Positions 1-64,000 of a DNA stretch of 64,000 nucleotides are shown here, one piece after another; within the stretch, counting starts at the first letter, position 1; every line of letters begins with the position of its first letter. The stretch is from the IMG/VR virus record IMGVR_UViG_2579779073_000002, one strand, 5' to 3'. Origin of the DNA: an uncultured virus (IMG/VR IMGVR_UViG_2579779073_000002). Its lineage: Duplodnaviria > Heunggongvirae > Uroviricota > Caudoviricetes. The translations under genes and the position numbers were made by a program. The notes under the pieces were generated by a model. That model saw nothing but the letters and a program-made list of their open reading frames with translations. It ran no database searches and was not told the origin of the DNA.

Positions 1-9
1 GCCGTTCAA

Positions 10-879
10 ATGATTTCACCACTGAGTAGCGTAACGGGCTTAGTGACTGCCTTGCAACAAACGGTCGGGGCAACTGAGCGAATCGACAACATTTTAGATA
101 GTCCGGAAGAAGATAAGCGGTTGTCAGGCGAAACGCTGTCAACAATCGATACGGTCGACTTTGATCACGTCGATTTTGGCTACGAAAGTGATAAACCGGT
201 GCTTAAGGACATTGATTTGACAATTCATCGCGGTGAGCGGATTGCCTTGATTGGTGAGAGTGGTAGCGGGAAAACGACCTTAGTTTCGCTCTTAGAGGCT
301 TACTATACGCCAACTCGTGGTGAGCTGGACGTGAATGGCGAGACAATGGCCAGTTATACGATTCCCTCGATTCGTAATCAGATCGGCTACGTGAGTCAAG
401 AAGTAGACTTGATGCCCGGGACGATTCGCGATAATCTCCTGTTAGGTTCGACGGAACCGGTCTCTGATGAACAATTGAGTGCGTTGTTGACACAAGTCGG
501 CTTAGCGGACTGGCTAGCTGAACTGTCAGCTGGTCTTGATACGGACGTCGGTGAACGGGGCTTGAATGTTTCTGGTGGACAGCGGCAACGTTTGGCCATC
601 GTCCGGGCACTCGTCCGCCACCCGTCGTTATTGATTTTAGACGAAGCGACGGCTAGTCTTGATAATCAGAACCAAGAACGGGTGACCCAGCTCTTGGCGA
701 CGTTACCAGCTGACCTGACGACTATTACGATTGTCCATCGGTTAAACCAGATCGAAGCTTATCCGCGAATTCTCTTCATGGAGGATGGTCAGATTACGGG
801 TGATGGCAATCATGAGTCCTTATTAGCAACCCATGAACGTTATCGTGACTTTTATCGGCTGCAGTATCAACACGGTTAA
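10..879 (+). CDS. ABC exporter, ATP-binding domain (C-terminal part of a fused permease/ATPase, 5' end outside window)
   Basis: Walker A GESGSGKT, signature VSGGQRQR, Walker B LLILDEATA; frame is open from the window edge. Confidence 0.9.
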   Translation: MISPLSSVTGLVTALQQTVGATERIDNILDSPEEDKRLSGETLSTIDTVDFDHVDFGYESDKPVLKDIDLTIHRGERIALIGESGSGKTTLVSLLEAYYTPTRGELDVNGETMASYTIPSIRNQIGYVSQEVDLMPGTIRDNLLLGSTEPVSDEQLSALLTQVGLADWLAELSAGLDTDVGERGLNVSGGQRQRLAIVRALVRHPSLLILDEATASLDNQNQERVTQLLATLPADLTTITIVHRLNQIEAYPRILFMEDGQITGDGNHESLLATHERYRDFYRLQYQHG

Positions 880-919
880 AAAGGCCTTAGTGAAATATTG
901 TTTGATTATTAAAATTAGT

Positions 920-958
920 AAGTGGTTATTGCTGAGTGTTGGCAATAGCCACTTTTTT
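920..958 (+). terminator. Rho-independent terminator after the ABC gene
   Basis: AAGTGGTTATTGC / GCAATAGCCACTT stem followed by a T run. Confidence 0.75.
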
Positions 959-1516
959 GATCCCAAAATATGTATTCAACTGGATAACGTGGGTTAAGGC
1001 ATGAAATAAAACCGACCGTAAAAAATATAAAAAGTATTAATAATTTTAATAATAAGTCGAAAAAAGCGATATTTATAATTATTTTTTAGGGAATAAATTT
1101 CCCGATGGTATGGTTCATAATTCGGAAAAAAAGAGGGGATGTCGCAGCAAGCAACTACGCTGAAATGCTGATATTATCAGGGGTTTAAACGCTTTCTGCT
1201 GGCATAGTTAACTGGTGATAAATATAAATAATATTGATATTGGACACAAATTTTGACCGTTAATGAAACGCGTAAGTTGTCCATAGTATACACATTTACT
1301 GATTGAATATGATACTGCCCTGTATTTATTCAAATATTAGTAATTTTATTGACGATTGTGGGGCGAATTAGTTAATATTTAAATCGTAAACGAGGTTACT
1401 TGTTTAACGTTCGCATTAGTAATCAATATTAGTTATTTAACAGACTAAATTAAATTAATGATTATTGAGCTGCTAATTTGTGAACAATTTGTAAATTTTC
1501 TAAGGAGGATATTAAC

Positions 1517-1648
1517 ATGAGTTTCTTCAGTGATTTACATCTCTTACCAGGGACCCACACATCATCACATACTAGTTATGTCAGCAACCAACCACTTGGT
1601 ACTTTCTATCAGTTTGTGTTGAACGTGATTGCCGCAATCAAAGGTTAA
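1517..1648 (+). CDS. Array peptide 1, 43 aa, type A: MSFFSDLHLLPGTHTSSHTSYVSNQPLGTFYQFVLNVIAAIKG
   Basis: Hand translation; AAGGAGG RBS; paralog of six downstream ORFs. Confidence 0.85.
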   Translation: MSFFSDLHLLPGTHTSSHTSYVSNQPLGTFYQFVLNVIAAIKG

Positions 1649-1819
1649 GCGTTGCTAGAGACGGGTGTTAGGGAATTCAATGATTAATTAGTTGAATTTT
1701 CTAACTGTTTAATCAAGTTTGTCGGAATTTAATTTGTTTTCCAAACTCTCAAGTCTTGCCATACAAGTGGCTAGGCTTGGGGATTTAACCATTAACTAAC
1801 TTAAAAGGAGGAGTTATTC

Positions 1820-1963
1820 ATGAGTTTCTTTACTGATTTGCACTTCTTACCGGGAACCCACACGTCATCATACACATCAAGTGTTTCAAATGACATCTTC
1901 GGTGGCTTCCACAGCTTCATCTTAAACTTGATTCCTGCAATCAAGAGTTTGTTCAGCAAATAA
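1820..1963 (+). CDS. Array peptide 2, 47 aa, type B: MSFFTDLHFLPGTHTSSYTSSVSNDIFGGFHSFILNLIPAIKSLFSK
   Basis: Hand translation; AAGGAGGAG RBS. Confidence 0.85.
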   Translation: MSFFTDLHFLPGTHTSSYTSSVSNDIFGGFHSFILNLIPAIKSLFSK

Positions 1964-1993
1964 TCATAGTTAATTTTATAGGAGGATTTCAAC

Positions 1994-2125
1994 ATGAGTT
2001 TCTTTAACGATTTCCACGTATTACCAGGTACGCATACGTCATCATACACATCAAGTGTTTCAAACGATATCTTCGGTGGTTTCCACAGCTTCGTCTTGAA
2101 CTTGATTGCTGCATTCAAAAAGTAA
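1994..2125 (+). CDS. Array peptide 3, 43 aa, type B: MSFFNDFHVLPGTHTSSYTSSVSNDIFGGFHSFVLNLIAAFKK
   Basis: Hand translation; AGGAGG RBS. Confidence 0.85.
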   Translation: MSFFNDFHVLPGTHTSSYTSSVSNDIFGGFHSFVLNLIAAFKK

Positions 2126-2157
2126 TTTAGTCAAACAATCATAGGAGGATTTACATT

Positions 2158-2301
2158 ATGAGTTTCTTTAACGATTTCCATGTATTACCAGGTACACATA
2201 CGTCATCATACACATCAAGTGTTTCAAACGACATTTTCGGTGGTTTCCATAGCTTTATCTTAAACTTGATTCCTGCAATCAAGAGCTTATTCAGCAAGTA
2301 A
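2158..2301 (+). CDS. Array peptide 4, 47 aa, type B: MSFFNDFHVLPGTHTSSYTSSVSNDIFGGFHSFILNLIPAIKSLFSK
   Basis: Hand translation; AGGAGG RBS. Confidence 0.85.
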   Translation: MSFFNDFHVLPGTHTSSYTSSVSNDIFGGFHSFILNLIPAIKSLFSK

Positions 2302-2332
2302 TCAAAACTAATCTTTTAGGAGGATTTATATT

Positions 2333-2464
2333 ATGAGTTTCTTTAACGATTTTCACGTATTACCAGGTACGCATACGTCATCATACACATCAAGTGTTTC
2401 AAATGATATCTTTGGTGGCTTGCACAGCTTCATCTTGAACGTTATTAAAGCGATCAAGGGATAA
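2333..2464 (+). CDS. Array peptide 5, 43 aa, type B: MSFFNDFHVLPGTHTSSYTSSVSNDIFGGLHSFILNVIKAIKG
   Basis: Hand translation; AGGAGG RBS. Confidence 0.85.
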   Translation: MSFFNDFHVLPGTHTSSYTSSVSNDIFGGLHSFILNVIKAIKG

Positions 2465-2542
2465 TCTATTTCGATAAACTAATTAATTAATATATTAATT
2501 AATGTCTTGATATTATTTAGATAATGAGGGAGGATATACATT

Positions 2543-2674
2543 ATGAGTTTCTTTTCAGATTTACACTTTTTACCAGGTACGCATACTTCATCACACACCA
2601 GCTACGTTAGCAACCAACCACTTGGTACTTTCTACCAATTCGTATTGAACGTAATTGCTGCATTCAAAGGCTAA
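2543..2674 (+). CDS. Array peptide 6, 43 aa, type A: MSFFSDLHFLPGTHTSSHTSYVSNQPLGTFYQFVLNVIAAFKG
   Basis: Hand translation; GGGAGG RBS. Confidence 0.85.
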   Translation: MSFFSDLHFLPGTHTSSHTSYVSNQPLGTFYQFVLNVIAAFKG

Positions 2675-2703
2675 TTAATTAACAATTAAAGGGGATTAAT
2701 CTC

Positions 2704-2835
2704 ATGAGTTTTTTCAATGATTTTCATATTTTACCAGGTACATACACATCATCATATACATCAAGTGTTTCCAACGACATCTTTGGTGGATTACACAGTT
2801 TTATCTTAAACGTAATTGCCGCATTCAAGGGCTAA
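2704..2835 (+). CDS. Array peptide 7, 43 aa, type B: MSFFNDFHILPGTYTSSYTSSVSNDIFGGLHSFILNVIAAFKG
   Basis: Hand translation; AAGGGG RBS. Confidence 0.8.
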   Translation: MSFFNDFHILPGTYTSSYTSSVSNDIFGGLHSFILNVIAAFKG

Positions 2836-2988
2836 TTCGTTAAATATAACTGAAATGCCAACAAAATCGTTATGGTGTTATTAAGCACGACACGATAAGC
2901 ACGACTAAGATGATGGGCTGGCAAGCGATTTGTCGCCCATCATTTTACATAAATGCAGAAAATCGTGGGTGCTCGGGGAGGATTCCAT

Positions 2989-5724
2989 ATGTCAAAAGAT
3001 AATCAAAAAATGACCGGTGATTCGGTTTATCGGGTAAAGATGTATAAAGATGGCAAGCGTTGGGTTTATGCCGGCGCAACCACGTTAGCTTTGGCTGCAG
3101 GTTTAGTATTTGCCAACGTTAATGCTTCTGCTGATACTGCTGCTAGCTCAGACGCAACCACGGAACAAGTTTCTAGTGCTGCCAGCTCTGCTGCAACTAG
3201 TTCAACGGCGACTTCATCAGCTGCTACGGATGCCAGTTCTGCATCTTCAACTGCAACTTCAACGTCAAGTACGGCTAGCTCAACTGCTACTACTTCAAGT
3301 AGTGCTGCCAGCTCGACTGCTTCTTCAGCTGCTACGTCAACAACGAGTGCGGCTAGTTCTTCAGCTGCAACTGTCAGTGCGACTACACCAGCAAGCAGTG
3401 ATGCGACATCGACTTCAACGGCAACTGTTGCAGCAACGGCTGCTAAGGCATCAGTTGCAACACCAGCTTCTGCTGCAGCAACGGCAACCACAACTGCTAC
3501 GACCACAACTGCTACGACCACGGCTGCGACTACAGCCCCAACAGTAACGGCACCAGCTTCTGAAGCTGTTAATCAAACTGCTGCTGGCTCAGTTGACGCT
3601 GGAACATTGACGAGTGCTACTCAGTCGGGTGGTTCGGGCAACTTACAAGACCAAGCACAATACATTCAGGAAAATGTTGATGGCACGAACATCAAAGTTA
3701 CTGCCGGGCATACGTACGCAGTTGCCATCCGGTTAACCAAGAGCCAAGCGCTTGATTGGGCTAATGCTTCTGGTCAAGTTTCAATTGCGCCAAATGGTTC
3801 CAACAGTAATGGCACTTGGACTGCCGTTGAATACGCAACTGAATCCGGTAAGGAATACAGTTACGCAGCTGGTGCTTCAACTGCCACTGTGGACATCACG
3901 AAGCTAACTGATGCTGATAGTTATGTCACTGTTCTCTATACTTTCAAAGCTAACGACGACGCGACGACGGGTAGCCGGGCTGCATATTTGGAATTTACAG
4001 GGACTACCTCAGTTAATAAGTTATCAACTAATACTAACAACACTGATGCCAATCAGCAGATTGAGGCTTGGAGCTATGCAACCCAAGTAATGGATACTTC
4101 TGTTGCCGCTGGTACGGTCGTTGTCCATTACGTTGATGAAAACGGCAATAAGATTGCGGATGACACGACTGTTCAAGGCGATGTTGACAATACTTACACC
4201 GTTACACCTGCTACTTTCAGTAATTACGCGTTAGATACGACTAAGTCCAGTGCTTTGACTGGAACAGTTGCCGCTGACACTACTGATTCTGATGGTAATG
4301 TGACGGCTGCTGGTACTGAATTGACGTTAGTCTACTCACAAAATACCGAAGCTTCAAACTTGACTGTTAACTACGTTGATGCTGATGGCAATACGATCTT
4401 ACCTTCTAAGACTTATACAGAAGGTGCTGATGGTACTGCAGCTGAAGTTGGCGGTGCTTACAGTGTAAATGCCGCTTCGATTGACGGTTATACCTTAACG
4501 GGTGATGCAACCCAAACTGGGACTTTTGTTTCTGGTGGTAACACGGTTACCTTCACTTATACGAAGGATGCAGCCCCAGTTGAACAATCAACGGTTACGG
4601 TAAACTACGTTGATGCTGATGGTAACACGATCAAGGCCGCTACGACCCAAACTTTGGATAACGGCTCAACTTATACGGTTGAAACGCCAACGATCGATGG
4701 TTACACTTACAAGTCAGCTGATGCCGCTTTGACTGGTACGGTTGATGGTAATAAGACGATTACCTTAACTTACACCAAGGATTCAACGACACCAGTTGAA
4801 AATAAAGCTAACTTGACGATCAATTATGTTGACGCTGATGGTAACACCATCAAAGCATCCAGCGTAACTGAATATATCGTTGGTCAAGCTTACACGGTTG
4901 GTCAACCAGAAATTGCTGGTTACACTTATGACCATGCCACTGGTGATGCCATTGCCGGAACGATTGCCTACAACGGTAACACAGTTACCCTTGTTTACAC
5001 GAAGAACGGTGGCACTACTCCAACTGAACAAACTAAGACGATCACAGTTAACTATGTTGACGCAGATGGTAATACGATCAAGAGTGCGACGACCACAACT
5101 TACAAAGTTGGGGACACTTACACGGTCGCAACACCTTCAATCGATGGTTACACTTACAAGTCAGCTGATGGTGCTTTGAGTGGTACGGTGGCTGATGACG
5201 CGACGATCACCTTAACTTATGCTAAGAATGATAACGGCGGCTCAACGACTGCACCTACCACCGCACCTGGTACCGGTGACAATGGTAATAACGGTGGTGG
5301 CACGACGACAACCGCACCTACGACTGCACCTGGCACTGGTGACAACGTCAACGGTGGCGGTACTGGTACAACTACAACTGCTCCTGTTACGACGCCAAGT
5401 GACGATACTGTTGATAATGGTAATGGTTCATCAAACAACGGTTCATCAACGACGACTTCAACGGCACCAGCAACCACGGTTTCTGATGATGAAGTAACGC
5501 CAACGACGACGGCTACTACTAACAATGGGACTAGTGGGGTTGTTCCTGCATCAGCCTCATTGAAGCCAGTAGTTACGACTAAGACGACGACTTCAGACGC
5601 AAAGACGTTACCACAAACGGATGAAGACGAAAACGGGACTGCCTTGGCTGTCTTGGGTCTTTCAACCTTATTGATGGGTTCAGCGCTATACTTTGGCGTT
5701 TCTCGTCGGAAGCATGAAGCATAA
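2989..5724 (+). CDS. Sortase-anchored surface adhesin: KxYKxGKxW signal peptide, Ser/Thr/Ala-rich stalk, about five MucBP-like repeats, LPQTD anchor
   Basis: KMYKDGKRW; repeated TVNYVDADGNTI...IDGYTY units; LPQTD + hydrophobic helix + RRKH tail; GGAGG RBS before ATG 2989 (track start 2953). Confidence 0.9.
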   Translation: MSKDNQKMTGDSVYRVKMYKDGKRWVYAGATTLALAAGLVFANVNASADTAASSDATTEQVSSAASSAATSSTATSSAATDASSASSTATSTSSTASSTATTSSSAASSTASSAATSTTSAASSSAATVSATTPASSDATSTSTATVAATAAKASVATPASAAATATTTATTTTATTTAATTAPTVTAPASEAVNQTAAGSVDAGTLTSATQSGGSGNLQDQAQYIQENVDGTNIKVTAGHTYAVAIRLTKSQALDWANASGQVSIAPNGSNSNGTWTAVEYATESGKEYSYAAGASTATVDITKLTDADSYVTVLYTFKANDDATTGSRAAYLEFTGTTSVNKLSTNTNNTDANQQIEAWSYATQVMDTSVAAGTVVVHYVDENGNKIADDTTVQGDVDNTYTVTPATFSNYALDTTKSSALTGTVAADTTDSDGNVTAAGTELTLVYSQNTEASNLTVNYVDADGNTILPSKTYTEGADGTAAEVGGAYSVNAASIDGYTLTGDATQTGTFVSGGNTVTFTYTKDAAPVEQSTVTVNYVDADGNTIKAATTQTLDNGSTYTVETPTIDGYTYKSADAALTGTVDGNKTITLTYTKDSTTPVENKANLTINYVDADGNTIKASSVTEYIVGQAYTVGQPEIAGYTYDHATGDAIAGTIAYNGNTVTLVYTKNGGTTPTEQTKTITVNYVDADGNTIKSATTTTYKVGDTYTVATPSIDGYTYKSADGALSGTVADDATITLTYAKNDNGGSTTAPTTAPGTGDNGNNGGGTTTTAPTTAPGTGDNVNGGGTGTTTTAPVTTPSDDTVDNGNGSSNNGSSTTTSTAPATTVSDDEVTPTTTATTNNGTSGVVPASASLKPVVTTKTTTSDAKTLPQTDEDENGTALAVLGLSTLLMGSALYFGVSRRKHEA

Positions 5725-5823
5725 TAATTAGAATAGCTTGATTATTTGCTGAACGGATAGAAAGGTCAGCGATGACCTTTCTACTCTTTGAGCAAACAAT
5801 CAAGTTTATGGAGGAGTTGCATT

Positions 5824-7800
5824 ATGAAGATGTTCAATAAAAAGCGCAGAGATAAGAATGAGGATTACCGTAATCATTCTGAGCGTGCAACGGCGACTTC
5901 AACCGTTGCTGCTCAAAAGCCAAAACCAAAGGCGACTCAAAGTAGTACGACCCCCAATGTGCGGTCATCTGCTGGTGTCCGGCCAACTAGTAGCAGCGTG
6001 ACTGCTTCAACTAGTGCCCCAGTTAAGGGCCAAAACCGGGTCAACCAACGGCGTGCTACCCAAACAGCAGCCAAAAACAGTGTGGCCATTGAACGCGAAA
6101 TGGCTGACTTAAACAAGCAATACCAAACTTTACGTGGGGAGCTTAAGGTCCAATTAGTTCAGGATCGTAAGCACGAAAAGCAACAGTATGAAACTTTAGT
6201 TGCCGAACAGTTAAACTTAGAACAACAGTTAAAGGACGCTAAGGTTACTCTGTCTAAACAGGACAAAGTCGTTAACACGAACGATAGCGAACGGCAGGGA
6301 ATGGTCAAGACCATCAATGCTGCTCAAAAACGTTATGATGATGCTAAGAAAGCTCTTGCTAAGAGCGATCAAACCATCAAATCGTTGGAAAAGAAGATTA
6401 CGCAGTCTGAACAATCATTAGCTGATTTGAAGCAAAATGAAGCTGATATGCGTAAAGCAATTCAGGGCGAACAGGATCTTAAGAAGTTATTCGTGTTGAT
6501 GAAGCAACAGGAGAAGCAAGCACAGGATCTGTATCAAAAGAGTGACGCAATCAACAGTGAACTCGTGAAACTCCAGAAGCGTGAACAGACTGAAACCCGT
6601 GAACGTTCGCGGAAGGAACACGCGATTACGAGTGCGGAAAAAGACTTACATACCGCTCAAGATGCGTTAGTTGCTTATGATCGTAAGAAGAAGAGTGCTC
6701 AAGACGAACAAGAACGTTCACTCAACTTGATTAATCAGAAAATCAATCGATTACAACATGATTATGATCAAAATGCCACGATTGTTAAGGGGCTCCAACA
6801 AAAGATTGAAAGCATTGATGCCAAGTTAAAATCGGATTACGGGACGACTCACTTAGTATCGCCCGTCGAATTTGACCAGTCTGCAAAGTACTTCTTGTTC
6901 AGCACCGATCTGATTCAATCATTGTCTGGTGATGAAAAGGCTTCGATGGAAATGATCATGGGCTTATTGAAGAGTGAAGTTAAGGATAAAGCTAATGTTA
7001 TTACGGTTAACTATAATGACAGCTTGCCAGAAATTTGGAACAGTTACCAATCAGCTGGCTTAGTTGATAAACGAACTGGCTTGTACAACATGTACTACAC
7101 GATTCAGGCAAAGGTACCGGGTGCCGTTGCGAAGACTAAACCAGAATTACCTGATAATCCTGCATGGCAATATAAGCGCAATGCTGATAAGCAGATTGTG
7201 TCAATTGCCGATGATGGCGGTAACCCAATTATGACGTTGAAGTACCGTAAGAATGGTGCCATTTGGTACATGACTTACTTCAATGGGTCATTAGCAACTC
7301 GTCGGGATGTGTACGATGCTGCCGGGTTCTTGTCAGTCACTCAGTACCTTGACCGGACGAATAACTCACAAGTGACACTAGAAAACTTCTATCGTCCAGA
7401 CCACTCTTTAGCAATGGTCAAGCAATATGGTAGTAACCACGAATTATCAATTCAATTAGTGAATAAGGAAGAAGCCATCACGAATGTCTTCCATTCTGAA
7501 GCACAATTATTGAACTGGTGGTTGGCATCAGTCTTACAACAACAAAACAGTGTGTTGGTTATGGGAGTTAACGCCCCATTGTTCGACCAATGCTTACAAG
7601 CAACGAATGATAATTTCCATCTCTTACCAATCGTCTCTGCTGATGATTTGGATAATCAACACGTCCAAGATATTATCAACGGAAAGAGTAAGTTGTCGAG
7701 CTTAGTTGTAACGGATCGTGATGTTCAGACTGCGATTGAGAAACAAATGACACGTGATCTTGAAATCACCGTTATGCCAGCTGCAGAAGTCCGTGCGTAA
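5824..7800 (+). CDS. Long coiled-coil protein with a C-terminal domain resembling the beta-rich N-terminal region of GtfA/TagE/Asp1-type glycosyltransferases
   Basis: K/E/Q heptad region in the first half; RRDVYDAAGFLSVTQYLD...ENFYRPD motif; GGAGGAG RBS before ATG 5824. Confidence 0.55.
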   Translation: MKMFNKKRRDKNEDYRNHSERATATSTVAAQKPKPKATQSSTTPNVRSSAGVRPTSSSVTASTSAPVKGQNRVNQRRATQTAAKNSVAIEREMADLNKQYQTLRGELKVQLVQDRKHEKQQYETLVAEQLNLEQQLKDAKVTLSKQDKVVNTNDSERQGMVKTINAAQKRYDDAKKALAKSDQTIKSLEKKITQSEQSLADLKQNEADMRKAIQGEQDLKKLFVLMKQQEKQAQDLYQKSDAINSELVKLQKREQTETRERSRKEHAITSAEKDLHTAQDALVAYDRKKKSAQDEQERSLNLINQKINRLQHDYDQNATIVKGLQQKIESIDAKLKSDYGTTHLVSPVEFDQSAKYFLFSTDLIQSLSGDEKASMEMIMGLLKSEVKDKANVITVNYNDSLPEIWNSYQSAGLVDKRTGLYNMYYTIQAKVPGAVAKTKPELPDNPAWQYKRNADKQIVSIADDGGNPIMTLKYRKNGAIWYMTYFNGSLATRRDVYDAAGFLSVTQYLDRTNNSQVTLENFYRPDHSLAMVKQYGSNHELSIQLVNKEEAITNVFHSEAQLLNWWLASVLQQQNSVLVMGVNAPLFDQCLQATNDNFHLLPIVSADDLDNQHVQDIINGKSKLSSLVVTDRDVQTAIEKQMTRDLEITVMPAAEVRA

Positions 7801-7854
7801 TCACGGGGTTGTTGATGATGCCTTGAACGTGACGCATGAATGGGGTTTTAAATA

Positions 7855-8340
7855 ATGATGAAGACTAATACTAAGAAGGCCAAGTACGACGATGCGGAAT
7901 TGTTCGAAAAAGTCTTAGTGGGCATGTCATGGCTTGAAAGCCATCTTCGCGAGATTATTCAAACGATGGTGACTGATGCGGACGTGTCGTTCGAACAGTT
8001 CTTGATTCTCTACTATCTTGACCATAGCACTGATCACCGGATTACGGTGAAAGAGCTAGCCGCTGACCGCCACGTCTCTTCTTCAGCGATTTCAAGGAAA
8101 CTGACCTACTTGATCAACAATGACTTGATTGTGTTGAACATCGATCCTTATGATCGTCGGTACCGTTATCTAACGTTGACCGCCAAAGGTGAGAAGTTAG
8201 CACGGGTCATTGAAAAAGTTAACGAAGAACGCCTTGGCAAGTTCCTCGACGAATTTGGCCGGATTCGAACCTCTGAATTAACTGATGAGCTTCGGATGGT
8301 CAGCAAAGTTTTAGTGGATACCAAGGAAATTAAAGGCTAG
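7855..8340 (+). CDS. MarR-family transcriptional regulator
   Basis: EQFLIL...TVKELA...SSAISRKL...DRRYRYLTLTAKG winged-helix pattern. Confidence 0.85.
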   Translation: MMKTNTKKAKYDDAELFEKVLVGMSWLESHLREIIQTMVTDADVSFEQFLILYYLDHSTDHRITVKELAADRHVSSSAISRKLTYLINNDLIVLNIDPYDRRYRYLTLTAKGEKLARVIEKVNEERLGKFLDEFGRIRTSELTDELRMVSKVLVDTKEIKG

Positions 8341-8341
8341 T

Positions 8342-8384
8342 AAAAAAGAGTCATTCAACTTGTATAAGCTGAATGACTCTTTTT
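8342..8384. terminator. Bidirectional terminator between convergent genes
   Basis: AAAAAAGAGTCATTCA / TGAATGACTCTTTTT. Confidence 0.85.
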
Positions 8385-8388
8385 AGTG

Positions 8389-8661
8389 TTAAATATTGAT
8401 CGCTAATGAGAACAAGATAAAACCACCAAGTAACATGGCAAGAATCGCCACGACCACCCACAGCACTTGACGGACGTTGTGCCGCACGCGTCGCTCAACA
8501 TGGCTCTTTGATTGAAGATGCTCATGTTGGGCATTAAATAGCGAAGCATTCGTGTCTTTGACCCAATCAGCACCATGCTGACCATAGTAGGGGTTGGTGT
8601 TATGATTGAGCGAGTGGGGGACCCGGCCATTTGATTTGGTTAACGGTTGATAGCGCCGCAT
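8389..8661 (-). CDS. Hypothetical protein with C-terminal TM helix
   Basis: GAGG RBS; hydrophobic C-terminus; ends at terminator. Confidence 0.6.
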   Translation of the reverse strand: MRRYQPLTKSNGRVPHSLNHNTNPYYGQHGADWVKDTNASLFNAQHEHLQSKSHVERRVRHNVRQVLWVVVAILAMLLGGFILFSLAINI

Positions 8662-8685
8662 CGTAATCCTCTTTTCAACGGTTGT

Positions 8686-8919
8686 TTAGTTTTTCTGGGC
8701 CTTATAAGGAACGGCATAGTTCTTAGGGGCGTCGCTAGCTTTTGCATACTTCCAGTGCCCAGACATCTTCTTTTCGAGTGGGGCATCATCTTTGATGCAA
8801 GTAAAGCGAGAGCCAACTTCATTTTCGATAATGAAGATCCGGTTAAACTCGTGCCGCGTCTGAACAATGTGACAATCATTGTGATCGATACCAAAAACAT
8901 CTTTGTATACCAACAACAT
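8686..8919 (-). CDS. Small hypothetical protein
   Basis: AAGGAG RBS; co-oriented with 8389-8661. Confidence 0.6.
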   Translation of the reverse strand: MLLVYKDVFGIDHNDCHIVQTRHEFNRIFIIENEVGSRFTCIKDDAPLEKKMSGHWKYAKASDAPKNYAVPYKAQKN

Positions 8920-9068
8920 TATCTCCTTTGGATTGAATTTAAAATAGTGACAATTTTACAAGGCTTCACAGACAGTCTACACCATCTATTATAAACCCCT
9001 AATCAAGTCCGTAAACCGTTTTGAGTGAAAAAAGATAAAATTGCACTGGCAAGGGTGTGACAATTCAT

Positions 9069-9110
9069 AAAAAGCCACGCAGGTAAATTTGATCTTACCT
9101 GCGTGGCTTT
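9069..9110 (-). terminator. Terminator, probably the original tRNA-Gln terminator displaced by satellite integration
   Basis: 16-bp perfect stem AAAGCCACGCAGGTAA / TTACCTGCGTGGCTTT just outside the att core. Confidence 0.7.
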
Positions 9111-9123
9111 ATCCGTACTTCTG

Positions 9124-9138
9124 ATTGGGTATACTGGG
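9124..9138. repeat. att core, left copy (ATTGGGTATACTGGG)
   Basis: Identical to 23281-23295, the 3' end of tRNA-Gln. Confidence 0.9.
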
Positions 9139-9210
9139 AACGACCCCCATATCACCAAAAATGCTTGTATACCAGCTATTATTAGGCGTTCAGGCCATTA
9201 AGAAATTGAG

Positions 9211-9232
9211 TTGGCTGTCCTTTTGGCTGACT
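9211..9232. repeat. Probable integrase arm-type site TTGGCTGTCCTTTTGGCTGACT
   Basis: Exact 22-bp copy at 23161-23182; one copy lies inside each end of the element. Confidence 0.7.
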
Positions 9233-9250
9233 ACCATTAAATTAACCCTA

Positions 9251-9379
9251 TTTCCTCCTGTACTGGAAATGTTTGTTTTAACGTGGTACACGTGGTACAC
9301 GTGGACAATCGTTGATATAACAACGTTTCAAAGTGCCCTAACGTGGTTCATTACCCGGTACAACGTGGTACACTTAGCA
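9251..9379 (-). repeat. Inverted 129-bp copy of the satellite origin region
   Basis: Reverse complement of 14345-14473 with 2 mismatches. Confidence 0.9.
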
Positions 9380-9407
9380 AAATGCGTCAAATTCAGCAGT
9401 CTAAATA

Positions 9408-10565
9408 TTAAAAATTAAGGTAATTGGCCAACTTTTCGGTGGCTTCATTTTTTTGCTTGGCAGTAACTGCGGTGTAAATATCTAAAGTTGTGCGATAGCT
9501 TGAATGTCCTAACTGGTCTTGTACTGACTTGATGGAAGCATGGGCTTCAAATGCAAGTGTCGCATAAGTGTGGCGGAATGCGTGAACCGTGACATGCTTC
9601 AAGTCATATTTAGTTAGAGTATGTTCAAGCCATTTACGTGGCTTAGATGGTTGAAACATTTCGTTATTTTCATTGGCAAACACATAGTGGTTACCCTGAT
9701 TAATATTGAATCCGAAACGTAGTAGCCATTCTTTTTGATCAGCTTGCCAGCGTTGCAATATTTTGACTGTATTGGGATCTAAATACACCGTCCGGTTGCT
9801 CCGCGCTGTCTTAGGTGCTTGTACCAGCAGACGGGCACCATCACCACGGGATTGTGTTTTATTAACCCGTATAGTGTGATTGCTAAAATCAATGTCAGAC
9901 CATTCTAAGCAAAGCATTTCAGATTTTCTCATACCGGTAAAAGCCGCTAAACGGAAGAACACACTGGCTTGCGGTGTATTGTCATCATCATTCAGACACT
10001 CAAAGAAGTGTTGTAATTCAGACTTATCAAAATAATTCTCTAAATTTTTGCGTGAACGATCGTTTTTATTCACTGGTACAATAACACGCTTAGCCGGATT
10101 TTCACTGATTAAGTCAATGTTGATGGCATAATCAAGCACCTTTGCAACGTAGTTCATTAGCGTGTGGTACTTGGCCAAGCCAGCATTAAACCACTGGTTA
10201 ATGGCTTTTTGACAATCCTTAATGGATATTTTAGCAATCCGGTAATCATTAAATATCGGTAAAATATGAAGCCGGAACAGCCGTTGAGTCGTTACCCAAG
10301 TGCTTTCCTTAACCGTTTGTTTATATTGCGTGAACCATAGTTGGTAAATATCCTGAAAAATTGTATTATCGTTTTTAGTTGGTAGCCCATGATTGTAAAT
10401 ATCAAGTTCAAGTCTTGATAATACAATCTGGGCTTCTTTTTTTGTCTTGAATCCACGGCGTCGGGTATTTTTCTTTTTCCCCGTTAGTGGATCAACACCT
10501 AAATAAACTTGAAACTGATAACGGGTATTCCCGTCCTTGTCCTGATACTTCTTGATTGTTGCCAT
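9408..10565 (-). CDS. int: Tyrosine recombinase (satellite integrase)
   Basis: TGMRKSE, HAFRHTYAT, QLGHSS...TLDIY catalytic motifs; N-terminal arm-binding domain. Confidence 0.95.
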   Translation of the reverse strand: MATIKKYQDKDGNTRYQFQVYLGVDPLTGKKKNTRRRGFKTKKEAQIVLSRLELDIYNHGLPTKNDNTIFQDIYQLWFTQYKQTVKESTWVTTQRLFRLHILPIFNDYRIAKISIKDCQKAINQWFNAGLAKYHTLMNYVAKVLDYAINIDLISENPAKRVIVPVNKNDRSRKNLENYFDKSELQHFFECLNDDDNTPQASVFFRLAAFTGMRKSEMLCLEWSDIDFSNHTIRVNKTQSRGDGARLLVQAPKTARSNRTVYLDPNTVKILQRWQADQKEWLLRFGFNINQGNHYVFANENNEMFQPSKPRKWLEHTLTKYDLKHVTVHAFRHTYATLAFEAHASIKSVQDQLGHSSYRTTLDIYTAVTAKQKNEATEKLANYLNF

Positions 10566-10639
10566 TTATAATTTCCTCCATAACGTACCGTGCGGGGGCA
10601 GTGTTATGTTGTGGTCATTTAAATTGTTTATGGCTATGT

Positions 10640-11320
10640 CTAGTGCTTAGGATAAGTACCATGCTTCTTAAAATATTCCTCATCTTGTTTTTCTTCTTCT
10701 GCATTCATTTTTTTGTTAACCTCTCTTAATTTTGAAACAGTAGGAGAAATTATAGATTCTAATTTTTTAAAATCAATTCCATGTTTTGAATCGTCATAGC
10801 CAGGCATATGAACGTTTAAAGCTGCAGAGTAAAGTTCATTTAATAAATTATTGAAAGTTGAAAAGAACTTTTCAATGTTAGGATCTGGTTTGGATTCATT
10901 TCCAAGATAAGCTAGCCTGCTATTGAATACATCACTAATCGCGGATAGCATACTATCTATTTGCTGGTCAGTTAAATGCTTTTCATATTCCCAACCGGCA
11001 TTTTCATTAATATCTAGTGAGTACAGACTCTTGAGTCTTAGGTAATTAGTAGTTTCGTAATCAGTATGATTTTTTTCGAAATTTTGAAATTCTTTAAAAT
11101 CACTATCACTCATTTTTTTATAGCTTGGCTCAATTCCTTGCAAATAGCTGACCGAGACGTTAAAAAAATTAGCTAGTTTTTTCCAAGTCTCAAGTTTTGG
11201 TTCTGTTTTCCCATTTTCATAGTTGTTAATAGTTCCTCTTTTTATACCTGTTTTTTGTGCCATTTGATCCAAAGTATAGTGGTGACTTTCTCTCAAAGCT
11301 TTTAATCTATTTGTTGGCAT
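10640..11320 (-). CDS. XRE-family HTH repressor of the satellite
   Basis: RLKALR...TINNYENGKTEP HTH; divergent from xis. Confidence 0.85.
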   Translation of the reverse strand: MPTNRLKALRESHHYTLDQMAQKTGIKRGTINNYENGKTEPKLETWKKLANFFNVSVSYLQGIEPSYKKMSDSDFKEFQNFEKNHTDYETTNYLRLKSLYSLDINENAGWEYEKHLTDQQIDSMLSAISDVFNSRLAYLGNESKPDPNIEKFFSTFNNLLNELYSAALNVHMPGYDDSKHGIDFKKLESIISPTVSKLREVNKKMNAEEEKQDEEYFKKHGTYPKH

Positions 11321-11375
11321 AATTTATCACCTCTGAATACATTTTACATGTAATTTAGAGTAAATGGCAACAAAT

Positions 11376-11448
11376 ATCTAAGAAAAATAGATATTGACAT
11401 CTAAGAATATTAGATATATCATGTTTTTGTTATCTAATATTCTTAGAT
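11376..11448. promoter_or_regulatory. Satellite genetic switch: three ATCTAAGAAWAWTAGAT operators over a TTGACA-N17-TATCAT promoter
   Basis: Copies at 11376, 11399 and 11432 (inverted); -35 at 11394, -10 at 11417. Confidence 0.7.
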
Positions 11449-11471
11449 TTTTTAGTGAGGAAGTGAAATTT

Positions 11472-11648
11472 ATGAATGATTTTCCAAAATATATGAATTT
11501 AGGCCAAGCGTGCCAATATTTAAATGTTAAATCTCGTAATACTTTAAAAAAGTATATTCAGCAAGGGTTACATGTAATTATAATCAATGGCACTAAACGT
11601 ATTGATAAGCAAGACGCTGACAAATTTATGGAAACCAATAAGATTTAA
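11472..11648 (+). CDS. Excisionase/AlpA-like HTH protein
   Basis: YMNLGQACQYLNVKSRNTLKKYI pattern; GAGG RBS before ATG 11472. Confidence 0.75.
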   Translation: MNDFPKYMNLGQACQYLNVKSRNTLKKYIQQGLHVIIINGTKRIDKQDADKFMETNKI

Positions 11649-11689
11649 CTTCACCGTGCGGGGGTAGACAAATTTTGGGAGGTGATTTC

Positions 11690-11797
11690 ATGATAGCAAC
11701 AACAATCTTATGGGCAATCAAATTTATGATTGTGTCGTTTATTGGCAACGTGGTGGTTAAGTTAATCAAGAACCCGCGTCGGTATTTTGGAATGTGA
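11690..11797 (+). CDS. 35-aa hydrophobic peptide (MIATTILWAIKFMIVSFIGNVVVKLIKNPRRYFGM)
   Basis: GGAGGTG RBS; hand translation. Confidence 0.55.
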   Translation: MIATTILWAIKFMIVSFIGNVVVKLIKNPRRYFGM

Positions 11798-11927
11798 GGT
11801 CAGTCGCATGGGAAAGCATACAAAAAAGGCCTACTTTGCTTTGGACGGCAGTAGGTCGAAGAAATAATCCAAAATATGCTTTCCCTTATTTTAACACGTT
11901 AGCACGGTTATATGAAGGGAATTTGTA

Positions 11928-12146
11928 ATGAAGAAAACTAAAGATTTAGATGAACTAGCGCTTGAGGCTGGATCACTCGTAACTTCAATAGGGGCTTTAG
12001 ATGATTTTGTCTATGAATACTTCGTTAATAACAATATAGATTATTCCGAAAAATTGAGTGGACTAATCACTGTCATAAAGCAATATGCAGAAAATCACTA
12101 TACAGATATTGATGAGCTTAATATGTTTGGCGGTGTTGAAAAATGA
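11928..12146 (+). CDS. Hypothetical satellite protein
   Basis: RBS; ATGA overlap with the next gene. Confidence 0.65.
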   Translation: MKKTKDLDELALEAGSLVTSIGALDDFVYEYFVNNNIDYSEKLSGLITVIKQYAENHYTDIDELNMFGGVEK

Positions 12147-12943
12147 AAGAGTTCGCAACGCTTGATAAAGCCATTGAGCTGGCCCAACAAGGCTATGCGG
12201 TTTACCCACTAATTGAGAATACGAAGAAGCCACCTAAAGGGGTGGCCGGCTACCGAGCCGCAACTAGTGACCAGAATACCATCTTTGCATGGTTCAAAAA
12301 GCACCCGACTTACAACTTAGGCTTACGGCTAGATTTATCGGATTTATTGGTTGTTGACATTGATATGCACGATCCAACTAAAAATGGTCGGGATAGCTTG
12401 GTACAACTATTTAAGCAAGGACTGACATTACCGAAATACACCTACATTGAACGGACGGCTAACGGCGGTGTGCATTACTTTTTGAAATACGCGGGGGCTA
12501 AGGTTCGCAAAATTGACGTTTGGCCCGGCATTGACTTGCTGAGTGACTTCACGGTAATTGCACCAAGTGAGATTAACGGCAAAATGTATGAATCCTTAGA
12601 TGGGCGAACCTTAGCTGATATTAAGCCAGCTCCTCAATGGTTAGTCGATAAGTTGGCGGGCCAAAAAGTGAACTGGACGTCAGAACGCGCCTATGCCACA
12701 CGCCAAAAGAAGTATACCGGTCGCTTGTTAGATGAAATGGTAACCGGGACAACCCAAGGCAATCGCAATGCTTGGTTAACTAAAATTGCTGGTCGAATGT
12801 TTGGTGTCGGTGCCGATCCCAAGACAGTTTATAACATGCTGTCAGTGATTAATGATTCGTTCGTTGATCCGGCGCTACCAAGCAAGGAGGTTAATGTAAT
12901 TTTTCAATCCATTTTAAAACGAGAGAGTAAGGGGGTTCATTAA
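12143..12943 (+). CDS. Bifunctional DNA primase/polymerase with primase C-terminal domain
   Basis: LVVDIDMH, RTANGGVHYFL, GNRNAWLTKIAG motifs. Confidence 0.9.
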   Translation: MKEFATLDKAIELAQQGYAVYPLIENTKKPPKGVAGYRAATSDQNTIFAWFKKHPTYNLGLRLDLSDLLVVDIDMHDPTKNGRDSLVQLFKQGLTLPKYTYIERTANGGVHYFLKYAGAKVRKIDVWPGIDLLSDFTVIAPSEINGKMYESLDGRTLADIKPAPQWLVDKLAGQKVNWTSERAYATRQKKYTGRLLDEMVTGTTQGNRNAWLTKIAGRMFGVGADPKTVYNMLSVINDSFVDPALPSKEVNVIFQSILKRESKGVH

Positions 12944-14337
12944 TGGGTAAAGCGATGGATTTACCAGCAGAGACCCAAGAAGCGGCCAACAATGTTATCA
13001 AAATGCAACGTGACGCTGATTGGCAGAACGATTTCAAAAAGAATTCGGACGATGGAATTAAAACACAGTCTCTTTACAATATCCGCTTAATTATGGAACA
13101 TGACGAAATGTTGAAAGGGCTAGTTGCATTTGACGAGTTCTCGGAACAAATTGTCAAAACACCACAAGCAGAAAATTCACTGTTCAAAAAAGGTTTTTGG
13201 AATGATAGTGATGACACGTTATTGAGAAGCTATATTGAAGATCATTACAACTTGTTATTCAGCAAGGAAAACATTACCGACGCGGTAGTTACAGAGGCAC
13301 GCCGCAAGACAATCAATCCGGTTAAGGCTCGTATTGAAGCGGTAGAATGGGACGGCCAGCCACGTGCTGAACGTTATTTCATTGATTACTTAGGTGCCGA
13401 AGATAATCATTATACCCGCACCATCACTAAGAAATGGCTAACTGGTCTTGTTGCTCGGGCCTATGAACCCGGCGTTAAGTTTGAAATTGTTCCTATCTTA
13501 GAGGGAAGCCAAGGACTTGGCAAGAGTACGGCTGGTAAAAATCTATACCCTGATAAATTCAATGATTCGTTGAAAGGAATGGGTAAGCAGAAAGACGATT
13601 ATCAACAGTTACAAGGTAGTTGGATTATTGAAGTTGCCGAGCTTTCCGCCATGAGGAAAACGGACATTGAGGGAATTAAAAATTTTATTAGTGCACAATC
13701 CGACACATACCGGAACAGTTATGGCCGCTATGCGTTACCGCACCCACGTAAATGCGTATTTATTGGCACAACTAACCAAACCGACTATTTAAAGGACGCG
13801 ACCGGTGAACGGCGCTTCTATCCAATTAAATGTGGGGTCAACAAGGCCAAATTAGATGTATGGCACCCGGACGAGAATTACATGCTTCAAGTATTGGCGG
13901 AAGCCGCGTACTGGTTTAGGAATGGCGAACCGCTATATCTGGATCAGGCCACCATGAAAGAGGCTAAGGCGTATCAGATGGCTGCGGAAACTGTCGACCC
14001 TATGCGCGATGCTATCGAAGAGTTTTTAGCAATGGAAGTTCCCACAGATTGGGAAAACATGAGTACCGGCTTAAAACAAAGCTATGTCAGTGACTACGGC
14101 CATCATTCTAAGTGGCTAAAAGATCAAGTTAGTAATGAACGGAAACTACTCAACCAAACAACAACTCTGGAAATCATGGAAGTTGTCTTCCATAAAACAG
14201 TCGATCGTTATTTAACCGGGCGAACAAACTCGGAAGCTAAGCGAATCAAGCTATTAATGGACAATATGGACGGCTGGGAAGCTAAAAGAATTAGAATGAA
14301 CGGCAAGTTTCCACGTGGATATGTCCGCGTACAATGA
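12943..14337 (+). CDS. Virulence-associated E (VapE)-like helicase/replication protein
   Basis: GSQGLGKST Walker A; FIGTTN...DATGERRFYPI. Confidence 0.9.
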   Translation: MGKAMDLPAETQEAANNVIKMQRDADWQNDFKKNSDDGIKTQSLYNIRLIMEHDEMLKGLVAFDEFSEQIVKTPQAENSLFKKGFWNDSDDTLLRSYIEDHYNLLFSKENITDAVVTEARRKTINPVKARIEAVEWDGQPRAERYFIDYLGAEDNHYTRTITKKWLTGLVARAYEPGVKFEIVPILEGSQGLGKSTAGKNLYPDKFNDSLKGMGKQKDDYQQLQGSWIIEVAELSAMRKTDIEGIKNFISAQSDTYRNSYGRYALPHPRKCVFIGTTNQTDYLKDATGERRFYPIKCGVNKAKLDVWHPDENYMLQVLAEAAYWFRNGEPLYLDQATMKEAKAYQMAAETVDPMRDAIEEFLAMEVPTDWENMSTGLKQSYVSDYGHHSKWLKDQVSNERKLLNQTTTLEIMEVVFHKTVDRYLTGRTNSEAKRIKLLMDNMDGWEAKRIRMNGKFPRGYVRVQ

Positions 14338-14344
14338 TCGAAAA

Positions 14345-14473
14345 TGCTAAGTGTACCACGTTGTACCGGGTAATGAACCACGTTAGGGCACTTTGAAACG
14401 TTGTTATATCAACGATTGTCCACGTGTACCACGTGTACCACGTTAAAATGAACATTTCCAGTACAGGAGGAAA
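14345..14473 (+). other. Probable satellite replication origin (iterons GTACCACGT)
   Basis: Repeated (G)TACCACGT-type motifs flanking an AT-rich palindrome, directly after the helicase gene, the usual PICI ori position. Confidence 0.65.
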
Positions 14474-14479
14474 AGGAAA

Positions 14480-14899
14480 ATGAAAGTAATTTATCCAAGT
14501 TTAGTTGAGCAAGCTTTTGACATTTACGTTAAACAATATGGACCAGTTGTCTCAAATAGAGTTAACGAATTGAAATCGTGTATTTACAGAGCCTTGATTA
14601 AAGAAGGTGCTTTAGATCAAAATGGTGATCCAACTCAAAAAGCAAAAGATAAAGGATTGGTTGGGAACTTTACCCCAAATGAAGATGGAGAATATGAGCC
14701 AGAAACTGTAAGAGACTTAAAACTCATGTACCCCATTTATGCACAATTTAGTGACGATCACTTTATGAAATCAAGTCAAGGTTGGTTAGCTGACGCCTAC
14801 GTTATCCGAAACGTTTCAAGCCAAGTTTTGAATAATCCTTTAAGCGATGAAGAACAACGCAAAAATGCGTACAAGATGTTGGAACAATTAGATGATTAA
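14480..14899 (+). CDS. Hypothetical satellite protein
   Basis: AGGAGG RBS, 139 aa ORF. Confidence 0.7.
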   Translation: MKVIYPSLVEQAFDIYVKQYGPVVSNRVNELKSCIYRALIKEGALDQNGDPTQKAKDKGLVGNFTPNEDGEYEPETVRDLKLMYPIYAQFSDDHFMKSSQGWLADAYVIRNVSSQVLNNPLSDEEQRKNAYKMLEQLDD

Positions 14900-14923
14900 C
14901 ATGATAGAAAGGATCTAACTATA

Positions 14924-15106
14924 ATGATTAAAACAAAAACGATTATGCAAATGTCTGTACAAGATTTAGACCGAGCAATTAACAGAGAATTAGCCAACCG
15001 GATTGATAGTGACAATGTCATTGACATTAAGTTTTCAAGTAACGCGTTTGGGGCAGACCTAGATTCTTCTTCTGCAGAATATTGCGCCATGATTATTTAC
15101 AAGTGA
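14924..15106 (+). CDS. Small hypothetical protein
   Basis: AAAGGA RBS, operon position. Confidence 0.55.
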   Translation: MIKTKTIMQMSVQDLDRAINRELANRIDSDNVIDIKFSSNAFGADLDSSSAEYCAMIIYK

Positions 15107-15115
15107 GGTTAACTA

Positions 15116-15454
15116 ATGAAGAACTATAATCTAAGCCGACTAAATAAGCGGGTACAGTTTGGCACCGTCAAGTCAGTTGAAAATCCAATAAACGGCACAA
15201 CCAAGCAACAATTCGTGCCACTGTTCACTGTCTGGTGTGGTGAGTATACGTTGACCATCAGTAACACTATTAGCCTTACTGGTACGACTGCGACAACTAA
15301 CCAGCTAATTGCGGTACGCCATGACGATCGAATCACGACAACCTTGGAAGCAATATTAGATGGGGTGACGTATCGCGTTGCTGGCGTTAGTTCTGATAGC
15401 GAGATGAATGCTTATGACGTGGTCACACTAACTAAGGTCAACGGTCATGGCTAA
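15116..15454 (+). CDS. Head closure / head-tail adaptor (SPP1 gp16-like)
   Basis: RLNKRVQF...IAVRH...DGVTYRV..V pattern. Confidence 0.75.
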   Translation: MKNYNLSRLNKRVQFGTVKSVENPINGTTKQQFVPLFTVWCGEYTLTISNTISLTGTTATTNQLIAVRHDDRITTTLEAILDGVTYRVAGVSSDSEMNAYDVVTLTKVNGHG

Positions 15455-15836
15455 GCCAATGAAGCAATGCGAGCACCCGGGTTGTCGGACGTTGGTTGCC
15501 TATGACACACGCTATTGCGAGAAGCACCGCAAGGCAACTAACAAGTGGCGGTATCACAAACGCATGTACGATTCAGATGAGAGTAAGTACCAGCAGTTCT
15601 ACAAGTCGTCAGCATGGCGCAAGTTGTCACGGCGGTTCCTTGAAAGCAATCCGGTATGTGTACAGTGCTACCAAGATGGGGTGATCTGTAAAGCCGATGT
15701 GGTCGATCACGTTATTGAAATCAAAGATGATTGGTCACGTCGCTTAGATGAAAGCAACCTACAACCATTATGTTACCGACATCATAACCGGAAGACTAGA
15801 CTGGCTAGAGAACAGCGGGAGCAACAAACTAAATAA
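15447..15836 (+). CDS. HNH endonuclease, cos-packaging associated
   Basis: CxxC..VDHV...NLQPLCYRHHNRKT. Confidence 0.9.
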   Translation: MAKPMKQCEHPGCRTLVAYDTRYCEKHRKATNKWRYHKRMYDSDESKYQQFYKSSAWRKLSRRFLESNPVCVQCYQDGVICKADVVDHVIEIKDDWSRRLDESNLQPLCYRHHNRKTRLAREQREQQTK

Positions 15837-16510
15837 CCAATGAGTGTCGTGCTGAAAGGCGCGGCGCTTTTTAGTAGAGCGGAATTTCCCGCTAAAGTGA
15901 ATCAGACTGGCTAAGTTTAACTTAGGTAGTAGATCTGTGCAATACTGCGCTGAACTTTAAGCCGAGCTACTAAGCGGAGTTTTCCGCTGACCTAGCAAGT
16001 GTAGTGCTGACTACACTTGTTAAGCTGAGTTAGTGAGTCGAAATTTTCGACCTAGTTAACCAACCCGCATTTTGCGTCTAAGTTGCCAAAAGTGGCAATG
16101 GACTGCGCCGATTTTTCGGCCGAGTGAACAATTCAAGTTGGCGGCTCAATTTTGCGCCGCCAAATTTAAAACAGCATGACAGCCCAGAAACGTTGATATG
16201 GGGGGCCATGGTCGACCAAAAAGGAGCGGACAGCATACTTTTGTGTTTATAAAAGTCCCTTTTGAGCTTTGATTTTTTGCTAATTTTGCTGGATTGTGAA
16301 ATATCCCTACTAATAATGCGAAATTTAAACAAATAGCTAGTCAGGGGGTAACGTGTAAATATAAACATGTTATTAATTGCACTTTTTAGAAATATGTGCG
16401 ATAATATAGGTATAATAAACGAGTTCTGGATATATGTATCAATCAGCCGCTACGGGTCTAACCCGTGGGGGCTTTTTGGTACGTAAATTTAAACGAAAGG
16501 AGTGCTCCGA

Positions 16511-16984
16511 ATGAGCCAAAAAGTAAAAGCCTTAGCCAGTATGAAGAAACATTTAACCAATGATGAGCGTGATCAACGTAAAGACGCTGAAAAAGCGTTA
16601 TTTGATTATCCGGTGCTTGATTTAACCCCGCCAGATTGGTTACATGATCGTGCCTTGACTGAATGGCAACGGGTAGCGCCTTATTTAAAGGCCAATACCC
16701 CAATTAGTGAACTTGACCGGGCAATGTTAGCCAGTTATTGCCGCGCTTATGCAACGGTACAGACTTGCGAGAATGATATTCGTAAGAACGGACTGGTACA
16801 AACTAATCAAGAGACTGGTGTACGTAAGCCGAACCCCTACGTAGCCATGCAGTCACAAGCGATGAAAGATTTAAAAGCCTTAGCCAATGATTTAGGCATG
16901 TCGCTATCGAGCCGGGCCCGCATGGAATTGAATAAACAGAAAGATGAGACACCCGAAGATACTTTTGAGGCGATGTTGTCATGA
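16511..16984 (+). CDS. terS: Terminase small subunit (P27 family)
   Basis: PPDWL...LASYC...NPYV...LGMSLSSRAR; AAGGAG RBS before ATG 16511. Confidence 0.85.
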   Translation: MSQKVKALASMKKHLTNDERDQRKDAEKALFDYPVLDLTPPDWLHDRALTEWQRVAPYLKANTPISELDRAMLASYCRAYATVQTCENDIRKNGLVQTNQETGVRKPNPYVAMQSQAMKDLKALANDLGMSLSSRARMELNKQKDETPEDTFEAMLS

Positions 16985-18684
16985 TTGAATATGTTGACCA
17001 AGTGTTATCGGGTCAAGTATTGGCTGGTCAAAAAATCAAATGGGCGTGTGAGCGATTTAAACGCGATTTAAGCCGTTCTAAGGACGACAGCTTCCCGTTC
17101 TACTATGACGAAGACAAAGCGGCACAGGCGGTTAAGTTTATCGAATTGATGCCTAAGACTGACGGTAGCCAACTCACCATGCAACCATTTCAAGAATGGA
17201 TCATTAGTGAACTGTATGGCTGGCGTGAAAAAACTACTGGTAACCGCCGTTATGATCGTGCGTTTATTAGTATGGCCCGGAAGAATGGTAAAACCTATCT
17301 GGCTTCTGGTATGGCCGCTAATGGCCTTTTAAGAGAACGTCAGCCCGCCCGCAACCGACAAGTATTATTTGTCAGTAACGCCCTTAAACAAGCTAAATTA
17401 GGCTATGACATGCTTTCAAGTGGTTTACGGCAAGTCCGTAAGCAATCGAAGTATATGCGGCAACGGGTTAAGGTGCAAAAGCAAGCCATTACTGACTTAG
17501 AAACTGATTCACAAGCCTTGGCCCTTGCCAGTGATACCAGTACGCTTGATGGTTATGCCGGGACGACCGTTATTTTAGATGAATGGCACGAAGCTAAAGA
17601 CCGCAAAGTGTACAACGTTTTAAAGTCTGGCCAAGCACAAGAAGATAACTCCCTGCTGGCGGTGATTTCCACCTCGGGTCTTAACCTTAACGTTCCAATG
17701 CACGCCGAATATGACATGCTGACGGACGTTTTAAAGGGGAAAACCAAAGCTGACCGTTATTTTGTGGCAATATGGGAACTTGACGACCGCGAAGAAGTTT
17801 ACGATCAAGCCAATTGGATTAAGGCCAACCCGTTATTCAGTGAACCACACGCTAAACAACGCATGACGGAAAAGATTCAGGCCGACGTTGACCTTGCCAT
17901 TAAGCAAAACAACCTAATCCCGGTACTGGTTAAGAATTTCAATATGTGGTTGCAAGCCAGTGAGGACAGTTATATTTCAGCAGACGATTGGGCCGCTGGT
18001 AAATTGGCAAAGGTGCCCGACTTACATAATCGTGACGCCTATATTGGCATTGATTTATCAAAAAGTAATGACTTAACCGCGGTTAGTTGGCTCGTTCCAA
18101 TTGGTAACGGTCAGTTTTATTGTGATAGTCATTCGTTTGTGGGGACTAAATATGGCCTCGATTCTAAGATTAAACGTGATGGCATTGATTACCGGTCAAT
18201 GGAGCGGGCGGGTGAGTGTAGTATCACCCGATTAGATAGTGGCATTATTGATTATGACAATCTATTTGATTTTGTACAAAAACTGGTCGGGAAATACAAC
18301 TGGAAAGTGAAAGCAATCGCTTATGACCCGTATAACGCGCAAACGTTAATTACAAAATTCGAGAAATTAAGCTATCCTTTGTTTGAAGTACGACAAGGCA
18401 CCAAGACTTTGAATATCCCAACCCGTAATTTTCGTGATCAGCTTTACGATGACAAGATTAAACATAACGGCAACAAGATTCTCGCTTATGCGGTCAATAA
18501 CGCCATCTTGAAAGTGCTAAACAATGGTTGGCAACTGGATAAAGCCCGCAATAGTAATCGGATTGACCCGATTGCGGCGTTGATTAACGCGTTTGTAGCT
18601 GGTATGGACTATTACCAAGAAAGTGAGGATCAACAGCATGCAGAAGATTACTACAAAACAGCGACTGCGGCAGATCTGTTCTGA
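16981..18684 (+). CDS. terL: Terminase large subunit (HK97/cos type)
   Basis: ARKNGKT Walker A, ILDEWH Walker B, GIDLS nuclease motif, RIDPIAA. Confidence 0.95.
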   Translation: MIEYVDQVLSGQVLAGQKIKWACERFKRDLSRSKDDSFPFYYDEDKAAQAVKFIELMPKTDGSQLTMQPFQEWIISELYGWREKTTGNRRYDRAFISMARKNGKTYLASGMAANGLLRERQPARNRQVLFVSNALKQAKLGYDMLSSGLRQVRKQSKYMRQRVKVQKQAITDLETDSQALALASDTSTLDGYAGTTVILDEWHEAKDRKVYNVLKSGQAQEDNSLLAVISTSGLNLNVPMHAEYDMLTDVLKGKTKADRYFVAIWELDDREEVYDQANWIKANPLFSEPHAKQRMTEKIQADVDLAIKQNNLIPVLVKNFNMWLQASEDSYISADDWAAGKLAKVPDLHNRDAYIGIDLSKSNDLTAVSWLVPIGNGQFYCDSHSFVGTKYGLDSKIKRDGIDYRSMERAGECSITRLDSGIIDYDNLFDFVQKLVGKYNWKVKAIAYDPYNAQTLITKFEKLSYPLFEVRQGTKTLNIPTRNFRDQLYDDKIKHNGNKILAYAVNNAILKVLNNGWQLDKARNSNRIDPIAALINAFVAGMDYYQESEDQQHAEDYYKTATAADLF

Positions 18685-18838
18685 TTATGTACAAACGATC
18701 TTGTTGGTGATTGGCCTAATCTGCTTAGTAATTGGTTTTGGTTGCTGGATCAGTTGGCAAGCGGGGTTAATGCTGGCTGGTACGGCAATGATTCTGTTAG
18801 CGTTGCTAATTAATTATGAAAAGCAAAGAGGTGATTAA
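18623..18838 (+). CDS. Small 2-TM membrane protein between terL and portal
   Basis: Two hydrophobic helices; position typical of lactic acid bacteria cos modules. Confidence 0.6.
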   Translation: MRINSMQKITTKQRLRQICSDYVQTILLVIGLICLVIGFGCWISWQAGLMLAGTAMILLALLINYEKQRGD

Positions 18839-19939
18839 ATGAGTTTTTTCGTTAAAAGCAGTACCACCAGTGGCACGCATGATCCGGTGGCCGACGCCTT
18901 GGTTAGTTTATCAAGTAACGACCCATATACGTTTGTGAGTGCGGCGGTGTTACGTAATAGTGACATTTACGCGGCGATTAATATTATTGCGAGCGATATT
19001 GCCAGCAATCCGATTATGTGCGATACGGCGATCTTTAATACAATGATTAATCAGAATCCCAATAGTCAGATGGACGGGTACCATTTCAAATATGCGTTGG
19101 CGGCTAACCTGTTACTCAATGGTAATAGTTTTGCGGAGATTTTGCCTAATCACACGCTTAAATTTGTGCAAAACAAACAATTGACGGTTGAACAAGATGA
19201 CGTCAGTGGGGCGTTGACCTACACCTATACCCCGATTAGCGGTAACAGTCGTCAGATCGCGCCTAACAACATTTTACATTTTAAATATTTCACCAAAGAC
19301 GGTGTATCGGGGATTAGCCCCTTATATGCCCTCAAAGATGAACGCCAGATTCAGTCGGCCGGCAATAAATTGCTAACCGGCTTTTTTACTGCTGGCGTGC
19401 ATGGCACCACGATTATTAAAGTCCATCAATCTGATTTAGGGCCGGAAGCCAAAGGCAATATTCGCAACCAGTTTGATGAAGCCAATACGGGTGATAACGC
19501 GATCAACACGATTGTGACCGATGACACCATGGACATTAGTAACTTATCCTTAAATACCGATGTGTTAAAACTGGTCAACTCGAATGACTGGACGACCCGA
19601 CAAATTGCTAAGGCTTTTGGCTTACCGCCGGAGCGCTTAGGGGTTGAAAACGATCATTCTAACCAAGAGCAAAGTGGCGTGCAGTATCTTCAAGGGACAT
19701 TACAGCATTACTTTGATAGCTTTACCAGCGAGCTATCGTTCAAGCTTGGTCATGACTTTACGTTTAACACGGACAAGTTATTGAGCCTTGACCCGCAAAC
19801 TCAGCAAGCCCAAGCGGTGGCTGGTTTCACGGGTGGCATTATGAGCCGCAATGAAGCTCGGGCCAAGATTGGCTTGCCACCAACTGACGATGGCAATATT
19901 TTCCTAAACTTACAAAAGAATGGAGTGGATAATTCATGA
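18839..19939 (+). CDS. Portal protein (HK97 type)
   Basis: LLLNGNSF, ILHFK...GISP, IAKAFGLPP, NEARAKIGLPP. Confidence 0.92.
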   Translation: MSFFVKSSTTSGTHDPVADALVSLSSNDPYTFVSAAVLRNSDIYAAINIIASDIASNPIMCDTAIFNTMINQNPNSQMDGYHFKYALAANLLLNGNSFAEILPNHTLKFVQNKQLTVEQDDVSGALTYTYTPISGNSRQIAPNNILHFKYFTKDGVSGISPLYALKDERQIQSAGNKLLTGFFTAGVHGTTIIKVHQSDLGPEAKGNIRNQFDEANTGDNAINTIVTDDTMDISNLSLNTDVLKLVNSNDWTTRQIAKAFGLPPERLGVENDHSNQEQSGVQYLQGTLQHYFDSFTSELSFKLGHDFTFNTDKLLSLDPQTQQAQAVAGFTGGIMSRNEARAKIGLPPTDDGNIFLNLQKNGVDNS

Positions 19940-21477
19940 AACAAGACCGACGGTTAACGATTGACGCCGAATTGCGAGCACAAACGCCACAGTTAGAAAC
20001 ACCCGAAGACGGGCCAGCTGAAAATTCAGCAGACCCGCAACCTAAAGGTTTCCAAACAAGCAAGGGTAAAACAATTAGTGGTTATGCAATTGTATGGAAC
20101 TCACCAAGCAAAGACTTAGGTGGCTTCACTGAGGTTGTTACCCCCAAAGCCCTTGATGGTGTCGATTTATCAAACGTTCTTATGCTTAATAACCACGACT
20201 ACACTCAAGTGTTAGCCAGTGCCAAGGCGGGCACGTTAACGCTAGAAACGGACGACAAGGGGCTACATTTCACCGCGCAGTTGCCGAATACGTCGTTTGC
20301 TAATGACGTCTACGAAGAAGTTCAGAGTGGGAATGTTGATTCCTGTTCATTTGGCTTTGATAGTGACGACGACACCGACGAATGGACTAAAGATGATGGT
20401 GGTAATATCACGCGCACCATTAATCAAGTTAAGAGTTTGTTCGACGTGTCGGTGGTAGCTGTTCCCGCTTATGACGATACAAATGTGCAAGTTGATACCC
20501 GTAGCTACGAAAAATTTATTAACCAAGAAAAGGAGCCTGACAACATGGCAAAACAAACAATTATTGATCCTAACAGCAATGACAATGGTAACGAAAGCAA
20601 AACCGGTATTCCCGCCTTTGAACAATATGTGCGGACACACGGGGAAACACGGGACGGTTTAAAGACTGACGGTGCCAGTGCGGTTATTCCTAAAGAACTG
20701 ATTACCCCCGTTTTCCAATTAAAACAATCCAATTACAACCTCGCCCAATATGCGACGGTTAAGCAAGTTTCTAGTGGTTCCGGTACTTATCCAATTGCCA
20801 CCAGCCAACAATCTGCGGTACTGGCTACTAAGGACGAATTAGCCGATATTGCCGATGTTGACGCGAATATGTTTACGGAAGTGCCGTTTGATGTAAAGAC
20901 CCGGGCGGGTAAGATTGCCTTATCTAATGAAGTGGTGGAAGACGCCGAAGTGGATATTGTTAGCGAAGTTAAAACCCAATTGCAACAACTGGTTGATAAC
21001 ACGGACAACACGCAGATTATGAGCTTGTTAACTGGTAGCAACTTTACTAAAGCAACGGCAACCAGTATTGATGATCTTAAAAAGATTTTCAATGTGACGT
21101 TAGATCCCGCCTTGAGCAAAATGTGGCTAGTGAACCAATCCGGGTTCAATTACCTTGATACCTTGAAGGATTCCGAAGGCCGTTACTTATTACAGCCGAA
21201 CCCAACGGCACCCAGTGGGTTCACCTTGTTAGGGGCACCAGTCGTCATGATTAGTGACAAGTTACTGGCCAACAACGCCGACGGGACGTTCCCAATGATT
21301 GCGGGGGACTTATCACAAGCCGTGGCTGTCTTCCGGCGTAACCAAGTAACCGCCCAATGGGACAAGTTCGACCAGTTCAGTCAAGGGCTTTCCGTCATTG
21401 TGCGGAATGATTATGAAGTGATTGACAAGACCGCTGTAATTAATGTGGCGTTAGGAACTGCAACTGCTGGTAAATAG
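19936..21477 (+). CDS. Fused HK97 prohead protease + major capsid protein
   Basis: ISGYAIVWN..NHD..CSFGF..DVSVVAVPAY protease, then VIPKEL..DSEGRYLLQP..TLLGAPV capsid. Confidence 0.9.
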   Translation: MKQDRRLTIDAELRAQTPQLETPEDGPAENSADPQPKGFQTSKGKTISGYAIVWNSPSKDLGGFTEVVTPKALDGVDLSNVLMLNNHDYTQVLASAKAGTLTLETDDKGLHFTAQLPNTSFANDVYEEVQSGNVDSCSFGFDSDDDTDEWTKDDGGNITRTINQVKSLFDVSVVAVPAYDDTNVQVDTRSYEKFINQEKEPDNMAKQTIIDPNSNDNGNESKTGIPAFEQYVRTHGETRDGLKTDGASAVIPKELITPVFQLKQSNYNLAQYATVKQVSSGSGTYPIATSQQSAVLATKDELADIADVDANMFTEVPFDVKTRAGKIALSNEVVEDAEVDIVSEVKTQLQQLVDNTDNTQIMSLLTGSNFTKATATSIDDLKKIFNVTLDPALSKMWLVNQSGFNYLDTLKDSEGRYLLQPNPTAPSGFTLLGAPVVMISDKLLANNADGTFPMIAGDLSQAVAVFRRNQVTAQWDKFDQFSQGLSVIVRNDYEVIDKTAVINVALGTATAGK

Positions 21478-21578
21478 GAAGACAAAGTAAGTGGAATTTC
21501 AAACAACAAGTGATAGTATGATGATAATGCTTATCAGATTTTAATGGAACGTGCAGCTATAATTTTAGGAGTGATTTC

Positions 21579-21689
21579 ATGAAGAACACATTTATCCTTG
21601 CATACAGTGGTATTATCATCACGTATGTATTCGCCGCATATGTTGCTTTTAAAGTGTTTGAGGTAATCTATTATGCTATGACTTGGTAA
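21579..21689 (+). CDS. 36-aa hydrophobic peptide (MKNTFILAYSGIIITYVFAAYVAFKVFEVIYYAMTW)
   Basis: AGGAGTG RBS; ends at a terminator; hand translation. Confidence 0.55.
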   Translation: MKNTFILAYSGIIITYVFAAYVAFKVFEVIYYAMTW

Positions 21690-21690
21690 T

Positions 21691-21723
21691 AAAAAGGCCG
21701 TGACTTCAAGGTCACGGCCTTTT
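21691..21723. terminator. Bidirectional terminator
   Basis: AAAAAGGCCGTGAC / GTCACGGCCTTTTT. Confidence 0.85.
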
Positions 21724-21746
21724 ATGATAAATATGTGTTTTGGAGA

Positions 21747-21818
21747 CTGCCCGGGCTGGGATCGAACCAGCGATCTCTTGATTAACAGTCAATTATTCTA
21801 CCGCTGAACTACCGGGCA
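21747..21818 (-). tRNA. Satellite-encoded tRNA-Asn(GTT)
   Basis: Acceptor TGCCCGG/CCGGGCA, anticodon loop CTGTTAA, T-loop TTCGATC; one mismatch at the top of the anticodon stem. Confidence 0.75.
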
Positions 21819-21886
21819 ATGAGTACTCTATATTTATACCATATAATTTTATGAGAGTAAAGTTAAACTTATGAGGAAGTGATTAG

Positions 21887-22156
21887 TTGGCAGTGACTGT
21901 AGACGACATTAAACTAAGCCTGCGAATTGATGTAACTGAAGATGATCCAATGATTCAAAGTTATTTAGACGCCGCCAAGGACTACGTGCAGACGGCTGTT
22001 AGCAAGAATGAAGATCTGACTGTCTACAAACAGTACGATTTTGCGGTGTCCTTGCTGACACAATTCTGGTATCAAAACAGAGTAACTGATATGACAAAGA
22101 CACCGTATCAAGTTGTCAGTATGATTCAACAACTGCGTGGAAAAATTGAAGCTTAG
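21887..22156 (+). CDS. Head-tail connector (HK97 gp6-like)
   Basis: IKLSLRID..EDD..IQSYLDAA...WYQNR. Confidence 0.85.
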   Translation: MAVTVDDIKLSLRIDVTEDDPMIQSYLDAAKDYVQTAVSKNEDLTVYKQYDFAVSLLTQFWYQNRVTDMTKTPYQVVSMIQQLRGKIEA

Positions 22157-22303
22157 GTTTGACATATGAAATGATTGGTACTAAAATTAATGTTGTAATT
22201 TGTCCTAATATTACTTTCCCGTAATAACGGCGATTATCATATCCTATAGTGAGAGGCTCTCCCCCGAGCCTCTTTTTTATACATATATCTGGGATCAGAA
22301 AGT

Positions 22304-22684
22304 GTGATTCCGATGCGTCAAGATGTTAAGAAAATTCGTAATTTATTGAAGCAATATGCCAAACTAAAACGTGATTTGACGGCTTTTAATCAAGTTTCCA
22401 GCCCCTCATTCGATGGAGTGTCAAGCCATAGCAGCCGAAACGGCGCTGAAAGCCGCCTGATAAACCATGTTGACCTGTCTTACCAGCTAAAAGAAGTCGA
22501 AGACGCCCTAAATGCAATTGATGATCCACAATATCAATTTATTTTACATGATTACGTTATTGAGAAGCATTTCACCCGCAATGAAGCTTGTAACCAATTA
22601 TCGGTTAGTGTTAGCAAGTTTAATTATATGAAGAATGAAGCATTACACGCTTTTGCAAAATTTTACAGTGATCTAACGGTTTGA
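22304..22684 (+). CDS. ArpU/RinA-like late transcriptional activator
   Basis: VEDALNAIDD...C-terminal HTH...KNEALHAFA. Confidence 0.7.
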   Translation: MIPMRQDVKKIRNLLKQYAKLKRDLTAFNQVSSPSFDGVSSHSSRNGAESRLINHVDLSYQLKEVEDALNAIDDPQYQFILHDYVIEKHFTRNEACNQLSVSVSKFNYMKNEALHAFAKFYSDLTV

Positions 22685-22765
22685 ATGCTACTATAGCCCA
22701 ACTTCAACAATTTTACTGTATAATTAATAATGTGCAGTTAAATATTTACTGGAGTGTCCTTGTAA

Positions 22766-23071
22766 ATGAGTTATTTCATTAAAAAATGGTTTTTCGAAGT
22801 TACTGTAAATATTACATTGTTGATTATTCCAGCATATTTGATAACGTGTAGCATATTACAATATGGCCGCATGGCTTTCAGCTTGTCTATGCCGGTGACT
22901 GTTTATGGGCTAAATTTATTAGCGTTTAACTTTATGATTCTGTCAGTATTTGACTTTATTCAGTGGCCGTTTGATTATCATGAACCTAAAACTATAAGAA
23001 AGGTTATTTTTGTGATACACATTACTATTGCAGTCATTGCCTTGATAATAAGCGTTAGACTAATGGCCTAA
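22766..23071 (+). CDS. Accessory 3-TM membrane protein
   Basis: Three hydrophobic segments; AT-rich; upstream TATAAT. Confidence 0.6.
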   Translation: MSYFIKKWFFEVTVNITLLIIPAYLITCSILQYGRMAFSLSMPVTVYGLNLLAFNFMILSVFDFIQWPFDYHEPKTIRKVIFVIHITIAVIALIISVRLMA

Positions 23072-23160
23072 CGAAAAAAACTGCTAACCAAAGTTGGCTA
23101 ACAGTCACTACCCCGCGCAAGTATTAAGTCACTGGAAACAGTGGCTTTTTTGTTATATTT

Positions 23161-23182
23161 TTGGCTGTCCTTTTGGCTGACT
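23161..23182. repeat. Probable integrase arm-type site, right copy
   Basis: Identical to 9211-9232. Confidence 0.7.
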
Positions 23183-23281
23183 TTTAGTGAAAAGAGATGA
23201 CAATTAATGATAAACTAAAGTAATAAAAAAGCTGCAATCACGGTGTTTTTGACAACCAATGATAACAGCTGATAACGAATA

Positions 23282-23354
23282 TTGGGTATACTGGGCTCGA
23301 ACCAGTAAATTACGGATTCAGAGTCCGCTGCCTTACCAATTTGGCGAATACCCA
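23282..23354 (-). tRNA. tRNA-Gln(CTG); 3' end is the satellite att core
   Basis: Acceptor TGGGTAT/ATACCCA, anticodon loop CTCTGAA, T-loop TTCGAGC. Confidence 0.9.
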
Positions 23355-23473
23355 ATAACAACTACTTAATAGTAACTTTTCCAGCAAATACTGTCAAGAC
23401 TTTGCTGAAACTTTGTGTCTATTTTTTGCATTTTTGCTTGAATATCGTATCAGTTGGTGGCTAAACTAGTTAA

Positions 23474-23695
23474 ATGGAAGGTGAGTGTATGTCGAAGTCA
23501 GAATTAGATCATTTATTCGATCATCTGCGACAACAATTGATCGTATGGGCGGTCACGGCCATCGGATTAGCAGTTATGCGCAGCTTTTTGTTACCCCAAT
23601 TATTGACTTTCGTTTTTTGGTGTAGTGTGGCCTACTGTTTGCTCTTATTCGTTGGTTTAGTTGTTGTGACGATTTTTAGGTGGCAAAAATCTTAA
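23474..23695 (+). CDS. Small host membrane protein between the two tRNAs
   Basis: Two TM helices; GAAGGTG RBS suggests a start at the second Met. Confidence 0.6.
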   Translation: MEGECMSKSELDHLFDHLRQQLIVWAVTAIGLAVMRSFLLPQLLTFVFWCSVAYCLLLFVGLVVVTIFRWQKS

Positions 23696-23701
23696 TTATA
23701 T

Positions 23702-23730
23702 TTGACAAGCCGCTTATCATTCGGTAAGAT
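23702..23730 (+). promoter_or_regulatory. Sigma-A promoter of tRNA-Glu
   Basis: TTGACA-N17-TAAGAT. Confidence 0.75.
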
Positions 23731-23744
23731 AATAAATGAATTTG

Positions 23745-23817
23745 TGCCCGCTGGTCAAATTGGTTAAGACGTCGCCCTCTCAAGGCGGAGTTACGGGTTC
23801 GATCCCCGTGCGGGTGA
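23745..23817 (+). tRNA. tRNA-Glu(CTC); probable prophage attL at its 3' end
   Basis: Anticodon loop CTCTCAA, T-loop TTCGATC; integrase converges 230 bp downstream. Confidence 0.9.
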
Positions 23818-24046
23818 TAAGTTGACAAATATAGAGAAACGACAAAGCACCAAAACGCTGATATAAAGGCGTTTTGGTGCTTTTGTTTTACACTCGGAAA
23901 CCACTCAAATACGATATGTTCTTCCACGATTCTTCCAAAAACGAAAAAAGTAGCCAAAATATAGCAGTTCTTGGAAGAAAAATTAACAAATGATTTTGTA
24001 ATCCCTTGCGGCACAAGGACTACAGCAATCATAAAATTATCATTTT

Positions 24047-25168
24047 TTAAAATCCTTCGTCCATTAGCTCGGTAGCCTTCTTATCTGACACGCCGTTTTC
24101 TTCTTCAATAAGATGGACGTAGGTGTTAACGGTCGTTTCTAGTTTTTGATGTCGAAGGCGATGTTGAACATAGGGAAGGGACTCATGATTTAAGATAAGA
24201 ATCGAAGCGTGTGTGTGCCTCATGGCGTGTGTTGTAACTTTGTTGATCTTTAGACGGGTACAAATACGTCCTAGCTCTTCGTTTGCATTCCCATTGCCCA
24301 CGATTTTTCCTAGTTTAGACCAAAATACGAGGTTCTTAGGATTCTTCATTTCGTGTAGTTCTAAATAATCTTTCTGTGTGATGCGATAGGCCCTCATAAA
24401 ACGACAGTAGGCGGGCCCTATGGTTATATCTCCATCGGCCTGTCCATTTCCCTTAGTTGGACGAAAATTCTGTCTACGGGCGTCCCACTGCTGTTTAATG
24501 TGAACTATTCCATTATTCAAATCCAAATTATCCCACGTCAGACCAGCAGCTTCCTCGAACCTGGTTCCAGTTTCTAATTGAAACAGCATCATCAGCATAG
24601 TCATGTGGTCATAATCAGCTGTTTTAATGAGGTATTTACGCAGCTTCTTATAATCTGACAACGTCAAATACTTTTCCTCTACGGGCTTAGGAGGGCGTCC
24701 AGTGACGTGCGCCTTGTAAGCAAAGTCACGTTTTAGAATACCATCAGCTACGGCGTCCTTGATTGCAGTGTGTACTTGTTGATGAAGCTTGTGAGATGTG
24801 GCAATTCCGTGACTGCGGCCAAATTCATTCAGGAACTTCTGGTAATCTTGGCGTTTAATTGAGCTCATAGGTTTATCCTTAAAATAGGCAGAGACGTGGC
24901 GCCAGTTGCCCATATATAGCTCGTGGGTATGACGCGATACGCCGTCAGTTTTGTAAATTCTGATCCAATCAAGAAAGTAGTGCTTTAGACTCTCGGTGCT
25001 ACGTGATAAGTCAGCACCTTCCAGCAGAGCATTTTTAGTTTTAGTTTCCCACTCAACAGCGTCGGTTTTGCGCTTTTCTAAATGGGTAACCGATTTATAA
25101 TTACCGTCATCATCCTTATAAGAGACACGGGCTTGCCATTTACCATTATTAAGTTTGGTTACTGACAT
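24047..25168 (-). CDS. int: Prophage tyrosine integrase
   Basis: TGTRFEE, HAMRHTHAS, RLRHQKLETTVNTY. Confidence 0.95.
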   Translation of the reverse strand: MSVTKLNNGKWQARVSYKDDDGNYKSVTHLEKRKTDAVEWETKTKNALLEGADLSRSTESLKHYFLDWIRIYKTDGVSRHTHELYMGNWRHVSAYFKDKPMSSIKRQDYQKFLNEFGRSHGIATSHKLHQQVHTAIKDAVADGILKRDFAYKAHVTGRPPKPVEEKYLTLSDYKKLRKYLIKTADYDHMTMLMMLFQLETGTRFEEAAGLTWDNLDLNNGIVHIKQQWDARRQNFRPTKGNGQADGDITIGPAYCRFMRAYRITQKDYLELHEMKNPKNLVFWSKLGKIVGNGNANEELGRICTRLKINKVTTHAMRHTHASILILNHESLPYVQHRLRHQKLETTVNTYVHLIEEENGVSDKKATELMDEGF

Positions 25169-25212
25169 GTTTTATTCCTCCCAACTGGAAATAATAATAG
25201 GCTGACATTTCC

Positions 25213-25224
25213 AAACGTATGTTC
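25213..25224. promoter_or_regulatory. LexA/SOS-box-like site upstream of int
   Basis: GAACATACGTTT on the minus strand, one mismatch to Firmicute GAAC-N4-GTTC. Confidence 0.45.
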
Positions 25225-25315
25225 TTTTATGTGCTAAAATAAAAGCACTAAAGTAGTAAAGTGCTGTTTATTTTATATATGATATGTGTAATCATATGTA
25301 AGTGGAAGAAAGGAA

Positions 25316-25540
25316 GTGAAGGTTATGAAGAAGGTAGTAGCATATCTTATGTTAACGTCAATGGAGTCGACATTCATTGCATTAATACTGTGGCCGCTAA
25401 TTCATAGCTATATTCCCTTTGCCATTTGGATATTTTCCATTCTTGTTATTCCAATATTTATTTCTCTGGTTCCTGATCATTCTCTGGCTTTTCCTTCGAT
25501 TTTAGGTTTTCGTGTGAAATTACGGTTCCAACATCCTTGA
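25316..25540 (+). CDS. Small 2-TM protein, antisense to the lysogeny arm
   Basis: AAAGGAAG RBS; hydrophobic; overlaps the 3' end of 25458-26552. Confidence 0.45.
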   Translation: MKVMKKVVAYLMLTSMESTFIALILWPLIHSYIPFAIWIFSILVIPIFISLVPDHSLAFPSILGFRVKLRFQHP

Positions 25541-26552
25541 TCTGAGGTTTGATATTCTTCACTTCATCAGGAACATTTTTTGTTTCTTGTTTGAGACGTT
25601 TAAGTTCGGCCTTCTTTTGTATGTGCGAGATTCGGTAATCATCCCACCAATTCAGAATGCCTTTTTTCTTCCCCTCTTTCCCAATTACTAAAGAGATTAA
25701 AGTAACAATTCCACCAAAAGTAATTACTTGATTCCCTCCAAGACTAGCTACTGTGTGAATGATGTTTATAATTGCTTGTATGTTTTCCTGACCAGTTATA
25801 AATCCTAAGGTGCCCGGACAATGAACGTCTGCTTGTAGTTCTACTTGGTGTAAATAATTAGACTGTTCGTCTTTTGCCATTTCGACAATACCTTGCCAAT
25901 TTGCAAGAGTTAAATCGTCTTCTAATGTGGTGTAGACGGTTAAATGAATTTTTTTATGTTTTTGAAAAAGAGGAAATATTAAAGGATCAATGTATTCCGC
26001 GTAACTTGAAATGTTAAAAATTGCTTGATGTGCAGACAAAATCCAATAAAGTTCGCCGGGGAGTGATGATCTTTGTATTGTTTTCATCCATGTAACGTTT
26101 CGCCGTTTTAGATTTTGATCGACTTTATATTGAATTCCATTGGGTCCAGAGTTTTCTTTTTTTGTTCTTAATTTTGATTTATCAGCATCGAATGGATCTC
26201 CTGTAATAACACCTATTGCAAAATAATCAGAACTTTTACCAGGCGTAAGAACAACATCTCCAATTTTCATGTTATTAATAAATTCAAAACATTGAGACGA
26301 GGCAATCGTCTGCCAATGTTTGGTTTGATGGGGATAAGAATCAATGTACATTTGATGGATATCTGGTTTTTTTAGACCATCTTTGGGGCTATCATCGGAG
26401 TGGATTGACTCGATAGTTACCTGATTATGTGCAATCGAAATGAAAGAATTTTCAATGTAGTCATCTAGATATTTTCCACCATCAGCACGAACTAACCAGT
26501 AACTTGTGTCATCTGGAATTGTTAAAATTTCAAAAGTACCTTTATTATTCAT
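25458..26552 (-). CDS. 364-aa accessory protein with EVE/PUA-like N-terminal domain (candidate defence protein)
   Basis: YWLVRADGG, FINNMKIGDVVLTP and RNVTW motifs resemble N-termini of modification-dependent restriction proteins; AT-rich. Confidence 0.55.
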   Translation of the reverse strand: MNNKGTFEILTIPDDTSYWLVRADGGKYLDDYIENSFISIAHNQVTIESIHSDDSPKDGLKKPDIHQMYIDSYPHQTKHWQTIASSQCFEFINNMKIGDVVLTPGKSSDYFAIGVITGDPFDADKSKLRTKKENSGPNGIQYKVDQNLKRRNVTWMKTIQRSSLPGELYWILSAHQAIFNISSYAEYIDPLIFPLFQKHKKIHLTVYTTLEDDLTLANWQGIVEMAKDEQSNYLHQVELQADVHCPGTLGFITGQENIQAIINIIHTVASLGGNQVITFGGIVTLISLVIGKEGKKKGILNWWDDYRISHIQKKAELKRLKQETKNVPDEVKNIKPQIKDVGTVISHENLKSKEKPENDQEPEK

Positions 26553-26619
26553 ACTTTAATCCCCGCATTAGTATATACAATATTAATTTGATTTTTGTTA
26601 AAATAAATTTTTTTTACAA

Positions 26620-26690
26620 AGCGAGTGACGGGAATCGGACCCGCGACTACAGCTTGGAAGGCTGTCGTTTTACCACTAAACTACACTCGC
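26620..26690 (-). tRNA. tRNA-Gly(TCC), variant T-loop TCCGATT
   Basis: Acceptor GCGAGTG/CACTCGC, anticodon arm ACAGC-CTTCCAA-GCTGT. Confidence 0.8.
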
Positions 26691-26747
26691 ATAAGAGCCA
26701 ACAATGGGTTTTGGTCGGCTCAACAGTTAATTAGAATGTACCTACAA

Positions 26748-26924
26748 TTATTTTTGCTTAAGACGATCAACCATATCTTTTTCCATTCCTTGGATTATGC
26801 GGCCACATTCTTTCCTTGAGTAGCTATCTTTTGTAAGATAAACGAAAGCATACAGATTAATAAAAGAGGTTAAGTCATTAGTAATGTTATCTATGAGTTC
26901 ATATTTCGACATATCTTTATCCAT
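26748..26924 (-). CDS. 58-aa hypothetical protein (MDKDMSKYELIDNITNDLTSFINLYAFVYLTKDSYSRKECGRIIQGMEKDMVDRLKQK)
   Basis: AAGAAGGT RBS; fills the gap between two tRNA-like elements. Confidence 0.6.
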   Translation of the reverse strand: MDKDMSKYELIDNITNDLTSFINLYAFVYLTKDSYSRKECGRIIQGMEKDMVDRLKQK

Positions 26925-26948
26925 AATCTTACCTTCTTTCTTTTAAAA

Positions 26949-27034
26949 GTGGGTGGCAGGGATTGAACCTACATAACAATTTCAAACGAGAGAGAAGGGC
27001 TGAAATCGTTATTCTACCATTGAATTACGCCCAC
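26949..27034 (-). ncRNA. tRNA-scaffold RNA A, 38-nt insert replacing the anticodon arm
   Basis: Acceptor GTGGGCG/CACCCAC, D-arm ATTC-AATGGTA-GAAT, T-arm GTAGG-TTCAATC-CCTGC. Confidence 0.7.
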
Positions 27035-27082
27035 GTGATGTAGGTACTAAAGTAAGCGGTAGTATGGGTTATTTGTTACAAT

Positions 27083-27173
27083 GCGAGCGGCAGGAGTCGA
27101 ACCTACATCAATATAGGATGTGAGACCTATGAGAAGTGTGCAAATAATTGTTCTACCGTTGAACTACACTCGC
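27083..27173 (-). ncRNA. tRNA-scaffold RNA B, 43-nt insert
   Basis: Acceptor GCGAGTG/CGCTCGC, D-arm GTTC-AACGGTA-GAAC, T-arm GTAGG-TTCGACT-CCTGC. Confidence 0.75.
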
Positions 27174-27198
27174 GTGAAAGCCCAATATGGGGTTGCTG

Positions 27199-27480
27199 TT
27201 ATACTTTTTTAATTGCGTCGCCGTAAACTATGATACTTTGTGCAGATAGCGATGCGTTACCACTGGGAGCTCGGGAAATACGATAGTTAGAGATTGCCGT
27301 ACCGCCAAGTTTAATAGCTTCTGACCACAAATCTTTTTGGGCTTTTTCTATTGCTGATCTAATCTCGCCTTTACCTAATGTTCCTGCATTAGCAATTCCT
27401 GTGACAATTCCAATTGGAACATAGTCGTCTGGGGTTTGACCAGTAATGATGAATTCTGGTTTTCGTTTCAACAATCCCAT
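27199..27480 (-). CDS. YbjQ/UPF0145 heavy-metal-binding-like protein
   Basis: PIGIVTG...KAQKDLWSEAIKLGGTAISNYRI...VYGDAIK; GAGGTG RBS before ATG 27480. Confidence 0.65.
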   Translation of the reverse strand: MGLLKRKPEFIITGQTPDDYVPIGIVTGIANAGTLGKGEIRSAIEKAQKDLWSEAIKLGGTAISNYRISRAPSGNASLSAQSIIVYGDAIKKV

Positions 27481-27535
27481 TTTGTCCACCTCTTAGTTGT
27501 AGTAATAATAATTTATTCCTCAGTAATGAGAAATA

Positions 27536-27588
27536 AATTATAAGTAATCCCGACCCTTAGCTTTTCATGACATCCTGACTGGTCAATG
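27536..27588 (-). repeat. 53-bp trailer motif 3' of scaffold C, repeated at 28469-28521 after scaffold D
   Basis: ATTGACCAGTCAGGATGTCAT(G/T)AAAAGCTA...GGGA(T/C)TACTTATAATT. Confidence 0.8.
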
Positions 27589-27672
27589 CGAGTGGCAGGA
27601 GTCGAACCTGCATCTGTTAGTATCTAGTTAGCAATTCAAAGGAGCACCGTTCTACCGTTGAACTACGCTCGC
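27588..27672 (-). ncRNA. tRNA-scaffold RNA C, 37-nt insert
   Basis: Acceptor GCGAGCG/CACTCGC, same D-arm, T-arm GCAGG-TTCGACT-CCTGC. Confidence 0.75.
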
Positions 27673-27701
27673 GTGAAAGCCCCGATGAGGGCTTGGACCT
27701 G

Positions 27702-28421
27702 TTATGGTCTTGCGTATTGATTGCCCCGTGGTGCTGGCTTGGCACCAGAATTATCAGCAGCACTCTGGGTCATATATTGGTAATTACCTGGATTTTTAAC
27801 GCTGGTGTAGTACTTATTGGAGTCTGATACAAAAACCATACCAGAAGCAGCAGTAGTCCAACCACCATTTTGTGTATAGGAAGCATTGTCTGTTTTACTT
27901 GTTTCGCTCGCTTTTTTAGCTGATGACGAGCTAGCAACTAATGATTCTGAACTGGCTTTAGCTATTGAAGAGCTTTCTGCCTCAGACTGCTTTTTGCTTG
28001 ATTCGGATTCAGAACTAGCCATACTCTCTGAATTCTCTTTGGATTCAGACTTGGAGGCAGCAATACTTTCAGATTCTTCTTTGCTACTTGATAGGGCGCT
28101 TTCAGATGACTCCTTCTCCTTAATAGAGTTAGCTTTACTGATACTAGCCTTTCTTTTCGATGCATCTTTTGCTGAACTTTTCTTTGCTTTGCTACTTGAG
28201 GCTGTATCTGACTGTGATGCACTCGATCTTGCTGTGCCAGAAGGGGCGGCCCAAACCGTTAATGCTAAGAATAGGATTGTTAGTCCTACTGAGATTAAGG
28301 TGTATTTTTTGTATGGACGATTAACACCTGTTTTTGTGAAATGATGAATTCCCCCACGAATTGAAAAGTAAGCTAACGCAATTAAAGATACAAGAAACAT
28401 AAATGTAAAAAATATATCCAA
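27702..28421 (-). CDS. Membrane-anchored Ser/Lys/Glu-rich protein with small C-terminal domain (superinfection-exclusion-like architecture)
   Basis: Two N-terminal TM helices, Ser-rich linker; GGAGG RBS, TTG start. Confidence 0.7.
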   Translation of the reverse strand: MDIFFTFMFLVSLIALAYFSIRGGIHHFTKTGVNRPYKKYTLISVGLTILFLALTVWAAPSGTARSSASQSDTASSSKAKKSSAKDASKRKASISKANSIKEKESSESALSSSKEESESIAASKSESKENSESMASSESESSKKQSEAESSSIAKASSESLVASSSSAKKASETSKTDNASYTQNGGWTTAASGMVFVSDSNKYYTSVKNPGNYQYMTQSAADNSGAKPAPRGNQYARP

Positions 28422-28520
28422 AGTAATCCCTCCAAAATATGTTATTCCCCAATAACAATAATTCCCCGAATTATAAGTAGTCCCAACTCCTAGCTTTTAA
28501 TGACATCCTGACTGGTCAAT

Positions 28521-28612
28521 GTGAGTGGCAGGAGTTGAACCCGCATGGCAATAAGAAATAAAGGAAGGGTATCCCATAAGAAGTTGCTGTTCTGCCGTTG
28601 AACTACACCCAC
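28521..28612 (-). ncRNA. tRNA-scaffold RNA D, 44-nt insert
   Basis: Acceptor GTGGGTG/CACTCAC, D-arm GTTC-AACGGCA-GAAC, T-arm GCGGG-TTCAACT-CCTGC. Confidence 0.7.
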
Positions 28613-28624
28613 GTTTGTAATAAT

Positions 28625-28752
28625 TTAGTGATGAAGCTTTTTATAGAGAAAATATGCAACTAATGCTGATATAATTGCCACAAATAATAGCTCAGTGCTC
28701 CACTTAATAGAGGACATGACTTTTTAAAAAAATAAGTTAAAGAATTGAACAT
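28625..28752 (-). pseudogene. Small membrane peptide gene split at a T7A5 run (MFNSLTYFFK / VMSSIKWSTELLFVAIISALVAYFLYKKLHH)
   Basis: AGGAG RBS; one added base would give a 42-aa single-TM peptide. Confidence 0.4.
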
Positions 28753-28792
28753 TGGTGATTCTCCTGTGTTTGATTGAGTTAGGAATCTCTAT

Positions 28793-28875
28793 GCGAGCGG
28801 CAGGAGTCGAACCTGCATTGGAAGGTAGGCTATATTTGAATTAAAGGAACCATTCTACCGTTGAACTACGCTCGC
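28793..28875 (-). ncRNA. tRNA-scaffold RNA E, 35-nt insert
   Basis: Acceptor GCGAGCG/CGCTCGC, D-arm GTTC-AACGGTA-GAAT, T-arm GCAGG-TTCGACT-CCTGC. Confidence 0.75.
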
Positions 28876-29026
28876 GTGAAAGCCCAATCAAGGGCCAGTT
28901 ATAAATTGCTATTTCATACCAGATTGAGTTTTACCACTCAATGTTCCATTGGTGAAAGTAACGTTAAAGTTCGCACCTAATACGCCTTTGACACCTGAGG
29001 TATATCCTTCAAAATAGTGCATTGTG

Positions 29027-29395
29027 TTATTGTTGTGGTTGATTAAAGTTCTTTAGGGAAGCTAAATATAAAGAACCACCAATAATTGCGATAATTCCGC
29101 CAATCCAACCTAAGAATGGAATAAGTGCGATTGCGCCGCCGACAATTAGTAAAACACCTGGTGCAGTATTTACTCTTGAATCGCCTTTATAATAAATTAA
29201 TGCAATGATGCCTAGTGCTAAAATGGCAATTTTCAAAATGTTTAATAAAGCCACTGTACCTGATGTGCTTGTTGCTGATCCAGTTGCCGCATCGCTTAGG
29301 GCGCCACCAGCGACAAACCAGCCCCCAAATAATAAGATGATTCCGCCAACTAATCCCACGATTCCGTTGGTAAGCGCTAAATTCTTTGTCTTCAT
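29027..29395 (-). CDS. Gly-rich multi-TM membrane protein
   Basis: GAGGAGG RBS; 3-4 TM helices. Confidence 0.75.
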   Translation of the reverse strand: MKTKNLALTNGIVGLVGGIILLFGGWFVAGGALSDAATGSATSTSGTVALLNILKIAILALGIIALIYYKGDSRVNTAPGVLLIVGGAIALIPFLGWIGGIIAIIGGSLYLASLKNFNQPQQ

Positions 29396-29474
29396 GCTGA
29401 AATTCCTCCTCTTTTAACAGCTTTTAATGTCGATCAGCTTATTGGACATAGCTTTTTAGTATTCCCTAGCAATA

Positions 29475-29729
29475 TTAATTCTTATCGTGATTTTTCTGTG
29501 TCTGTGCGAGAAGTTCCTTATACTTATTAATTTCTGAGTTAAAACGGTCTGGTATATCTTCATTTGGGTGTAACTTTTTCCAGATGAAAATTCCAATCAT
29601 TGACCAAAGGCCTGCACGAATTAAATCCTTTAGTTTGAGATGTCCCACTGTCATGAATTTAACGAACTTATTTAAAATCCAGTACATAATAGCGATAATA
29701 ATTATTAACCATGTGAGAATAATAGACAT
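29475..29729 (-). CDS. Small 2-TM membrane protein
   Basis: GGAGG RBS; hydrophobic. Confidence 0.65.
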   Translation of the reverse strand: MSIILTWLIIIIAIMYWILNKFVKFMTVGHLKLKDLIRAGLWSMIGIFIWKKLHPNEDIPDRFNSEINKYKELLAQTQKNHDKN

Positions 29730-29738
29730 ATCTTCCTC

Positions 29739-30531
29739 CTAGTTATAGTAATAATAATTTCTACGTTGCTTTTGTTTGATGGTCTGACCGACGTACAGTT
29801 GTGTACCAGAGTCTCCAAGACCATCTTTATATACATGAGTGATACCAGTGCTACTATCATCTAATCTATAAAGCATACCGTAATCAGTTTTCCAACCATA
29901 AGCCATTCCCTGTGAAGTTTCTATAGACGAATATGCAGAGCCAACGTATTTTTGTAAAGTTTCGACGTCTTTTTGCCCAAAAACCTTAGCAAATGATTTG
30001 AGTTGGCCTTCGTTTACTCTTTTCTTGCTAGATTCGTTAGCTTCGGTCTTATCTTTTTTTATAGTCGGCTTTATGAACTTCATCAGGAGAACCATCAAAT
30101 AATTTATCATTTTGAAAATCTAAGTCATCAGATCCGTACATAAGCGTGCTTGAGTTCTCGTCTGTAGGCTTTCCCATGATAGCAGTGACCTGTGATTTAG
30201 TCATGCCAAGCTTAACTTTGCTGAAATCATACTTTTTAGAACTAGATGATTTAGAAGAATGGCTTTGAGACGTTGAGTCTATTGATTCTTTACTTGTAGT
30301 AGAGTTGCTATTCGCTGAATTATAATTATTACTCTCTGAAGAACTTTTTATGGCAGGGTCAAATATTATGCCAATTACCATAAACACAAGAGATATAAGT
30401 AGTGATAATAGTCCGTACTTAAAAGAATGTTTGGTATCTTTATTTGTTAAAAATTTTATAGTTCCCCGTCCAATAAAATACAGAAAAGCTATGAATGAAA
30501 TTAAAAATACTGTATTAATAATCGCTGTCAT
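29739..30531 (-). pseudogene. Membrane-anchored Ser-rich protein with BamE/SmpA-like motif, split by an extra A in an A7 run near 30054-30060
   Basis: KVKLGMTKSQVTAIMGKP; deleting one A joins the two track ORFs (DYKK-DKTEAN); GGAGG RBS before ATG 30531. Confidence 0.65.
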
Positions 30532-30553
30532 AATTCCTCCAAACTCATGTATA

Positions 30554-30967
30554 TTAATCTCCGTCGAATGGTACCCCGTATTGATAGGACAGTTCTCTGT
30601 ATGAATAGGGAATATGGCCATTCTCCTCAATAAACAACATTCCCATCAATCCAACTGAAAATTCATCAGCTTCACGTTCAAACTTAGAATGTCCATGTTT
30701 AACGGAAGTGTAGTACCCAATCAGTCCCTCATGGAATATAACGTGTCCCAGCTCATGACCGAGAATAAAATACTGCTGTGACGTATGTTTAATAGAATTA
30801 TTGAGTAGTATGATAGGCTCTTGGTTGTCATAAGCATTTTTACCCAGAGGCATTGCCCCAAAATCACACCATTCCACTTGTATGTTAAGCTTTTCCGCAA
30901 TTACAAACGGGTCCGCTGTGTGATAACGATTGACAATAGTTTTAACGATATCTTTTACTCTATCCAT
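30554..30967 (-). CDS. ImmA/IrrE-family metalloprotease
   Basis: FILGHELGH...EREADEF; adjacent to the repressor. Confidence 0.9.
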   Translation of the reverse strand: MDRVKDIVKTIVNRYHTADPFVIAEKLNIQVEWCDFGAMPLGKNAYDNQEPIILLNNSIKHTSQQYFILGHELGHVIFHEGLIGYYTSVKHGHSKFEREADEFSVGLMGMLFIEENGHIPYSYRELSYQYGVPFDGD

Positions 30968-30978
30968 AAGTACAACTC

Positions 30979-31341
30979 CTAATCATGCTTGTGGCGTTTC
31001 CAGAATATTGTTGCCATGGCCACACGCACTTGTTGTTTCTCTTCTTCAGTAAGATCTTCACCCCCATAGGTCATCGAACCCTCATTTGCTTCAAGAAAAT
31101 CCTTCAGGTCAATGGTATCTTTCTTGGTTGCCCATTTTGGCGTGCCATTTTTTCCAAGCAAGTAGTCAGTTGTCACGGAAAAACGATCTGCAATTTTAGA
31201 AAGTGTTTCAAGATCAGGCTGTCGTTTTCCTTGTTCATAGGAAGCCAGTGTTGTTTTGGCCATGCCCAATTGCATTGCTAATCTCTCTTGCGTTAGACCA
31301 GCTTCTCTTTTTCGTAATTCTTTAAGGCGTTCAGCAAACAT
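30979..31341 (-). CDS. CI-like XRE repressor
   Basis: RLKELRK...TLASYEQGKRQPD; AAGGAGG RBS before ATG 31341. Confidence 0.9.
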   Translation of the reverse strand: MFAERLKELRKREAGLTQERLAMQLGMAKTTLASYEQGKRQPDLETLSKIADRFSVTTDYLLGKNGTPKWATKKDTIDLKDFLEANEGSMTYGGEDLTEEEKQQVRVAMATIFWKRHKHD

Positions 31342-31373
31342 TGATAGGCCTCCTTCATTAATTATAAGATTAC

Positions 31374-31492
31374 TACGCATAATGCGTATTTTGTACAGAA
31401 ATATAAAAAATACTCGTTTAGAGTATTTTTGTGTTGACTAAATACGCGAATTGTATTATATTAATAAGCATCAAAGGTACGCGAAACGTATT
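31374..31492. promoter_or_regulatory. Main lysis/lysogeny switch with imperfect TACGC..CGTA-type palindromic operators
   Basis: TACGCATAATGCGTA, TACTCGTTTAGAGTA, TACGCGAATTGTA and TACGCGAAACGTA between the divergent HTH genes. Confidence 0.6.
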
Positions 31493-31513
31493 ACTTAGTT
31501 AGGAGGTGTTAAC

Positions 31514-31745
31514 ATGCGTCATTGGTTAAAAGAGTGGAGAGATATCAACGGACTAACGCAAAAAAAGGCTGCTGAATTTCTCGATATGCCAGAGACAACT
31601 TTAGCGTCTTACGAACAAGGGCATAGAACACCAAGTGTTGGTAGAGCTAAGAAAATGGCTGTAAGAATGAACGATATATACGAAAAAAAAACGTGTTAAA
31701 TGGACTTATTTTTTTGAAGATAAAGTACACAATACGAGTAAATAA
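31514..31745 (+). CDS. Cro-like regulator, apparent +1 frameshift in an A9 run at 31683-31691
   Basis: HTH TLASYEQGHRTPS; A8 restores the tail KRVKWTYFFEDKVHNTSK, ending at the next RBS. Confidence 0.75.
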
Positions 31746-31817
31746 GGAGGTGCCAAAATGATGCCAATGAAAAGTAAAAGAGCCGCTACCGCAAATAGCA
31801 ACTCTTCGGATTAAACG

Positions 31818-32132
31818 TTAATGACTGACAATCTTTACCACTTTGGAGCTGGCAAACACGGTGCCAGGGTCATCATCAGTGAAAAAGAAAGTGTAGTTGT
31901 TTAGAAGTTTGGTGATACTTGGCACTAATCCTAGCTTAATATGTTCGTTCAGTTCAAACGGACCATTAATTTCGTCTTTGTTAGGAAAATCGTACGTTAT
32001 CTTTTCCCAGTTCTTTTTAGAAATTTTTTTAGGACGATCATTAATTGGCGCAGTGCGAATACCCCAAACAAAGTCATGTACGTTTAGCGTTAGTGTTTCA
32101 CCATCTAAAAAATGAATCGTAGCTGTTAACAT
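31818..32132 (-). CDS. Hypothetical protein
   Basis: AAGGTGG RBS; downstream of the XRE gene. Confidence 0.6.
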   Translation of the reverse strand: MLTATIHFLDGETLTLNVHDFVWGIRTAPINDRPKKISKKNWEKITYDFPNKDEINGPFELNEHIKLGLVPSITKLLNNYTFFFTDDDPGTVFASSKVVKIVSH

Positions 32133-32169
32133 TTTTTAACCACCTTTTTAAGTGAGAAGTCTATGGAAA

Positions 32170-32406
32170 TTATTTTTCCACCTCGTTGTAAGGCGGGAAG
32201 TCGAAGAAGTCGTGAACGCTGATACCGAGGGTGCCACATACCTTACGGATTGTAGTAATTGTTGGGCGCTTACTTTGTCCGGAAAAAATAGAATTCAGAG
32301 TTGACTGTTTCATACCGGATAGATTAGCAACGCGATTGATAGTTAAGTTTTGCTCATTTATTAGTGAAATTAGTCTTGTCGCAATAAGCTGACCATCTGT
32401 TTGCAT
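32170..32406 (-). CDS. XRE-family HTH protein
   Basis: TINRVANLSGMKQSTLNSI...PTITTIRKVC. Confidence 0.8.
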   Translation of the reverse strand: MQTDGQLIATRLISLINEQNLTINRVANLSGMKQSTLNSIFSGQSKRPTITTIRKVCGTLGISVHDFFDFPPYNEVEK

Positions 32407-32418
32407 AGTGAATGCTCC

Positions 32419-32533
32419 TAACGATATATTGTTAATTCTATTCTAAATGAAATTAAAAAAACTTTTACCGATATATAGTTGACACTAACTGATATATCGG
32501 TTATAGTAAAAACAAGTTAACGATATATAGTTA
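32419..32533. promoter_or_regulatory. Second divergent switch: four GATATAT-centred palindromic operators and a TTGACA-N17-TATAGT promoter
   Basis: Copies near 32419, 32466, 32486 and 32518. Confidence 0.7.
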
Positions 32534-32552
32534 ACAGGAAAGGAGATACTAA

Positions 32553-32753
32553 ATGACTTACACATTAAGAATTCGAGAATTGCGGCAGAAATTGGGACTC
32601 AGCCAATCAGCACTAGCTGATAAAAGTGGAGTACCGCAAACGACGATTAGCGCAATTGAGTCAGGTACTAATTTGACATACGAGACGGCGAAAAAGCTTG
32701 CCCGTGCATTAGGAGTTTCCACGGATGAATTATCAGTGGAGGTGACTAAGTAA
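32553..32753 (+). CDS. Cro-like HTH protein
   Basis: LSQSALADKSGVPQTTISAIESG. Confidence 0.85.
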   Translation: MTYTLRIRELRQKLGLSQSALADKSGVPQTTISAIESGTNLTYETAKKLARALGVSTDELSVEVTK

Positions 32754-32900
32754 TGGAGATTACGCAAGAACAGTTGCACGAAATGGTTCAAAGGTTCCAT
32801 TTAGGTGTATCAAATTAACAAGAGCACCATTGATGGAGTACGTCGAATACTCGAGTCGTTAAAAGCCAATATTTAATTTTCAAAGAACGGAGGCAACAAA

Positions 32901-33071
32901 ATGACAAACCTGTCACGAACTACATTAATTAATGCACTAGCAAAGGTTAAGCCCGAAACGCCAAGAGTAATGTTTGAGGCACTAAGTGATAAAGCACTAG
33001 ATGCTGAATTTCGAGCGGTAACGGATGAGTATAACGAGCAAGCTAGTCAACTTATGTCAGTTTCATATTAG
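32901..33071 (+). CDS. 56-aa hypothetical phage protein
   Basis: GGAGG RBS; stop abuts the next RBS; hand translation. Confidence 0.55.
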   Translation: MTNLSRTTLINALAKVKPETPRVMFEALSDKALDAEFRAVTDEYNEQASQLMSVSY

Positions 33072-33082
33072 GAGGTGCGAAC

Positions 33083-33388
33083 ATGTCAGATACGATATTG
33101 ATTCGGCATGAGGCTCCAAAGGGCTTCCAATTCATTAGCGAAGAAGAATACGAGAGGTTCCAAGCCTGGAAGCAAGCACAACGTGGTATTCGTACTTGGA
33201 AGCTTAAAGATTTGGCTAAGTATAAATATGGAACTAAATCAACCGAACGAGCCTCACGATATTTAACCAAGCATCGCCATGATTTGGATATTGAACAGGG
33301 TGGTTTCATTGATTATGTGAATACCCATAACGGCTGGCAGATTCCAGCAGCTGAGATGATGGATTACCTATTAGATCATCCCGATTAA
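33083..33388 (+). CDS. Phage early protein (DUF771-like, possible excisionase)
   Basis: GGAGGTG RBS; TWKLKDL...W.IPA.EM..YL pattern. Confidence 0.6.
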   Translation: MSDTILIRHEAPKGFQFISEEEYERFQAWKQAQRGIRTWKLKDLAKYKYGTKSTERASRYLTKHRHDLDIEQGGFIDYVNTHNGWQIPAAEMMDYLLDHPD

Positions 33389-33455
33389 TTTAAATTATAG
33401 GTGAATTACATGGAAAGGCGGTATAAAGCCCTTTCCAAAATACAGAGGTGTAGGT

Positions 33456-33968
33456 ATGAAAAACAAGTTTGCAGAGCAATTGTCATTGGCATTAGGTAGA
33501 GATAAAACACTAACACAGCAGCAGATTGCAGATAGGACGCATGTTTCTCCCGGACAATTGTCCCGGTTGAAGAGTGGATCAAGAAGCACTGATCCACAAA
33601 TCAGGAAGTCGTTAGCAAATGTAATTAACGATTTTTGGCTTAGCTATTCTGGCGCTCGTGAGAATTTCGGCGTGCTGTCATTCCAGAATGACAGGCGTCT
33701 AAAGGGCGATATGTTCTCAGCCCTAATGCGTCAGAAGAAAGAGCAGCAAGAACGAGAGGCAATGGAAGCCGAGTTTGAGAACGCTATTGCGATTAATCCA
33801 AATGATCGGACACCAGCGCAGCAACTAGTTATTGAACGTTATCCACGTGAATATGCAGAAGAGATTAGCGCCGAAATAACTGATTTGGCTAAGAAAGCTG
33901 AGTATGCCGGTATCCCAATGGATAAATTGCAGGAAGTAATCGATAAAGTCAACCAAGAAAATGGCTAG
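33456..33968 (+). CDS. XRE-HTH phage protein
   Basis: TQQQIADRTHVSPGQLSRLKSG. Confidence 0.75.
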   Translation: MKNKFAEQLSLALGRDKTLTQQQIADRTHVSPGQLSRLKSGSRSTDPQIRKSLANVINDFWLSYSGARENFGVLSFQNDRRLKGDMFSALMRQKKEQQEREAMEAEFENAIAINPNDRTPAQQLVIERYPREYAEEISAEITDLAKKAEYAGIPMDKLQEVIDKVNQENG

Positions 33969-34338
33969 GAGGAAATAGCAATGATTGAAGGAGCAATAGT
34001 AGGCTGTGCGTTAACTGCCTTGTGGTTCAAGCGTCATGAAGTTGCTAGTTGGTTTGGAATTTAAGGAGATGAAGACGATGAAATTCACATTCAGGATTGG
34101 AAACGTGCTTTACAAACAGCTCACGATCGAAGAATTGAATAATCTTTTTGACAAATTTAAGGAGGCTGAGATAGTTGGAAGTACGCAAAGTATCGCTAAA
34201 GCCTAAATTTGAGTACGAAAAAAGCTGCTCGAGTATCGGAAGTACCCGTGCAGCAAAGACGCTTAACAATTTTATTCTTGAATTCTATTGTACTCCGAAA
34301 CAGTCACTAAGACAACGTTTGACACGGAGGTGGGTCAA

Positions 34339-34725
34339 ATGATACCAGCACAGGCAGATTTAAATGAGCATTGGCAGCAACGTAACGACTCACGCGACTG
34401 GGTACTTGACGCGGATAACTATTGCTACGATGGTGACGAGTTCGGCAAGGCACAGTTGTTCCAAGATTACATCGATAACAATGGCTTTAAGCAGTGGGCG
34501 ACTGATATGCAGGCCGATATGCTGAGCGCCATTTGCATTGTTACTTTCGGTTCAACTGACGTGAGCGTGTTGTATCCAGATCAAGGTGAGGAACCTAATT
34601 GGCAATGGTTGATTGATGTGTTTGGTCAAGCCCGTCTGTGGGACGAGCTACTGGCACACATCGACACGGACACGATGATGACACGTCTGGGCTATCACTG
34701 GGTATCTGAGGAGGAAAAAGCATGA
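34339..34725 (+). CDS. Hypothetical phage protein
   Basis: GGAGGTG RBS before ATG 34339; ATGA overlap with recT. Confidence 0.6.
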   Translation: MIPAQADLNEHWQQRNDSRDWVLDADNYCYDGDEFGKAQLFQDYIDNNGFKQWATDMQADMLSAICIVTFGSTDVSVLYPDQGEEPNWQWLIDVFGQARLWDELLAHIDTDTMMTRLGYHWVSEEEKA

Positions 34726-35621
34726 GCAATGAATTAGTTACGATGGTCAATAACAATATTGAGGACATGAAGAATAATGAAGGGTTATCGTTGCCACCTG
34801 ATTATTCGGTTGGGAATGCCCTGAACAGCGCGTATCTGATTTTGAGCGATACCACCAAGGGCCAACCATTACTTGATAAATGTGATCAAGGATCAGTTAT
34901 CAAAGCGTTGATGAACATGGCAATTCAAGGATTGAGCCCAGCTAAAAACCAATGCTATTTCATTCCTTATGGCAACCAGTTAGTCATGCAGCGTTCCTAT
35001 TTTGGCTCAATTAGCGTTGTAAAGCGTCTTTCAAACGTTAAGGATATTCAGGCACAGGTTGTCCACAAAGACGACACGTTCAAGATTGGTGGTAAAGATG
35101 GAGTGTTGGTGGTTAAGGAGTTCGAGCCAAGCTTTGAGAACCTAGATAAGCCAATTATCGGGGCCTTTGCATGGATCGAAGACATCAACGGGAACCGGAC
35201 ATACACGGTTATGACAAAAAAAGACATCGACACCAGTTGGAGCCACGCTAAGACGAAGAAGGTTCAAAACGAGTTCCCAGAAGAGATGGCGAAACGTACA
35301 GTCATCAATCGAGCTGCGAAGTTCTATATTAATTCAAGCTCAGACAACGATTTATTTGTAAAAGCAGTTAACGAAACCACTAGCAACGAATATGAGAATG
35401 ACGATAGAAAAGACGTAACACCGCCTAAAAGGTCATTGGTAGCTGATGTAGCAGAGAATAAAGCTGAGAAGGTAGAATCTGCCGAACCAGCTAAAGGACC
35501 CGTTAGAACGGCTGTAAAGGAGGCATCAAGCAATGATCAAGAACCTGTCAAAGACGAAGTCGACCAGCAAAACCTTTTCGACAACCTCAATGATGTTGGA
35601 TCAGAAGTTGACGCCGAATAA
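34722..35621 (+). CDS. recT: RecT-family recombinase
   Basis: QGLSPAKNQCYFIPYG...FPEEMAKRTVINRAAK. Confidence 0.9.
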   Translation: MSNELVTMVNNNIEDMKNNEGLSLPPDYSVGNALNSAYLILSDTTKGQPLLDKCDQGSVIKALMNMAIQGLSPAKNQCYFIPYGNQLVMQRSYFGSISVVKRLSNVKDIQAQVVHKDDTFKIGGKDGVLVVKEFEPSFENLDKPIIGAFAWIEDINGNRTYTVMTKKDIDTSWSHAKTKKVQNEFPEEMAKRTVINRAAKFYINSSSDNDLFVKAVNETTSNEYENDDRKDVTPPKRSLVADVAENKAEKVESAEPAKGPVRTAVKEASSNDQEPVKDEVDQQNLFDNLNDVGSEVDAE

Positions 35622-36405
35622 TTATTATGAGAACTGGACTGATCGAGCTTTTATGTCAGTAACGTGGTTCAAGAAGTTCTTAGTTTGTGAGTCTGAAGCA
35701 CTAGCTGAGCTGACTGGAAAATGGCAATCTGTTCGTGACGTCAAAGCCTTAATAGTTGGCAATTGGCTCCATAGCTATTTCGAAAGCAAGCAAGCGCACG
35801 AAAAGTTTAAAGATGAGCATCCAGAATCAATTGCAAAGCGTGGTCCTACTAAAGGGCAACTAAAAAGTGATTTCAAGATGGCTGACAAAATGATTAAAGT
35901 GCTTGCTAGTGATGATGATTTCAACTTGCTTTATCAAGGCGATAAAGAAGTGATTGTAACTGGTGAGATCGGTGGTTATCCCTGGAAGGGCAAGATTGAT
36001 TGCCTCAATTTGAAACAAGGTTACTTCGTTGATCTAAAGACGACCGCTGATATTTATAAGGGTTATTGGAATGAAGAAAGCCGTGAACGGGAACCATTTG
36101 TTTATGCGTATAACTATCAGCTTCAAATGGCCGTGTATCAGGAACTGATTAAGCAGCAATTCGGTGTGATGTGTAAACCGTACATCGTGGCAGTAAGCAA
36201 ACAGGATCCACCAGACAAGCAGGCTATTGATTTACCGGAGTACCGACTTACTAATGCTATGAACCAGATATTGGACTCTCAACAGCATATTCAAGATGTC
36301 ATTAAAGGCGAAGCAGATCCTATCCAATGCGGACATTGTGCTTATTGTCGTAGTACCAAAAAGTTAGAGAGCGTCGTTAGTGCAGACGACTTACTCATAG
36401 ATTGA
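35533..36405 (+). CDS. PD-(D/E)XK exonuclease (RecE/DUF3799-like)
   Basis: WKGKID...VDLKTT...YQLQMAVY; true start probably a little downstream. Confidence 0.85.
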   Translation: MIKNLSKTKSTSKTFSTTSMMLDQKLTPNNYYENWTDRAFMSVTWFKKFLVCESEALAELTGKWQSVRDVKALIVGNWLHSYFESKQAHEKFKDEHPESIAKRGPTKGQLKSDFKMADKMIKVLASDDDFNLLYQGDKEVIVTGEIGGYPWKGKIDCLNLKQGYFVDLKTTADIYKGYWNEESREREPFVYAYNYQLQMAVYQELIKQQFGVMCKPYIVAVSKQDPPDKQAIDLPEYRLTNAMNQILDSQQHIQDVIKGEADPIQCGHCAYCRSTKKLESVVSADDLLID

Positions 36406-36483
36406 CTAAACAGAATTGGCTTGAACAGCAGTGACTGAATCCACCGAACGGGTGAAAGGCCCATTAGTAAAGGAGGGACGAAT

Positions 36484-37392
36484 TTGGATTACTTCAAGCA
36501 ACGACGAGCGTACCGCAATTTTAAAATGTATGAAGCGAGTGTCTCTAACGGCCAAAATAATCTGTATCGCGAGTTATTAGACTATGCGAACGATGAAGGC
36601 AAGTTGGACGTTCAGTTTCGCATGAAAAATTCGGCATTACTCAGTCTGACAGGACTATCCGAACCCGGCCTCGATAAAGCACGCAACTCATTAGTGCAAC
36701 TAGGACTAATTAAATACGTTAGAGGCAAGAAAAATGTTAAACCACCTGAATATCGCATTATTAATTTATATAGTAGGTCAGCTGGTTACCCAACCAGTAA
36801 CCCAACTACAAGTCATAAAAGTAGGCCAACTGGTTTAGATAAAGTAGGTCAACCGGTTGGGCAAGGTGGAGGTCAACCAGTAGAACATAAAGAACTTACT
36901 AGTACTGACCCTGACTTGACTGATACTGACTCTTATGATGATGACGAGGGCGTGACGCGCGAGCAGGTCATTAACGATTGGACCAACCTGTGGGGATTTC
37001 CAAATGGTATTGCTCGTCCCGAAATTGATGAATGGCTGGAAGAGTTCAAGCCTGAGGTGATTGCCTATGCAATTTGGGTTGCTGGAGAACATCAGATTGG
37101 ATCTAATGCATGTTTGAAATACGTTCGTGCAATTGTTGCGGGTTGGAAGAAACGAAATATTACGACGTTAGAGCAGGCTAAAAAGGCCGCTGCTAATCAT
37201 GACGACCGCATGAAGAGCGAAAGAAAACCTAGTGGCTATTCAAAGCCACGCCGTAAAGAAGTTACGCCAAAGTGGATGCAAAACGGCGCTTCTCAGGCGG
37301 CTTCTAAGCCAAATTCAAGTGATAACCAGCAGGACGATATGAGTGACGAGGATTTTCTAGCGCTCATGAACAGTCAGGAGGAAGCTAAATGA
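36484..37392 (+). CDS. Replication initiator with DnaD domain
   Basis: N-terminal wHTH; KYVRAIVAGWKKRNITTLEQA. Confidence 0.85.
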   Translation: MDYFKQRRAYRNFKMYEASVSNGQNNLYRELLDYANDEGKLDVQFRMKNSALLSLTGLSEPGLDKARNSLVQLGLIKYVRGKKNVKPPEYRIINLYSRSAGYPTSNPTTSHKSRPTGLDKVGQPVGQGGGQPVEHKELTSTDPDLTDTDSYDDDEGVTREQVINDWTNLWGFPNGIARPEIDEWLEEFKPEVIAYAIWVAGEHQIGSNACLKYVRAIVAGWKKRNITTLEQAKKAAANHDDRMKSERKPSGYSKPRRKEVTPKWMQNGASQAASKPNSSDNQQDDMSDEDFLALMNSQEEAK

Positions 37393-37676
37393 ATTGGGGT
37401 AATCAATTAGTCAATTTAGCCGCTAACCATGCCTATGAACCGGCCGCGTTGCATTGGACTAAGCAGCATATGAAGCGGCATTTAAAGGCCGGTGGTAGTG
37501 CGCAAGATGAGGTGTGCGCTCATGAGTACAAGCTATTTGCACTCGAGGTTTTAATTATTGAATATCAGCGGGATGGCTTAAATTTTGATTTGGCCCAATG
37601 TTGGGGTAAGCCAGCCGAGTATTTTATTGATCTAGAGCAAGCTAGACAAGGATTGCAAACGGAGGTGAGCGCATGA
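37389..37676 (+). CDS. Hypothetical phage protein
   Basis: ATGA-coupled ORF. Confidence 0.6.
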   Translation: MNWGNQLVNLAANHAYEPAALHWTKQHMKRHLKAGGSAQDEVCAHEYKLFALEVLIIEYQRDGLNFDLAQCWGKPAEYFIDLEQARQGLQTEVSA

Positions 37677-38191
37677 CTGAAACACAGGTGCTAGTAATTA
37701 ACGCTGATCTACCCGATATCGATCACCCACTAGCAATCGGGCCAGAACCGGAAATGTTTAAGCTCGCGCAACATAACTACAAATCTGGTGAATGGCCGTT
37801 TCCAGTTAGACTTGTGAAGCCTGGAACTAAGCCATGGAATGATGAGGCCTATCTAGCCAGTATGCAACCCAATCCACAGACTGAGGAACGCGAGCAAATC
37901 AGGGCCATTCGCCGCGCTTACCATGATGACTGTCACACAATTAGAAGCCTAGCCATAAGGACGGGGTTTACTAACCAGCAGGTAAGTCACCTTGTGCATA
38001 AATACAGCCTTCGCTTGCGTAACCAATACTGGCGGGCTGAGAAGTATAACGATCCGGACGACGTTATCACGGGTCAAACGATATATATCTTAGGTGACAA
38101 GCTTGAGGCCCCAGCTGACTCAATCAAGCAGGCGAGTCAATCGAATGGACTTGTCCGTGGCTACTACATTAGCCGGGTGCCGCGAGCATGA
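37673..38191 (+). CDS. Hypothetical phage protein with possible HTH
   Basis: ATGA-coupled ORF; TIRSLAIRTGFTNQQVSHLV. Confidence 0.6.
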   Translation: MTETQVLVINADLPDIDHPLAIGPEPEMFKLAQHNYKSGEWPFPVRLVKPGTKPWNDEAYLASMQPNPQTEEREQIRAIRRAYHDDCHTIRSLAIRTGFTNQQVSHLVHKYSLRLRNQYWRAEKYNDPDDVITGQTIYILGDKLEAPADSIKQASQSNGLVRGYYISRVPRA

Positions 38192-38562
38192 GCAAAGTTG
38201 TGATTAAGGGCGAACTACCTAGCTTAAATGAGTACATCAAGGCTGAACGGGCCAACAGATACGCCGCAGCTAACCTAAAGAAGCGGTACACGGCCTTATG
38301 TAGTGTGTATGCCAGGGCTAGTCGGAATTCTGGAGTTGAATTCAGTTGGCCTTGCAAGCTTAAATTTACGTGGTACACGAAGAACAACCGAAAAGATGCG
38401 GATAATATCGCGTTTGCTAAAAAGTTTGTGCTGGACGGCTTTATGAAGGCTGGGCTTTTAGGCAACGATAATCGAAAGCACATCACAGGATTCCAGGACG
38501 AATTTGCCGTTGATAAACGAAATCCTAGAGTAGAAATAGATGAAATCACGGAGGACGAATAA
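38188..38562 (+). CDS. RusA-like Holliday junction resolvase
   Basis: PSLN...DADNIAFAKKFVLDG...ND...NPRVEI. Confidence 0.85.
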   Translation: MSKVVIKGELPSLNEYIKAERANRYAAANLKKRYTALCSVYARASRNSGVEFSWPCKLKFTWYTKNNRKDADNIAFAKKFVLDGFMKAGLLGNDNRKHITGFQDEFAVDKRNPRVEIDEITEDE

Positions 38563-38564
38563 TC

Positions 38565-38876
38565 ATGATTGATATGAAAATTGGACAGTATCATCTGACT
38601 AGTGACAAATACGAAGTTAAGGTTAACAGGATGTCATTAGACAGCCATGGGCATCCGGTAACTAGCTACGATGAAAAGTCTGGTATTAATCGGCTAGTAG
38701 AAGCACCCTTAGCACACTGTAAAAACGTCGAGGACGCATTGCACTGGCTTCGTGGGTATTTAATCCGGACTGGTAGTGAGCACATTAAAACAGTGGATCA
38801 GTTAGCCAGAAAGAGTCATGAAATTGAACGACAGTTTGACACGTACATTAAAGAGTGTGTACCGGAAGGATTATGA
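38565..38876 (+). CDS. Hypothetical phage protein
   Basis: GGAGG RBS. Confidence 0.6.
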   Translation: MIDMKIGQYHLTSDKYEVKVNRMSLDSHGHPVTSYDEKSGINRLVEAPLAHCKNVEDALHWLRGYLIRTGSEHIKTVDQLARKSHEIERQFDTYIKECVPEGL

Positions 38877-38879
38877 GCT

Positions 38880-39074
38880 ATGTCCGGAAATGCTAAAACG
38901 TATCGGGATTTATTTCAAGAAATATATGAAAAATATGGTATTCAAACTACAACACAATTTCACATCAATCCAGATAAACAGATAAGTGAAGAGAAATATC
39001 AAGAAGCTTTAAAAGCTTATTCAATTTTACCAGCAATATTTGATGATACCTTTGGGAGGGACGAAGATGCCTAA
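38880..39074 (+). CDS. Hypothetical phage protein
   Basis: GAAGGA RBS, operon position. Confidence 0.5.
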   Translation: MSGNAKTYRDLFQEIYEKYGIQTTTQFHINPDKQISEEKYQEALKAYSILPAIFDDTFGRDEDA

Positions 39075-39285
39075 ACACACTAAGAAACGTTCAACGATTA
39101 AACGGAAGCACCGGCGCATGAAGCAACACGCCGAAGCAAACAAAAAGCCGCCCGTTAAGGCGACCAGTCACGGGACCACTCGAATGACCGTTGTAAGTAT
39201 AACATAAAAAAAGCGCTGCCATCGCTGACCGCGCTACAACTAATTCCGAATAAGTTAATTATAGCATACGAAAGCGGAGGGGCGC

Positions 39286-39747
39286 ATGATGGGCGAACAG
39301 CAAGTTATTTCAGATGAAATTTTTCCACCAATTGACCAGGAGAAAACAATTAAACAGGTGCGGCGGTTCCTGGATAAGAAGTTACCGCAAGCAGTTCGGG
39401 CGTCCGGCCATTCGGTCGCTGATCTTAAATCGCCTAGCATGGATGGCATGCCTAAGTCGGCCCCAGCTCGTAATTCGGCCGAGGATCGGATTACACGCCG
39501 CCTGTATGCAGAGCAGATTGTCCGACAGACTATTCAGGCCATGGCTCGCTGTGATCATGAGTGCCAGGAGATATTAGATCGGCTATATTTGCAAGGTTAC
39601 AGTGACACGATGTGCTACATGGACATTGGCTACAGCAAGACTCAGTATTTTGACCGCTGGAAGCCATTGGCAATGCTGCAGTTTGCACAGAGCTATTACC
39701 TAGAAGACCTGAATATTTACCAAAACCGAACTCAAACCGGACTTTAA
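39286..39747 (+). CDS. ArpU-family late transcriptional regulator
   Basis: LKSPSMDGMP...ILDRLYL...ALxQFA-like end; last early gene. Confidence 0.85.
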   Translation: MMGEQQVISDEIFPPIDQEKTIKQVRRFLDKKLPQAVRASGHSVADLKSPSMDGMPKSAPARNSAEDRITRRLYAEQIVRQTIQAMARCDHECQEILDRLYLQGYSDTMCYMDIGYSKTQYFDRWKPLAMLQFAQSYYLEDLNIYQNRTQTGL

Positions 39748-39869
39748 CCGAACTTTTTCCGAACTCAAGCCGGACTTCATAGCAATAAATTGGTGGTAAA
39801 TTAGTAGTATCGATAATTGGTTAGGGTGACAAATAAACGTTTTTCTGATAGCTCTAATTGATTATTATT

Positions 39870-39942
39870 GTGGCCTTAGCTCAGTTGGTAGAGCACCTGA
39901 CTGTTAATCAGGTTGTCGCTGGTTCGAGTCCAGCAGGCTACG
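39870..39942 (+). tRNA. Phage tRNA-Asn(GTT)
   Basis: GTGGCCT/AGGCTAC, CCTGA-CTGTTAA-TCAGG, TTCGAGT. Confidence 0.9.
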
Positions 39943-40011
39943 TTAGACGGGCACAGATGTACAGTTTGTGTTGCCTCCTTGATTAAGTTGATATGATGGC
40001 CCGCCTATTAA

Positions 40012-40083
40012 GCAGATATGATCTAATTGGCAAGATGGCGGTCTCCAAAACCGTCTATGTTGGTTCAAATCCAGCTATCTGTG
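40012..40083 (+). tRNA. Phage tRNA-Trp(CCA)
   Basis: GCAGATA/TATCTGT, GCGGT-CTCCAAA-ACCGT, TTCAAAT. Confidence 0.8.
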
Positions 40084-40169
40084 TAGCCGGCGGATTTATA
40101 AGGGGTGATGCGCTCCTCTCTGCCGCCGGCATTAGTCTTCGTGTTTAACGTCGGCCGTTGAATGCGAGT

Positions 40170-40229
40170 ATCGCTGTGGGCTAATTGGTAAGCCACAATG
40201 GGATGTAGGTTCGAGTCCTACCAGCGATA
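40170..40229 (+). ncRNA. tRNA mimic lacking an anticodon arm
   Basis: Perfect acceptor ATCGCTG/CAGCGAT, D-arm GGCT/AGCC, T-arm GTAGG-TTCGAGT-CCTAC; only 10 nt between D and T arms. Confidence 0.7.
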
Positions 40230-40273
40230 TTGCTATGTGATACAGCACCCAATGGGAGTTGACCGCATAACGC

Positions 40274-40381
40274 GTGCTTGTGGCGGAATAGGTAGACGCA
40301 TAGTCAGACGCGAGTAACGGGTGTTGGTTGACAACCAGTATGTCCACACATCATGTAGGGTGCAAATCCCTACCAAGCACA
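40274..40381 (+). ncRNA. Long tRNA-like RNA (Leu-type D-loop, ~55-nt non-canonical centre)
   Basis: Acceptor GTGCTTG/CAAGCAC, GCGGAATAGGTAGACGC, TAGGG-TGCAAAT-CCCTA. Confidence 0.6.
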
Positions 40382-40499
40382 TACAAGCGCAATTAAACTG
40401 ACCACAAGATTGCCTGCAGGAACAGGCGTTTGCTTAAACACTTTTGTATGATAAGATTGAATGTAATAATTGCTTATTAGGATGTGAGTAGAAAAAAAC

Positions 40500-41369
40500 A
40501 TGGTGAAATATAAAAATCCACTGGTTAAACCATTTGTAAAATGGGCTGGAGGAAAAAGACAATTAATACCACAAATAACTAAATATATGCCTAAAAATTT
40601 TGGGAGATATTTTGAACCCTTTGTTGGCGGCGGAGCTGTATTTTTTAATTTACAACATACGCCATCAACCATTAATGATTTTAATACTGAATTGATTTTA
40701 TCATATGAAGTAATAAGAGATAATCTTGATGATTTATTAGATGAACTAAGAATCCATGAGGCCAATAATTCGAGTGAGTATTATTACAAGGTTCGCGAGT
40801 GGGATAGAAATGGAATAATTGACGGGAAGTCTGATGTTGAGCGTGCGGCACGTTTTATTTTCTTAAATAAAACAGGGTTTAATGGTTTGTTTCGTGTAAA
40901 TAGGCAAAATCAAGTTAACACTCCATATGGTAGATACAAGCATCCGGCGATTGTAAACGCTGAAATACTTAAAGCGGTCAGTGTTTTTTTGAATAAATCT
41001 AGGATAAAGATATTAAATGTAGATTTTGAGAAAGCTGTAAAGGATGCAAAGTATGGAGATTTTGTTTATTTTGATCCTCCATATGCACCCATGGTGAATG
41101 ATAAACAAAGTTTTGTAGGGTACACATTAAATGGTTTTGGCGCAGATGAACAGGTACGACTGAGAGACCTTATGGATGATTTAACTCAAAAGGGTGTCAA
41201 GGTTATGCTGAGCAATTCATCGGTACCATTTATTCATGATATTTATTCTGATTACAGTAAAAATACGATCATAGTTCCTGCTTCAAGAAATATTAACTCA
41301 AAGGGAAATGGAAGAGGAAAAGTTAACGAAGTTTTAATAATGAACTATAATTACTTGGAAGAAAGTTAA
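40500..41369 (+). CDS. N6-adenine DNA methyltransferase (Dam/D12 class)
   Basis: PFVKWAGGK, EPFVGGG, FNGLFRVN, DPPY. Confidence 0.93.
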   Translation: MVKYKNPLVKPFVKWAGGKRQLIPQITKYMPKNFGRYFEPFVGGGAVFFNLQHTPSTINDFNTELILSYEVIRDNLDDLLDELRIHEANNSSEYYYKVREWDRNGIIDGKSDVERAARFIFLNKTGFNGLFRVNRQNQVNTPYGRYKHPAIVNAEILKAVSVFLNKSRIKILNVDFEKAVKDAKYGDFVYFDPPYAPMVNDKQSFVGYTLNGFGADEQVRLRDLMDDLTQKGVKVMLSNSSVPFIHDIYSDYSKNTIIVPASRNINSKGNGRGKVNEVLIMNYNYLEES

Positions 41370-41384
41370 AATGTGTGATTTCAT

Positions 41385-42657
41385 ATGACAAAAGCTGATG
41401 ATGCATGGGCTAGTCTTTTTAGCAAGTATGATATTTTAAACCATGTTAATAGAGACGGCGTATTTAGTATAACGTCCTCAAAAATTAAGGAATTTTATGA
41501 GCCAAGATTGATTACGAAGTTTGACTGGTCATCTAGTTTGCCGAAGCTGTTTAGGAAAAATAAATTAGCGATTCTACCGACTACTCGTGGGACCTATGTT
41601 ATTGGACGGTTTTTAGCGTATAAGCCATTGGTAGTAGATAATATAAAACCAGTTCCTGTGTCTCTGCCTGAATGGGTGAAGACATGGGATACATTCGATA
41701 TAACTTCTGAGGCTGTTGCGTTAAATGTAGCTAAAGCGACTGGTATGATTGATTATATCATGGAAAGTTCTGAGTATTTTCCAGCTATAGATACAATTAC
41801 TGGGCGTTTAAAGTCTGGTGATTTAGACTACAAAATTCAACTCCGTGATAAGACAATGTATGATTTTAGGGTTGAAAATGCACAGGTGGAAATTGACGCA
41901 GGATTTGAAAATACGGATAAGTTAGCGATTGTAGAAGCAAAGACTCATATTCCAGCTGATTTTATGATTCGACAGCTATATTATCCGTATCGCGTTTATA
42001 ATGAATTAGGAACTGGAAAACCTGTTATCCCCTTGTATTTCACTTATGCTGATGAGGTATTTAACTTTTATCAGTTTGAGTTTACTAGTTTGAACAACTA
42101 TTCGTCTATAAAAAAAGTTAGCGCAATTTAGTTTTATCCTTGATAAAACTTTAGATTTAAATATGGATGTAGTTAAGCAAATTTCTGCAAGTTCACCTAT
42201 GAATCCAGAACCAGAGAATTTTCCATATCCTCAGGCAAATACTTTTCAGATGGTTTTAGACACGATCAAATATTTAGAAGAACCCAAAGATAAGTTTGAA
42301 TTGGCTAGATTATTTGGATTTGATGTTCGGCAGAGCGATTATTATGCTAATTGTGTTGGCTTTTTAGGATTAGCCACTCATATTAATGGCAAATATCAAT
42401 TGAATGAGTTAGGACATATGGTAAATTCTTTACCTAATTCGAATAAACGAAATGAGCTGATAATTAAACAGATGCTCAGTCATGTGACCTTAAAGCTAAT
42501 TTTCGATTCATATATTAAAAATGGTGGTGTGGCTGACAATAACTATATTGATTCCATTTTGAAAGCATATGTTGGTTCTATTAGCGGCTCTACTATTCCA
42601 AGACGAAGAAGTACCGTGAAACAGTGGATTAGTTGGATATTTTCAGTCATCAATTAA
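41385..42657 (+). pseudogene. Probable PD-(D/E)XK restriction endonuclease partner, split by an extra A in an A7 run at 42110-42116
   Basis: QVEIDAGFE...IVEAK; A6 fuses 41385-42131 with 42163-42657 in frame (IKKLAQFSFILDK). Confidence 0.65.
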
Positions 42658-42912
42658 AAATTATGGGTTGAATTAATAGCTAAGTTTTTTGATGCATAAG
42701 AAGAGACCAAAATGATTAGTTGCAAGATAAATCATGAATGATATTTATTGTCAAGCAAGAAAAATCGTCATGCCAAACGGTGTGGCGTTTTTTAATACCA
42801 TCATTTCTGGGAGAAGGGTAGCTTCCGGAGTGTAAAAATACATGAACACTGTAAACAACAGTGAGTTATAGGTCACTGTCAGTGGTTTGGGTGACACTAT
42901 CCAAGGTGTGCC

Positions 42913-43015
42913 GTGGCGGAATAGGTAGACGCATAGTCAGACGCGAGTAACGGGTGTTGGTTGACAACCAGTATGTCCACACATCATGTAGGGTGCAAAT
43001 CCCTACCAAGCACAT
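42913..43015 (+). repeat. Second copy of a 103-bp direct repeat (first copy 40280-40382)
   Basis: Identical by eye; the 5' acceptor strand differs in this copy. Confidence 0.9.
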
Positions 43016-43112
43016 TAAACGCGTCCGCGGCACCAAAACGGGAAATCTCCAAACTGCTCTCGCTTATTGGCGGGAGTTTTTGTATAGTTAGATTAGTTTG
43101 GAGGAATAAATT

Positions 43113-43595
43113 ATGAAAGATATCATAAGTTTTATAGTTTGGGTTTGGAATAGTACTTGGATTTGGAAAATAGCAACGCTTCTAACTTCATGGTGGGCAA
43201 TTCATCAAACTAGTAAAGCCAGTAAGCGCGCCTATAAAAAGAAGACTATTGTTGAGATATCTTATGCCATTATGTCTACTGGTGACGAGGTTGTGCAGGT
43301 TAGTGCTGTAAATGATGGAAATATTGATGTGAATGTTACTGTCCTTGGGATAACCGATAAAAAAAGTAAAAAGAATGCGTTTATACCCAATGAGTCAGAT
43401 GTTTTGAAAGAGTCGATGCTACCTAAAAAGCTTTCAACTGGTGACCTTGCAAGACAAGCATTGGCTATTCGCCCCCTATTAGAAAGCATTCAGGGTGTAA
43501 TGGACTTGACTCAACTATACGGCTTTGCAGAGTTGAGCACTGGTGAAAAAATTTATAGTAGTAAGACGTTTAATTTAGAAAAATTTTTGAAATAA
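43113..43595 (+). CDS. Moron-like protein with N-terminal TM helix
   Basis: GGAGG RBS; AT-rich; preceded by a terminator-like hairpin. Confidence 0.65.
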   Translation: MKDIISFIVWVWNSTWIWKIATLLTSWWAIHQTSKASKRAYKKKTIVEISYAIMSTGDEVVQVSAVNDGNIDVNVTVLGITDKKSKKNAFIPNESDVLKESMLPKKLSTGDLARQALAIRPLLESIQGVMDLTQLYGFAELSTGEKIYSSKTFNLEKFLK

Positions 43596-43620
43596 TGTTT
43601 AAAATCAATAAGAAAGCAAG

Positions 43621-43830
43621 GTGTGGTGGTATGAAATGGCAGTAATGATACACAGCAAGTACGGATACGAGCCACCTGAATGGGTGCAGGCTGATGCCCG
43701 GCTAGATAAGTGGTGCAAGAATAGAAAGCGTCGTGCTAAACAGCATGGCGCTTTTAGTTTGGAAAACAAAGCTAAGCCGGTATATCAAGCTTCACAGGGT
43801 GATGGATTTAAATTGGGAAATAAAGGTTAA
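43621..43830 (+). CDS. Small hypothetical phage protein
   Basis: ORF before terS; shares GGTGTGGTGGTATG with the terS leader. Confidence 0.4.
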   Translation: MWWYEMAVMIHSKYGYEPPEWVQADARLDKWCKNRKRRAKQHGAFSLENKAKPVYQASQGDGFKLGNKG

Positions 43831-43883
43831 TTCCAAACCCGTCGATTTCGACTGGTTTAAAAACGGAGGTGTGGTGGTATGTA

Positions 43884-44762
43884 ATGACAGAAAAGTATGA
43901 GCAGGCTGAACAAGACTATATGGCTGGTATGAAGTACAAGGACATTGCTACTAAGTATGATGTTAGCTTAAATACTGTCAAGTCGTGGAAGGGCCGTTAT
44001 GGCTGGCAACGTGGCAGTGCTAAAAAGAATGCACCCACTAAGTCAAAAAGGGTGCACACAAAAGCCAAAAAGGGTGCACCTAAAATAATCGATGAACTAG
44101 AGGCAAACAGTGAGCTTACAGATAAGCAGAAACTGTTCTGTCTCTTTTATTTACAACGATTTAATGCAACATGGGCATATCAGCGAGTCTATAAATGTAG
44201 TTGTGAGACGGCAAGAGTTGAAGGTAGTCGCACCCTCGCAAACCCTAACATAAAGAAACAGATCACTGAGCTCAAGAAGCAGCAACGTTCCGAGCTGCTG
44301 GTAACGATTGACGACATCGCTCATGAGTACGCTAAGCAAGCGTTTGCTAGCCTTGGTGATGTACTAGATTACAAGGTACACGAAGAATTAGTGACCGACA
44401 CCGATGGCAATGTGTTCCTTGATACTGATGATAACCCAGTCAAAAAACACGTTGCTGATATCTACTTGAAACCGAGTGATCAGATTGATTGGTCACTGGT
44501 GCAGGATATTCATCGCGGTAAGGATGGCTTGGTGGTCAAGTTGTACGATAAGCAAAAGGCATTGGATAGCTTGTCTAAGTTGATTGGTACTGACGATGAT
44601 AATGTTAATGAACAACGGATCCGCAAGCTTAAAGCTGACGCGGATATTGCGGAGGCTAAAGCTCACATTATGAATGCCTCAACCGATAGTACTGAATCAA
44701 AAGTTTCTGAATATCTGGATAAATTGGATGACGTCCTAGGTGGTGATAGCGATGGCAATTAG
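43884..44762 (+). CDS. terS: Terminase small subunit with N-terminal HTH
   Basis: KYKDIATKYDVSLNTVKSWK; LTDKQKLFC..Y...NAT.AY. Confidence 0.88.
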   Translation: MTEKYEQAEQDYMAGMKYKDIATKYDVSLNTVKSWKGRYGWQRGSAKKNAPTKSKRVHTKAKKGAPKIIDELEANSELTDKQKLFCLFYLQRFNATWAYQRVYKCSCETARVEGSRTLANPNIKKQITELKKQQRSELLVTIDDIAHEYAKQAFASLGDVLDYKVHEELVTDTDGNVFLDTDDNPVKKHVADIYLKPSDQIDWSLVQDIHRGKDGLVVKLYDKQKALDSLSKLIGTDDDNVNEQRIRKLKADADIAEAKAHIMNASTDSTESKVSEYLDKLDDVLGGDSDGN

Positions 44763-45990
44763 TGAGCTATATACGCCGAAACAAATTCAAGTGCTGAAAA
44801 CCTTGCGGCGGACGGACTGGCGACTACTGATAAACTATGGTGCTGTTCGGTCTGGTAAAACTGTCGTTGATAATGACGCCTTCTTGATGGAACTGCGGCG
44901 TGTTCGTCAGGTTGCTGACAAATTAGGGGTCAAGGAACCAATGTACATTTTAGCGGGGTATTCAAGCAAGTCGCTACAAAACAACGTATTACAGGAACTG
45001 ACGAATAAATATGACATTAACTTTCAGTTCGACAAGCATAACTCTTTCACACTGTTTGGCGTGAAAATTGTGCAGACGTTTACCGGGTCTATTGCAGGGC
45101 TGGGTGCCATTCGTGGGATGACCTCGTTTGGGGCGTATATTAACGAAGCTAGCCTTGCTAATGAAGAGGTATTCAATGAAATCCTTAATCGGTGCTCAGC
45201 AAAAGGTGCGCGAATTATTTGCGATACGAACCCAGACGTTCCGACTCACTACTTGAAAGCCAGCTATATTGATAACGATGATCCTAAAGCAGGAATCGTT
45301 AGTTTCCATTTTACAATCGATGATAATACCTTTTTGCCCCCACAATACGTTGAACATCAAAAAGCGGGTACGCCGTCCGGAGTGTTTTACGACCGTGCAA
45401 TACTCGGTCTATGGGTATCTGGTGAAGGTATGGTGTATAAAGATTTTAATAAGGACGAAATGATTATTCCACGGGCTCAATTGCCAGCAGACTTAACTTA
45501 CTATGCGGGAGTCGACTGGGGCTATGAACATAAAGGAACGATTGTTGTAATGGCTGATGATCGAGTTGGCAATACTTATTTGATTGAAGAACATACACGT
45601 CAGTTTGAAGAGATTGATTACTGGGTAGAGATTGCAAAAGATATTCAGCATCGCTATGGCCGAAATGTTAAGTTTTGGGCTGATAGCGCGAGACCCGAAC
45701 ACGTTGCACGCTTCCAACGTGAAGGGCTCAAGGCGTTCAATGCTAAAAAATCGGTTTTATCAGGAATCGAGTCGGTGGCTAAGTGCATGAAGCAAGGCCA
45801 CTTTTTTGTTATCAAAGAAGCGATTGATGCCTTCTTAGATGAAATCTATCAGTATGTCTGGGATGAGGCTACGGGCTTACCCGTCAAGCTTAACGATGAC
45901 GTAATGGACGCGTTACGGTATGCCGTCTATAACACACACGAACGGCTCAAGGCACGGACAATTAAGAAGCCAAAGGGATTAAGAGGATAG
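44752..45990 (+). CDS. terL: PBSX-family terminase large subunit (headful type)
   Basis: GAVRSGKT, DTNP, GVDWGY, DDVMDALRY. Confidence 0.93.
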   Translation: MAISELYTPKQIQVLKTLRRTDWRLLINYGAVRSGKTVVDNDAFLMELRRVRQVADKLGVKEPMYILAGYSSKSLQNNVLQELTNKYDINFQFDKHNSFTLFGVKIVQTFTGSIAGLGAIRGMTSFGAYINEASLANEEVFNEILNRCSAKGARIICDTNPDVPTHYLKASYIDNDDPKAGIVSFHFTIDDNTFLPPQYVEHQKAGTPSGVFYDRAILGLWVSGEGMVYKDFNKDEMIIPRAQLPADLTYYAGVDWGYEHKGTIVVMADDRVGNTYLIEEHTRQFEEIDYWVEIAKDIQHRYGRNVKFWADSARPEHVARFQREGLKAFNAKKSVLSGIESVAKCMKQGHFFVIKEAIDAFLDEIYQYVWDEATGLPVKLNDDVMDALRYAVYNTHERLKARTIKKPKGLRG

Positions 45991-46001
45991 GAGGTGAGCG
46001 G

Positions 46002-47510
46002 ATGCAGTATGATTTGAACAAGAAGCGCGGGTCCAACGTTGCGATTGACCGTGAATTGGCTGGCAATATTGAAAACCCTAGCTTTGATGTAATTAACTAT
46101 GCTATCAATCAACAACAGCAACGTATTGACCGTTATAACATGTTGGAACACTACTATGAGGGTAATCAGCACATCTTAAGCCGAAATCTTGAGATGGCGG
46201 CTAAGTTGGATCGTGCAGATGAAAAGGTAATGACGAACCACGCCAAATACATTACTGACATGATTACCGGCTTTACAACTGGTAATCCGGTATCCATTTC
46301 ACCGGCGAACGGTAAGGATATTAAAGCCATTACGGATGCTCAGGACCAAATGGATATTGATTCGCATAATACGGAGATGGAGAAAGATTTAAGCGTGTTT
46401 GGGTGTGCCTATGAGCTGCTATACATCAAAAAGGTGTCAGACGCAACTACCGAGTTGGCAATTGAAAAAATTGATCCGCGCGGCTGTGTGCTGGTAACGG
46501 ATGACACGTTAGATAAAAATCCGCTGTTTGGTATTTACTACGTGGAAAAGAAGGACCTGCTTGGTAATGCTAAGGGTTATTTGATTACTGTCTATACGGC
46601 CCACTGGATTATTCAGTATCGAACCAAGACAGGACGAGTGCTATCAGATGCTAATTTGGCAAGCAAACCTAAGGCCATTCAACATTATTTTAATGGTGTC
46701 CCACTTATTGAGTATCGTAATAACGAAGAGCGTCAAGGTGATTTTGAGCAAACGATTAGCCTAATCAACGCCTATAACGAATTACAGTCAGACCGTATCA
46801 CCGATAAAAAGAACTTCGTGGATGCCTTGCTGGTAGTCTATGGCTTTACCCTAGATGAGGGCGAGGACGGTGAAGGAGCTAACTTGAAGGACGGTATTCT
46901 AGAAGCGCCTGGTAAAGGCGACCAGGGTGCTAGCGTTGAATGGTTGACCAAGAGCTTTGACGAATCACAGCTACAAGTACTTGTTAAGTCGATTAAGGAT
47001 GACATTCATCAAACGTCTTACGTCCCTAACATGAATGACGAAAACTTTGCAGGGACGATTAGCGGTGAAGCTATGAAATACAAGCTATTCGGTTTACTCC
47101 AATTGTTAGCGACTAAGCAGCGATACTTAACACGTGGAATTCGCCAGCGTCTACAACTGATGCAGAACATTTTAGCGTTTAAAGGCCAGTCAGTAGATGC
47201 CTCCGGAGCGACAATTAATATTGTTCCTGATATTCCAGTCAACATGGCGGATGTCATTAGCAATATCAAGAATGCTGAAGGTGTCATTCCGCAATTGGTA
47301 TCACTCGGGTGGTTGCCTGGGACCAATGACCCGCAAGAGTTGATTAAGATGCTGGATCAGGAAAAGGAAAAAGCACTCAAGCTACAGCAGAAAGCTATGG
47401 GCGGCGAGCCTGCCACAGATAACGAGGAGGTAACTGCGGATGATTCTGGCAACGTTTCATTTAAACAAAAAGCAGGTAGTGAGTTATCAGATAACGGGCC
47501 ACGCGAATAG
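46002..47510 (+). CDS. SPP1 gp6-like portal
   Basis: YYEGNQ, NHAKYITD, NNEERQGDFE, SGEAMKYKL. Confidence 0.92.
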   Translation: MQYDLNKKRGSNVAIDRELAGNIENPSFDVINYAINQQQQRIDRYNMLEHYYEGNQHILSRNLEMAAKLDRADEKVMTNHAKYITDMITGFTTGNPVSISPANGKDIKAITDAQDQMDIDSHNTEMEKDLSVFGCAYELLYIKKVSDATTELAIEKIDPRGCVLVTDDTLDKNPLFGIYYVEKKDLLGNAKGYLITVYTAHWIIQYRTKTGRVLSDANLASKPKAIQHYFNGVPLIEYRNNEERQGDFEQTISLINAYNELQSDRITDKKNFVDALLVVYGFTLDEGEDGEGANLKDGILEAPGKGDQGASVEWLTKSFDESQLQVLVKSIKDDIHQTSYVPNMNDENFAGTISGEAMKYKLFGLLQLLATKQRYLTRGIRQRLQLMQNILAFKGQSVDASGATINIVPDIPVNMADVISNIKNAEGVIPQLVSLGWLPGTNDPQELIKMLDQEKEKALKLQQKAMGGEPATDNEEVTADDSGNVSFKQKAGSELSDNGPRE

Positions 47511-47736
47511 TGCTATTAAGGGCCATGACCTAGTTTGTGCTGCTGTTTCGGTGCTTGGCCAAGCCATCACTAATGAGCTATCTAACGCCACTATTAAAGA
47601 AAATGGTGGCTTGTTTATTGGATTGATTGAGCCCAGTGCTGATAACAAAGTTCTGTGTGAGACCTTATTACACGGACTACAAGATATTTCAGCACAATAT
47701 CCTCAGAATTTGCAAGTGGTGGTGAAGGGCAATTAA
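47440..47736 (+). CDS. prp: Prp-family (ribosomal processing) cysteine protease
   Basis: ITGHA...DLVCAAVS catalytic His/Cys; QYPQNL end. Confidence 0.85.
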   Translation: MILATFHLNKKQVVSYQITGHANSAIKGHDLVCAAVSVLGQAITNELSNATIKENGGLFIGLIEPSADNKVLCETLLHGLQDISAQYPQNLQVVVKGN

Positions 47737-47882
47737 CTCAGAATTGAATAAAATCATTAAAACGATTGGTGTATTTGTGATCGTGATAATTAAAATGCTT
47801 GGATTAGTTTCGCTTGGATGGAAGCCAATTACAGGCATTTTAATTTTGCTGTATTTGATTTTATAAGCTCGGAGGTGTAGGA

Positions 47883-49568
47883 GTGGCGGATGACAAACGC
47901 AAGTTAAGTTACTGGCAACTGCGAGCCGTTCAGAGCGAACAGAAATCACATGATGCTGCAACCAAACAAGCGACTATCATTGCGAGGGCGTACATGCGTG
48001 CTCAGAACTATTTGACTGGTGAGGTATCACAGATATACAAACGATATTTTACGGACGGTAAAGCGACGGAGGCCGAGGCACAACAGATTTTAAACACCAA
48101 TGTTAGTCCGACTGAGTTAGTAACGTTACAGGCCCTGGCTGATAATGTCAGTGATAAGGAGTCAAAGAAGCAAGTGACTAACTACTTATCACAGATGGCA
48201 GCTAAGGGCCGTATTACCAGATTGGAAGAGCTCAAGGCTAAGAGCTACATTGCGGTGAAACAAGCGGCATCTGTTGAGATTGAGAAGTCCACGAACCTTT
48301 ATACCAAGGTAATTCAAGAAGCACTTGATCAGGCAACTAACGAGAGTATTATAGGTGACTTTGATAAAGACGTCATTCTTCCGGGCGTGAGCGCTGATAG
48401 TCAGCCTAAAATGCACACTAGAACTATCTTTGACCCTAAAACGGGTAAAGAGATGGTAACAGTTAAAGTGAACCCAGACGAACCAATAACACGGTTTAAA
48501 GAGTTGTCAGGGAAGTACGTTAAGGCTATATTAGATGCGCCGTTTAAAGGCAAGAACTACTCTAAACGGATTTGGCATAACACGGACCAACTAGCCGACC
48601 GACTCAGTGAACTATTCACGGCTCAGCAGATGAGTGGTATGCGTGAGCGTGACATGGTACAAGCTTTAGCTAAGGAGTTTGGAACTAGCAGTTACAATAC
48701 GCGACGATTGATTAGAACAGAAGCCAACTACTTTCATAATCAAACGAAGCTCAATGAATGGAAACGACGCGGGGTTAAAAAGTACCAACTGGTTGCCGTG
48801 CTGGATATGCGGACTTCAAAAATCTGTCGTAGTATTGACGGCCGTGTATTTAACGTAGATGAAGCGGAAGTGAATGTTAATTTTCCGCCGTTACATCCAT
48901 TTTGCCGAACTGTCGCAATCATCTATTTGTCAGATAGCCAGTACATGATGCAACGGACAGCGAATGATCCAATTACTGGTGAAAAGCTCAAGCTGAAGCC
49001 GGATGCTACTTATCAGGATTGGCGCCAGGCAGTAATCTTAAAGCATGGTCCGCAGGCTTTCGATAGTTTAGATAATCGGGTTGGCAATCGTCGGTATGAT
49101 ACTACCCAGTATGATGAATACAAACGGATTTTAGGTGGAGATAACGTACCCGAAACATTCGAAGATTTTCAAACGATGAAGTATAATGACAGTGATAGTT
49201 ATCAGAACCTGTTGAAAGTAGCGCGCGAGGTTCGGCGCGAACAATTTGCGTTGAACAATGTACACAATTTTGGTGAAGTGCACGGTGTTCCGTATCAACA
49301 GGAAGCCAACTCAGTTTTTGACCGTTATGTCGATGGACAACTAGTTACACGAAGATATTATGGTAAGACAGGAAAGGCCCGGCTGGACATTGATTTTACC
49401 GACCATGGTAATGCTAAAATGCACACGATTGTGCCACACGCGCATCCCTGGTTACGCGTTACAAAGAAAAATGGCAAGATTGTTCCCCGGCGTGAAGAAC
49501 CTGGGCGGAAATTAACGATTGCAGAAAGGATTGTGAATAAAGATGGTGGTAAGACGAGTAAAAGCTGA
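47883..49568 (+). CDS. MuF/SPP1 gp7 minor capsid protein with C-terminal toxin-like extension
   Basis: RLIRTE, DMRTSKIC, PPLHPFCR; His-rich tail DHGNAKMH..VPHAHPW. Confidence 0.8.
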   Translation: MADDKRKLSYWQLRAVQSEQKSHDAATKQATIIARAYMRAQNYLTGEVSQIYKRYFTDGKATEAEAQQILNTNVSPTELVTLQALADNVSDKESKKQVTNYLSQMAAKGRITRLEELKAKSYIAVKQAASVEIEKSTNLYTKVIQEALDQATNESIIGDFDKDVILPGVSADSQPKMHTRTIFDPKTGKEMVTVKVNPDEPITRFKELSGKYVKAILDAPFKGKNYSKRIWHNTDQLADRLSELFTAQQMSGMRERDMVQALAKEFGTSSYNTRRLIRTEANYFHNQTKLNEWKRRGVKKYQLVAVLDMRTSKICRSIDGRVFNVDEAEVNVNFPPLHPFCRTVAIIYLSDSQYMMQRTANDPITGEKLKLKPDATYQDWRQAVILKHGPQAFDSLDNRVGNRRYDTTQYDEYKRILGGDNVPETFEDFQTMKYNDSDSYQNLLKVAREVRREQFALNNVHNFGEVHGVPYQQEANSVFDRYVDGQLVTRRYYGKTGKARLDIDFTDHGNAKMHTIVPHAHPWLRVTKKNGKIVPRREEPGRKLTIAERIVNKDGGKTSKS

Positions 49569-49821
49569 TTCGGATCACTTAGAGTCTTTGGAGCAACTTC
49601 GATTTGCGTTAGATGTTCGTATGGAGGTTCAAATCAAAATCAATGATGTTGAGTGGTACATTGGCTTTGACAGTGAGGGCAAACGTATCATTTCTAAAGA
49701 TAATGGTGATTTTGATTATCACTTCAAAGATACTGACGACGTTGATGAGATTCTTGATTATGTAATTGATGGCAAGAAAATCCGTGACCAATGGCAAGAT
49801 ATCGTTATTGTTGCAATGTAG
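49543..49821 (+). CDS. Small acidic protein, candidate immunity protein
   Basis: Overlaps the muF 3' end; followed by a terminator-like hairpin. Confidence 0.55.
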   Translation: MVVRRVKADSDHLESLEQLRFALDVRMEVQIKINDVEWYIGFDSEGKRIISKDNGDFDYHFKDTDDVDEILDYVIDGKKIRDQWQDIVIVAM

Positions 49822-49872
49822 GGCGTTCAATCATTTTGATTGGGCGTTTTTTAGTACGACGAGGAGAACACG

Positions 49873-50079
49873 ATGAGTAAAGATAATTCGGATTTAATGC
49901 GTTACACCGAGATGGCAATGAAGGGCTTGACGTTTGACGCTGACACGGAGCAAGGCTTTAAGCTCATGACGGATGCATTTCTAACATGTTATGAGGAAGC
50001 ACTTAATAAAGGATATGATCAAGTAACAGCAATACAAACCGCCACGATGATCCTTTCGACAATGTTCCATCAGGATTAG
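49873..50079 (+). CDS. Hypothetical protein
   Basis: GAGGAG RBS. Confidence 0.55.
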   Translation: MSKDNSDLMRYTEMAMKGLTFDADTEQGFKLMTDAFLTCYEEALNKGYDQVTAIQTATMILSTMFHQD

Positions 50080-50251
50080 CATGGATGACCTGAGCACGTC
50101 TCTAAACTACTCAAACTAAATAGCATGCGTGGGTCTGATAATGACGCCACGGTCAATTTAGCACAATGTGTGGGGCTCTTAGAGTAATGCACGGGGTGCT
50201 TTTTTTGTGGCCTGAGTTATCGGAAATGCGTGGGCGTGGAGGAATTTAATT

Positions 50252-50929
50252 ATGAAAAAGCTACTCAAACTAAAGATGAATTTACAGATGTTTGCTGACG
50301 GTGATAATGGAACTGGCGGGGATGAAGGTAGCAATCAGACGGCTGATAGCACGCCTAACACAATCGACGCCAATCAAAATAGCAACAATGACGACTCTGA
50401 CCAAGACAATCAGGCAGATACGCCGTTTAAATCGTTTGCTAGTGAAAAGGACTGGCAATCAAGTGTTGATAAGCTGATTGCTTCGGCAATTAAAACACAT
50501 GATGAAAAACAGGCTAGTGAAGCTCAGCAGCAAAAAGATTACGACAAGATGACTGACCTGGAAAAGGCCAACTATGATAAAGACCAATTAACCAAGCAAC
50601 TTGCTGAATCACAGCGCCATGGAACTATTGTTGAAAATAAAGCTAAAGTTACGGCCCGACTGGGTGCAGACGATTTGCCGACAGCGCTGATTGCGGCTTT
50701 TGGTGATGATGTTTTAGCAGATGATAAAGGCGTGGAAGCGGCTTACACTGCAATCAGTAAGTCATTTACAGAGAGCTTACAGCAAGCAATCGATAAGCGA
50801 ATCGCAAGCAGTGGGACCACATTGCCGGCTGCTAATACATCCGCAAATAAATCTGAAGGTGCAACAGCAGCTGAAAAATTAAATAACTCGCAAAAGCCAG
50901 CAAAGTCCAGTTTATGGGCGACAAAATAA
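50252..50929 (+). CDS. Capsid scaffold protein (DUF4355-like)
   Basis: LKMNLQMFA leader, acidic linker, coiled coil. Confidence 0.85.
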   Translation: MKKLLKLKMNLQMFADGDNGTGGDEGSNQTADSTPNTIDANQNSNNDDSDQDNQADTPFKSFASEKDWQSSVDKLIASAIKTHDEKQASEAQQQKDYDKMTDLEKANYDKDQLTKQLAESQRHGTIVENKAKVTARLGADDLPTALIAAFGDDVLADDKGVEAAYTAISKSFTESLQQAIDKRIASSGTTLPAANTSANKSEGATAAEKLNNSQKPAKSSLWATK

Positions 50930-50943
50930 GGAGGTACTAGATT

Positions 50944-51294
50944 ATGGCTTATGTATTTGATAAAGGAACAGTAGAACAAAAGAATTTCATGGCATCTGAA
51001 AAGTTTGTATCATTCTCACGTCAGGTTGATAATACCAGTTACGCGGTGAAGACGGATGCTTTTGGACATAAAGTTATCCCAGCCGGCACGATTTATCCAA
51101 CTAACGACGCTAAGGCAGAAGGAGTCACGATTAATGAAGTGGACGTTACACATGGTCCTCAAATGGTTGGCGTGATTGTTGAAGGCTATTTATTTGGCCA
51201 ACGCTTACCAGTGGCGCCAACAGCTGAGGCTATCACGGCATTAAAGAAGATTACTTTCACTGATACGGACGCCGCCGCCGTATCACAAGCCTAA
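50944..51294 (+). CDS. Probable head decoration protein
   Basis: KVIPAGT motif; position between scaffold and capsid. Confidence 0.65.
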   Translation: MAYVFDKGTVEQKNFMASEKFVSFSRQVDNTSYAVKTDAFGHKVIPAGTIYPTNDAKAEGVTINEVDVTHGPQMVGVIVEGYLFGQRLPVAPTAEAITALKKITFTDTDAAAVSQA

Positions 51295-51313
51295 TTAAAG
51301 GAGGAGAAAACAA

Positions 51314-52336
51314 ATGGCTCAAATTTCAGATTTATTCACGCAACATGATTTAATCGATTTTTCATTGAATCGGCAGTATCCAGCGATGCAAGGTGATGAA
51401 CTATTCCCAGCAATCAAAGTCAACTCACTAACTGTTGATATCTTGAAACGTCAAAATCGAATTCCAGTGATTGCATCCTATGCGGCTTTTGATAGTGAAG
51501 CCGAAATTGGCAGTCGGTCTGCCTCGGGCGCTGCCATCGAACTGGCTTTGATTAAGCGCAAGATGCAGATTAAAGAAAAAGATTTGTATGCGATGCTCAA
51601 TCCGCGGACGCCCGCAGAAGCTAGCTACTTGCAACAACATGTTTATAACGACTTTGATGTGCTCAATCAAGGCGTTTTAGCACGAATTGAAAAGACCGCT
51701 ATGGACGTTTTAGCAACAGGTAAGACTATTTTGCCAGATGAAAGTGGTAAACTTGCTGTCCAACTTGATTATCAAGTTCCGACTGAACATCAGGAAGCTT
51801 TGACTGGAGCTGCTACATGGGATAACGGCGACGCGGATATCCTTGGTGATATTACGCGCTGGTGCGATAAGATGGATATTACACCAACCCGGGCGCTAAC
51901 TAGTCGGAAGATTTATCGATTGATTACGACTAATACCAAAGTTCTACAAGCCGTGTATGGTAACTCTACTCGGGCACTTGGACAAGCCGACTTTGACACC
52001 TTCATGCAGGCACAAGGTTTACCAATTTTTCGGACTTATGATCAAAAATATACCCAAGTCGGAAAAGATGGCAAGATTACCAAGAGTCGTTACTTCCCAG
52101 AAAATCGACTTGTCTTAATGAACGATGACCCGATTGGTAATAAAGTGTTTGGACCAACTCCAGAAGAGTTAGCACAATTCAGTGGCCCAGCGCAAATTAA
52201 CGCTGTGGGTAATGTTTACGATATGATTTATACCGAAACTAATGATCCAATTGGGACTTGGGAAAAAGCCTCAGCAGTTGCGCTTCCAGCGTTTGCCGCG
52301 GCGGATGAGGTATTTCAAGCTCAGGTTTTAGCCTAG
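51314..52336 (+). CDS. Major capsid protein (lambda gpE-like family)
   Basis: Size, position, GDELFP...FPENRLV..GPTPEE. Confidence 0.85.
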   Translation: MAQISDLFTQHDLIDFSLNRQYPAMQGDELFPAIKVNSLTVDILKRQNRIPVIASYAAFDSEAEIGSRSASGAAIELALIKRKMQIKEKDLYAMLNPRTPAEASYLQQHVYNDFDVLNQGVLARIEKTAMDVLATGKTILPDESGKLAVQLDYQVPTEHQEALTGAATWDNGDADILGDITRWCDKMDITPTRALTSRKIYRLITTNTKVLQAVYGNSTRALGQADFDTFMQAQGLPIFRTYDQKYTQVGKDGKITKSRYFPENRLVLMNDDPIGNKVFGPTPEELAQFSGPAQINAVGNVYDMIYTETNDPIGTWEKASAVALPAFAAADEVFQAQVLA

Positions 52337-52342
52337 AGGTGA

Positions 52343-52525
52343 TTGATAATGAAGGTTCGCGTTAAAGATTACCCAATTCGGTATAAAGATACTCGGTATA
52401 AAAAAGGTGATGAGCTCAGCATTACGCAAGACGCGTTCAATGATGAGCTTTTTGTTTGTCTTGATAAGCAGAAGGACGAGAAAACTGCCGATAATGCTCA
52501 GTTAGAAACAGACGACGAAGAATAG
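52343..52525 (+). CDS. Small head-associated protein
   Basis: GAGGTG RBS; YKKGD motif. Confidence 0.55.
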   Translation: MIMKVRVKDYPIRYKDTRYKKGDELSITQDAFNDELFVCLDKQKDEKTADNAQLETDDEE

Positions 52526-52536
52526 AGGATGATCGT

Positions 52537-52869
52537 ATGGCTAAACCAAGCCCACCAGATAAGGCGGGACAATTGACAAGACTATATACGCGATTAGGTG
52601 TTGAGAAAGACACGCCGGATGCTGCAGTGGTTGATGACATCTTTGATGACGCTGTTCAAACGTGCTTGGATTATACCCGGTCTTCACTCTCGACACCGAT
52701 TCTAATTCAGGCAAAACGGCTTGCCATTATCATGTACAACGAGCAAGGAACAGAAGGCGAAGCATCGAGGTCAGAAGGCGGCGTTTCTCAATCGTTTGAA
52801 CTGGGACTACCTAACATAATTAAAACCGCGCTAGCACCTTACCGAGTCGCGAAAACGAGGCGATTCTAA
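52537..52869 (+). CDS. Head-tail connector (SPP1 gp15-like)
   Basis: YNEQGTEGEASRSEGGVSQSF. Confidence 0.85.
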   Translation: MAKPSPPDKAGQLTRLYTRLGVEKDTPDAAVVDDIFDDAVQTCLDYTRSSLSTPILIQAKRLAIIMYNEQGTEGEASRSEGGVSQSFELGLPNIIKTALAPYRVAKTRRF

Positions 52870-53207
52870 TGCGCCTTAGACCAACAGACCTGACAACTGT
52901 TTATTTACGACAACAACAATCAGGTCACGATGATGAAGGTAATGTCATTACGGCGGGATGGAGCAATCCAATTGCAGTGAGGATGAACATTCAAGCTGCT
53001 GGCGGTTCAGTGAATGCGCAAATCTGGGGCAAAGACCTTAAGTACATTAAATCTGGTAAGTATCAAGGTAATCAGATCAATGAAGGTCAACAAGAAAATT
53101 GGGGTGTTTGTGTCAATGTTACTAAAGATAGCGAGCCAGATTACGTTATCAATTCGATACAAACATTCAGCACCCATAAAAATATCACTTTAGAGCAACG
53201 TAAATGA
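52869..53207 (+). CDS. Head closure protein
   Basis: Synteny; DDEGN...W motif. Confidence 0.6.
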   Translation: MRLRPTDLTTVYLRQQQSGHDDEGNVITAGWSNPIAVRMNIQAAGGSVNAQIWGKDLKYIKSGKYQGNQINEGQQENWGVCVNVTKDSEPDYVINSIQTFSTHKNITLEQRK

Positions 53208-53217
53208 GGCGAATAGG

Positions 53218-53769
53218 ATGGCTAAAGTTGAATGGCGTGGCAGTGATAAGCTGAAAGCTCAGCTCAAAAAAATGCCCAGTGTGGTTCACGATGCCATCTG
53301 GGATGCTACTTTTGATGTTGTTGAGAAAGCAGAGGGCTATGCAGTCAAAGAACTTCAATCCAGCGTTAAGTATGGAAATGGTGAGTTAGCTCGAAGTATT
53401 AAATATGAGGTTGTCGATAGTGATGGCAAGATTGTCGGTCGTGTCTGGTCCGATGACCCAGTAGCGCTATTTCGTGAGCTCGGTACTGGACGAGTGGGTG
53501 AGGAGTCGCAAAAAGATTTACCCGATGGATTTACACCAGTGTACAGGCAAACGCCTTGGTTCATTCCTGCTGATGACGTTGATACTGACCTGAGTGAACT
53601 GTATGGTATGCCTAAAATCGAAATCGACGGACACACATTCTATCGGACAAGCGGTCAACCCGCCCGCCAGTTTTTAACCCCCGCCGTCAAACAAGCCAGT
53701 CGTGAGGCACCAGAGATGATTAAGCAGAGTGTGGAGGCCGCACTCCATAACAAATTAGGGGGTAGTTGA
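53218..53769 (+). CDS. HK97 gp10-like neck/tail completion protein
   Basis: GELARSI, ELGTG, QPARQFLTPA. Confidence 0.8.
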   Translation: MAKVEWRGSDKLKAQLKKMPSVVHDAIWDATFDVVEKAEGYAVKELQSSVKYGNGELARSIKYEVVDSDGKIVGRVWSDDPVALFRELGTGRVGEESQKDLPDGFTPVYRQTPWFIPADDVDTDLSELYGMPKIEIDGHTFYRTSGQPARQFLTPAVKQASREAPEMIKQSVEAALHNKLGGS

Positions 53770-54134
53770 TGGTAATTATTAATGTGAAGTCAGTAGTGTA
53801 TCAAGCACTAACGGCTATACCGGAAATTAAACAGGTCTCAACCACGTACCCAGATAATTTAACGGTGTTCCCAATCGCTGTATACAACACGGCACATAAA
53901 GCCTATTTTCGTGATGCTAATCAGCAAGAGTTGCAAACGGAATGGACGATCACAATTGACCTCTTCTTAAAAGAAGGTAGCACAACGGCAATCACGAATA
54001 AGCTCATGTCATCATTTGGTGATATGGGCTTTTCAAGCGATGTTGGTGATAGCAATTTAGCGGGTGTGAATCGCACTGTATTACGATTTACTGGTGTTGT
54101 TGATAACACTAGTCACCGCGTATTTGAAAGTTGA
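53766..54134 (+). CDS. Tail terminator-like protein
   Basis: Synteny before the major tail protein. Confidence 0.6.
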   Translation: MMVIINVKSVVYQALTAIPEIKQVSTTYPDNLTVFPIAVYNTAHKAYFRDANQQELQTEWTITIDLFLKEGSTTAITNKLMSSFGDMGFSSDVGDSNLAGVNRTVLRFTGVVDNTSHRVFES

Positions 54135-54142
54135 AAGGATGA

Positions 54143-54619
54143 TTGAAATTGAAAAAGAATTTAACAGTATTTGATTTACAACGATTTGCTGCAGACGCTA
54201 GTGCCGGGCTTGCCGGAACAGGGACCAAGCTTGAAATGTCAGTGGATGGCACTAAGTTTGATGAAATTGGCGGTATTAAGACCGTTCCTGACATGGGTTC
54301 AGACCCAGAAAATATTGATGTGACTGATTTATCAGATACGAAAAAGAAGTCAGTTCCTGGGATTGAAAATACATCAACGTTAGCTTTTACCTTTGTGTAC
54401 AAGGGCAGCAACTTTGCAACGGCTTTAACGCACAATGGTGACAATAAGCAATATAAATGGAAGGTCACTTATCCTGATGGGATGACAGCTTCTTTCACTG
54501 GCTCATATACCGTCAAAATGGGTAACGTTGCTGTCAACGGAGCACTTGAATACACGATTTCGATTATCGTATCGGACGGACCGGACTTTGCAACGGCCAG
54601 TAGTAGCGCCGGAGCTTAG
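54143..54619 (+). CDS. Major tail (tube) protein
   Basis: PDMGSDPENIDVTDL...YPDG..F.G; N-terminal FDLQRFA leader. Confidence 0.85.
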   Translation: MKLKKNLTVFDLQRFAADASAGLAGTGTKLEMSVDGTKFDEIGGIKTVPDMGSDPENIDVTDLSDTKKKSVPGIENTSTLAFTFVYKGSNFATALTHNGDNKQYKWKVTYPDGMTASFTGSYTVKMGNVAVNGALEYTISIIVSDGPDFATASSSAGA

Positions 54620-54718
54620 AACCGTCACATTTTATCCAGATAATAATTAACTTGAGTAAGAGACGAGTAGGCCAGCAGGCTGATATGAGACGAATAATAA
54701 AAATGGAGGAACTACGTT

Positions 54719-55117
54719 ATGACAGTAAAGAAAGCAACTAAGAAGTTTGAAATGGGTGGATTACAACTTGAATTAAAGTTAACAGGCCGTGATATTTTGA
54801 ATATTGAAAAACGCTTGGGTAAATCTATGATGTCGCTCTTTATGAGTGCGGATGGCGGAATGAAATTGCCACCATTGAATGAAATGCTTATCGTATTGCA
54901 AGGTTCGAACCAAACTCACGGCGTTACTGATAACGACATTTTTGCTGCCTTTGAAAAATATTTTGATGAAGGTCATGCCCCAATGGATTTATTTACAGTG
55001 CTAACAGACTTATTCCAGGAATCTGGTTTTTTCGGCAAGACAGCTTCGGCTTCGAAGACGAATACGGAATCGGAAGTCACTCTGGACAACGAACCAACGA
55101 CCGAGACGACACTTTAA
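54719..55117 (+). CDS. Tail assembly chaperone (gpG analogue)
   Basis: Synteny; slippery T TTT TTC at 55027-55033. Confidence 0.75.
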   Translation: MTVKKATKKFEMGGLQLELKLTGRDILNIEKRLGKSMMSLFMSADGGMKLPPLNEMLIVLQGSNQTHGVTDNDIFAAFEKYFDEGHAPMDLFTVLTDLFQESGFFGKTASASKTNTESEVTLDNEPTTETTL

Positions 55118-55488
55118 GCAATAATTACCAGACTGTTTCTGAGTTGCTAAGTGCTATTTACCCATTGGCCGTGCAATCTGGGATTGATTCTGACCACTTT
55201 TGGGAACTTGATTTTGGTGAACTCATGGTTCAAGTAATCGCAAATAATCGTAACCGTATAGATGATATGCGAATGAGAGCGGTAATGGATCACAAGCAAG
55301 CTGAGATGATGGCATTTGCTTTGAACGACCCTAGCAAAATGCCATCGGTTGAAGAGGCTTATCCATTTATCAAAACAGCGACTAGTACATCGTCGGATTC
55401 TGTTCCTGAATGGAAACGGGACCAGTTGCTTCTAATGCAGCAATCGCAAAAGATTAAGACAGCCCGAAAATTCAAAAAAACTACATAG
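55033..55488 (+). CDS. -1 frameshift extension of the tail chaperone (gpGT analogue)
   Basis: The -1 frame is open from the slippery site into track ORF 55144-55488. Confidence 0.7.
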   Translation, partial: RQDSFGFEDEYGIGSHSGQRTNDRDDTLSNNYQTVSELLSAIYPLAVQSGIDSDHFWELDFGELMVQVIANNRNRIDDMRMRAVMDHKQAEMMAFALNDPSKMPSVEEAYPFIKTATSTSSDSVPEWKRDQLLLMQQSQKIKTARKFKKTT

Positions 55489-55503
55489 GAAGGGGGAAAC
55501 AAC

Positions 55504-58500
55504 GTGGAACTTGAAGAAATTGAACTGCTATTCAAAGTGAACACTGAACAAATGGAACAACAATTTGCCAAGGTTCAACCGATGATTGATAAATTGATGG
55601 GGAAGACCGCTGATAGTGCGAAGTCCGGTATGGACAAGACCGAGCAGTCGATGGATGTTTCTAAAGGTGTTCAAAAGTTGCAAGACCAGTTGTCCGGTTT
55701 GAACGAGACTATCAAAACTGCATTCGAACGAATGAGTAGCTCGACATCTACCGGGGCTAGCAAGGTCAACCAGAATGCTGGCAAGATGTTTACCGGTAGC
55801 CGGGTTAAGGTAAAACAGGACTTACAGGCTATGCTGAGTGATATCAATGCAAAGATGGATCAGGCCCGAGCTGCTCAAGCCAAGATGCGTGACTTAATGA
55901 ATCAAAAAACGTCCTTGAATACCGCTCAACAGAATGGGACGCAAGGAATTAAAATTGATAATCAGGTTGCGTCCGCTCAAGCTCAGATGACGCGTTATCA
56001 AAACCAAGCTAAAGCTCTAGCCCAATCAATGCGACAAGAATTTAAAGCGGTGCCGGACTCACTGCGGCAGATTTCTAAAGCTATGGATCAAAACGAAGTT
56101 AAAATTGAAACCTATCGGCGTCAGTTGAAGGCGTTGCAGGGCTCCTATCGTGATGTTCAGGATTCTATGAAGACGATGGGTGCCAGCGACCGGCTGACCA
56201 AGCAAAGCACGGCACTTGAAAAGAGCATCCTGAGCACACGCGATAAGATGAACAAGCTCATTAATTCCAATGATAGTCTGAACAAGAGCTATGCTTATGT
56301 TTCTGATCGTGGTGACGAACTTAAATCTGTAATTGGTAAGCTCAATACTGAGATGGGTGAATCCGGGACGGCTGCTACACGAGCGGCAGGTTCGTATAAT
56401 CGTTTCGGCAGTGCGGCAAGTAGCGCAATGAATAAAGGATCAGGTTCCGGTAAGGGGCCTTCTAATTGGTTCAGTCGCATTAGCAACGGTATTCAAAGTG
56501 CAACAAGTCGGATACGCAATTTTGGAAATAGTAGTAGTTCTTCAATGAACAAAGCCTCTTCTAGTGCTAGACGGACCAGTGGGGCCCTGGGCGGCATTGC
56601 CCAGCAGTTGAAGTACCTCCCATCACAATTAATCGTATTTGGGTTGCTGTACCAAGGCTTGACGCAACTTGCTACTGGGATGATGACAGCATTTAAGACG
56701 AACGCGCAGTTTGCAAGTAGTCTGAATCAAATCAAGGTCAATTTACTGACAGCATTCTATCCGATTTACAACTTTGTACTTCCGGCTGTCAATGCATTAA
56801 TGTCGTCATTATCTAAAGCGACATCATGGTTGGCACAGTTCACATCAGCACTAACGGGTATGAGCTATTCCAAGGCGCGGCAAGGTGCTCAGGGACTTTA
56901 TGAGCAATCTAAGGCACTAAATGACACGGCTGCCGCTTCTAGCAAAGCTTCTGCTTCTGTTAAGAAGGCAAACGAAGAGATTCGAAAGCAAAATGCGGCT
57001 CAGGCTAAATCAGTTCGTGAAGCAAATGCTCAAATTCGGGCGCAAAATCAGGCTCAAGCAGCCTCAGTTCGTGAGGCTAATCGACAAATTGCGGAGTCGA
57101 ACAAACAAGGTGCTGCCAAAGTTCGTGCTGCTAACGCGGCAATTGAAGCCGCCAATAAACGTTCTCAGGCTTCCATGGAAGCAACCAAGAAAAAGAACAA
57201 AGAACTCATGCAGTCTTTAATGGGATTTGATGAGCTCAATGTCTTGGATAAGAGTAGCGATGATGAAGACTATTCCTACGATAAAAAGCCTAAAGAGACA
57301 TTTACGCCGCAAGAAATGCAAGCTGCGCCAGAGTCAACACCCACGCAAAGTGCACCAGAAAGTACACCGTTGCAGTCGACGGATGACATTGGTAGTGAAG
57401 CCGGTAATGATGGTGTTAATTTTGGTGTTCCGTTAGGTCAGTCATTCAATAGCGCAACGGATGCAGCNAAAAAAGTTACAAAAAGTTTTGGGTGAACTTT
57501 TTGATCCAATGAAGGCGGCGTGGGACGCCAAGGGTAAGTCGGTAGTAGATGCGGCTAAGTATGCTTGGAAAGAGGTCGGACGTGCCCTTGGGGATGTTGG
57601 TCGGTCGTTTATGCATGTATGGGATAACGGCACTGGTCAGAAGACAGTTGAGGCTATTTTACAATTGTTAGCAGACATGCTTAATATTATTGGCGATATT
57701 GCCAAAGCTTTCTCACAAGCATGGGAAGGTGGCGGCGGTCGTGGTACTAAGCTAGTCCAAACCATTTTTAATTCGCTAAATAATGTATTGAAACTGATAC
57801 ATGATATTGCCACTTCATTCCGTAGTGCATGGAATGGTGGCAATCTGGGCGAACGGATTTTTGCCAATCTCATTACGTTGGTGACAAATTTAGTCGGGCT
57901 GATTGGTGATATCGCTAAGGCGTTTGATAATGCATGGAATCATGGCAACACTGGTACCAAGCTTATTCAATCAATTTTAAATGCATTGAACGCTGTAATA
58001 AAAGTGCTTAATAATATTGCAGTAGCATTTCGTAATGCTTGGAATAGTGGTGCGGGTGAGAAAATTGCATCAAATCTCTACAAGATATTCACAAACATCT
58101 TTAATACTGTTAGTGCACTTGGCGGCCAATTTGACACGGCTTGGCAACATGGTGGCGTTGGTACATCTATTTTTAAAACGCTGCTCGGTATGGTTAATGA
58201 CATGTTGGGTGCGTTAAACGACATGACAGGAGCAACCGTTAAGTGGGCTTCTAAGCTTAATTTCACACCCTTACTACAATCGATTGATGGATTGCTAAAA
58301 GCGATTAGACCAGTAGTCAAAGATGTATGGGACGGCCTGGATTGGGGATATCAAAATATCCTGTTACCATTGGCCAAATACACGATTACTAATTTAATCC
58401 CAACGTTCTTCGATGCATTAGCTGCGGCGCTTAAGTTGTTTCACAGCATTATTCAAGCTTCACAGCCCGCATTTAAATGGATATGGGATTCGTTCCTTAA

Positions 58501-61336
58501 GCCGTTAGCAAAGTGGACTGGTGGAGTTATCGTTGGCGTGCTTAAGAAGTTAGTGGATGCATTGGGTGGAATTTCCAGTTGGGTAGATAAACACCATACG
58601 GCTGTTGAAGCAATGGCGAAAGTCTTAGTAACTATGTTTGCATTCAAAGTAACAATGACAGGATTAAGCAATGGAATAGGACTACTGGGGAATTTAGCTG
58701 ATAAAGCGGTTATTATCGGTGGTAAAGGGCATGTTCTCAGAGACTTTTTCAAAGGTATTACTGGAATTGATAAGTTAGAAGAAGCCGTTGGCAGTGTGAA
58801 GACATTATGGTCGCTTGCAAAAATGAAGTGGTCAGATTATGCTGCTGCATTAGCAGATGGTTGGAAGGCTCTCAAAAATTGGAGTATTTGGTCTAAATTG
58901 GCAGCCGCCGGACAAGCAGTATTAGATGCTGCAATGGATGCTAACCCAATAGGATTAGTCGTACTTGCGATTGCGGCATTAGTTGCTGGATTCGTCGCGC
59001 TATACAAACATAATAAGAAATTTAGAGATTTTTGTAATTCTGTGTGGAAGCATATAACCAAATGGTTTGGAGATTCAATCGATTGGATCTCTAAAAATTG
59101 GACTAAAATAATTGGTTTTATTATTAATCCGGTTGGCACGATTGCTTCCTGGTTCCTTAAAGATACAAAAACAGGTAAGAATATTCTTAAATGGGCATCG
59201 AAATTACCGGGTAAAGCCTCCGATTGGGCTAAGAGTGTTGGTAAAAAGGTTGGGACCCATATAACTAATGCTAAGAAGGATTTCCAAAAAGCAGGAAAGA
59301 ATATTGGTAATTGGACTACTGGGTTTGTTGGCGGTGCTAAGAGAACTGTTAACACTTGGGCATCGAATATTGGCAACGGTGTTCATAAGAAAGTTTCTGA
59401 TGGTAAAAAGGCCGCTCAAGAAGCGGGTAAAAAGATTGGTAACTGGACGTCTGAGTTTACGAGCAAATCTAAAGGTGCAATCGTCGGTATTCGAAAATGG
59501 GCATCAAATATCGGTAGTAATGTTAATACTAAAGTCGAAGATGGCAAACGATTAGCCAAGAATGCGGGTAGTAAGTTAGGTTCATGGGTTAATAACTTTA
59601 GAACTGGCGCAAGTAAGACTGTCTCTAGTTGGGCTGGAAGTTTAGGCTCGAAGACTAATTCTGGAATGGGGAGTTCTAGAACGGCTGCGTTAAGAGCCGG
59701 TACTCAGTTAGGTAATTGGGTTGCTTCGTTTAGAACTGGCACGGGTAAAACAATTGCAAAATGGGCCGGTGGTTTAGGCGGTAAAATTGGTGGCGGTCTT
59801 TCATCTGGTTGGAAGTCTGTAAAAAAGGGTTCTGCGGATGTTGCTAATGCAATTATTGGTACGATTGGAAAAGCCGTTAATGGCGTTATCGATGGCATTA
59901 AATGGATTCTCAATCACGTAGGCGCCTCCAGCAAAGCAAAGTCATTGAGCCACTGGAGTGTTCCGTCATTTGCAACTGGTGGTCGCCATAAAGGTGGTCC
60001 AGCAATCGTTAATGATCAGGTTGGTGATAAGTATCGTGAAGCATACAAGTTACCAAATGGACGAACAGGTCTTTTCCCAGCAGTTCGCAATATGATGGTC
60101 AATCTTCCGAGAGGTACTCAAATTCTCAATGCGGCACAAACGGCTCGTAAAGCAACAGCAATGGTGCCACACTATGCCGGTGGTATTGGAGACTTTGATT
60201 TTGACTTTTCAAGTATTGGTAACTTCAATTTGCCAAGTTTCAACTTTAGCATGCCGAATTTTGGTGATTTGTTCAGTGGTATAGAGGACAGTGTAGGCAG
60301 TTTTGCCGATGGTGTGAAAGATACGGCAAGTGATATTTGGGACGATGTCACGCACCCTGAAAAAGTATTGAAAGCTGCTATGAACAAGTTTGTTAAATTT
60401 ACCGGCTTAGGTGGCTATCCGCTAGATGTTGCTAAAAGTATGGTGGATTTTAGTGTTGATAGCGCTAAAAGTTGGGTCGGTAAGATCCTCAAAGAATACG
60501 GCGAGAGCGAAGGACCAAATGGTGGATCAATCACTCATTCAATGATTAGTCGCGCACTCGAGATGACTAAAGTTCCTAAATCGCGGTGGTCAAAGATGCA
60601 ACACGATATCATTGAAGTGGCTAAGTCAGAGACCGGGAATCGAAATATTATGCAGACAATTACTGATGTGAACTCGCTAGCTGGTAATCCTGCAGGTGGA
60701 CCACTACAGTATGTCAAGTCAACCTTTGATGCATTTGCTTTTCCTGGACATCATAATTTCAGATCATCATTTGACCAAGTATTGGCTTATCTGAATAACT
60801 CAGACTATTACAATGCTGCTGGTCATACAGTCATTTGGGGCACGCCTAAATTTGATTGGTTGCACAGTGGACCGATTGGGCACCGCCGTTTTGCTAACGG
60901 CGGTCTTGTTGATACTCATCAAATGATCGAAGTGGCTGAACAGAATAAGCCGGAAATGGTTTTACCTTTAACTAACATTCCACGGTCAATGCAATTGATT
61001 AAGCAGGCACTAAGCTTCATGGGACAAACGTTCAGTGATGGCTTACAAATGCCCGCAGCTTTAACTCAGTCGATGGATATGAGCAGTCTGGCTAGTCAGC
61101 CAAGTAGTACAAGTACACAGAGTATGAATAGTGGTGGCATTAACGAGCTTGGAACAAGCATCGTTAATGCGATTGTACAGGGCTTACAAATGACAAACGT
61201 TGGCGGCAGCATGGACAATCAACCGATCAATGTGAACTTGACGTTGCAAGTTGGTGATGAGAAGTTTGGTAATGCTGCTATTAAAGGCATTAACGCGGTA
61301 AATCAGAAGAATGGTAAAAACATGTTGAGACTATAG
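55504..61336 (+). CDS. Tape measure protein with C-terminal lytic-transglycosylase-like domain; artificial split at N57468
   Basis: Trp/Phe periodic repeats, ANPIGLVV, SETG...GPLQYVKSTF; removing one base at N/A-run joins both ORFs. Confidence 0.9.
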
Positions 61337-61349
61337 GAGATGATTACGA

Positions 61350-61712
61350 TTGACATATTCACTGAAGATTGGTGGGACAGTGGTTAAAGCACCACAGTCC
61401 CTAGAAGTTGCAATCCAAGATATTGATGCAAAAGCATCACGTGACGCGAATGGACTTTTGCATCGAGACCGTGTCGCAATCAAACGCAAGTTAACAGTAA
61501 AATGGGGGCCGCTAACACTGGCCGAGAATAGCACAATACTAAAAGCTGTCTCTGGACAGTTTTTTTCTTGCAGTTATTTAGACCCACAAGAAGGTGCAGT
61601 AGTGACCAAAACATTTTATGTTGGTGATCGGACTGCACCGATTTATACACTTAATCCAGTGACATCAGATTATATTTGGCAAAATGTTTCAATGGATTTC
61701 ATTGAACAGTAG
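61350..61712 (+). CDS. Small tail (distal tail-like) protein
   Basis: Synteny; RDANG..HRDRVA.KRKL...FYVGDR. Confidence 0.7.
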   Translation: MTYSLKIGGTVVKAPQSLEVAIQDIDAKASRDANGLLHRDRVAIKRKLTVKWGPLTLAENSTILKAVSGQFFSCSYLDPQEGAVVTKTFYVGDRTAPIYTLNPVTSDYIWQNVSMDFIEQ

Positions 61713-61726
61713 GCGGGTGAAAATTA

Positions 61727-64000
61727 ATGATTAAGCAATCTGATTTAGCCCTCGCTGCATGGAAGGCAACTGAACGGACGTTGGATGCAGTTGTCACAAT
61801 TAACAAGATTGACTATAAAACGACAGATATTGCATCCATTTCATATGACGCAGGTGGCTATACTGGAGATACGTTTGGTATTGGTTCGAATTATGAAAAC
61901 AGCGTGACAATTAAGTTTTCACACTTAATTGAAGGACTTAAACCTGGCATGACGGTATGGCCTAAGATTGGCATAAAAACATCTAATGGCTACGAGTATA
62001 GCTCGCTTGGCCTCTTTATCGTATCAGATGACATTCAAATGGACCGAAACAACGATGAGACAACAATTAAGGCATATGACCAGATGTGTCTATTGGAGGG
62101 TACCTACACTTCTAAGTTAACTTACCCTGCGAAAATGACCAGTGTGATTGCAGAAATTGCAAATTTGGCTGGCGTGTTACTCAATACAACTGACATTAGT
62201 CGTTTGCCTGTACAAGTTAACTTACCGAGTGCTATTACCGGTCAAACGTATCGAAATGCAATTGGCATGATTGCTCAATTTTATGCTGGATTTGCAACGT
62301 TTGATAGGGACGGCAAATTAACAATTCGCACGATTACAGAGCCAGATTATACATTAGACCCGAGCCAATATGAACAAGGTGGCTTAACAAAAAATGAAGC
62401 ACCATACAAAATTGGCGGTATTCAGTGTGAGGTCACAACGACTACTACGGATTCAACAGGTCAGAGTACCGAAACTACAAACACGCTTCAAGTAGGGGCA
62501 GCGTCAGGATCACAGATTAAACTCACCAACAATTTGATGACAATGGATCGTTTAGCATCAATATGGCAACAGTTACAAAGCTTGACCTTCTACCCTTTCA
62601 GTTTGAATTGGTTTGGCAATCCTGCAATAGAAGCTGGCGATTGGCTAACACTACAGGATACTAAAGGAAACAAGTTCAACGTGCCTAATAATGGTTATAC
62701 TATGACGTTTGATGGCAGTTTGTCTGCTGTTTCTAAAGCAGATCAGACCTCAACCTCTAGTAGTAGCTATGCTTGGCGAGGCGAGCTATCACAATATGTT
62801 GCTGACTTAGGTGGACGGCAAGGTGCTTCAGGTAACTATATCTATGGTACAGATACAACTGAACCGCCATACGGAGCTAAATTTAACGATATCTGGTACA
62901 AGCAGAACGGTAATAAAGTTGAATTGTGGACTTACGAGCGTCAGGCAGATGGAACTGGTAAATGGGTACTTACTGTGTCGGACGCTACTGGGGAAGAAGT
63001 GAAAGCAAAAGTTGACCAAGTGGAACTGGAAGCTAAGGCTAGTACAGATGCAGCTAAAGCGGCCAGTGATAAAGCTGACCAGCTTGCGGCCAAGTACGAT
63101 GATACGAATGCACTAGCTCATCAAGCAGTAGACAAAGCTGTAAGTGCCCAAAGTGACGCTAGTATCGCAGTTGCCACAGCAAACTCAACAGCTTCGGGAT
63201 TTGGTAGAGTTGAAGGAAAAGCTGGCAATGCCTTATCCAGTGCCTTGAATGCTCAAAGTGCTGCTAGTGACGCAGTTAAACAGGCTTCTTCTGCAGCCGC
63301 TGACTCTAAAGATGCTAAGCAAATTGCTGGATCAGTTAGCCAGAGTTATAAGACGTTAACAGACGGATCAACTATGACTATCGCTGAACTACAGAATGGC
63401 CTAGCTGCTAAGTTGACTAAAAGTGACTTGGACGGATATTCCACCCAGACCTGGACTCAAAATCAGATTAAAATGACTGCTGATGGAATTAACGGAACCA
63501 TGTCCAGCATCAAGAGTACTGTTGATAGTCAGACTACCAGCATTAATGACCTCAAGGCTGACTCAAACTCGTTTAAGAGCCAATTTGATACTGTCACTAA
63601 AACGTTGGGCAAGCAAACTACCGATATTGGTTCTTTACAGGCATCGTCTAAGGAATTAACTACTGGGTTTAATACGCTTACAACTGATAACACGACCAAT
63701 AAGAACGACATTAGTCAGTTGAAACAAACTGCCACTGAAGTAAGCAGTACCTTAGAAACTGTTCAGACGCAGGTTCAAGATAGTGCTATTGGGACGAACT
63801 TATTACTCAACACTGGTGATGATAATGACGCAAGTCATCCTGTTAAAATGCTTACTGGGAACTTAACCGTATCTGGCTACTTGTCTAGAACAAAAGAGTA
63901 TACCCAGGTAACTGCTCCGCCATCCCCATCATCTGAGATGTACTACCGATTTGGTGGTCCAGAAGCAAATGAAATGCATGGTTTGGAGCCAGGTCAAACG
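61727..64000 (+). CDS. Tail tip / host-specificity protein, runs off the window
   Basis: ATG 61727 (MIKQSDLALAAWKATERTLD...); reads open to the edge; Ala-rich coiled region and GTNLL motif; absent from the track for lack of a stop. Confidence 0.8.
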   Translation, partial: MIKQSDLALAAWKATERTLDAVVTINKIDYKTTDIASISYDAGGYTGDTFGIGSNYENSVTIKFSHLIEGLKPGMTVWPKIGIKTSNGYEYSSLGLFIVSDDIQMDRNNDETTIKAYDQMCLLEGTYTSKLTYPAKMTSVIAEIANLAGVLLNTTDISRLPVQVNLPSAITGQTYRNAIGMIAQFYAGFATFDRDGKLTIRTITEPDYTLDPSQYEQGGLTKNEAPYKIGGIQCEVTTTTTDSTGQSTETTNTLQVGAASGSQIKLTNNLMTMDRLASIWQQLQSLTFYPFSLNWFGNPAIEAGDWLTLQDTKGNKFNVPNNGYTMTFDGSLSAVSKADQTSTSSSSYAWRGELSQYVADLGGRQGASGNYIYGTDTTEPPYGAKFNDIWYKQNGNKVELWTYERQADGTGKWVLTVSDATGEEVKAKVDQVELEAKASTDAAKAASDKADQLAAKYDDTNALAHQAVDKAVSAQSDASIAVATANSTASGFGRVEGKAGNALSSALNAQSAASDAVKQASSAAADSKDAKQIAGSVSQSYKTLTDGSTMTIAELQNGLAAKLTKSDLDGYSTQTWTQNQIKMTADGINGTMSSIKSTVDSQTTSINDLKADSNSFKSQFDTVTKTLGKQTTDIGSLQASSKELTTGFNTLTTDNTTNKNDISQLKQTATEVSSTLETVQTQVQDSAIGTNLLLNTGDDNDASHPVKMLTGNLTVSGYLSRTKEYTQVTAPPSPSSEMYYRFGGPEANEMHGLEPGQT

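Follow-up and report, generated by a model that had tools for sequence, protein, structure and literature searches.

PSM-beta peptides are about 44 residues long and near-neutral in charge; they are encoded by tandem chromosomal genes, lack a leader, form an amphipathic C-terminal helix and depend on an ABC exporter for secretion. Pmt is a multi-subunit transporter, built unlike a fused half-transporter. LsbB has a length of 30 aa, and in the multi-peptide leaderless bacteriocins an ABC transporter lies beside the structural genes. Glycocins carry Cys residues in nested disulfides and have a cognate glycosyltransferase. The section of PMC7872022 used here describes the Pmt/PmtR system and the export of PSMs by Pmt. 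According to the sections of PMC6131525 used here, LmrB, an MDR-type ABC transporter, secretes the leaderless LsbB and confers immunity (citing Gajic 2003). Aureocin A70, garvicin KS and the cereucins are described in the same sections as being encoded by several tandem paralogous leaderless genes, giving three or four peptides of 26-34 aa; multi-peptide leaderless bacteriocins have a net charge of +2 to +5 and a pI of about 10-11, and known leaderless bacteriocins overall a charge of +2 to +7 (PMC6131525).

The window (the whole 64,000-nucleotide stretch of DNA that was analysed, part of a Lactiplantibacillus genome) contains between positions 1517 and 2835 seven ATG-initiated ORFs of 43 or 47 aa, all on the + strand, as listed with a minimum length of 25 aa. 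These ORFs and the features around them are as follows.

1..879, + strand: ABC exporter gene, 3' part, encoding the ATPase domain (Pfam ABC_tran, E 9.7e-36)
920..954, + strand: terminator-like hairpin ending the exporter transcription unit (16-pair stem, then TTTTGATCCC)
1296..1378, + strand: conserved upstream element with predicted sigma-70-type promoter (promoter scan; block kept in 12/12 aligned loci)
1386..1408, + strand: conserved 9-4-9 palindrome GTAAACGAGGTTACTTGTTTAAC, directly 3' of the predicted transcript start (12-locus alignment)
1517..1648, + strand: copy 1, subtype A, 43 aa (ORF listing, protein alignment, dN/dS)
1667..1781, + strand: long spacer 3' of copy 1; strong hairpins at 1667-1705 and 1748-1781 (folding)
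1820..1963, + strand: copy 2, subtype B, 47 aa (ORF listing, protein alignment)
1994..2125, + strand: copy 3, subtype B, 43 aa (ORF listing, protein alignment)
2158..2301, + strand: copy 4, subtype B, 47 aa, same sequence as 'AMP9/AMP10' of L. plantarum K9 (ORF listing, protein alignment)
2333..2464, + strand: copy 5, subtype B, 43 aa (ORF listing, protein alignment)
2543..2674, + strand: copy 6, subtype A, 43 aa (ORF listing, protein alignment)
2704..2835, + strand: copy 7, subtype B, 43 aa (ORF listing, protein and DNA alignment)
2906..2947, + strand: terminator-like hairpin closing the array, 5' of a MucBP adhesin gene (18-pair stem, UUUU end, z -3.8)

The sequence-only reading had proposed seven tandem paralogous genes for 43-47-aa peptides, hidden from the ORF track and each with its own RBS, and all of this was borne out. 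A listing with a minimum of 100 aa shows in the array region only an antisense 105-aa frame (1801-2118, - strand) lying across two copies. GGAGG is found 6-9 nt 5' of the ATG in six of the seven copies, with a weaker AAGGGGA in copy 7, which also has Tyr at His14, a position otherwise near-invariant. Alignment of the seven peptides gives 25 invariant columns, a mean column identity of 81 % and the consensus MSFFNDFHxLPGTHTSSYTSSVSNDIFGGFHSFILNVIAAIKG, and it reproduces the two subtypes already described, A (copies 1 and 6; QPLGTFYQF) and B (copies 2-5 and 7; DIFGG(F/L)HSF). The description of the peptides as Lys-ended fits in that K42 is invariant, although four of the seven copies end in K-G. 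A GG pair occupies residues 28-29 in five of the window copies; it is replaced by GT in subtype A and by AN in the Convivina-type homologues.

Synonymous change was said to predominate, and measurement agrees: copies 1 and 6 give dN 0.044 and dS 2.15, B-B pairs give dN/dS of 0.05-0.22, and the overall range is 0.02-0.2 with synonymous sites saturated. Between species, pooled pN/pS is 0.19 for 20 A genes and 0.13 for 80 B genes. The purifying selection spans the full peptide length, and start, stop and RBS are conserved over 100 genes at 12 loci. Judged by these substitution patterns, the seven ORFs are real peptide genes under purifying selection.

Pfam and NCBIfam searches gave no match at E <= 10 for any of the seven peptides, including no match to PSM, bacteriocin or double-glycine leader models, and the peptides have no signal peptide. 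AlphaFold2, run on 27 sequences, predicts an N-terminal half that is disordered, with low confidence at the N-terminus, and an amphipathic C-terminal helix over residues 18-46, the last 17 residues having a pLDDT of 80-87. The C-terminal 18-mers have hydrophobic moments of 0.39-0.52, values reached by 0.3-6 % of shuffles; the C-terminus is amphipathic, with no transmembrane segment. Net charge is about -0.7 at pH 7 and +2.6 to +3.0 at pH 4 for five of the six peptides computed; for copy 7 it is -1.8 and +1.0, respectively. When His is not counted the net charge is 0, and the shift from about 0 at pH 7 to about +3 at pH 4 is due to the three His residues.

Upstream of the array, the predicted promoter has a -35 of TTGACG (1349-1354) and a -10 of TAATAT (1373-1378), which would place the transcript start near 1385. 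The palindrome at 1386-1408 is kept across the 12-locus alignment, though altered at one locus (L048), occurs only once in the nearest genome when up to three mismatches are allowed, and is the first hairpin of the folded 5' UTR. It would be either a 5'-terminal stem-loop or an operator. The spacer after copy 1 folds with an MFE of -44.4 kcal/mol (z -4.4; none of 200 shuffles folded equally well), and its hairpins may act as a partial terminator or a processing site. The 78 nt before copy 6 are an AT-rich spacer that includes a promoter-like site at 2487-2516. Rfam gave no match within 850-3050, and no immunity gene was seen with the array.

A linked ABC exporter, in keeping with the earlier reading, adjoins the array in both lineages that carry it. 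The full gene, seen in the nearest genome (G001), encodes 587 aa (L011 8038-9801) with ABC_membrane (37-303) and ABC_tran (363-513) domains fused in one chain and only 36 residues ahead of the membrane domain; no C39 peptidase domain was found in the full-length protein. Among solved structures, BmrA is the nearest (E 2e-136). The exporter gene lies directly 5' of the array in the nearest genome and at nine of ten further Lactiplantibacillus species loci, the tenth being cut by a contig end, whereas in Convivina, Eupransor and the unclassified Lactobacillaceae bacterium L1_55_11 an exporter of 546-547 aa lies directly 3'. All 10 + 4 array-linked exporters fall into a single clade (support 98/98 in the LG+G4 tree, 99 in a PMSF quick tree), sister to a generic BmrA-like clade (100/100) that spans both lineages and array-less species. 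The Convivina exporter branch is long, at 1.48 in the LG+G4 tree and 3.23 in the PMSF quick tree. No orthologue was detected in any of the nine array-less genomes of the genus, where the best match is 28-37 % identical. A reciprocal best-hit test holds in part, the best match of the 587-aa exporter being the generic paralogue in two Convivina genomes. Collectively, these data show that the array is co-inherited with one exporter clade in two distant lineages.

The distribution of the family had been put forward as a check. Of 23 Lactiplantibacillus species genomes, 14 carry the family, each time as a single array with 5-10 matches, and both subtypes occur at every Lactiplantibacillus locus examined, which suggests that A and B probably act jointly or have different jobs. 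A 40-aa form, 25-28 % identical, is found in tandem in two Convivina genomes (2 + 2 copies), Eupransor (8) and L1_55_11 (3), in the gene order phosphoketolase, HAD hydrolase, array, exporter, prs, unlike the Lactiplantibacillus surroundings. The N-terminal HxLPG is the best-conserved segment across genera, with H8, L10, P11 and G12 invariant in 27/27 sequences, and a Ser/Thr/Asn-rich middle is conserved in both lineages. A profile search of 1.84 billion representatives gave four matches; two are family members and two are long, internally repetitive proteins that we take as unrelated. An apparent decayed extra copy upstream in two species was discounted, as the locus checked (L046) has no intact ORF.

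Within Lactiplantibacillus the array belongs to an island consisting of a glycosyltransferase gene (GT4), the exporter, the array, the adhesin and a gene for a protein termed P670, present or absent as a whole. Since the island is gained or lost as a unit, co-occurrence within the genus counts as about one event. The claim that there are no modification enzymes is true within the window, but the nearest genome carries the GT4 gene (L011 6489-8066) just upstream, in overlap with the first ATG (8038) of the exporter's longest frame. GT4 begins 17 nt 3' of a MacB-like ABC gene, a homologue of which has a different context in array-less species.

Compared with PSM-beta, the peptides are similar in being 43-47 aa long, near-neutral, encoded in tandem and without a signal peptide, and in their predicted amphipathic helix. 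They differ in genus and in giving no match to Pfam PSM or delta-lysin models at E <= 10 (7/7 peptides), and the exporter, unlike Pmt, is of the fused ABC_membrane + ABC_tran type closest to BmrA. We know of no PSM counterpart for the N-terminal HxLPG, the Ser/Thr-rich middle or the three His residues. The resemblance to PSMs is functional only. The earlier description as PSM-like holds for its preference for unprocessed export over GG processing, and not for sequence family or exporter type. The likeness to LsbB/LmrB is that a leaderless peptide goes together with an LmrA/BmrA-type exporter lacking a peptidase domain; LsbB, however, is a single basic peptide, whereas the present loci have 2-10 near-neutral copies of 40-47 aa that do not resemble it in sequence and that keep a syntenic chromosomal position across species. 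Like leaderless (class IId) bacteriocins, the structural genes lie beside a dedicated ABC transporter and encode no leader, with processing presumably absent. The window differs from the multi-peptide members in having seven peptides of 43-47 aa with a charge of about 0 at pH 7, and the strong cationic character of the class is lacking, the charge being -0.7 at pH 7 and rising to about +3 only when the pH is 4. Three other assignments were rejected. A double-glycine precursor would have a conserved GG/GA/GS site after a leader of 15-30 residues; it is not supported, given the restriction of GG to five of seven copies and an exporter without C39, and neither is the GG-processing alternative of the sequence-only reading. 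A glycocin would contain Cys, of which there is none in the six peptides counted, and the nearby enzyme is a group 1 glycosyltransferase of SdgA/GtfA-like type. The LPxT-like motif does not suit a sortase (LPXTG) substrate, since it occupies residues 10-13, lacks a preceding signal peptide and is separated by about 15 polar residues from the hydrophobic part; in the Convivina type it reads LPGS.

We consider these to be probably secreted, membrane-active peptides of an uncharacterised family. Our preferred explanation, to which we assign a probability of about one half, is that they are unprocessed leaderless peptides pumped out by a dedicated exporter, in a PSM- or LsbB/LmrB-like mode, while belonging to neither family. 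The conserved promoter would drive the array, the transcript may be stabilised by a 5'-terminal stem-loop, and each cistron would be translated from its own RBS. We infer export, the identity of the exporter and retention of the full-length peptide: the C-terminal amphipathic helix would bring the peptide into the inner membrane leaflet, from where the homodimeric BmrA-like ABC exporter encoded next door would expel it, probably also protecting the producer, with no cleavage of a signal peptide or leader. We further infer a pH switch and an extracellular role, in which low pH made by the producer would protonate the three His residues outside the cell, so that a charge near zero would rise to about +3 and the peptide would act on membranes, as an antimicrobial, a surfactant or both. 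This explanation does not account for the conserved N-terminal HxLPG, which could be a leader or a recognition tag. An extended version is tentative and in our view rather doubtful: among BmrA/LmrA-type 'multidrug' ABC half-transporters, one specialised clade would have these peptides as its natural cargo, and they would be a PSM counterpart of lactic acid bacteria, leaderless, made in bulk and armed by their His switch only at producer-made acid pH, with A and B an obligate pair and HxLPG the exporter tag.

The strength of HxLPG conservation between genera also fits a model in which the peptides are precursors: the N-terminal segment (M..F.H.LPG, or all residues as far as GG) would guide export and later be cut off by a protease from another locus, such as a C39-type plantaricin transporter or a protease of the membrane, to leave a C-terminal bacteriocin or signal of about 18-22 residues. 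The GG in five window copies is consistent with such a leader, as is a 731-aa open frame in the nearest genome that matches the Convivina array-linked exporter more weakly. We nevertheless think it unlikely, given the GT and AN replacements, the short segment before the membrane domain of a C39-free exporter, the absence of a protease gene from every locus examined, the lack of matches to double-glycine leader models and the selection over the whole peptide. A further model holds that the Ser/Thr-rich middle (THTSSYTSSVSN) is O-glycosylated by GT4 before export. The tight gene arrangement around GT4 and the retention of this middle in both lineages agree with it; furthermore, the best NCBIfam matches of GT4 are the adhesin O-glycosyltransferases SdgA/SdgB and GtfA (all under cut-off), and its orthologue tracks the array, at >=61 % identity in 14/14 array-bearing genomes of the genus versus <=37 % in 9/9 others. 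However, the Convivina, Eupransor and L1_55_11 loci have no glycosyltransferase, the adjacent MucBP adhesin with its long Ala/Ser/Thr-rich region is a more obvious client, P670 has a motif in common with the N-terminal domain of GT4, and the array has a promoter, and the exporter a terminator, of its own. Glycopeptides seem quite improbable.

Alternatively the peptides could stay inside and work as small proteins in the cytoplasm or at the membrane, for instance in acid stress or by modulating the ABC transporter encoded alongside; transporter regulation by small proteins has precedent, and no export signal is present. An RNA of the family is also reportedly induced at pH 2.5-3.0 (PMC13467433, sections used here). 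Against this, 2-10 copies with strong RBSs suggest a product made in quantity and not a regulator, two conserved subtypes are kept, and inheritance follows an exporter clade specifically, so that we regard intracellular function as unlikely too. Type I toxin genes, or non-coding repeats with incidental frames, were considered because the genes are tandem, short and hydrophobic-ended and long antisense frames are present. With sense-frame dN/dS of 0.02-0.2 at saturated dS, conserved starts, stops and RBSs, no Rfam match in the region searched and an amphipathic C-terminus in place of a transmembrane segment, this possibility is close to refuted.

By the searches above, the family is not an already characterised one. 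A literature search by peptide string in the main text of articles found it in print just as two 'predicted AMPs' (PMC13467433), and a keyword search found nothing relevant. These are the identical pair 'AMP9/AMP10' of L. plantarum K9, which have the copy-4 sequence and three repetitive genes in between; they were handled as isolated antimicrobial candidates, predicted by CAMPR4 and labelled 'Ponericin-W-like' (38/57) (Bang et al. 2026, PMC13467433). In the sections of that article used here, the sole peptide form tested was a synthetic C-terminal 21-mer at 2.5 mg/mL, which is absent from the actives named, as are the clones, and these sections do not describe the family, its two subtypes, selection, the exporter link or homologues in other genera. 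Despite its conservation, multiple copies, strong selection and fixed chromosomal position, the family has neither a name nor an assigned function. L. plantarum is one of the best-studied bacteria in food and probiotic research, and the BmrA/LmrA-like exporter class is mostly known from drug efflux, for which the pairing described here offers a candidate natural substrate. If secreted and acid-switched, the peptides would bear on how plantarum-group strains compete, behave at surfaces and interact with hosts in fermentations and the gut, and likewise for the insect-associated Convivina and Eupransor.

RNA values for the copy-4 sequence in strain K9 are given as 42 for the exponential and 120 for the stationary phase, and as 0 at pH 3.5 versus about 156-164 at pH 2.5-3.0 (PMC13467433, sections used here). 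Contigs of eight runs labelled RNA contain the stretch, although contigs cannot show transcription; reads mapping to it numbered 0 in two raw runs and 9 in a third.

The ESM Atlas gave no usable match, and an order-level scan of 401 genomes gave three weak matches outside the family, all within or antisense to ordinary genes. Two weak family-level matches lie in a 318-aa frame (G200) and a 166-aa frame (G215), and further matches were seen in a Proteobacteria MAG (L088; 48 % over 25 aa) and in a Lentisphaeria sequence (L073; 9 residues).

The seven tandem peptide genes of two subtypes described by the sequence-only reading are present in the window as ATG open reading frames of 43 or 47 aa on the + strand, and alignment separates copies 1 and 6 (subtype A, QPLGTFYQF) from copies 2-5 and 7 (subtype B, DIFGG(F/L)HSF). 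They had been called invisible to the ORF track, and indeed a 100-aa threshold yields only a spurious antisense frame here, so the peptide genes escape ordinary ORF calling. This frame (105 aa, 1801-2118, - strand), the region's sole ORF of at least 100 aa, runs across copies 2-3 and recurs in the nearest genome, the Lactiplantibacillus G001; in our view it merely reflects the repeat structure.

Features of the array and its upstream region
920-954, +: terminator-like hairpin, the exporter's own, ending the exporter gene
1349-1354, +: predicted -35 TTGACG, conserved upstream block
1373-1378, +: predicted -10 TAATAT, conserved upstream block
1386-1408: 9-4-9 palindrome GTAAACGAGGTTACTTGTTTAAC at the predicted start of transcription, 3' of the -10, conserved across species
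1517-1648, +: peptide gene copy 1, subtype A
1820-1963, +: peptide gene copy 2, subtype B
1994-2125, +: peptide gene copy 3, subtype B
2158-2301, +: peptide gene copy 4, subtype B
2333-2464, +: peptide gene copy 5, subtype B
2543-2674, +: peptide gene copy 6, subtype A
2704-2835, +: peptide gene copy 7, subtype B
1994-2301: region of copy-number difference from the G001 array contig (L011 10915-11550), which has extra 43-aa subtype B copies
2906-2947, +: strong hairpin closing the array

The seven peptides align with one another without gaps (25 invariant columns, mean column identity 81%), and GGAGG lies 6-9 nt 5' of the ATG in six of the seven copies. Two of the 43 residues differ between copies 1 and 6, with a dN of 0.044 and a dS of 2.15. 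Among B-B pairs dN/dS is 0.05-0.22, which bears out the selection on the peptide claimed earlier, and between species the pooled pN/pS comes to 0.19 in subtype A and 0.13 in subtype B (100 genes, 12 loci). High dS together with low dN/dS indicates that the paralogues are old and individually maintained, with no recent homogenisation. These ORFs are real genes.

A block of about 120 nt, lying 5' of copy 1, is conserved in 12/12 loci. In the predicted RNA fold the palindrome forms the transcript's opening hairpin; the nearest genome matches it at one place only, one species has three unpaired changes in it, and it may act as a 5' mRNA stabiliser or an operator. The spacer after copy 1 measures 171 nt and contains two strong hairpins, the B copies are spaced by 30-32 nt, and copy 6 comes after an AT-rich spacer of 78 nt that includes a promoter-like site.

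We then mapped the distribution and copy number of the family. The window peptides matched no Pfam or NCBIfam model at E <= 10. A search of 5.8 billion proteins gave 42 clusters, each named one being annotated as 'hypothetical protein' in a Lactiplantibacillus species, and reading all 1.84 billion representatives revealed no genuine further member. Source names of the matches place the window in a plantarum-group Lactiplantibacillus. The family is carried by 14 of 23 Lactiplantibacillus species genomes, with 5-10 matches per positive genome in one tandem array, at times divided by contig ends. Both subtypes are kept in all 12 loci analysed (20 A and 80 B genes), and copy number is polymorphic, with seven in the window versus nine in the nearest genome, two 43-aa B copies being absent from the window. 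An order-wide sample of 401 genomes (62 Lactobacillaceae) gave no genuine match beyond the genus, and 301 sampled Lactobacillaceae genomes gave weak matches in two other genera.

Judged from sequence, these weak matches are true homologues. They are 40-aa peptides, MFSLDFWHILPGSSNTTH.SNSNN.PLANV.AFILRLFGK, in tandem (2, 2 and 8 copies, each with its own GGAGG) in Convivina intestini, C. praedatoris and Eupransor demetentiae; Lactobacillaceae bacterium L1_55_11 has three copies, and metagenome data add three further variants. Gap-free alignment of the two forms gives 25-28% identity, and M1, H8, L10, P11, G12, N24, F33 and L35 are invariant in 27/27 sequences. The eight Eupransor copies (L041 4032-6259, - strand), among which NVFAF and NVGAF variants recur, are spaced by 140-230 nt versus 25-50 nt in Lactiplantibacillus, hence each may have its own promoter. 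Outside Bacillota, HxLPG pattern matches in a Proteobacteria MAG (L088, 48% over 25 aa) and a Lentisphaeria MAG (L073, 9 residues) are probably due to chance.

The window starts within an ABC exporter gene. In the nearest genome the exporter has 587 aa with ABC_membrane and ABC_tran domains, BmrA is the solved structure closest to it (E 2e-136), and a domain search found no peptidase domain.

Features downstream of the array
2953-5724: MucBP surface protein: KxYKxGKxW signal, long Ala/Ser/Thr-rich region, LPQTDE anchor
5788-7800: P670, 670 aa, no Pfam match
7855-8340: MarR regulator

The order pgi, MacB-like ABC, GT4 glycosyltransferase, exporter, array, MucBP adhesin, P670, MarR is shared by G001 and nine of ten further species loci, the tenth being truncated by a contig end. 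An exporter orthologue was found in none of the nine array-less Lactiplantibacillus genomes (best match 28-37% identical), GT4 orthologues occur in 14/14 array-bearing versus 0/9 other genomes, and P670 was not found in five array-less genomes tested, bar 22-23% matches in one. The island thus behaves as a unit within Lactiplantibacillus; given the relatedness of these genomes, this co-occurrence amounts to about one evolutionary event.

In Convivina and Eupransor the array is flanked on one side by a HAD hydrolase gene and on the other by a 546-547-aa exporter, with prs next, and no glycosyltransferase, adhesin or protease was found near the arrays in the loci examined. Here the exporter is downstream of the array, whereas in Lactiplantibacillus it is upstream. 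Searched against the nearest Lactiplantibacillus genome, the Convivina-type exporter matches the array-adjacent exporter best (E 1.4e-78; next 1.4e-71); the reverse search is concordant in Eupransor only. A 32-row tree settles the matter: it groups the 10 + 4 array-linked exporters in a single clade (support 98/98), as does a 35-row PMSF quick tree (99), with the caveat of a long Convivina branch. The sister clade (100/100) holds the generic BmrA-like exporter, with rows that include both Convivina genomes, G001 and eight array-less Lactiplantibacillus genomes. We conclude that array and exporter have travelled together in two distant lineages, Convivina/Eupransor serving as an independent test, and this joint inheritance is our chief reason to think that the exporter handles the peptides.

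AlphaFold2, run with 27 sequences (mean pLDDT 67), predicts that residues 18-46 form a helix, whose end has pLDDT 80-87, while the N-terminus is poorly defined. Amphipathicity is seen in the C-terminal 18-mers (hydrophobic moment 0.39-0.52), and the peptides contain no Cys or Trp, 12-15 Ser/Thr/Asn and 2-3 His. Net charges are computed as near -0.7 at pH 7 and +2.6 to +3.0 at pH 4, except in copy 7 (-1.8 and +1.0), which has Tyr at the otherwise near-invariant His14; its nearest-genome counterpart has His.

Our favoured reading, to which we give about even odds (0.5), is that the dedicated BmrA-like exporter would expel a full-length leaderless peptide, which would then act outside the cell at acid pH. 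A PSM-like family had been suggested: the proposed mode of action does resemble that of phenol-soluble modulins and Pmt, as described in excerpts of PMC7872022, and that of LsbB (a leaderless bacteriocin) and LmrB, in excerpts of PMC6131525, but membership in either family fails on sequence, charge and exporter type. The invariant N-terminal HxLPG motif is a feature that the favoured reading leaves unaccounted for.

Cleavage of a leader from peptide precursors is unlikely, and a role without export is equally so. O-glycosylation of the peptides by the upstream GT4 is slightly less probable again; in the nearest genome the GT4 gene and the first part of the exporter's longest reading frame overlap, which keeps this idea alive, but the adjacent Ala/Ser/Thr-rich MucBP adhesin is a more obvious client and Convivina-type loci have no such enzyme. 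That the ORFs are toxin genes or non-coding repeats is highly improbable.

Peptide-string literature searches found family sequences in one paper only (Bang et al. 2026, PMC13467433), whose available excerpts describe the CAMPR4-selected AMP9 and AMP10, identical in sequence to copy 4. RNA values there are 42 in exponential and 120 in stationary phase, and 0 at the control pH of 3.5 versus about 156-164 at pH 2.5-3.0; in our view read mappers may count identical copies too low. Neither the synthetic 21-mer nor the clones appear among the actives named in these excerpts.

The array is surrounded by an adhesin glycosylation module (window 2953-8340 and L011 6489-8066). The GT4 (L011 6489-8066) is SdgA/SdgB/GtfA-like, below cut-offs, and P670 residues 490-538 share a motif with its N-terminal part (E 4e-7). 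A prophage-like region extends from 9408 to about 64000, with HTH repressor, primase-polymerase and VapE-like genes and the following:
9408-10565, -: integrase
Eight tRNA genes lie from 21745 to 40083, and the nearest virus record has 73% of the window's sampled words in common.

Follow-up and report, generated by a model that had tools for sequence, protein, structure and literature searches.

The lysogeny arm of an uncultured virus, a prophage whose host is a lactic acid bacterium associated with plants, carries an array of tRNA-like elements that RNase P and RNase Z would cut out and that we consider reasonably probable phage and bacterial counterparts of the t-elements of plant mitochondria. 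The DNA analyzed is a 64,000-nucleotide stretch (IMG/VR IMGVR_UViG_2579779073_000002), here called the window. On its minus strand, positions 26620-28875 contain one normal tRNA-Gly(UCC) and five tRNA-like elements (A to E) of 84-93 nt each, in which the acceptor, D and T arms are kept and a central insert of 35-44 nt occupies the place of the anticodon arm. An earlier note on this DNA had described such an array, and the observation is confirmed as real: all six features are at the positions claimed, on the minus strand, and the five insert sequences quoted there were correct to every letter on recheck, each ending in AT and each holding a pyrimidine tract.

The canonical, phage-borne tRNA-Gly(UCC) (26620..26690, 71 nt) is the final RNA gene of the array toward the integrase. 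RF00005 matches all six features, with 72 bits for the tRNA-Gly and 38.6-47.2 bits for A-E; all five elements exceed the gathering threshold of 29 with acceptor, D and T arms, and their alignments jump over a 15-34 nt long insertion that is confined to the anticodon arm. ARAGORN calls the tRNA-Gly(tcc) at 26620-26690, while among the elements only C ('Lys(ttt)') and E ('Leu(taa)') are called; A, B and D received no call in the window. An encoded CCA is absent from the tRNA-Gly and from the elements. No special Rfam family is involved: RF00005 (tRNA) was the sole match, C4-type families were absent at E<=1, and no family other than tRNA was found at E<=1 within 26400-29400.

The proposed location in the lysogeny arm is borne out by protein family matches. 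A metalloprotease of the ImmA/IrrE type (30554-30967, PF06114 at 4.2e-12) and an HTH repressor (30979-31380, PF01381 at 8.1e-17), all on the minus strand as are the genes named below, bound the co-directional module at one end (30554..31380), opposite a tyrosine integrase (24047..25168, PF00589 3.3e-22, phrog_1) at the other end, and the elements lie in between. Element E (28792..28875, 84 nt, 35-nt insert, 46.0 bits) is preceded by a 122-aa ORF (29027..29395) that ends within its hairpin leader; its insert contains UUCCUUUAAUU and CUUCCAA, and type E counts 50 instances with 7 variants. Between E and D the sequence reveals a small hydrophobic peptide gene (28625..28752), which encodes 41 aa in relatives and whose frame is broken in the window by two extra bases near 28720; contigs of two RNA runs differ from the window by two bases at 28720. 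Element D (28520..28612, 93 nt, 44-nt insert, 40.0 bits) has the acceptor GUGGGUG/CACUCAC with all positions paired and an insert with a basal stem of 4-5 bp. It is separated from C by a 239-aa ORF (27702..28421) with weak low-complexity matches only, whose RNA was more abundant than that of any other segment of the array in two RNA-seq assemblies. Element C (27587..27672, 86 nt, 37-nt insert, 46.5 bits) contains CUCCUUUGA in its insert, has a C6.A67 mismatch and has a homologue in phage Sha1; its insert type is the most frequent of the family (85 instances, 17 variants). A 96-aa ORF (27199..27489, an ORF call for which a family search gave no match) lies between C and B. Element B (27082..27173, 92 nt, 43-nt insert, 47.2 bits) is located 47 nt upstream of A, and the gap holds no ORF. 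Element A (26948..27034, 87 nt, 38-nt insert, 38.6 bits) has the acceptor GUGGGCG/CACCCAC with a C6.A67 mismatch, and its insert, which folds into a 10-11 bp stem capped by a CCCUUCUCUCUC loop, was found identical in 42 instances of the family. Directly downstream of A follows a 58-aa ORF (26748..26924, phrog_15564, function unknown); in other prophages, a gene of this family is found 3' of at least five different insert types.

The flanks of the elements are patterned as well. The leader of C (27673..27697) consists of a GC hairpin, AAGCCCUCAUCGGGGCUU, followed by UUCAC, and its end coincides with the predicted RNase P site; similar leaders precede B (27174-27197) and E (28876-28899). Among 137 distinct instances, leaders end in ...TTCAC in 44 and in ...AACAT in 41. 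A conserved trailer, UUGACCAGUCAGGAUGUCAUGAAAAGCU, is located 3' of C (27559..27586), and the motif recurs after D (28492-28519) and after elements of phages Sha1 and H1-Guo.

The wider family was defined by a sequence pattern that leaves the acceptor stem free. Across 48 distinct scaffolds, standard pairs fill 96.0% of the pair cells, compared to 34-55% when partners were slid, and the covariation score of 0.159 (0.112 in shuffles) was reached by none of 500 shuffles. Pair 2:71 is CG in 34 scaffolds, UA in 4, GC in 2 and UG in 2; pair 6:67 is CG in 26, UG in 9, UA in 7 and GC in 2; pair 4:69 is AU in 43, GC in 2 and GU in 2; pair 3:70 is GC in 44/48, GU in 2/48 and different in the other 2/48. 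A third acceptor helix, GGAAGG/CCUUCC, is borne on otherwise identical arms. Mismatches occur at 6:67 in 4, at 2:71 in 6 and at 7:66 in 5 of the 48 scaffolds. On the level of sequence comparison, the acceptor-stem covariation supports an RNA-level fold. Because the family was collected by pattern, the argument from conserved D and T arms is in part circular, and the columns U8, A14, G18 G19 and the T-arm GGTTC are invariant partly by construction. Besides the 7-bp acceptor stem, the elements also keep the elbow nucleotides and purine 26, with U48 in most types. Together, the RF00005 alignments and the pairing over 48 scaffolds agree with the note's claim of a shape that RNase P and RNase Z recognize. 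Its claim of compensatory changes within the window stands for A and D, which show double changes at 2:71, 4:69 and 6:67, but not for the C6.A67 mismatch in A and C. Likewise, the scaffold was said to be that of the neighboring tRNA-Gly(UCC), which holds true for the acceptor stem, whereas the D and T arms are nearer to the host tRNA-Gly(GCC) type.

The family appears, from the sequences searched, to reside mainly in Lactiplantibacillus prophages. Elements were found in 12 of 401 Lactobacillaceae genomes, in 9 of 22 genomes within the genus of the window and in at least 141 provirus stretches, and a GTDB-wide search returned 14 stretches, nearly all from Lactiplantibacillus. In phages Sha1 and H1-Guo, too, elements lie in the module that holds them in the window. 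Since the search pattern gave 29 matches in the 401 genomes and the pattern read backwards gave none, and since pairing and covariation beat their controls, the pattern is more than chance. A prior description of such an element family was not found in the literature searched.

Inserts fall into about 21 discrete types of 33-50 nt, which are G-poor and pyrimidine-rich (11% G and 58% pyrimidine, compared to 23% G in the window). None is shorter than 33 nt, and no copy has a canonical 22-nt or shrunken linker. That a constant tRNA scaffold carries an exchangeable center, as the note had proposed, is evident from single types that occur in different flanks and from different types within identical flanks. 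The inserts were also described as unrelated; across the family this does not hold for all of them, as a YCCUUURAAUU module is common to C, E and a third type. Within types, variability is 0.034 for inserts, 0.065 for leaders and 0.044 for trailers (184 pairs). In the copy of phage H1-Guo, the insert is conserved and the scaffold has decayed. Folding revealed heterogeneous arms, with neither a common structure nor a common seed position, and a canonical anticodon arm (5-bp stem, 7-nt loop, U33 and purine 37 at positions 27-43) was looked for in the inserts and is absent, as is any common stem-loop. The variable arm is not neutral filler. Pairing with purine-rich RNA, shielding of an exposed loop from nucleases and protein binding are possibilities for its role.

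RNase P and RNase Z read the acceptor stem, the D arm, the T arm and the elbow nucleotides. The elements probably derive from a tRNA-Gly-type gene that lost its decoding anticodon arm and received a 33-50 nt segment in its place. They are packed into short spacers between co-directional lysogeny genes, often head to tail with genuine tRNA genes, and spacers of only 3-14 nt separate them from real tRNA-Met(CAU) and tRNA-Gly(UCC). A long ORF ends at most 150 nt upstream, mostly 10-50 nt, in 128 of the 137 distinct instances; on the downstream side, an ORF start comes next in 101 (mostly at 23-56 nt), another element in 18 and a tRNA in 12, and in 6 nothing follows within 300 nt. Because of this tight spacing, we infer that the elements are transcribed within a polycistronic lysogeny transcript. 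Judging from the shape, RNase P would cut at +1 and give the upstream mRNA a new 3' end that has a hairpin within a few nucleotides of it; RNase Z would cut after the discriminator, where CCA is encoded in 0/48 scaffolds and T (U in the RNA) is next in 46/48. Both cuts would split the lysogeny operon into separate mRNAs, each stable in its own right, and release tRNA-shaped RNAs of 84-99 nt. Acceptor mismatches in some copies and the decayed scaffold of the H1-Guo copy speak against such processing, and a processing role alone leaves the 33-nt insert minimum, the G depletion and an insert variability no higher than that of the flanks unexplained.

RNA data consist mostly of assembled contigs, from which strand and true ends cannot be read. 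At B and D, contigs of run X10 terminate in sequencing adapter 9-11 nt within the 5' end of the element, namely at 27164 for B (scaffold position 10) and at 28601 and 28603 for D (scaffold positions 10-12); such adapter-joined ends would be equally compatible with transcription starting at the element, with a reverse-transcriptase stop or with antisense RNA. Genuine tRNA-Gly cDNAs of run X24 share this offset, at 9 nt, and in a related strain the raw RNA reads include 40-nt cDNA inserts that cover positions 10-49 of the tRNA-Gly. Contig depth in X10 changes in steps at element borders (244, 33.6, 537, 142 and 218, from E to A), and in X1 it falls from 458 to 143 at C. At D, depth rises from 33.6 upstream to 537 downstream; this 16-fold step could mark a promoter, and a consensus scan of the minus strand at D found none. 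RNA-seq contigs also extend from the elements into the adjoining genes.

Plant mitochondrial t-elements were reportedly treated by Hanic-Joyce in 1990. RNase P and RNase Z cleave them, and the ends thus made become the 3' and 5' ends of mRNAs (PMC1920247); a t-element can also persist as a stable RNA (Forner et al., 2007, PMC1920247). T-elements share with the window elements a non-canonical, tRNA-like cloverleaf within transcripts beside protein genes; the features that mark a t-element, a conserved GGTTCRANYCC T arm and an acceptor stem in a non-canonical cloverleaf, are present in our elements. T-elements are organellar, single, scattered and degenerate, whereas the family reported here is found in phages, has a near-invariant scaffold, forms arrays of at most five in an operon and bears a discrete set of exchangeable 33-50 nt arms, its processing being deduced. 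In mitochondrial tRNA punctuation and in MALAT1/mascRNA, RNase P generates the upstream 3' end, which is protected by structure, and RNase Z frees a tRNA-shaped RNA. The punctuating tRNAs are functional decoders and mascRNA is a single eukaryotic case, and both differ from our elements in having no variable cargo arm. Transfer-messenger RNA is similar in that a functional insert replaces the anticodon arm of an acceptor/T-arm domain, and it needs a G3.U70 alanine identity pair, pseudoknots and a tag reading frame. We rejected this candidate: position 3:70 is G-C in 44 of 48 scaffolds, the 33-50 nt inserts have no common reading frame, and ARAGORN called no tmRNA.

The earlier note had interpreted the elements as scaffold-stabilized, trans-acting antisense RNAs that pair with Shine-Dalgarno (SD) and start regions and block translation, for example in superinfection immunity. 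This idea is compatible with processing and would add a function to the released RNA; we regard it as rather doubtful. The base composition given above fits it, as do discrete conserved types that move between contexts, and in other genera a K-type element follows mscL and stands ahead of its own strong terminator. Types C, G and H contain exact CCUCC or CUCCUUU cores, while F, c11, c19 and K have hairpin loops rich in C. The mean duplex energy to the SD consensus (-9.9 kcal/mol) beats dinucleotide shuffles (-8.6) and random window segments (-7.0), with 0/500 reaching the observed value in either control. As for exact matches to the 16S tail, 95 of 500 dinucleotide shuffles reach the longest one observed. 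Inserts pair more strongly with start regions than with mid-gene controls (-13.5 vs -10.9), and over the 89 start regions of the window real inserts average -14.03 compared to -13.49 (sd 0.13) for shuffled ones, about 0.5 kcal/mol better; their best targets there, in contrast, are no better than those of shuffled inserts. Against the antisense idea, the cognate start region downstream is not favored (-9.97 vs -10.44 for non-cognate ones, permutation p = 0.95), no complement of more than 13 nt to the inserts exists in the window, which covers part of the prophage, a search of 50,697 phage records with inserts C and D, two of the five, hit nothing but elements, and the arms share neither structure nor seed position. 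The 'anti-SD guide' character is mostly a matter of composition, and measured against what the note itself had named as refuting it, the idea is weakened, though not refuted. P1 C4 and P4 CI are lysogen RNAs that are matured by RNase P and act antisense at ribosome-binding regions. They are not full cloverleaves and have their targets within the same phage; we rejected an RNA of this kind, with no C4-type Rfam match and no target in the window's part of the prophage.

A broader version, which we think unlikely, would see the tRNA body in Lactiplantibacillus prophages as a plug-in chassis from which host tRNA enzymes excise and stabilize a library of short exchangeable cargo RNAs out of the lysogeny transcript, each cargo type serving in trans as a guide or decoy against a different RNA, be it a start region of a rival phage or of a host gene or the crRNA/tracrRNA of the host Cas9 system. 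If true, an array of cargos would amount to a modular, recombination-swappable RNA repertoire for defense or counter-defense. In engineered tRNA scaffolds and in the tRNA-miRNAs (TMER) of MHV68, a cargo RNA on or beside a tRNA body is processed and stabilized by tRNA enzymes. The former are a laboratory design, and the latter belong to an animal virus and carry their cargo in the 3' flank, unlike the anticodon-arm cargo here; the literature searched yielded no natural bacterial array with anticodon-arm cargo.

Decaying duplicates of tRNA-Gly, without RNA function and kept as homology blocks for recombination of the lysogeny cassette, would be an improbable explanation. Chimeric scaffolds with C6.A67 do look like the 5' and 3' halves of different copies, insert types and flanks recombine in both directions (same flanks with different types, same type with different flanks), the degenerate H1-Guo copy fits decay, and we counted on this side the odd and pseudo-tRNAs of L. 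plantarum that annotation pipelines list (PMC5637513). Decay is contradicted by the compensatory acceptor changes, which include a wholly different helix, and by 96% pairing over 48 scaffolds. It is also at odds with a linker of 33-50 nt in all copies and of 22 nt or less in none, with non-random G depletion, with inserts conserved at least as well as their flanks and with placement in tRNA operons.

Sequence shared between a subset of insert types and the type II-A CRISPR repeat of the genus is suggestive of another function, namely that some types mimic the host repeat or the tracrRNA anti-repeat, would pair from their tRNA scaffold with pre-crRNA or tracrRNA and would blunt Cas9 immunity against the prophage as an RNA anti-CRISPR. 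In five genomes of the genus, the type I 11-mer ACUACUAUUCA recurs at 66-bp periodicity within CRISPR arrays (repeat of 36 nt), the type I insert is in the anti-repeat sense as judged from array polarity and the tracrRNA locus, and types I and J occur in genomes with this CRISPR. Summed over 21 types, the score to the antisense repeat was 284 compared to 251 +/- 13 for 1000 shuffled repeats, 10 of which reached it (for the summed scores of family F1, 8-10 of 1000 did); seven types scored at least 16 where 2.8 were expected (19/1000), and types I, G and c15 gave p of about 0.002-0.004 each. These tests are not independent because types with ACUACUAU in common are kin, and the hypothesis was framed after the match had been seen. 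Furthermore, four other repeat families of the genus gave no signal (p >= 0.06), inserts A-E of the window showed no individual match to repeat F1a (p 0.16-0.80), and elements and cas9 show no association within the genus (of 22 genomes, 9 have elements, 9 have cas9 and 3 have both, with about 3.7 expected). RNA anti-CRISPRs (Racrs, solitary repeat units) are short non-coding RNAs of mobile elements that resemble CRISPR repeats; they copy whole repeats and have no tRNA scaffold, whereas the matches here are partial (8-19 nt), limited to a minority of types and statistically borderline. Overall, we hold such mimicry to be very improbable.

Finally, it is extremely improbable that the elements decode as functional tRNAs with a long variable arm (Lys-UUU, Leu-UAA, Trp-CCA, SeC-UCA or suppressor): some types are assigned anticodons by ARAGORN, and type C has an anticodon-like stem with 4/5 bp in which variable positions stay pairable, but ARAGORN is silent on A, B and D, arm structures are heterogeneous, in the putative anticodon loop of C, positions 33 and 37 are C and G, the E stem pairs only 3/5, and variants of one type differ in the 'anticodon' itself, from UUU to UAU.

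The array of tRNA-like elements is a real feature of the window. On the minus strand, the Rfam tRNA model recovers a canonical tRNA-Gly(UCC) (26620-26690, 72 bits) together with the elements A (26948-27034, 38.6 bits), B (27082-27173, 47.2 bits), C (27587-27672, 46.5 bits), D (28520-28612, 40.0 bits) and E (28792-28875, 46.0 bits). Each of the five elements aligns to the model from end to end, save for a long insertion within the anticodon arm. Only C (as "Lys-ttt") and E (as "Leu-taa") are called by ARAGORN. The earlier note had allowed that the motif might already match a characterised Rfam family; at E ≤ 1, the tRNA model is the only one that matches the region. The insert sequences quoted there are exact for all five elements when checked against the window.

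The array had been placed in the lysogeny arm of a prophage, and indeed it lies within a co-directional lysogeny module that extends from integrase to repressor. From the integrase (24047-25168) at one end, the minus strand carries in order the gene of a 364-aa protein (25458-26552), tRNA-Gly and a stretch in which elements and small ORFs take turns. An ImmA-type protease (30554-30967) and an HTH repressor (30979-31380) complete the module, and a cro-like gene in divergent orientation has its start at 32553. Elements of this kind are also present between integrase and repressor in phages Sha1 and H1-Guo. The 364-aa protein has matches to PDC-S02, a candidate defence family of PADLOC (E = 4.7e-15), and to phrog_10226, but none in Pfam or NCBIfam. 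We rejected it as an RNA partner of the elements, since the candidate defence match was all that we obtained and no tie to the elements was found. Between E and D lies a gene for a small hydrophobic peptide (28625-28752, minus strand). Relatives encode it in one uninterrupted frame of 41 aa, which in the window is split by two extra bases near 28720, in a T/A run; these bases are absent from the RNA-seq contigs of two runs. In the window as well as in Sha1 and H1-Guo, elements belonging to several of the insert types are followed by a conserved 28-nt trailer (27559-27586 and 28492-28519, minus strand; UUGACC, about 10 nt, GUCAU, AAAAGCU), which could form a 4-bp UGAC/GUCA hairpin. Five more tRNA genes are found in the window (21745-23817 and 39869-40083). 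tRNA-Asn, Gln(CUG) and Glu(CUC) are situated directly beyond the integrase, and sequences resembling promoters and terminators occur in their flanks; the early region holds tRNA-Asn and tRNA-Trp. CUG and CUC anticodons are unusual in Bacillota.

We collected the wider family with an IUPAC pattern that requires the D arm and the T arm 28-58 nt apart; this is not a covariance model, and divergent relatives are therefore missed. The collected loci yielded 340 instances, overlapping loci being counted repeatedly. Among them are 48 distinct scaffolds and 70 distinct inserts, which fall into 21 clusters. In instances with both halves, inserts are 33-50 nt long and none is shorter than 33 nt. For twenty further matches to the 5′-half motif, the pattern recognised no 3′ half in the next 400 nt.

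The invariance of the D and T arms is partly circular, because the pattern fixes much of both; the acceptor stem was left free. Across the 48 scaffolds, 96.0% of pair cells are standard, compared to 34-55% with slid partners. Changes on both sides occur in 5 of the 16 pairs, and the covariation score is 0.159 against 0.112 for shuffled scaffolds, a value reached by none of 500 shuffles. Pair 2:71 appears as CG, UA, GC and UG, pair 6:67 as CG, UG, UA and GC, and one sub-family carries a wholly different acceptor helix (GGAAGG/CCUUCC) with otherwise identical arms. Mismatches at 2:71, 6:67 and 7:66 occur in four to six of the 48 scaffolds, including C6.A67 in elements A and C of the window. Such mismatched acceptor stems look like 5′ and 3′ halves that were joined by recombination. 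The first base of the insert is a purine, comparable to tRNA position 26, and its last base is U in most types, which would fit a tertiary pair 15:48 formed with A15, an invariant position. The remark in the earlier note that all inserts end in AT is explained by this last base, which would correspond to U48. The nearest canonical tRNA to the scaffold is the host tRNA-Gly(GCC), as found in four genomes of the genus. The other tRNAs of the window were dismissed as scaffold donors, being dissimilar to it.

How would such elements act within the module? In 128 of the 137 distinct instances whose flanks are long enough, a long ORF ends no more than 150 nt upstream, usually at a distance of 10-50 nt. 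Downstream, the first feature is an ORF start in 101 instances (typically at 23-56 nt), another element in 18 and a genuine tRNA in 12, and only six have no downstream feature within 300 nt. An own promoter and terminator would rarely fit around an element. In other prophages, elements are fused to tRNA-Met(CAU) and tRNA-Gly(UCC) by spacers of 3-14 nt. No element encodes CCA, and a T follows the discriminator in 46 of the 48 scaffolds; this is the form that is cut by RNase Z in Bacillota. Most leaders contain a hairpin that ends 4-7 nt ahead of +1. Judged from sequence, this context argues for co-transcription and processing of the elements.

Several RNA-seq runs cover the array region in the form of assembled contigs. 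Contigs of run X10 pass into sequencing adapter at 27164 and at 28601/28603, positions within B and D that are 9-11 nt from their 5′ ends. The same 9-nt offset marks the ends of genuine tRNA-Gly cDNAs in raw reads of run X24, which is from a related strain and has partial coverage; raw-read run X21 supplied a single read. The X10 contig depth is 244 upstream of E, 33.6 for E and the peptide gene, 537 for D and a 239-aa gene, 142 for C and a 96-aa gene, and 218 for B, A and a 58-aa gene. In run X1, the contig depth falls from 458 to 143 at C. These contig ends and depth steps are thin but consistent evidence, as expected if the transcript were cut at the elements and the pieces differed in stability. 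The same ends and steps could also come from a promoter at D, from antisense RNA or from stops of the reverse transcriptase. A consensus promoter scan returned 22 sites where 20 were expected, none of them convincing upstream of D. One sigma-70-like match (TTCACG-17-TAGAAT, 9 of 12 positions) overlaps the 5′ half of E (28852-28880, minus strand). It is made up of the leader end and the D-arm of E, and its -10 hexamer exists only in scaffold variants ending in GAAT.

We consider it most likely, with somewhat better than even confidence, that tRNA-processing enzymes would cut the elements out of the lysogeny transcript. Mitochondrial tRNA punctuation, MALAT1/mascRNA, tmRNA (in its architecture), P1 C4, P4 CI, engineered tRNA scaffolds and RNA anti-CRISPRs all invite comparison. 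The closest known kind is the plant-mitochondrial t-element, a non-canonical tRNA-like fold with GGTTCRANYCC at which cuts by RNase P and RNase Z define mRNA ends (PMC1920247). The literature searched, mostly at abstract level, contained no description of the present tRNA-like family. If processing is true, it would extend the logic of tRNA punctuation and t-elements from organelles to a bacteriophage operon, and it would allow accessory genes to be kept at very different levels from one temperate-phage transcript without a promoter and terminator each. It would also be a precedent from nature for the "tRNA scaffold" constructs and polycistronic tRNA-guide designs of engineers, and would supply a set of parts ready for use in lactic acid bacteria.

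Processing alone leaves the discrete, G-poor and exchangeable arms unexplained. Inserts contain 11% G, compared to 23% in the window, and 58% pyrimidine. Basal stems are found in types A, D, G and H and small internal hairpins in some types, while C, E and c12 are essentially open; no structure is common to all inserts. The earlier note had proposed that the inserts are anti-SD guides of antisense RNAs, and the energetic side of this claim is weakly borne out. Inserts pair with the SD consensus at -9.9, compared to -8.6 for dinucleotide shuffles (none of 500 reach it) and -7.0 for random window segments, and the five window inserts bind the 89 predicted start regions of the window 0.5 kcal/mol better on average than shuffled inserts. 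Specific targets did not emerge. For the motif of the 16S 3′ tail, the longest exact match does not exceed what dinucleotide shuffles give (95 of 500 do as well), and there is no outlier target among the 89 start regions. Pairing in cis with the start region of the next gene was rejected, as the cognate gene is not preferred (69 pairs, permutation p = 0.95). Non-self complements to the five inserts within the 64-kb window are at most 13 nt long by short-word BLAST. Inserts C and D were searched against 50,697 phage records; C matched only the homologous Sha1 element, and D gave only unrelated matches (E ≥ 0.8). Thus, the inserts have a compositional affinity for purine-rich RNA without a specific target identified. 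We regard it as a live but rather improbable addition to processing that the released RNAs are antisense regulators. If the arms are guides or decoys, they would constitute a new class of phage riboregulators.

Between types, inserts are unrelated, with 0.50 differences per site compared to 0.07-0.09 in the scaffolds. Within types, insert diversity is 0.096, compared to 0.077 at pattern-free scaffold positions, and inserts are hence not hypervariable. In 184 same-type pairs with homologous flanks, divergence is lowest in the insert (0.034), followed by the trailer (0.044) and the leader (0.065). Types also change place: the genome G290 carries a C-type element at the exact place of E in the window, and the 58-aa gene family is found downstream of at least five different insert types. 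Because of this low variation within types and the change of place, the inserts behave as discrete, conserved and exchangeable cassettes and not as neutral filler. Decay without function is unlikely. We also rejected the idea that inserts are introns or harbour displaced anticodon loops. Heptamers identical to such loops do occur: UUGCCAU at the end of insert D (28545-28551) equals that of the host tRNA-Gly(GCC), CUUCCAA near the end of insert E (28818-28824) that of tRNA-Gly(UCC), and CUCCAAA in types F and H that of tRNA-Trp in the window. These heptamers vary within types and have no flanking stems.

Some insert types might mimic a CRISPR repeat. CRISPR arrays of the genus (loci L188, L189 and L190) contain, every 66 bp, an 11-mer of insert type I (locus L016); the matching 36-nt repeat comes from a type II-A cas9 locus with the tracrRNA between cas9 and cas1. 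The type I insert has the anti-repeat sense, and stretches of 8-19 nt are shared between the repeat, in either orientation, and several further types, with borderline statistics. Summed over the 21 types, the similarity is greater for the antisense repeat than for shuffled repeats, of which 10 in 1000 attain its value, and seven types score at least 16 where 2.8 are expected. Against this, four other CRISPR repeat families gave no signal, the window's own inserts A-E do not match the repeat, and elements are not associated with cas9 across 22 genomes of the genus. The likeness is suggestive only, and we hold CRISPR mimicry, as a further addition to processing, to be distinctly improbable.

That the elements are decoding tRNAs, as the gene-finder labels would have it (Lys, Leu, Trp, SeC, suppressor, "other" and pseudo tRNAs), is very unlikely. 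ARAGORN labels of this kind resemble the odd tRNAs listed in an L. plantarum genome note, namely tRNA-Sup-TTA, tRNA-SeC-TCA, tRNA-OTHER and four pseudo-tRNAs (PMC5637513), and the elements have therefore probably been seen before but mislabelled. Such mislabelling distorts the tRNA inventories of these genomes.

The pattern gave 29 matches in a set of 401 Lactobacillaceae species genomes, spread over 12 of them, while a reversed control pattern had no match in the same set; 9 of 22 genomes of the window's genus were positive. At least 141 stretches of IMG/VR proviruses match as well. Among GTDB species representatives, 14 stretches do so, from six Lactiplantibacillus species, one each of Lentilactobacillus and Secundilactobacillus, a Pediococcus plasmid, a Lactobacillaceae MAG and a Clostridia MAG. 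In another genus, a K-type element is located between an mscL 3′ hairpin and a strong terminator (L021, 1250-1680), and in one Lactiplantibacillus prophage (L013) a D-type element is followed by an mscL-like gene. Finally, OP650937.1 (L203; "Hujiaoplasma phage zrk29-2", UNVERIFIED_ORG), which is attributed to a Tenericutes host, contains an element, tRNA-Met, a second element and a small membrane protein gene. It looks like a Lactiplantibacillus-type phage, because the opening residues encoded by this gene match a Sha1 gene.
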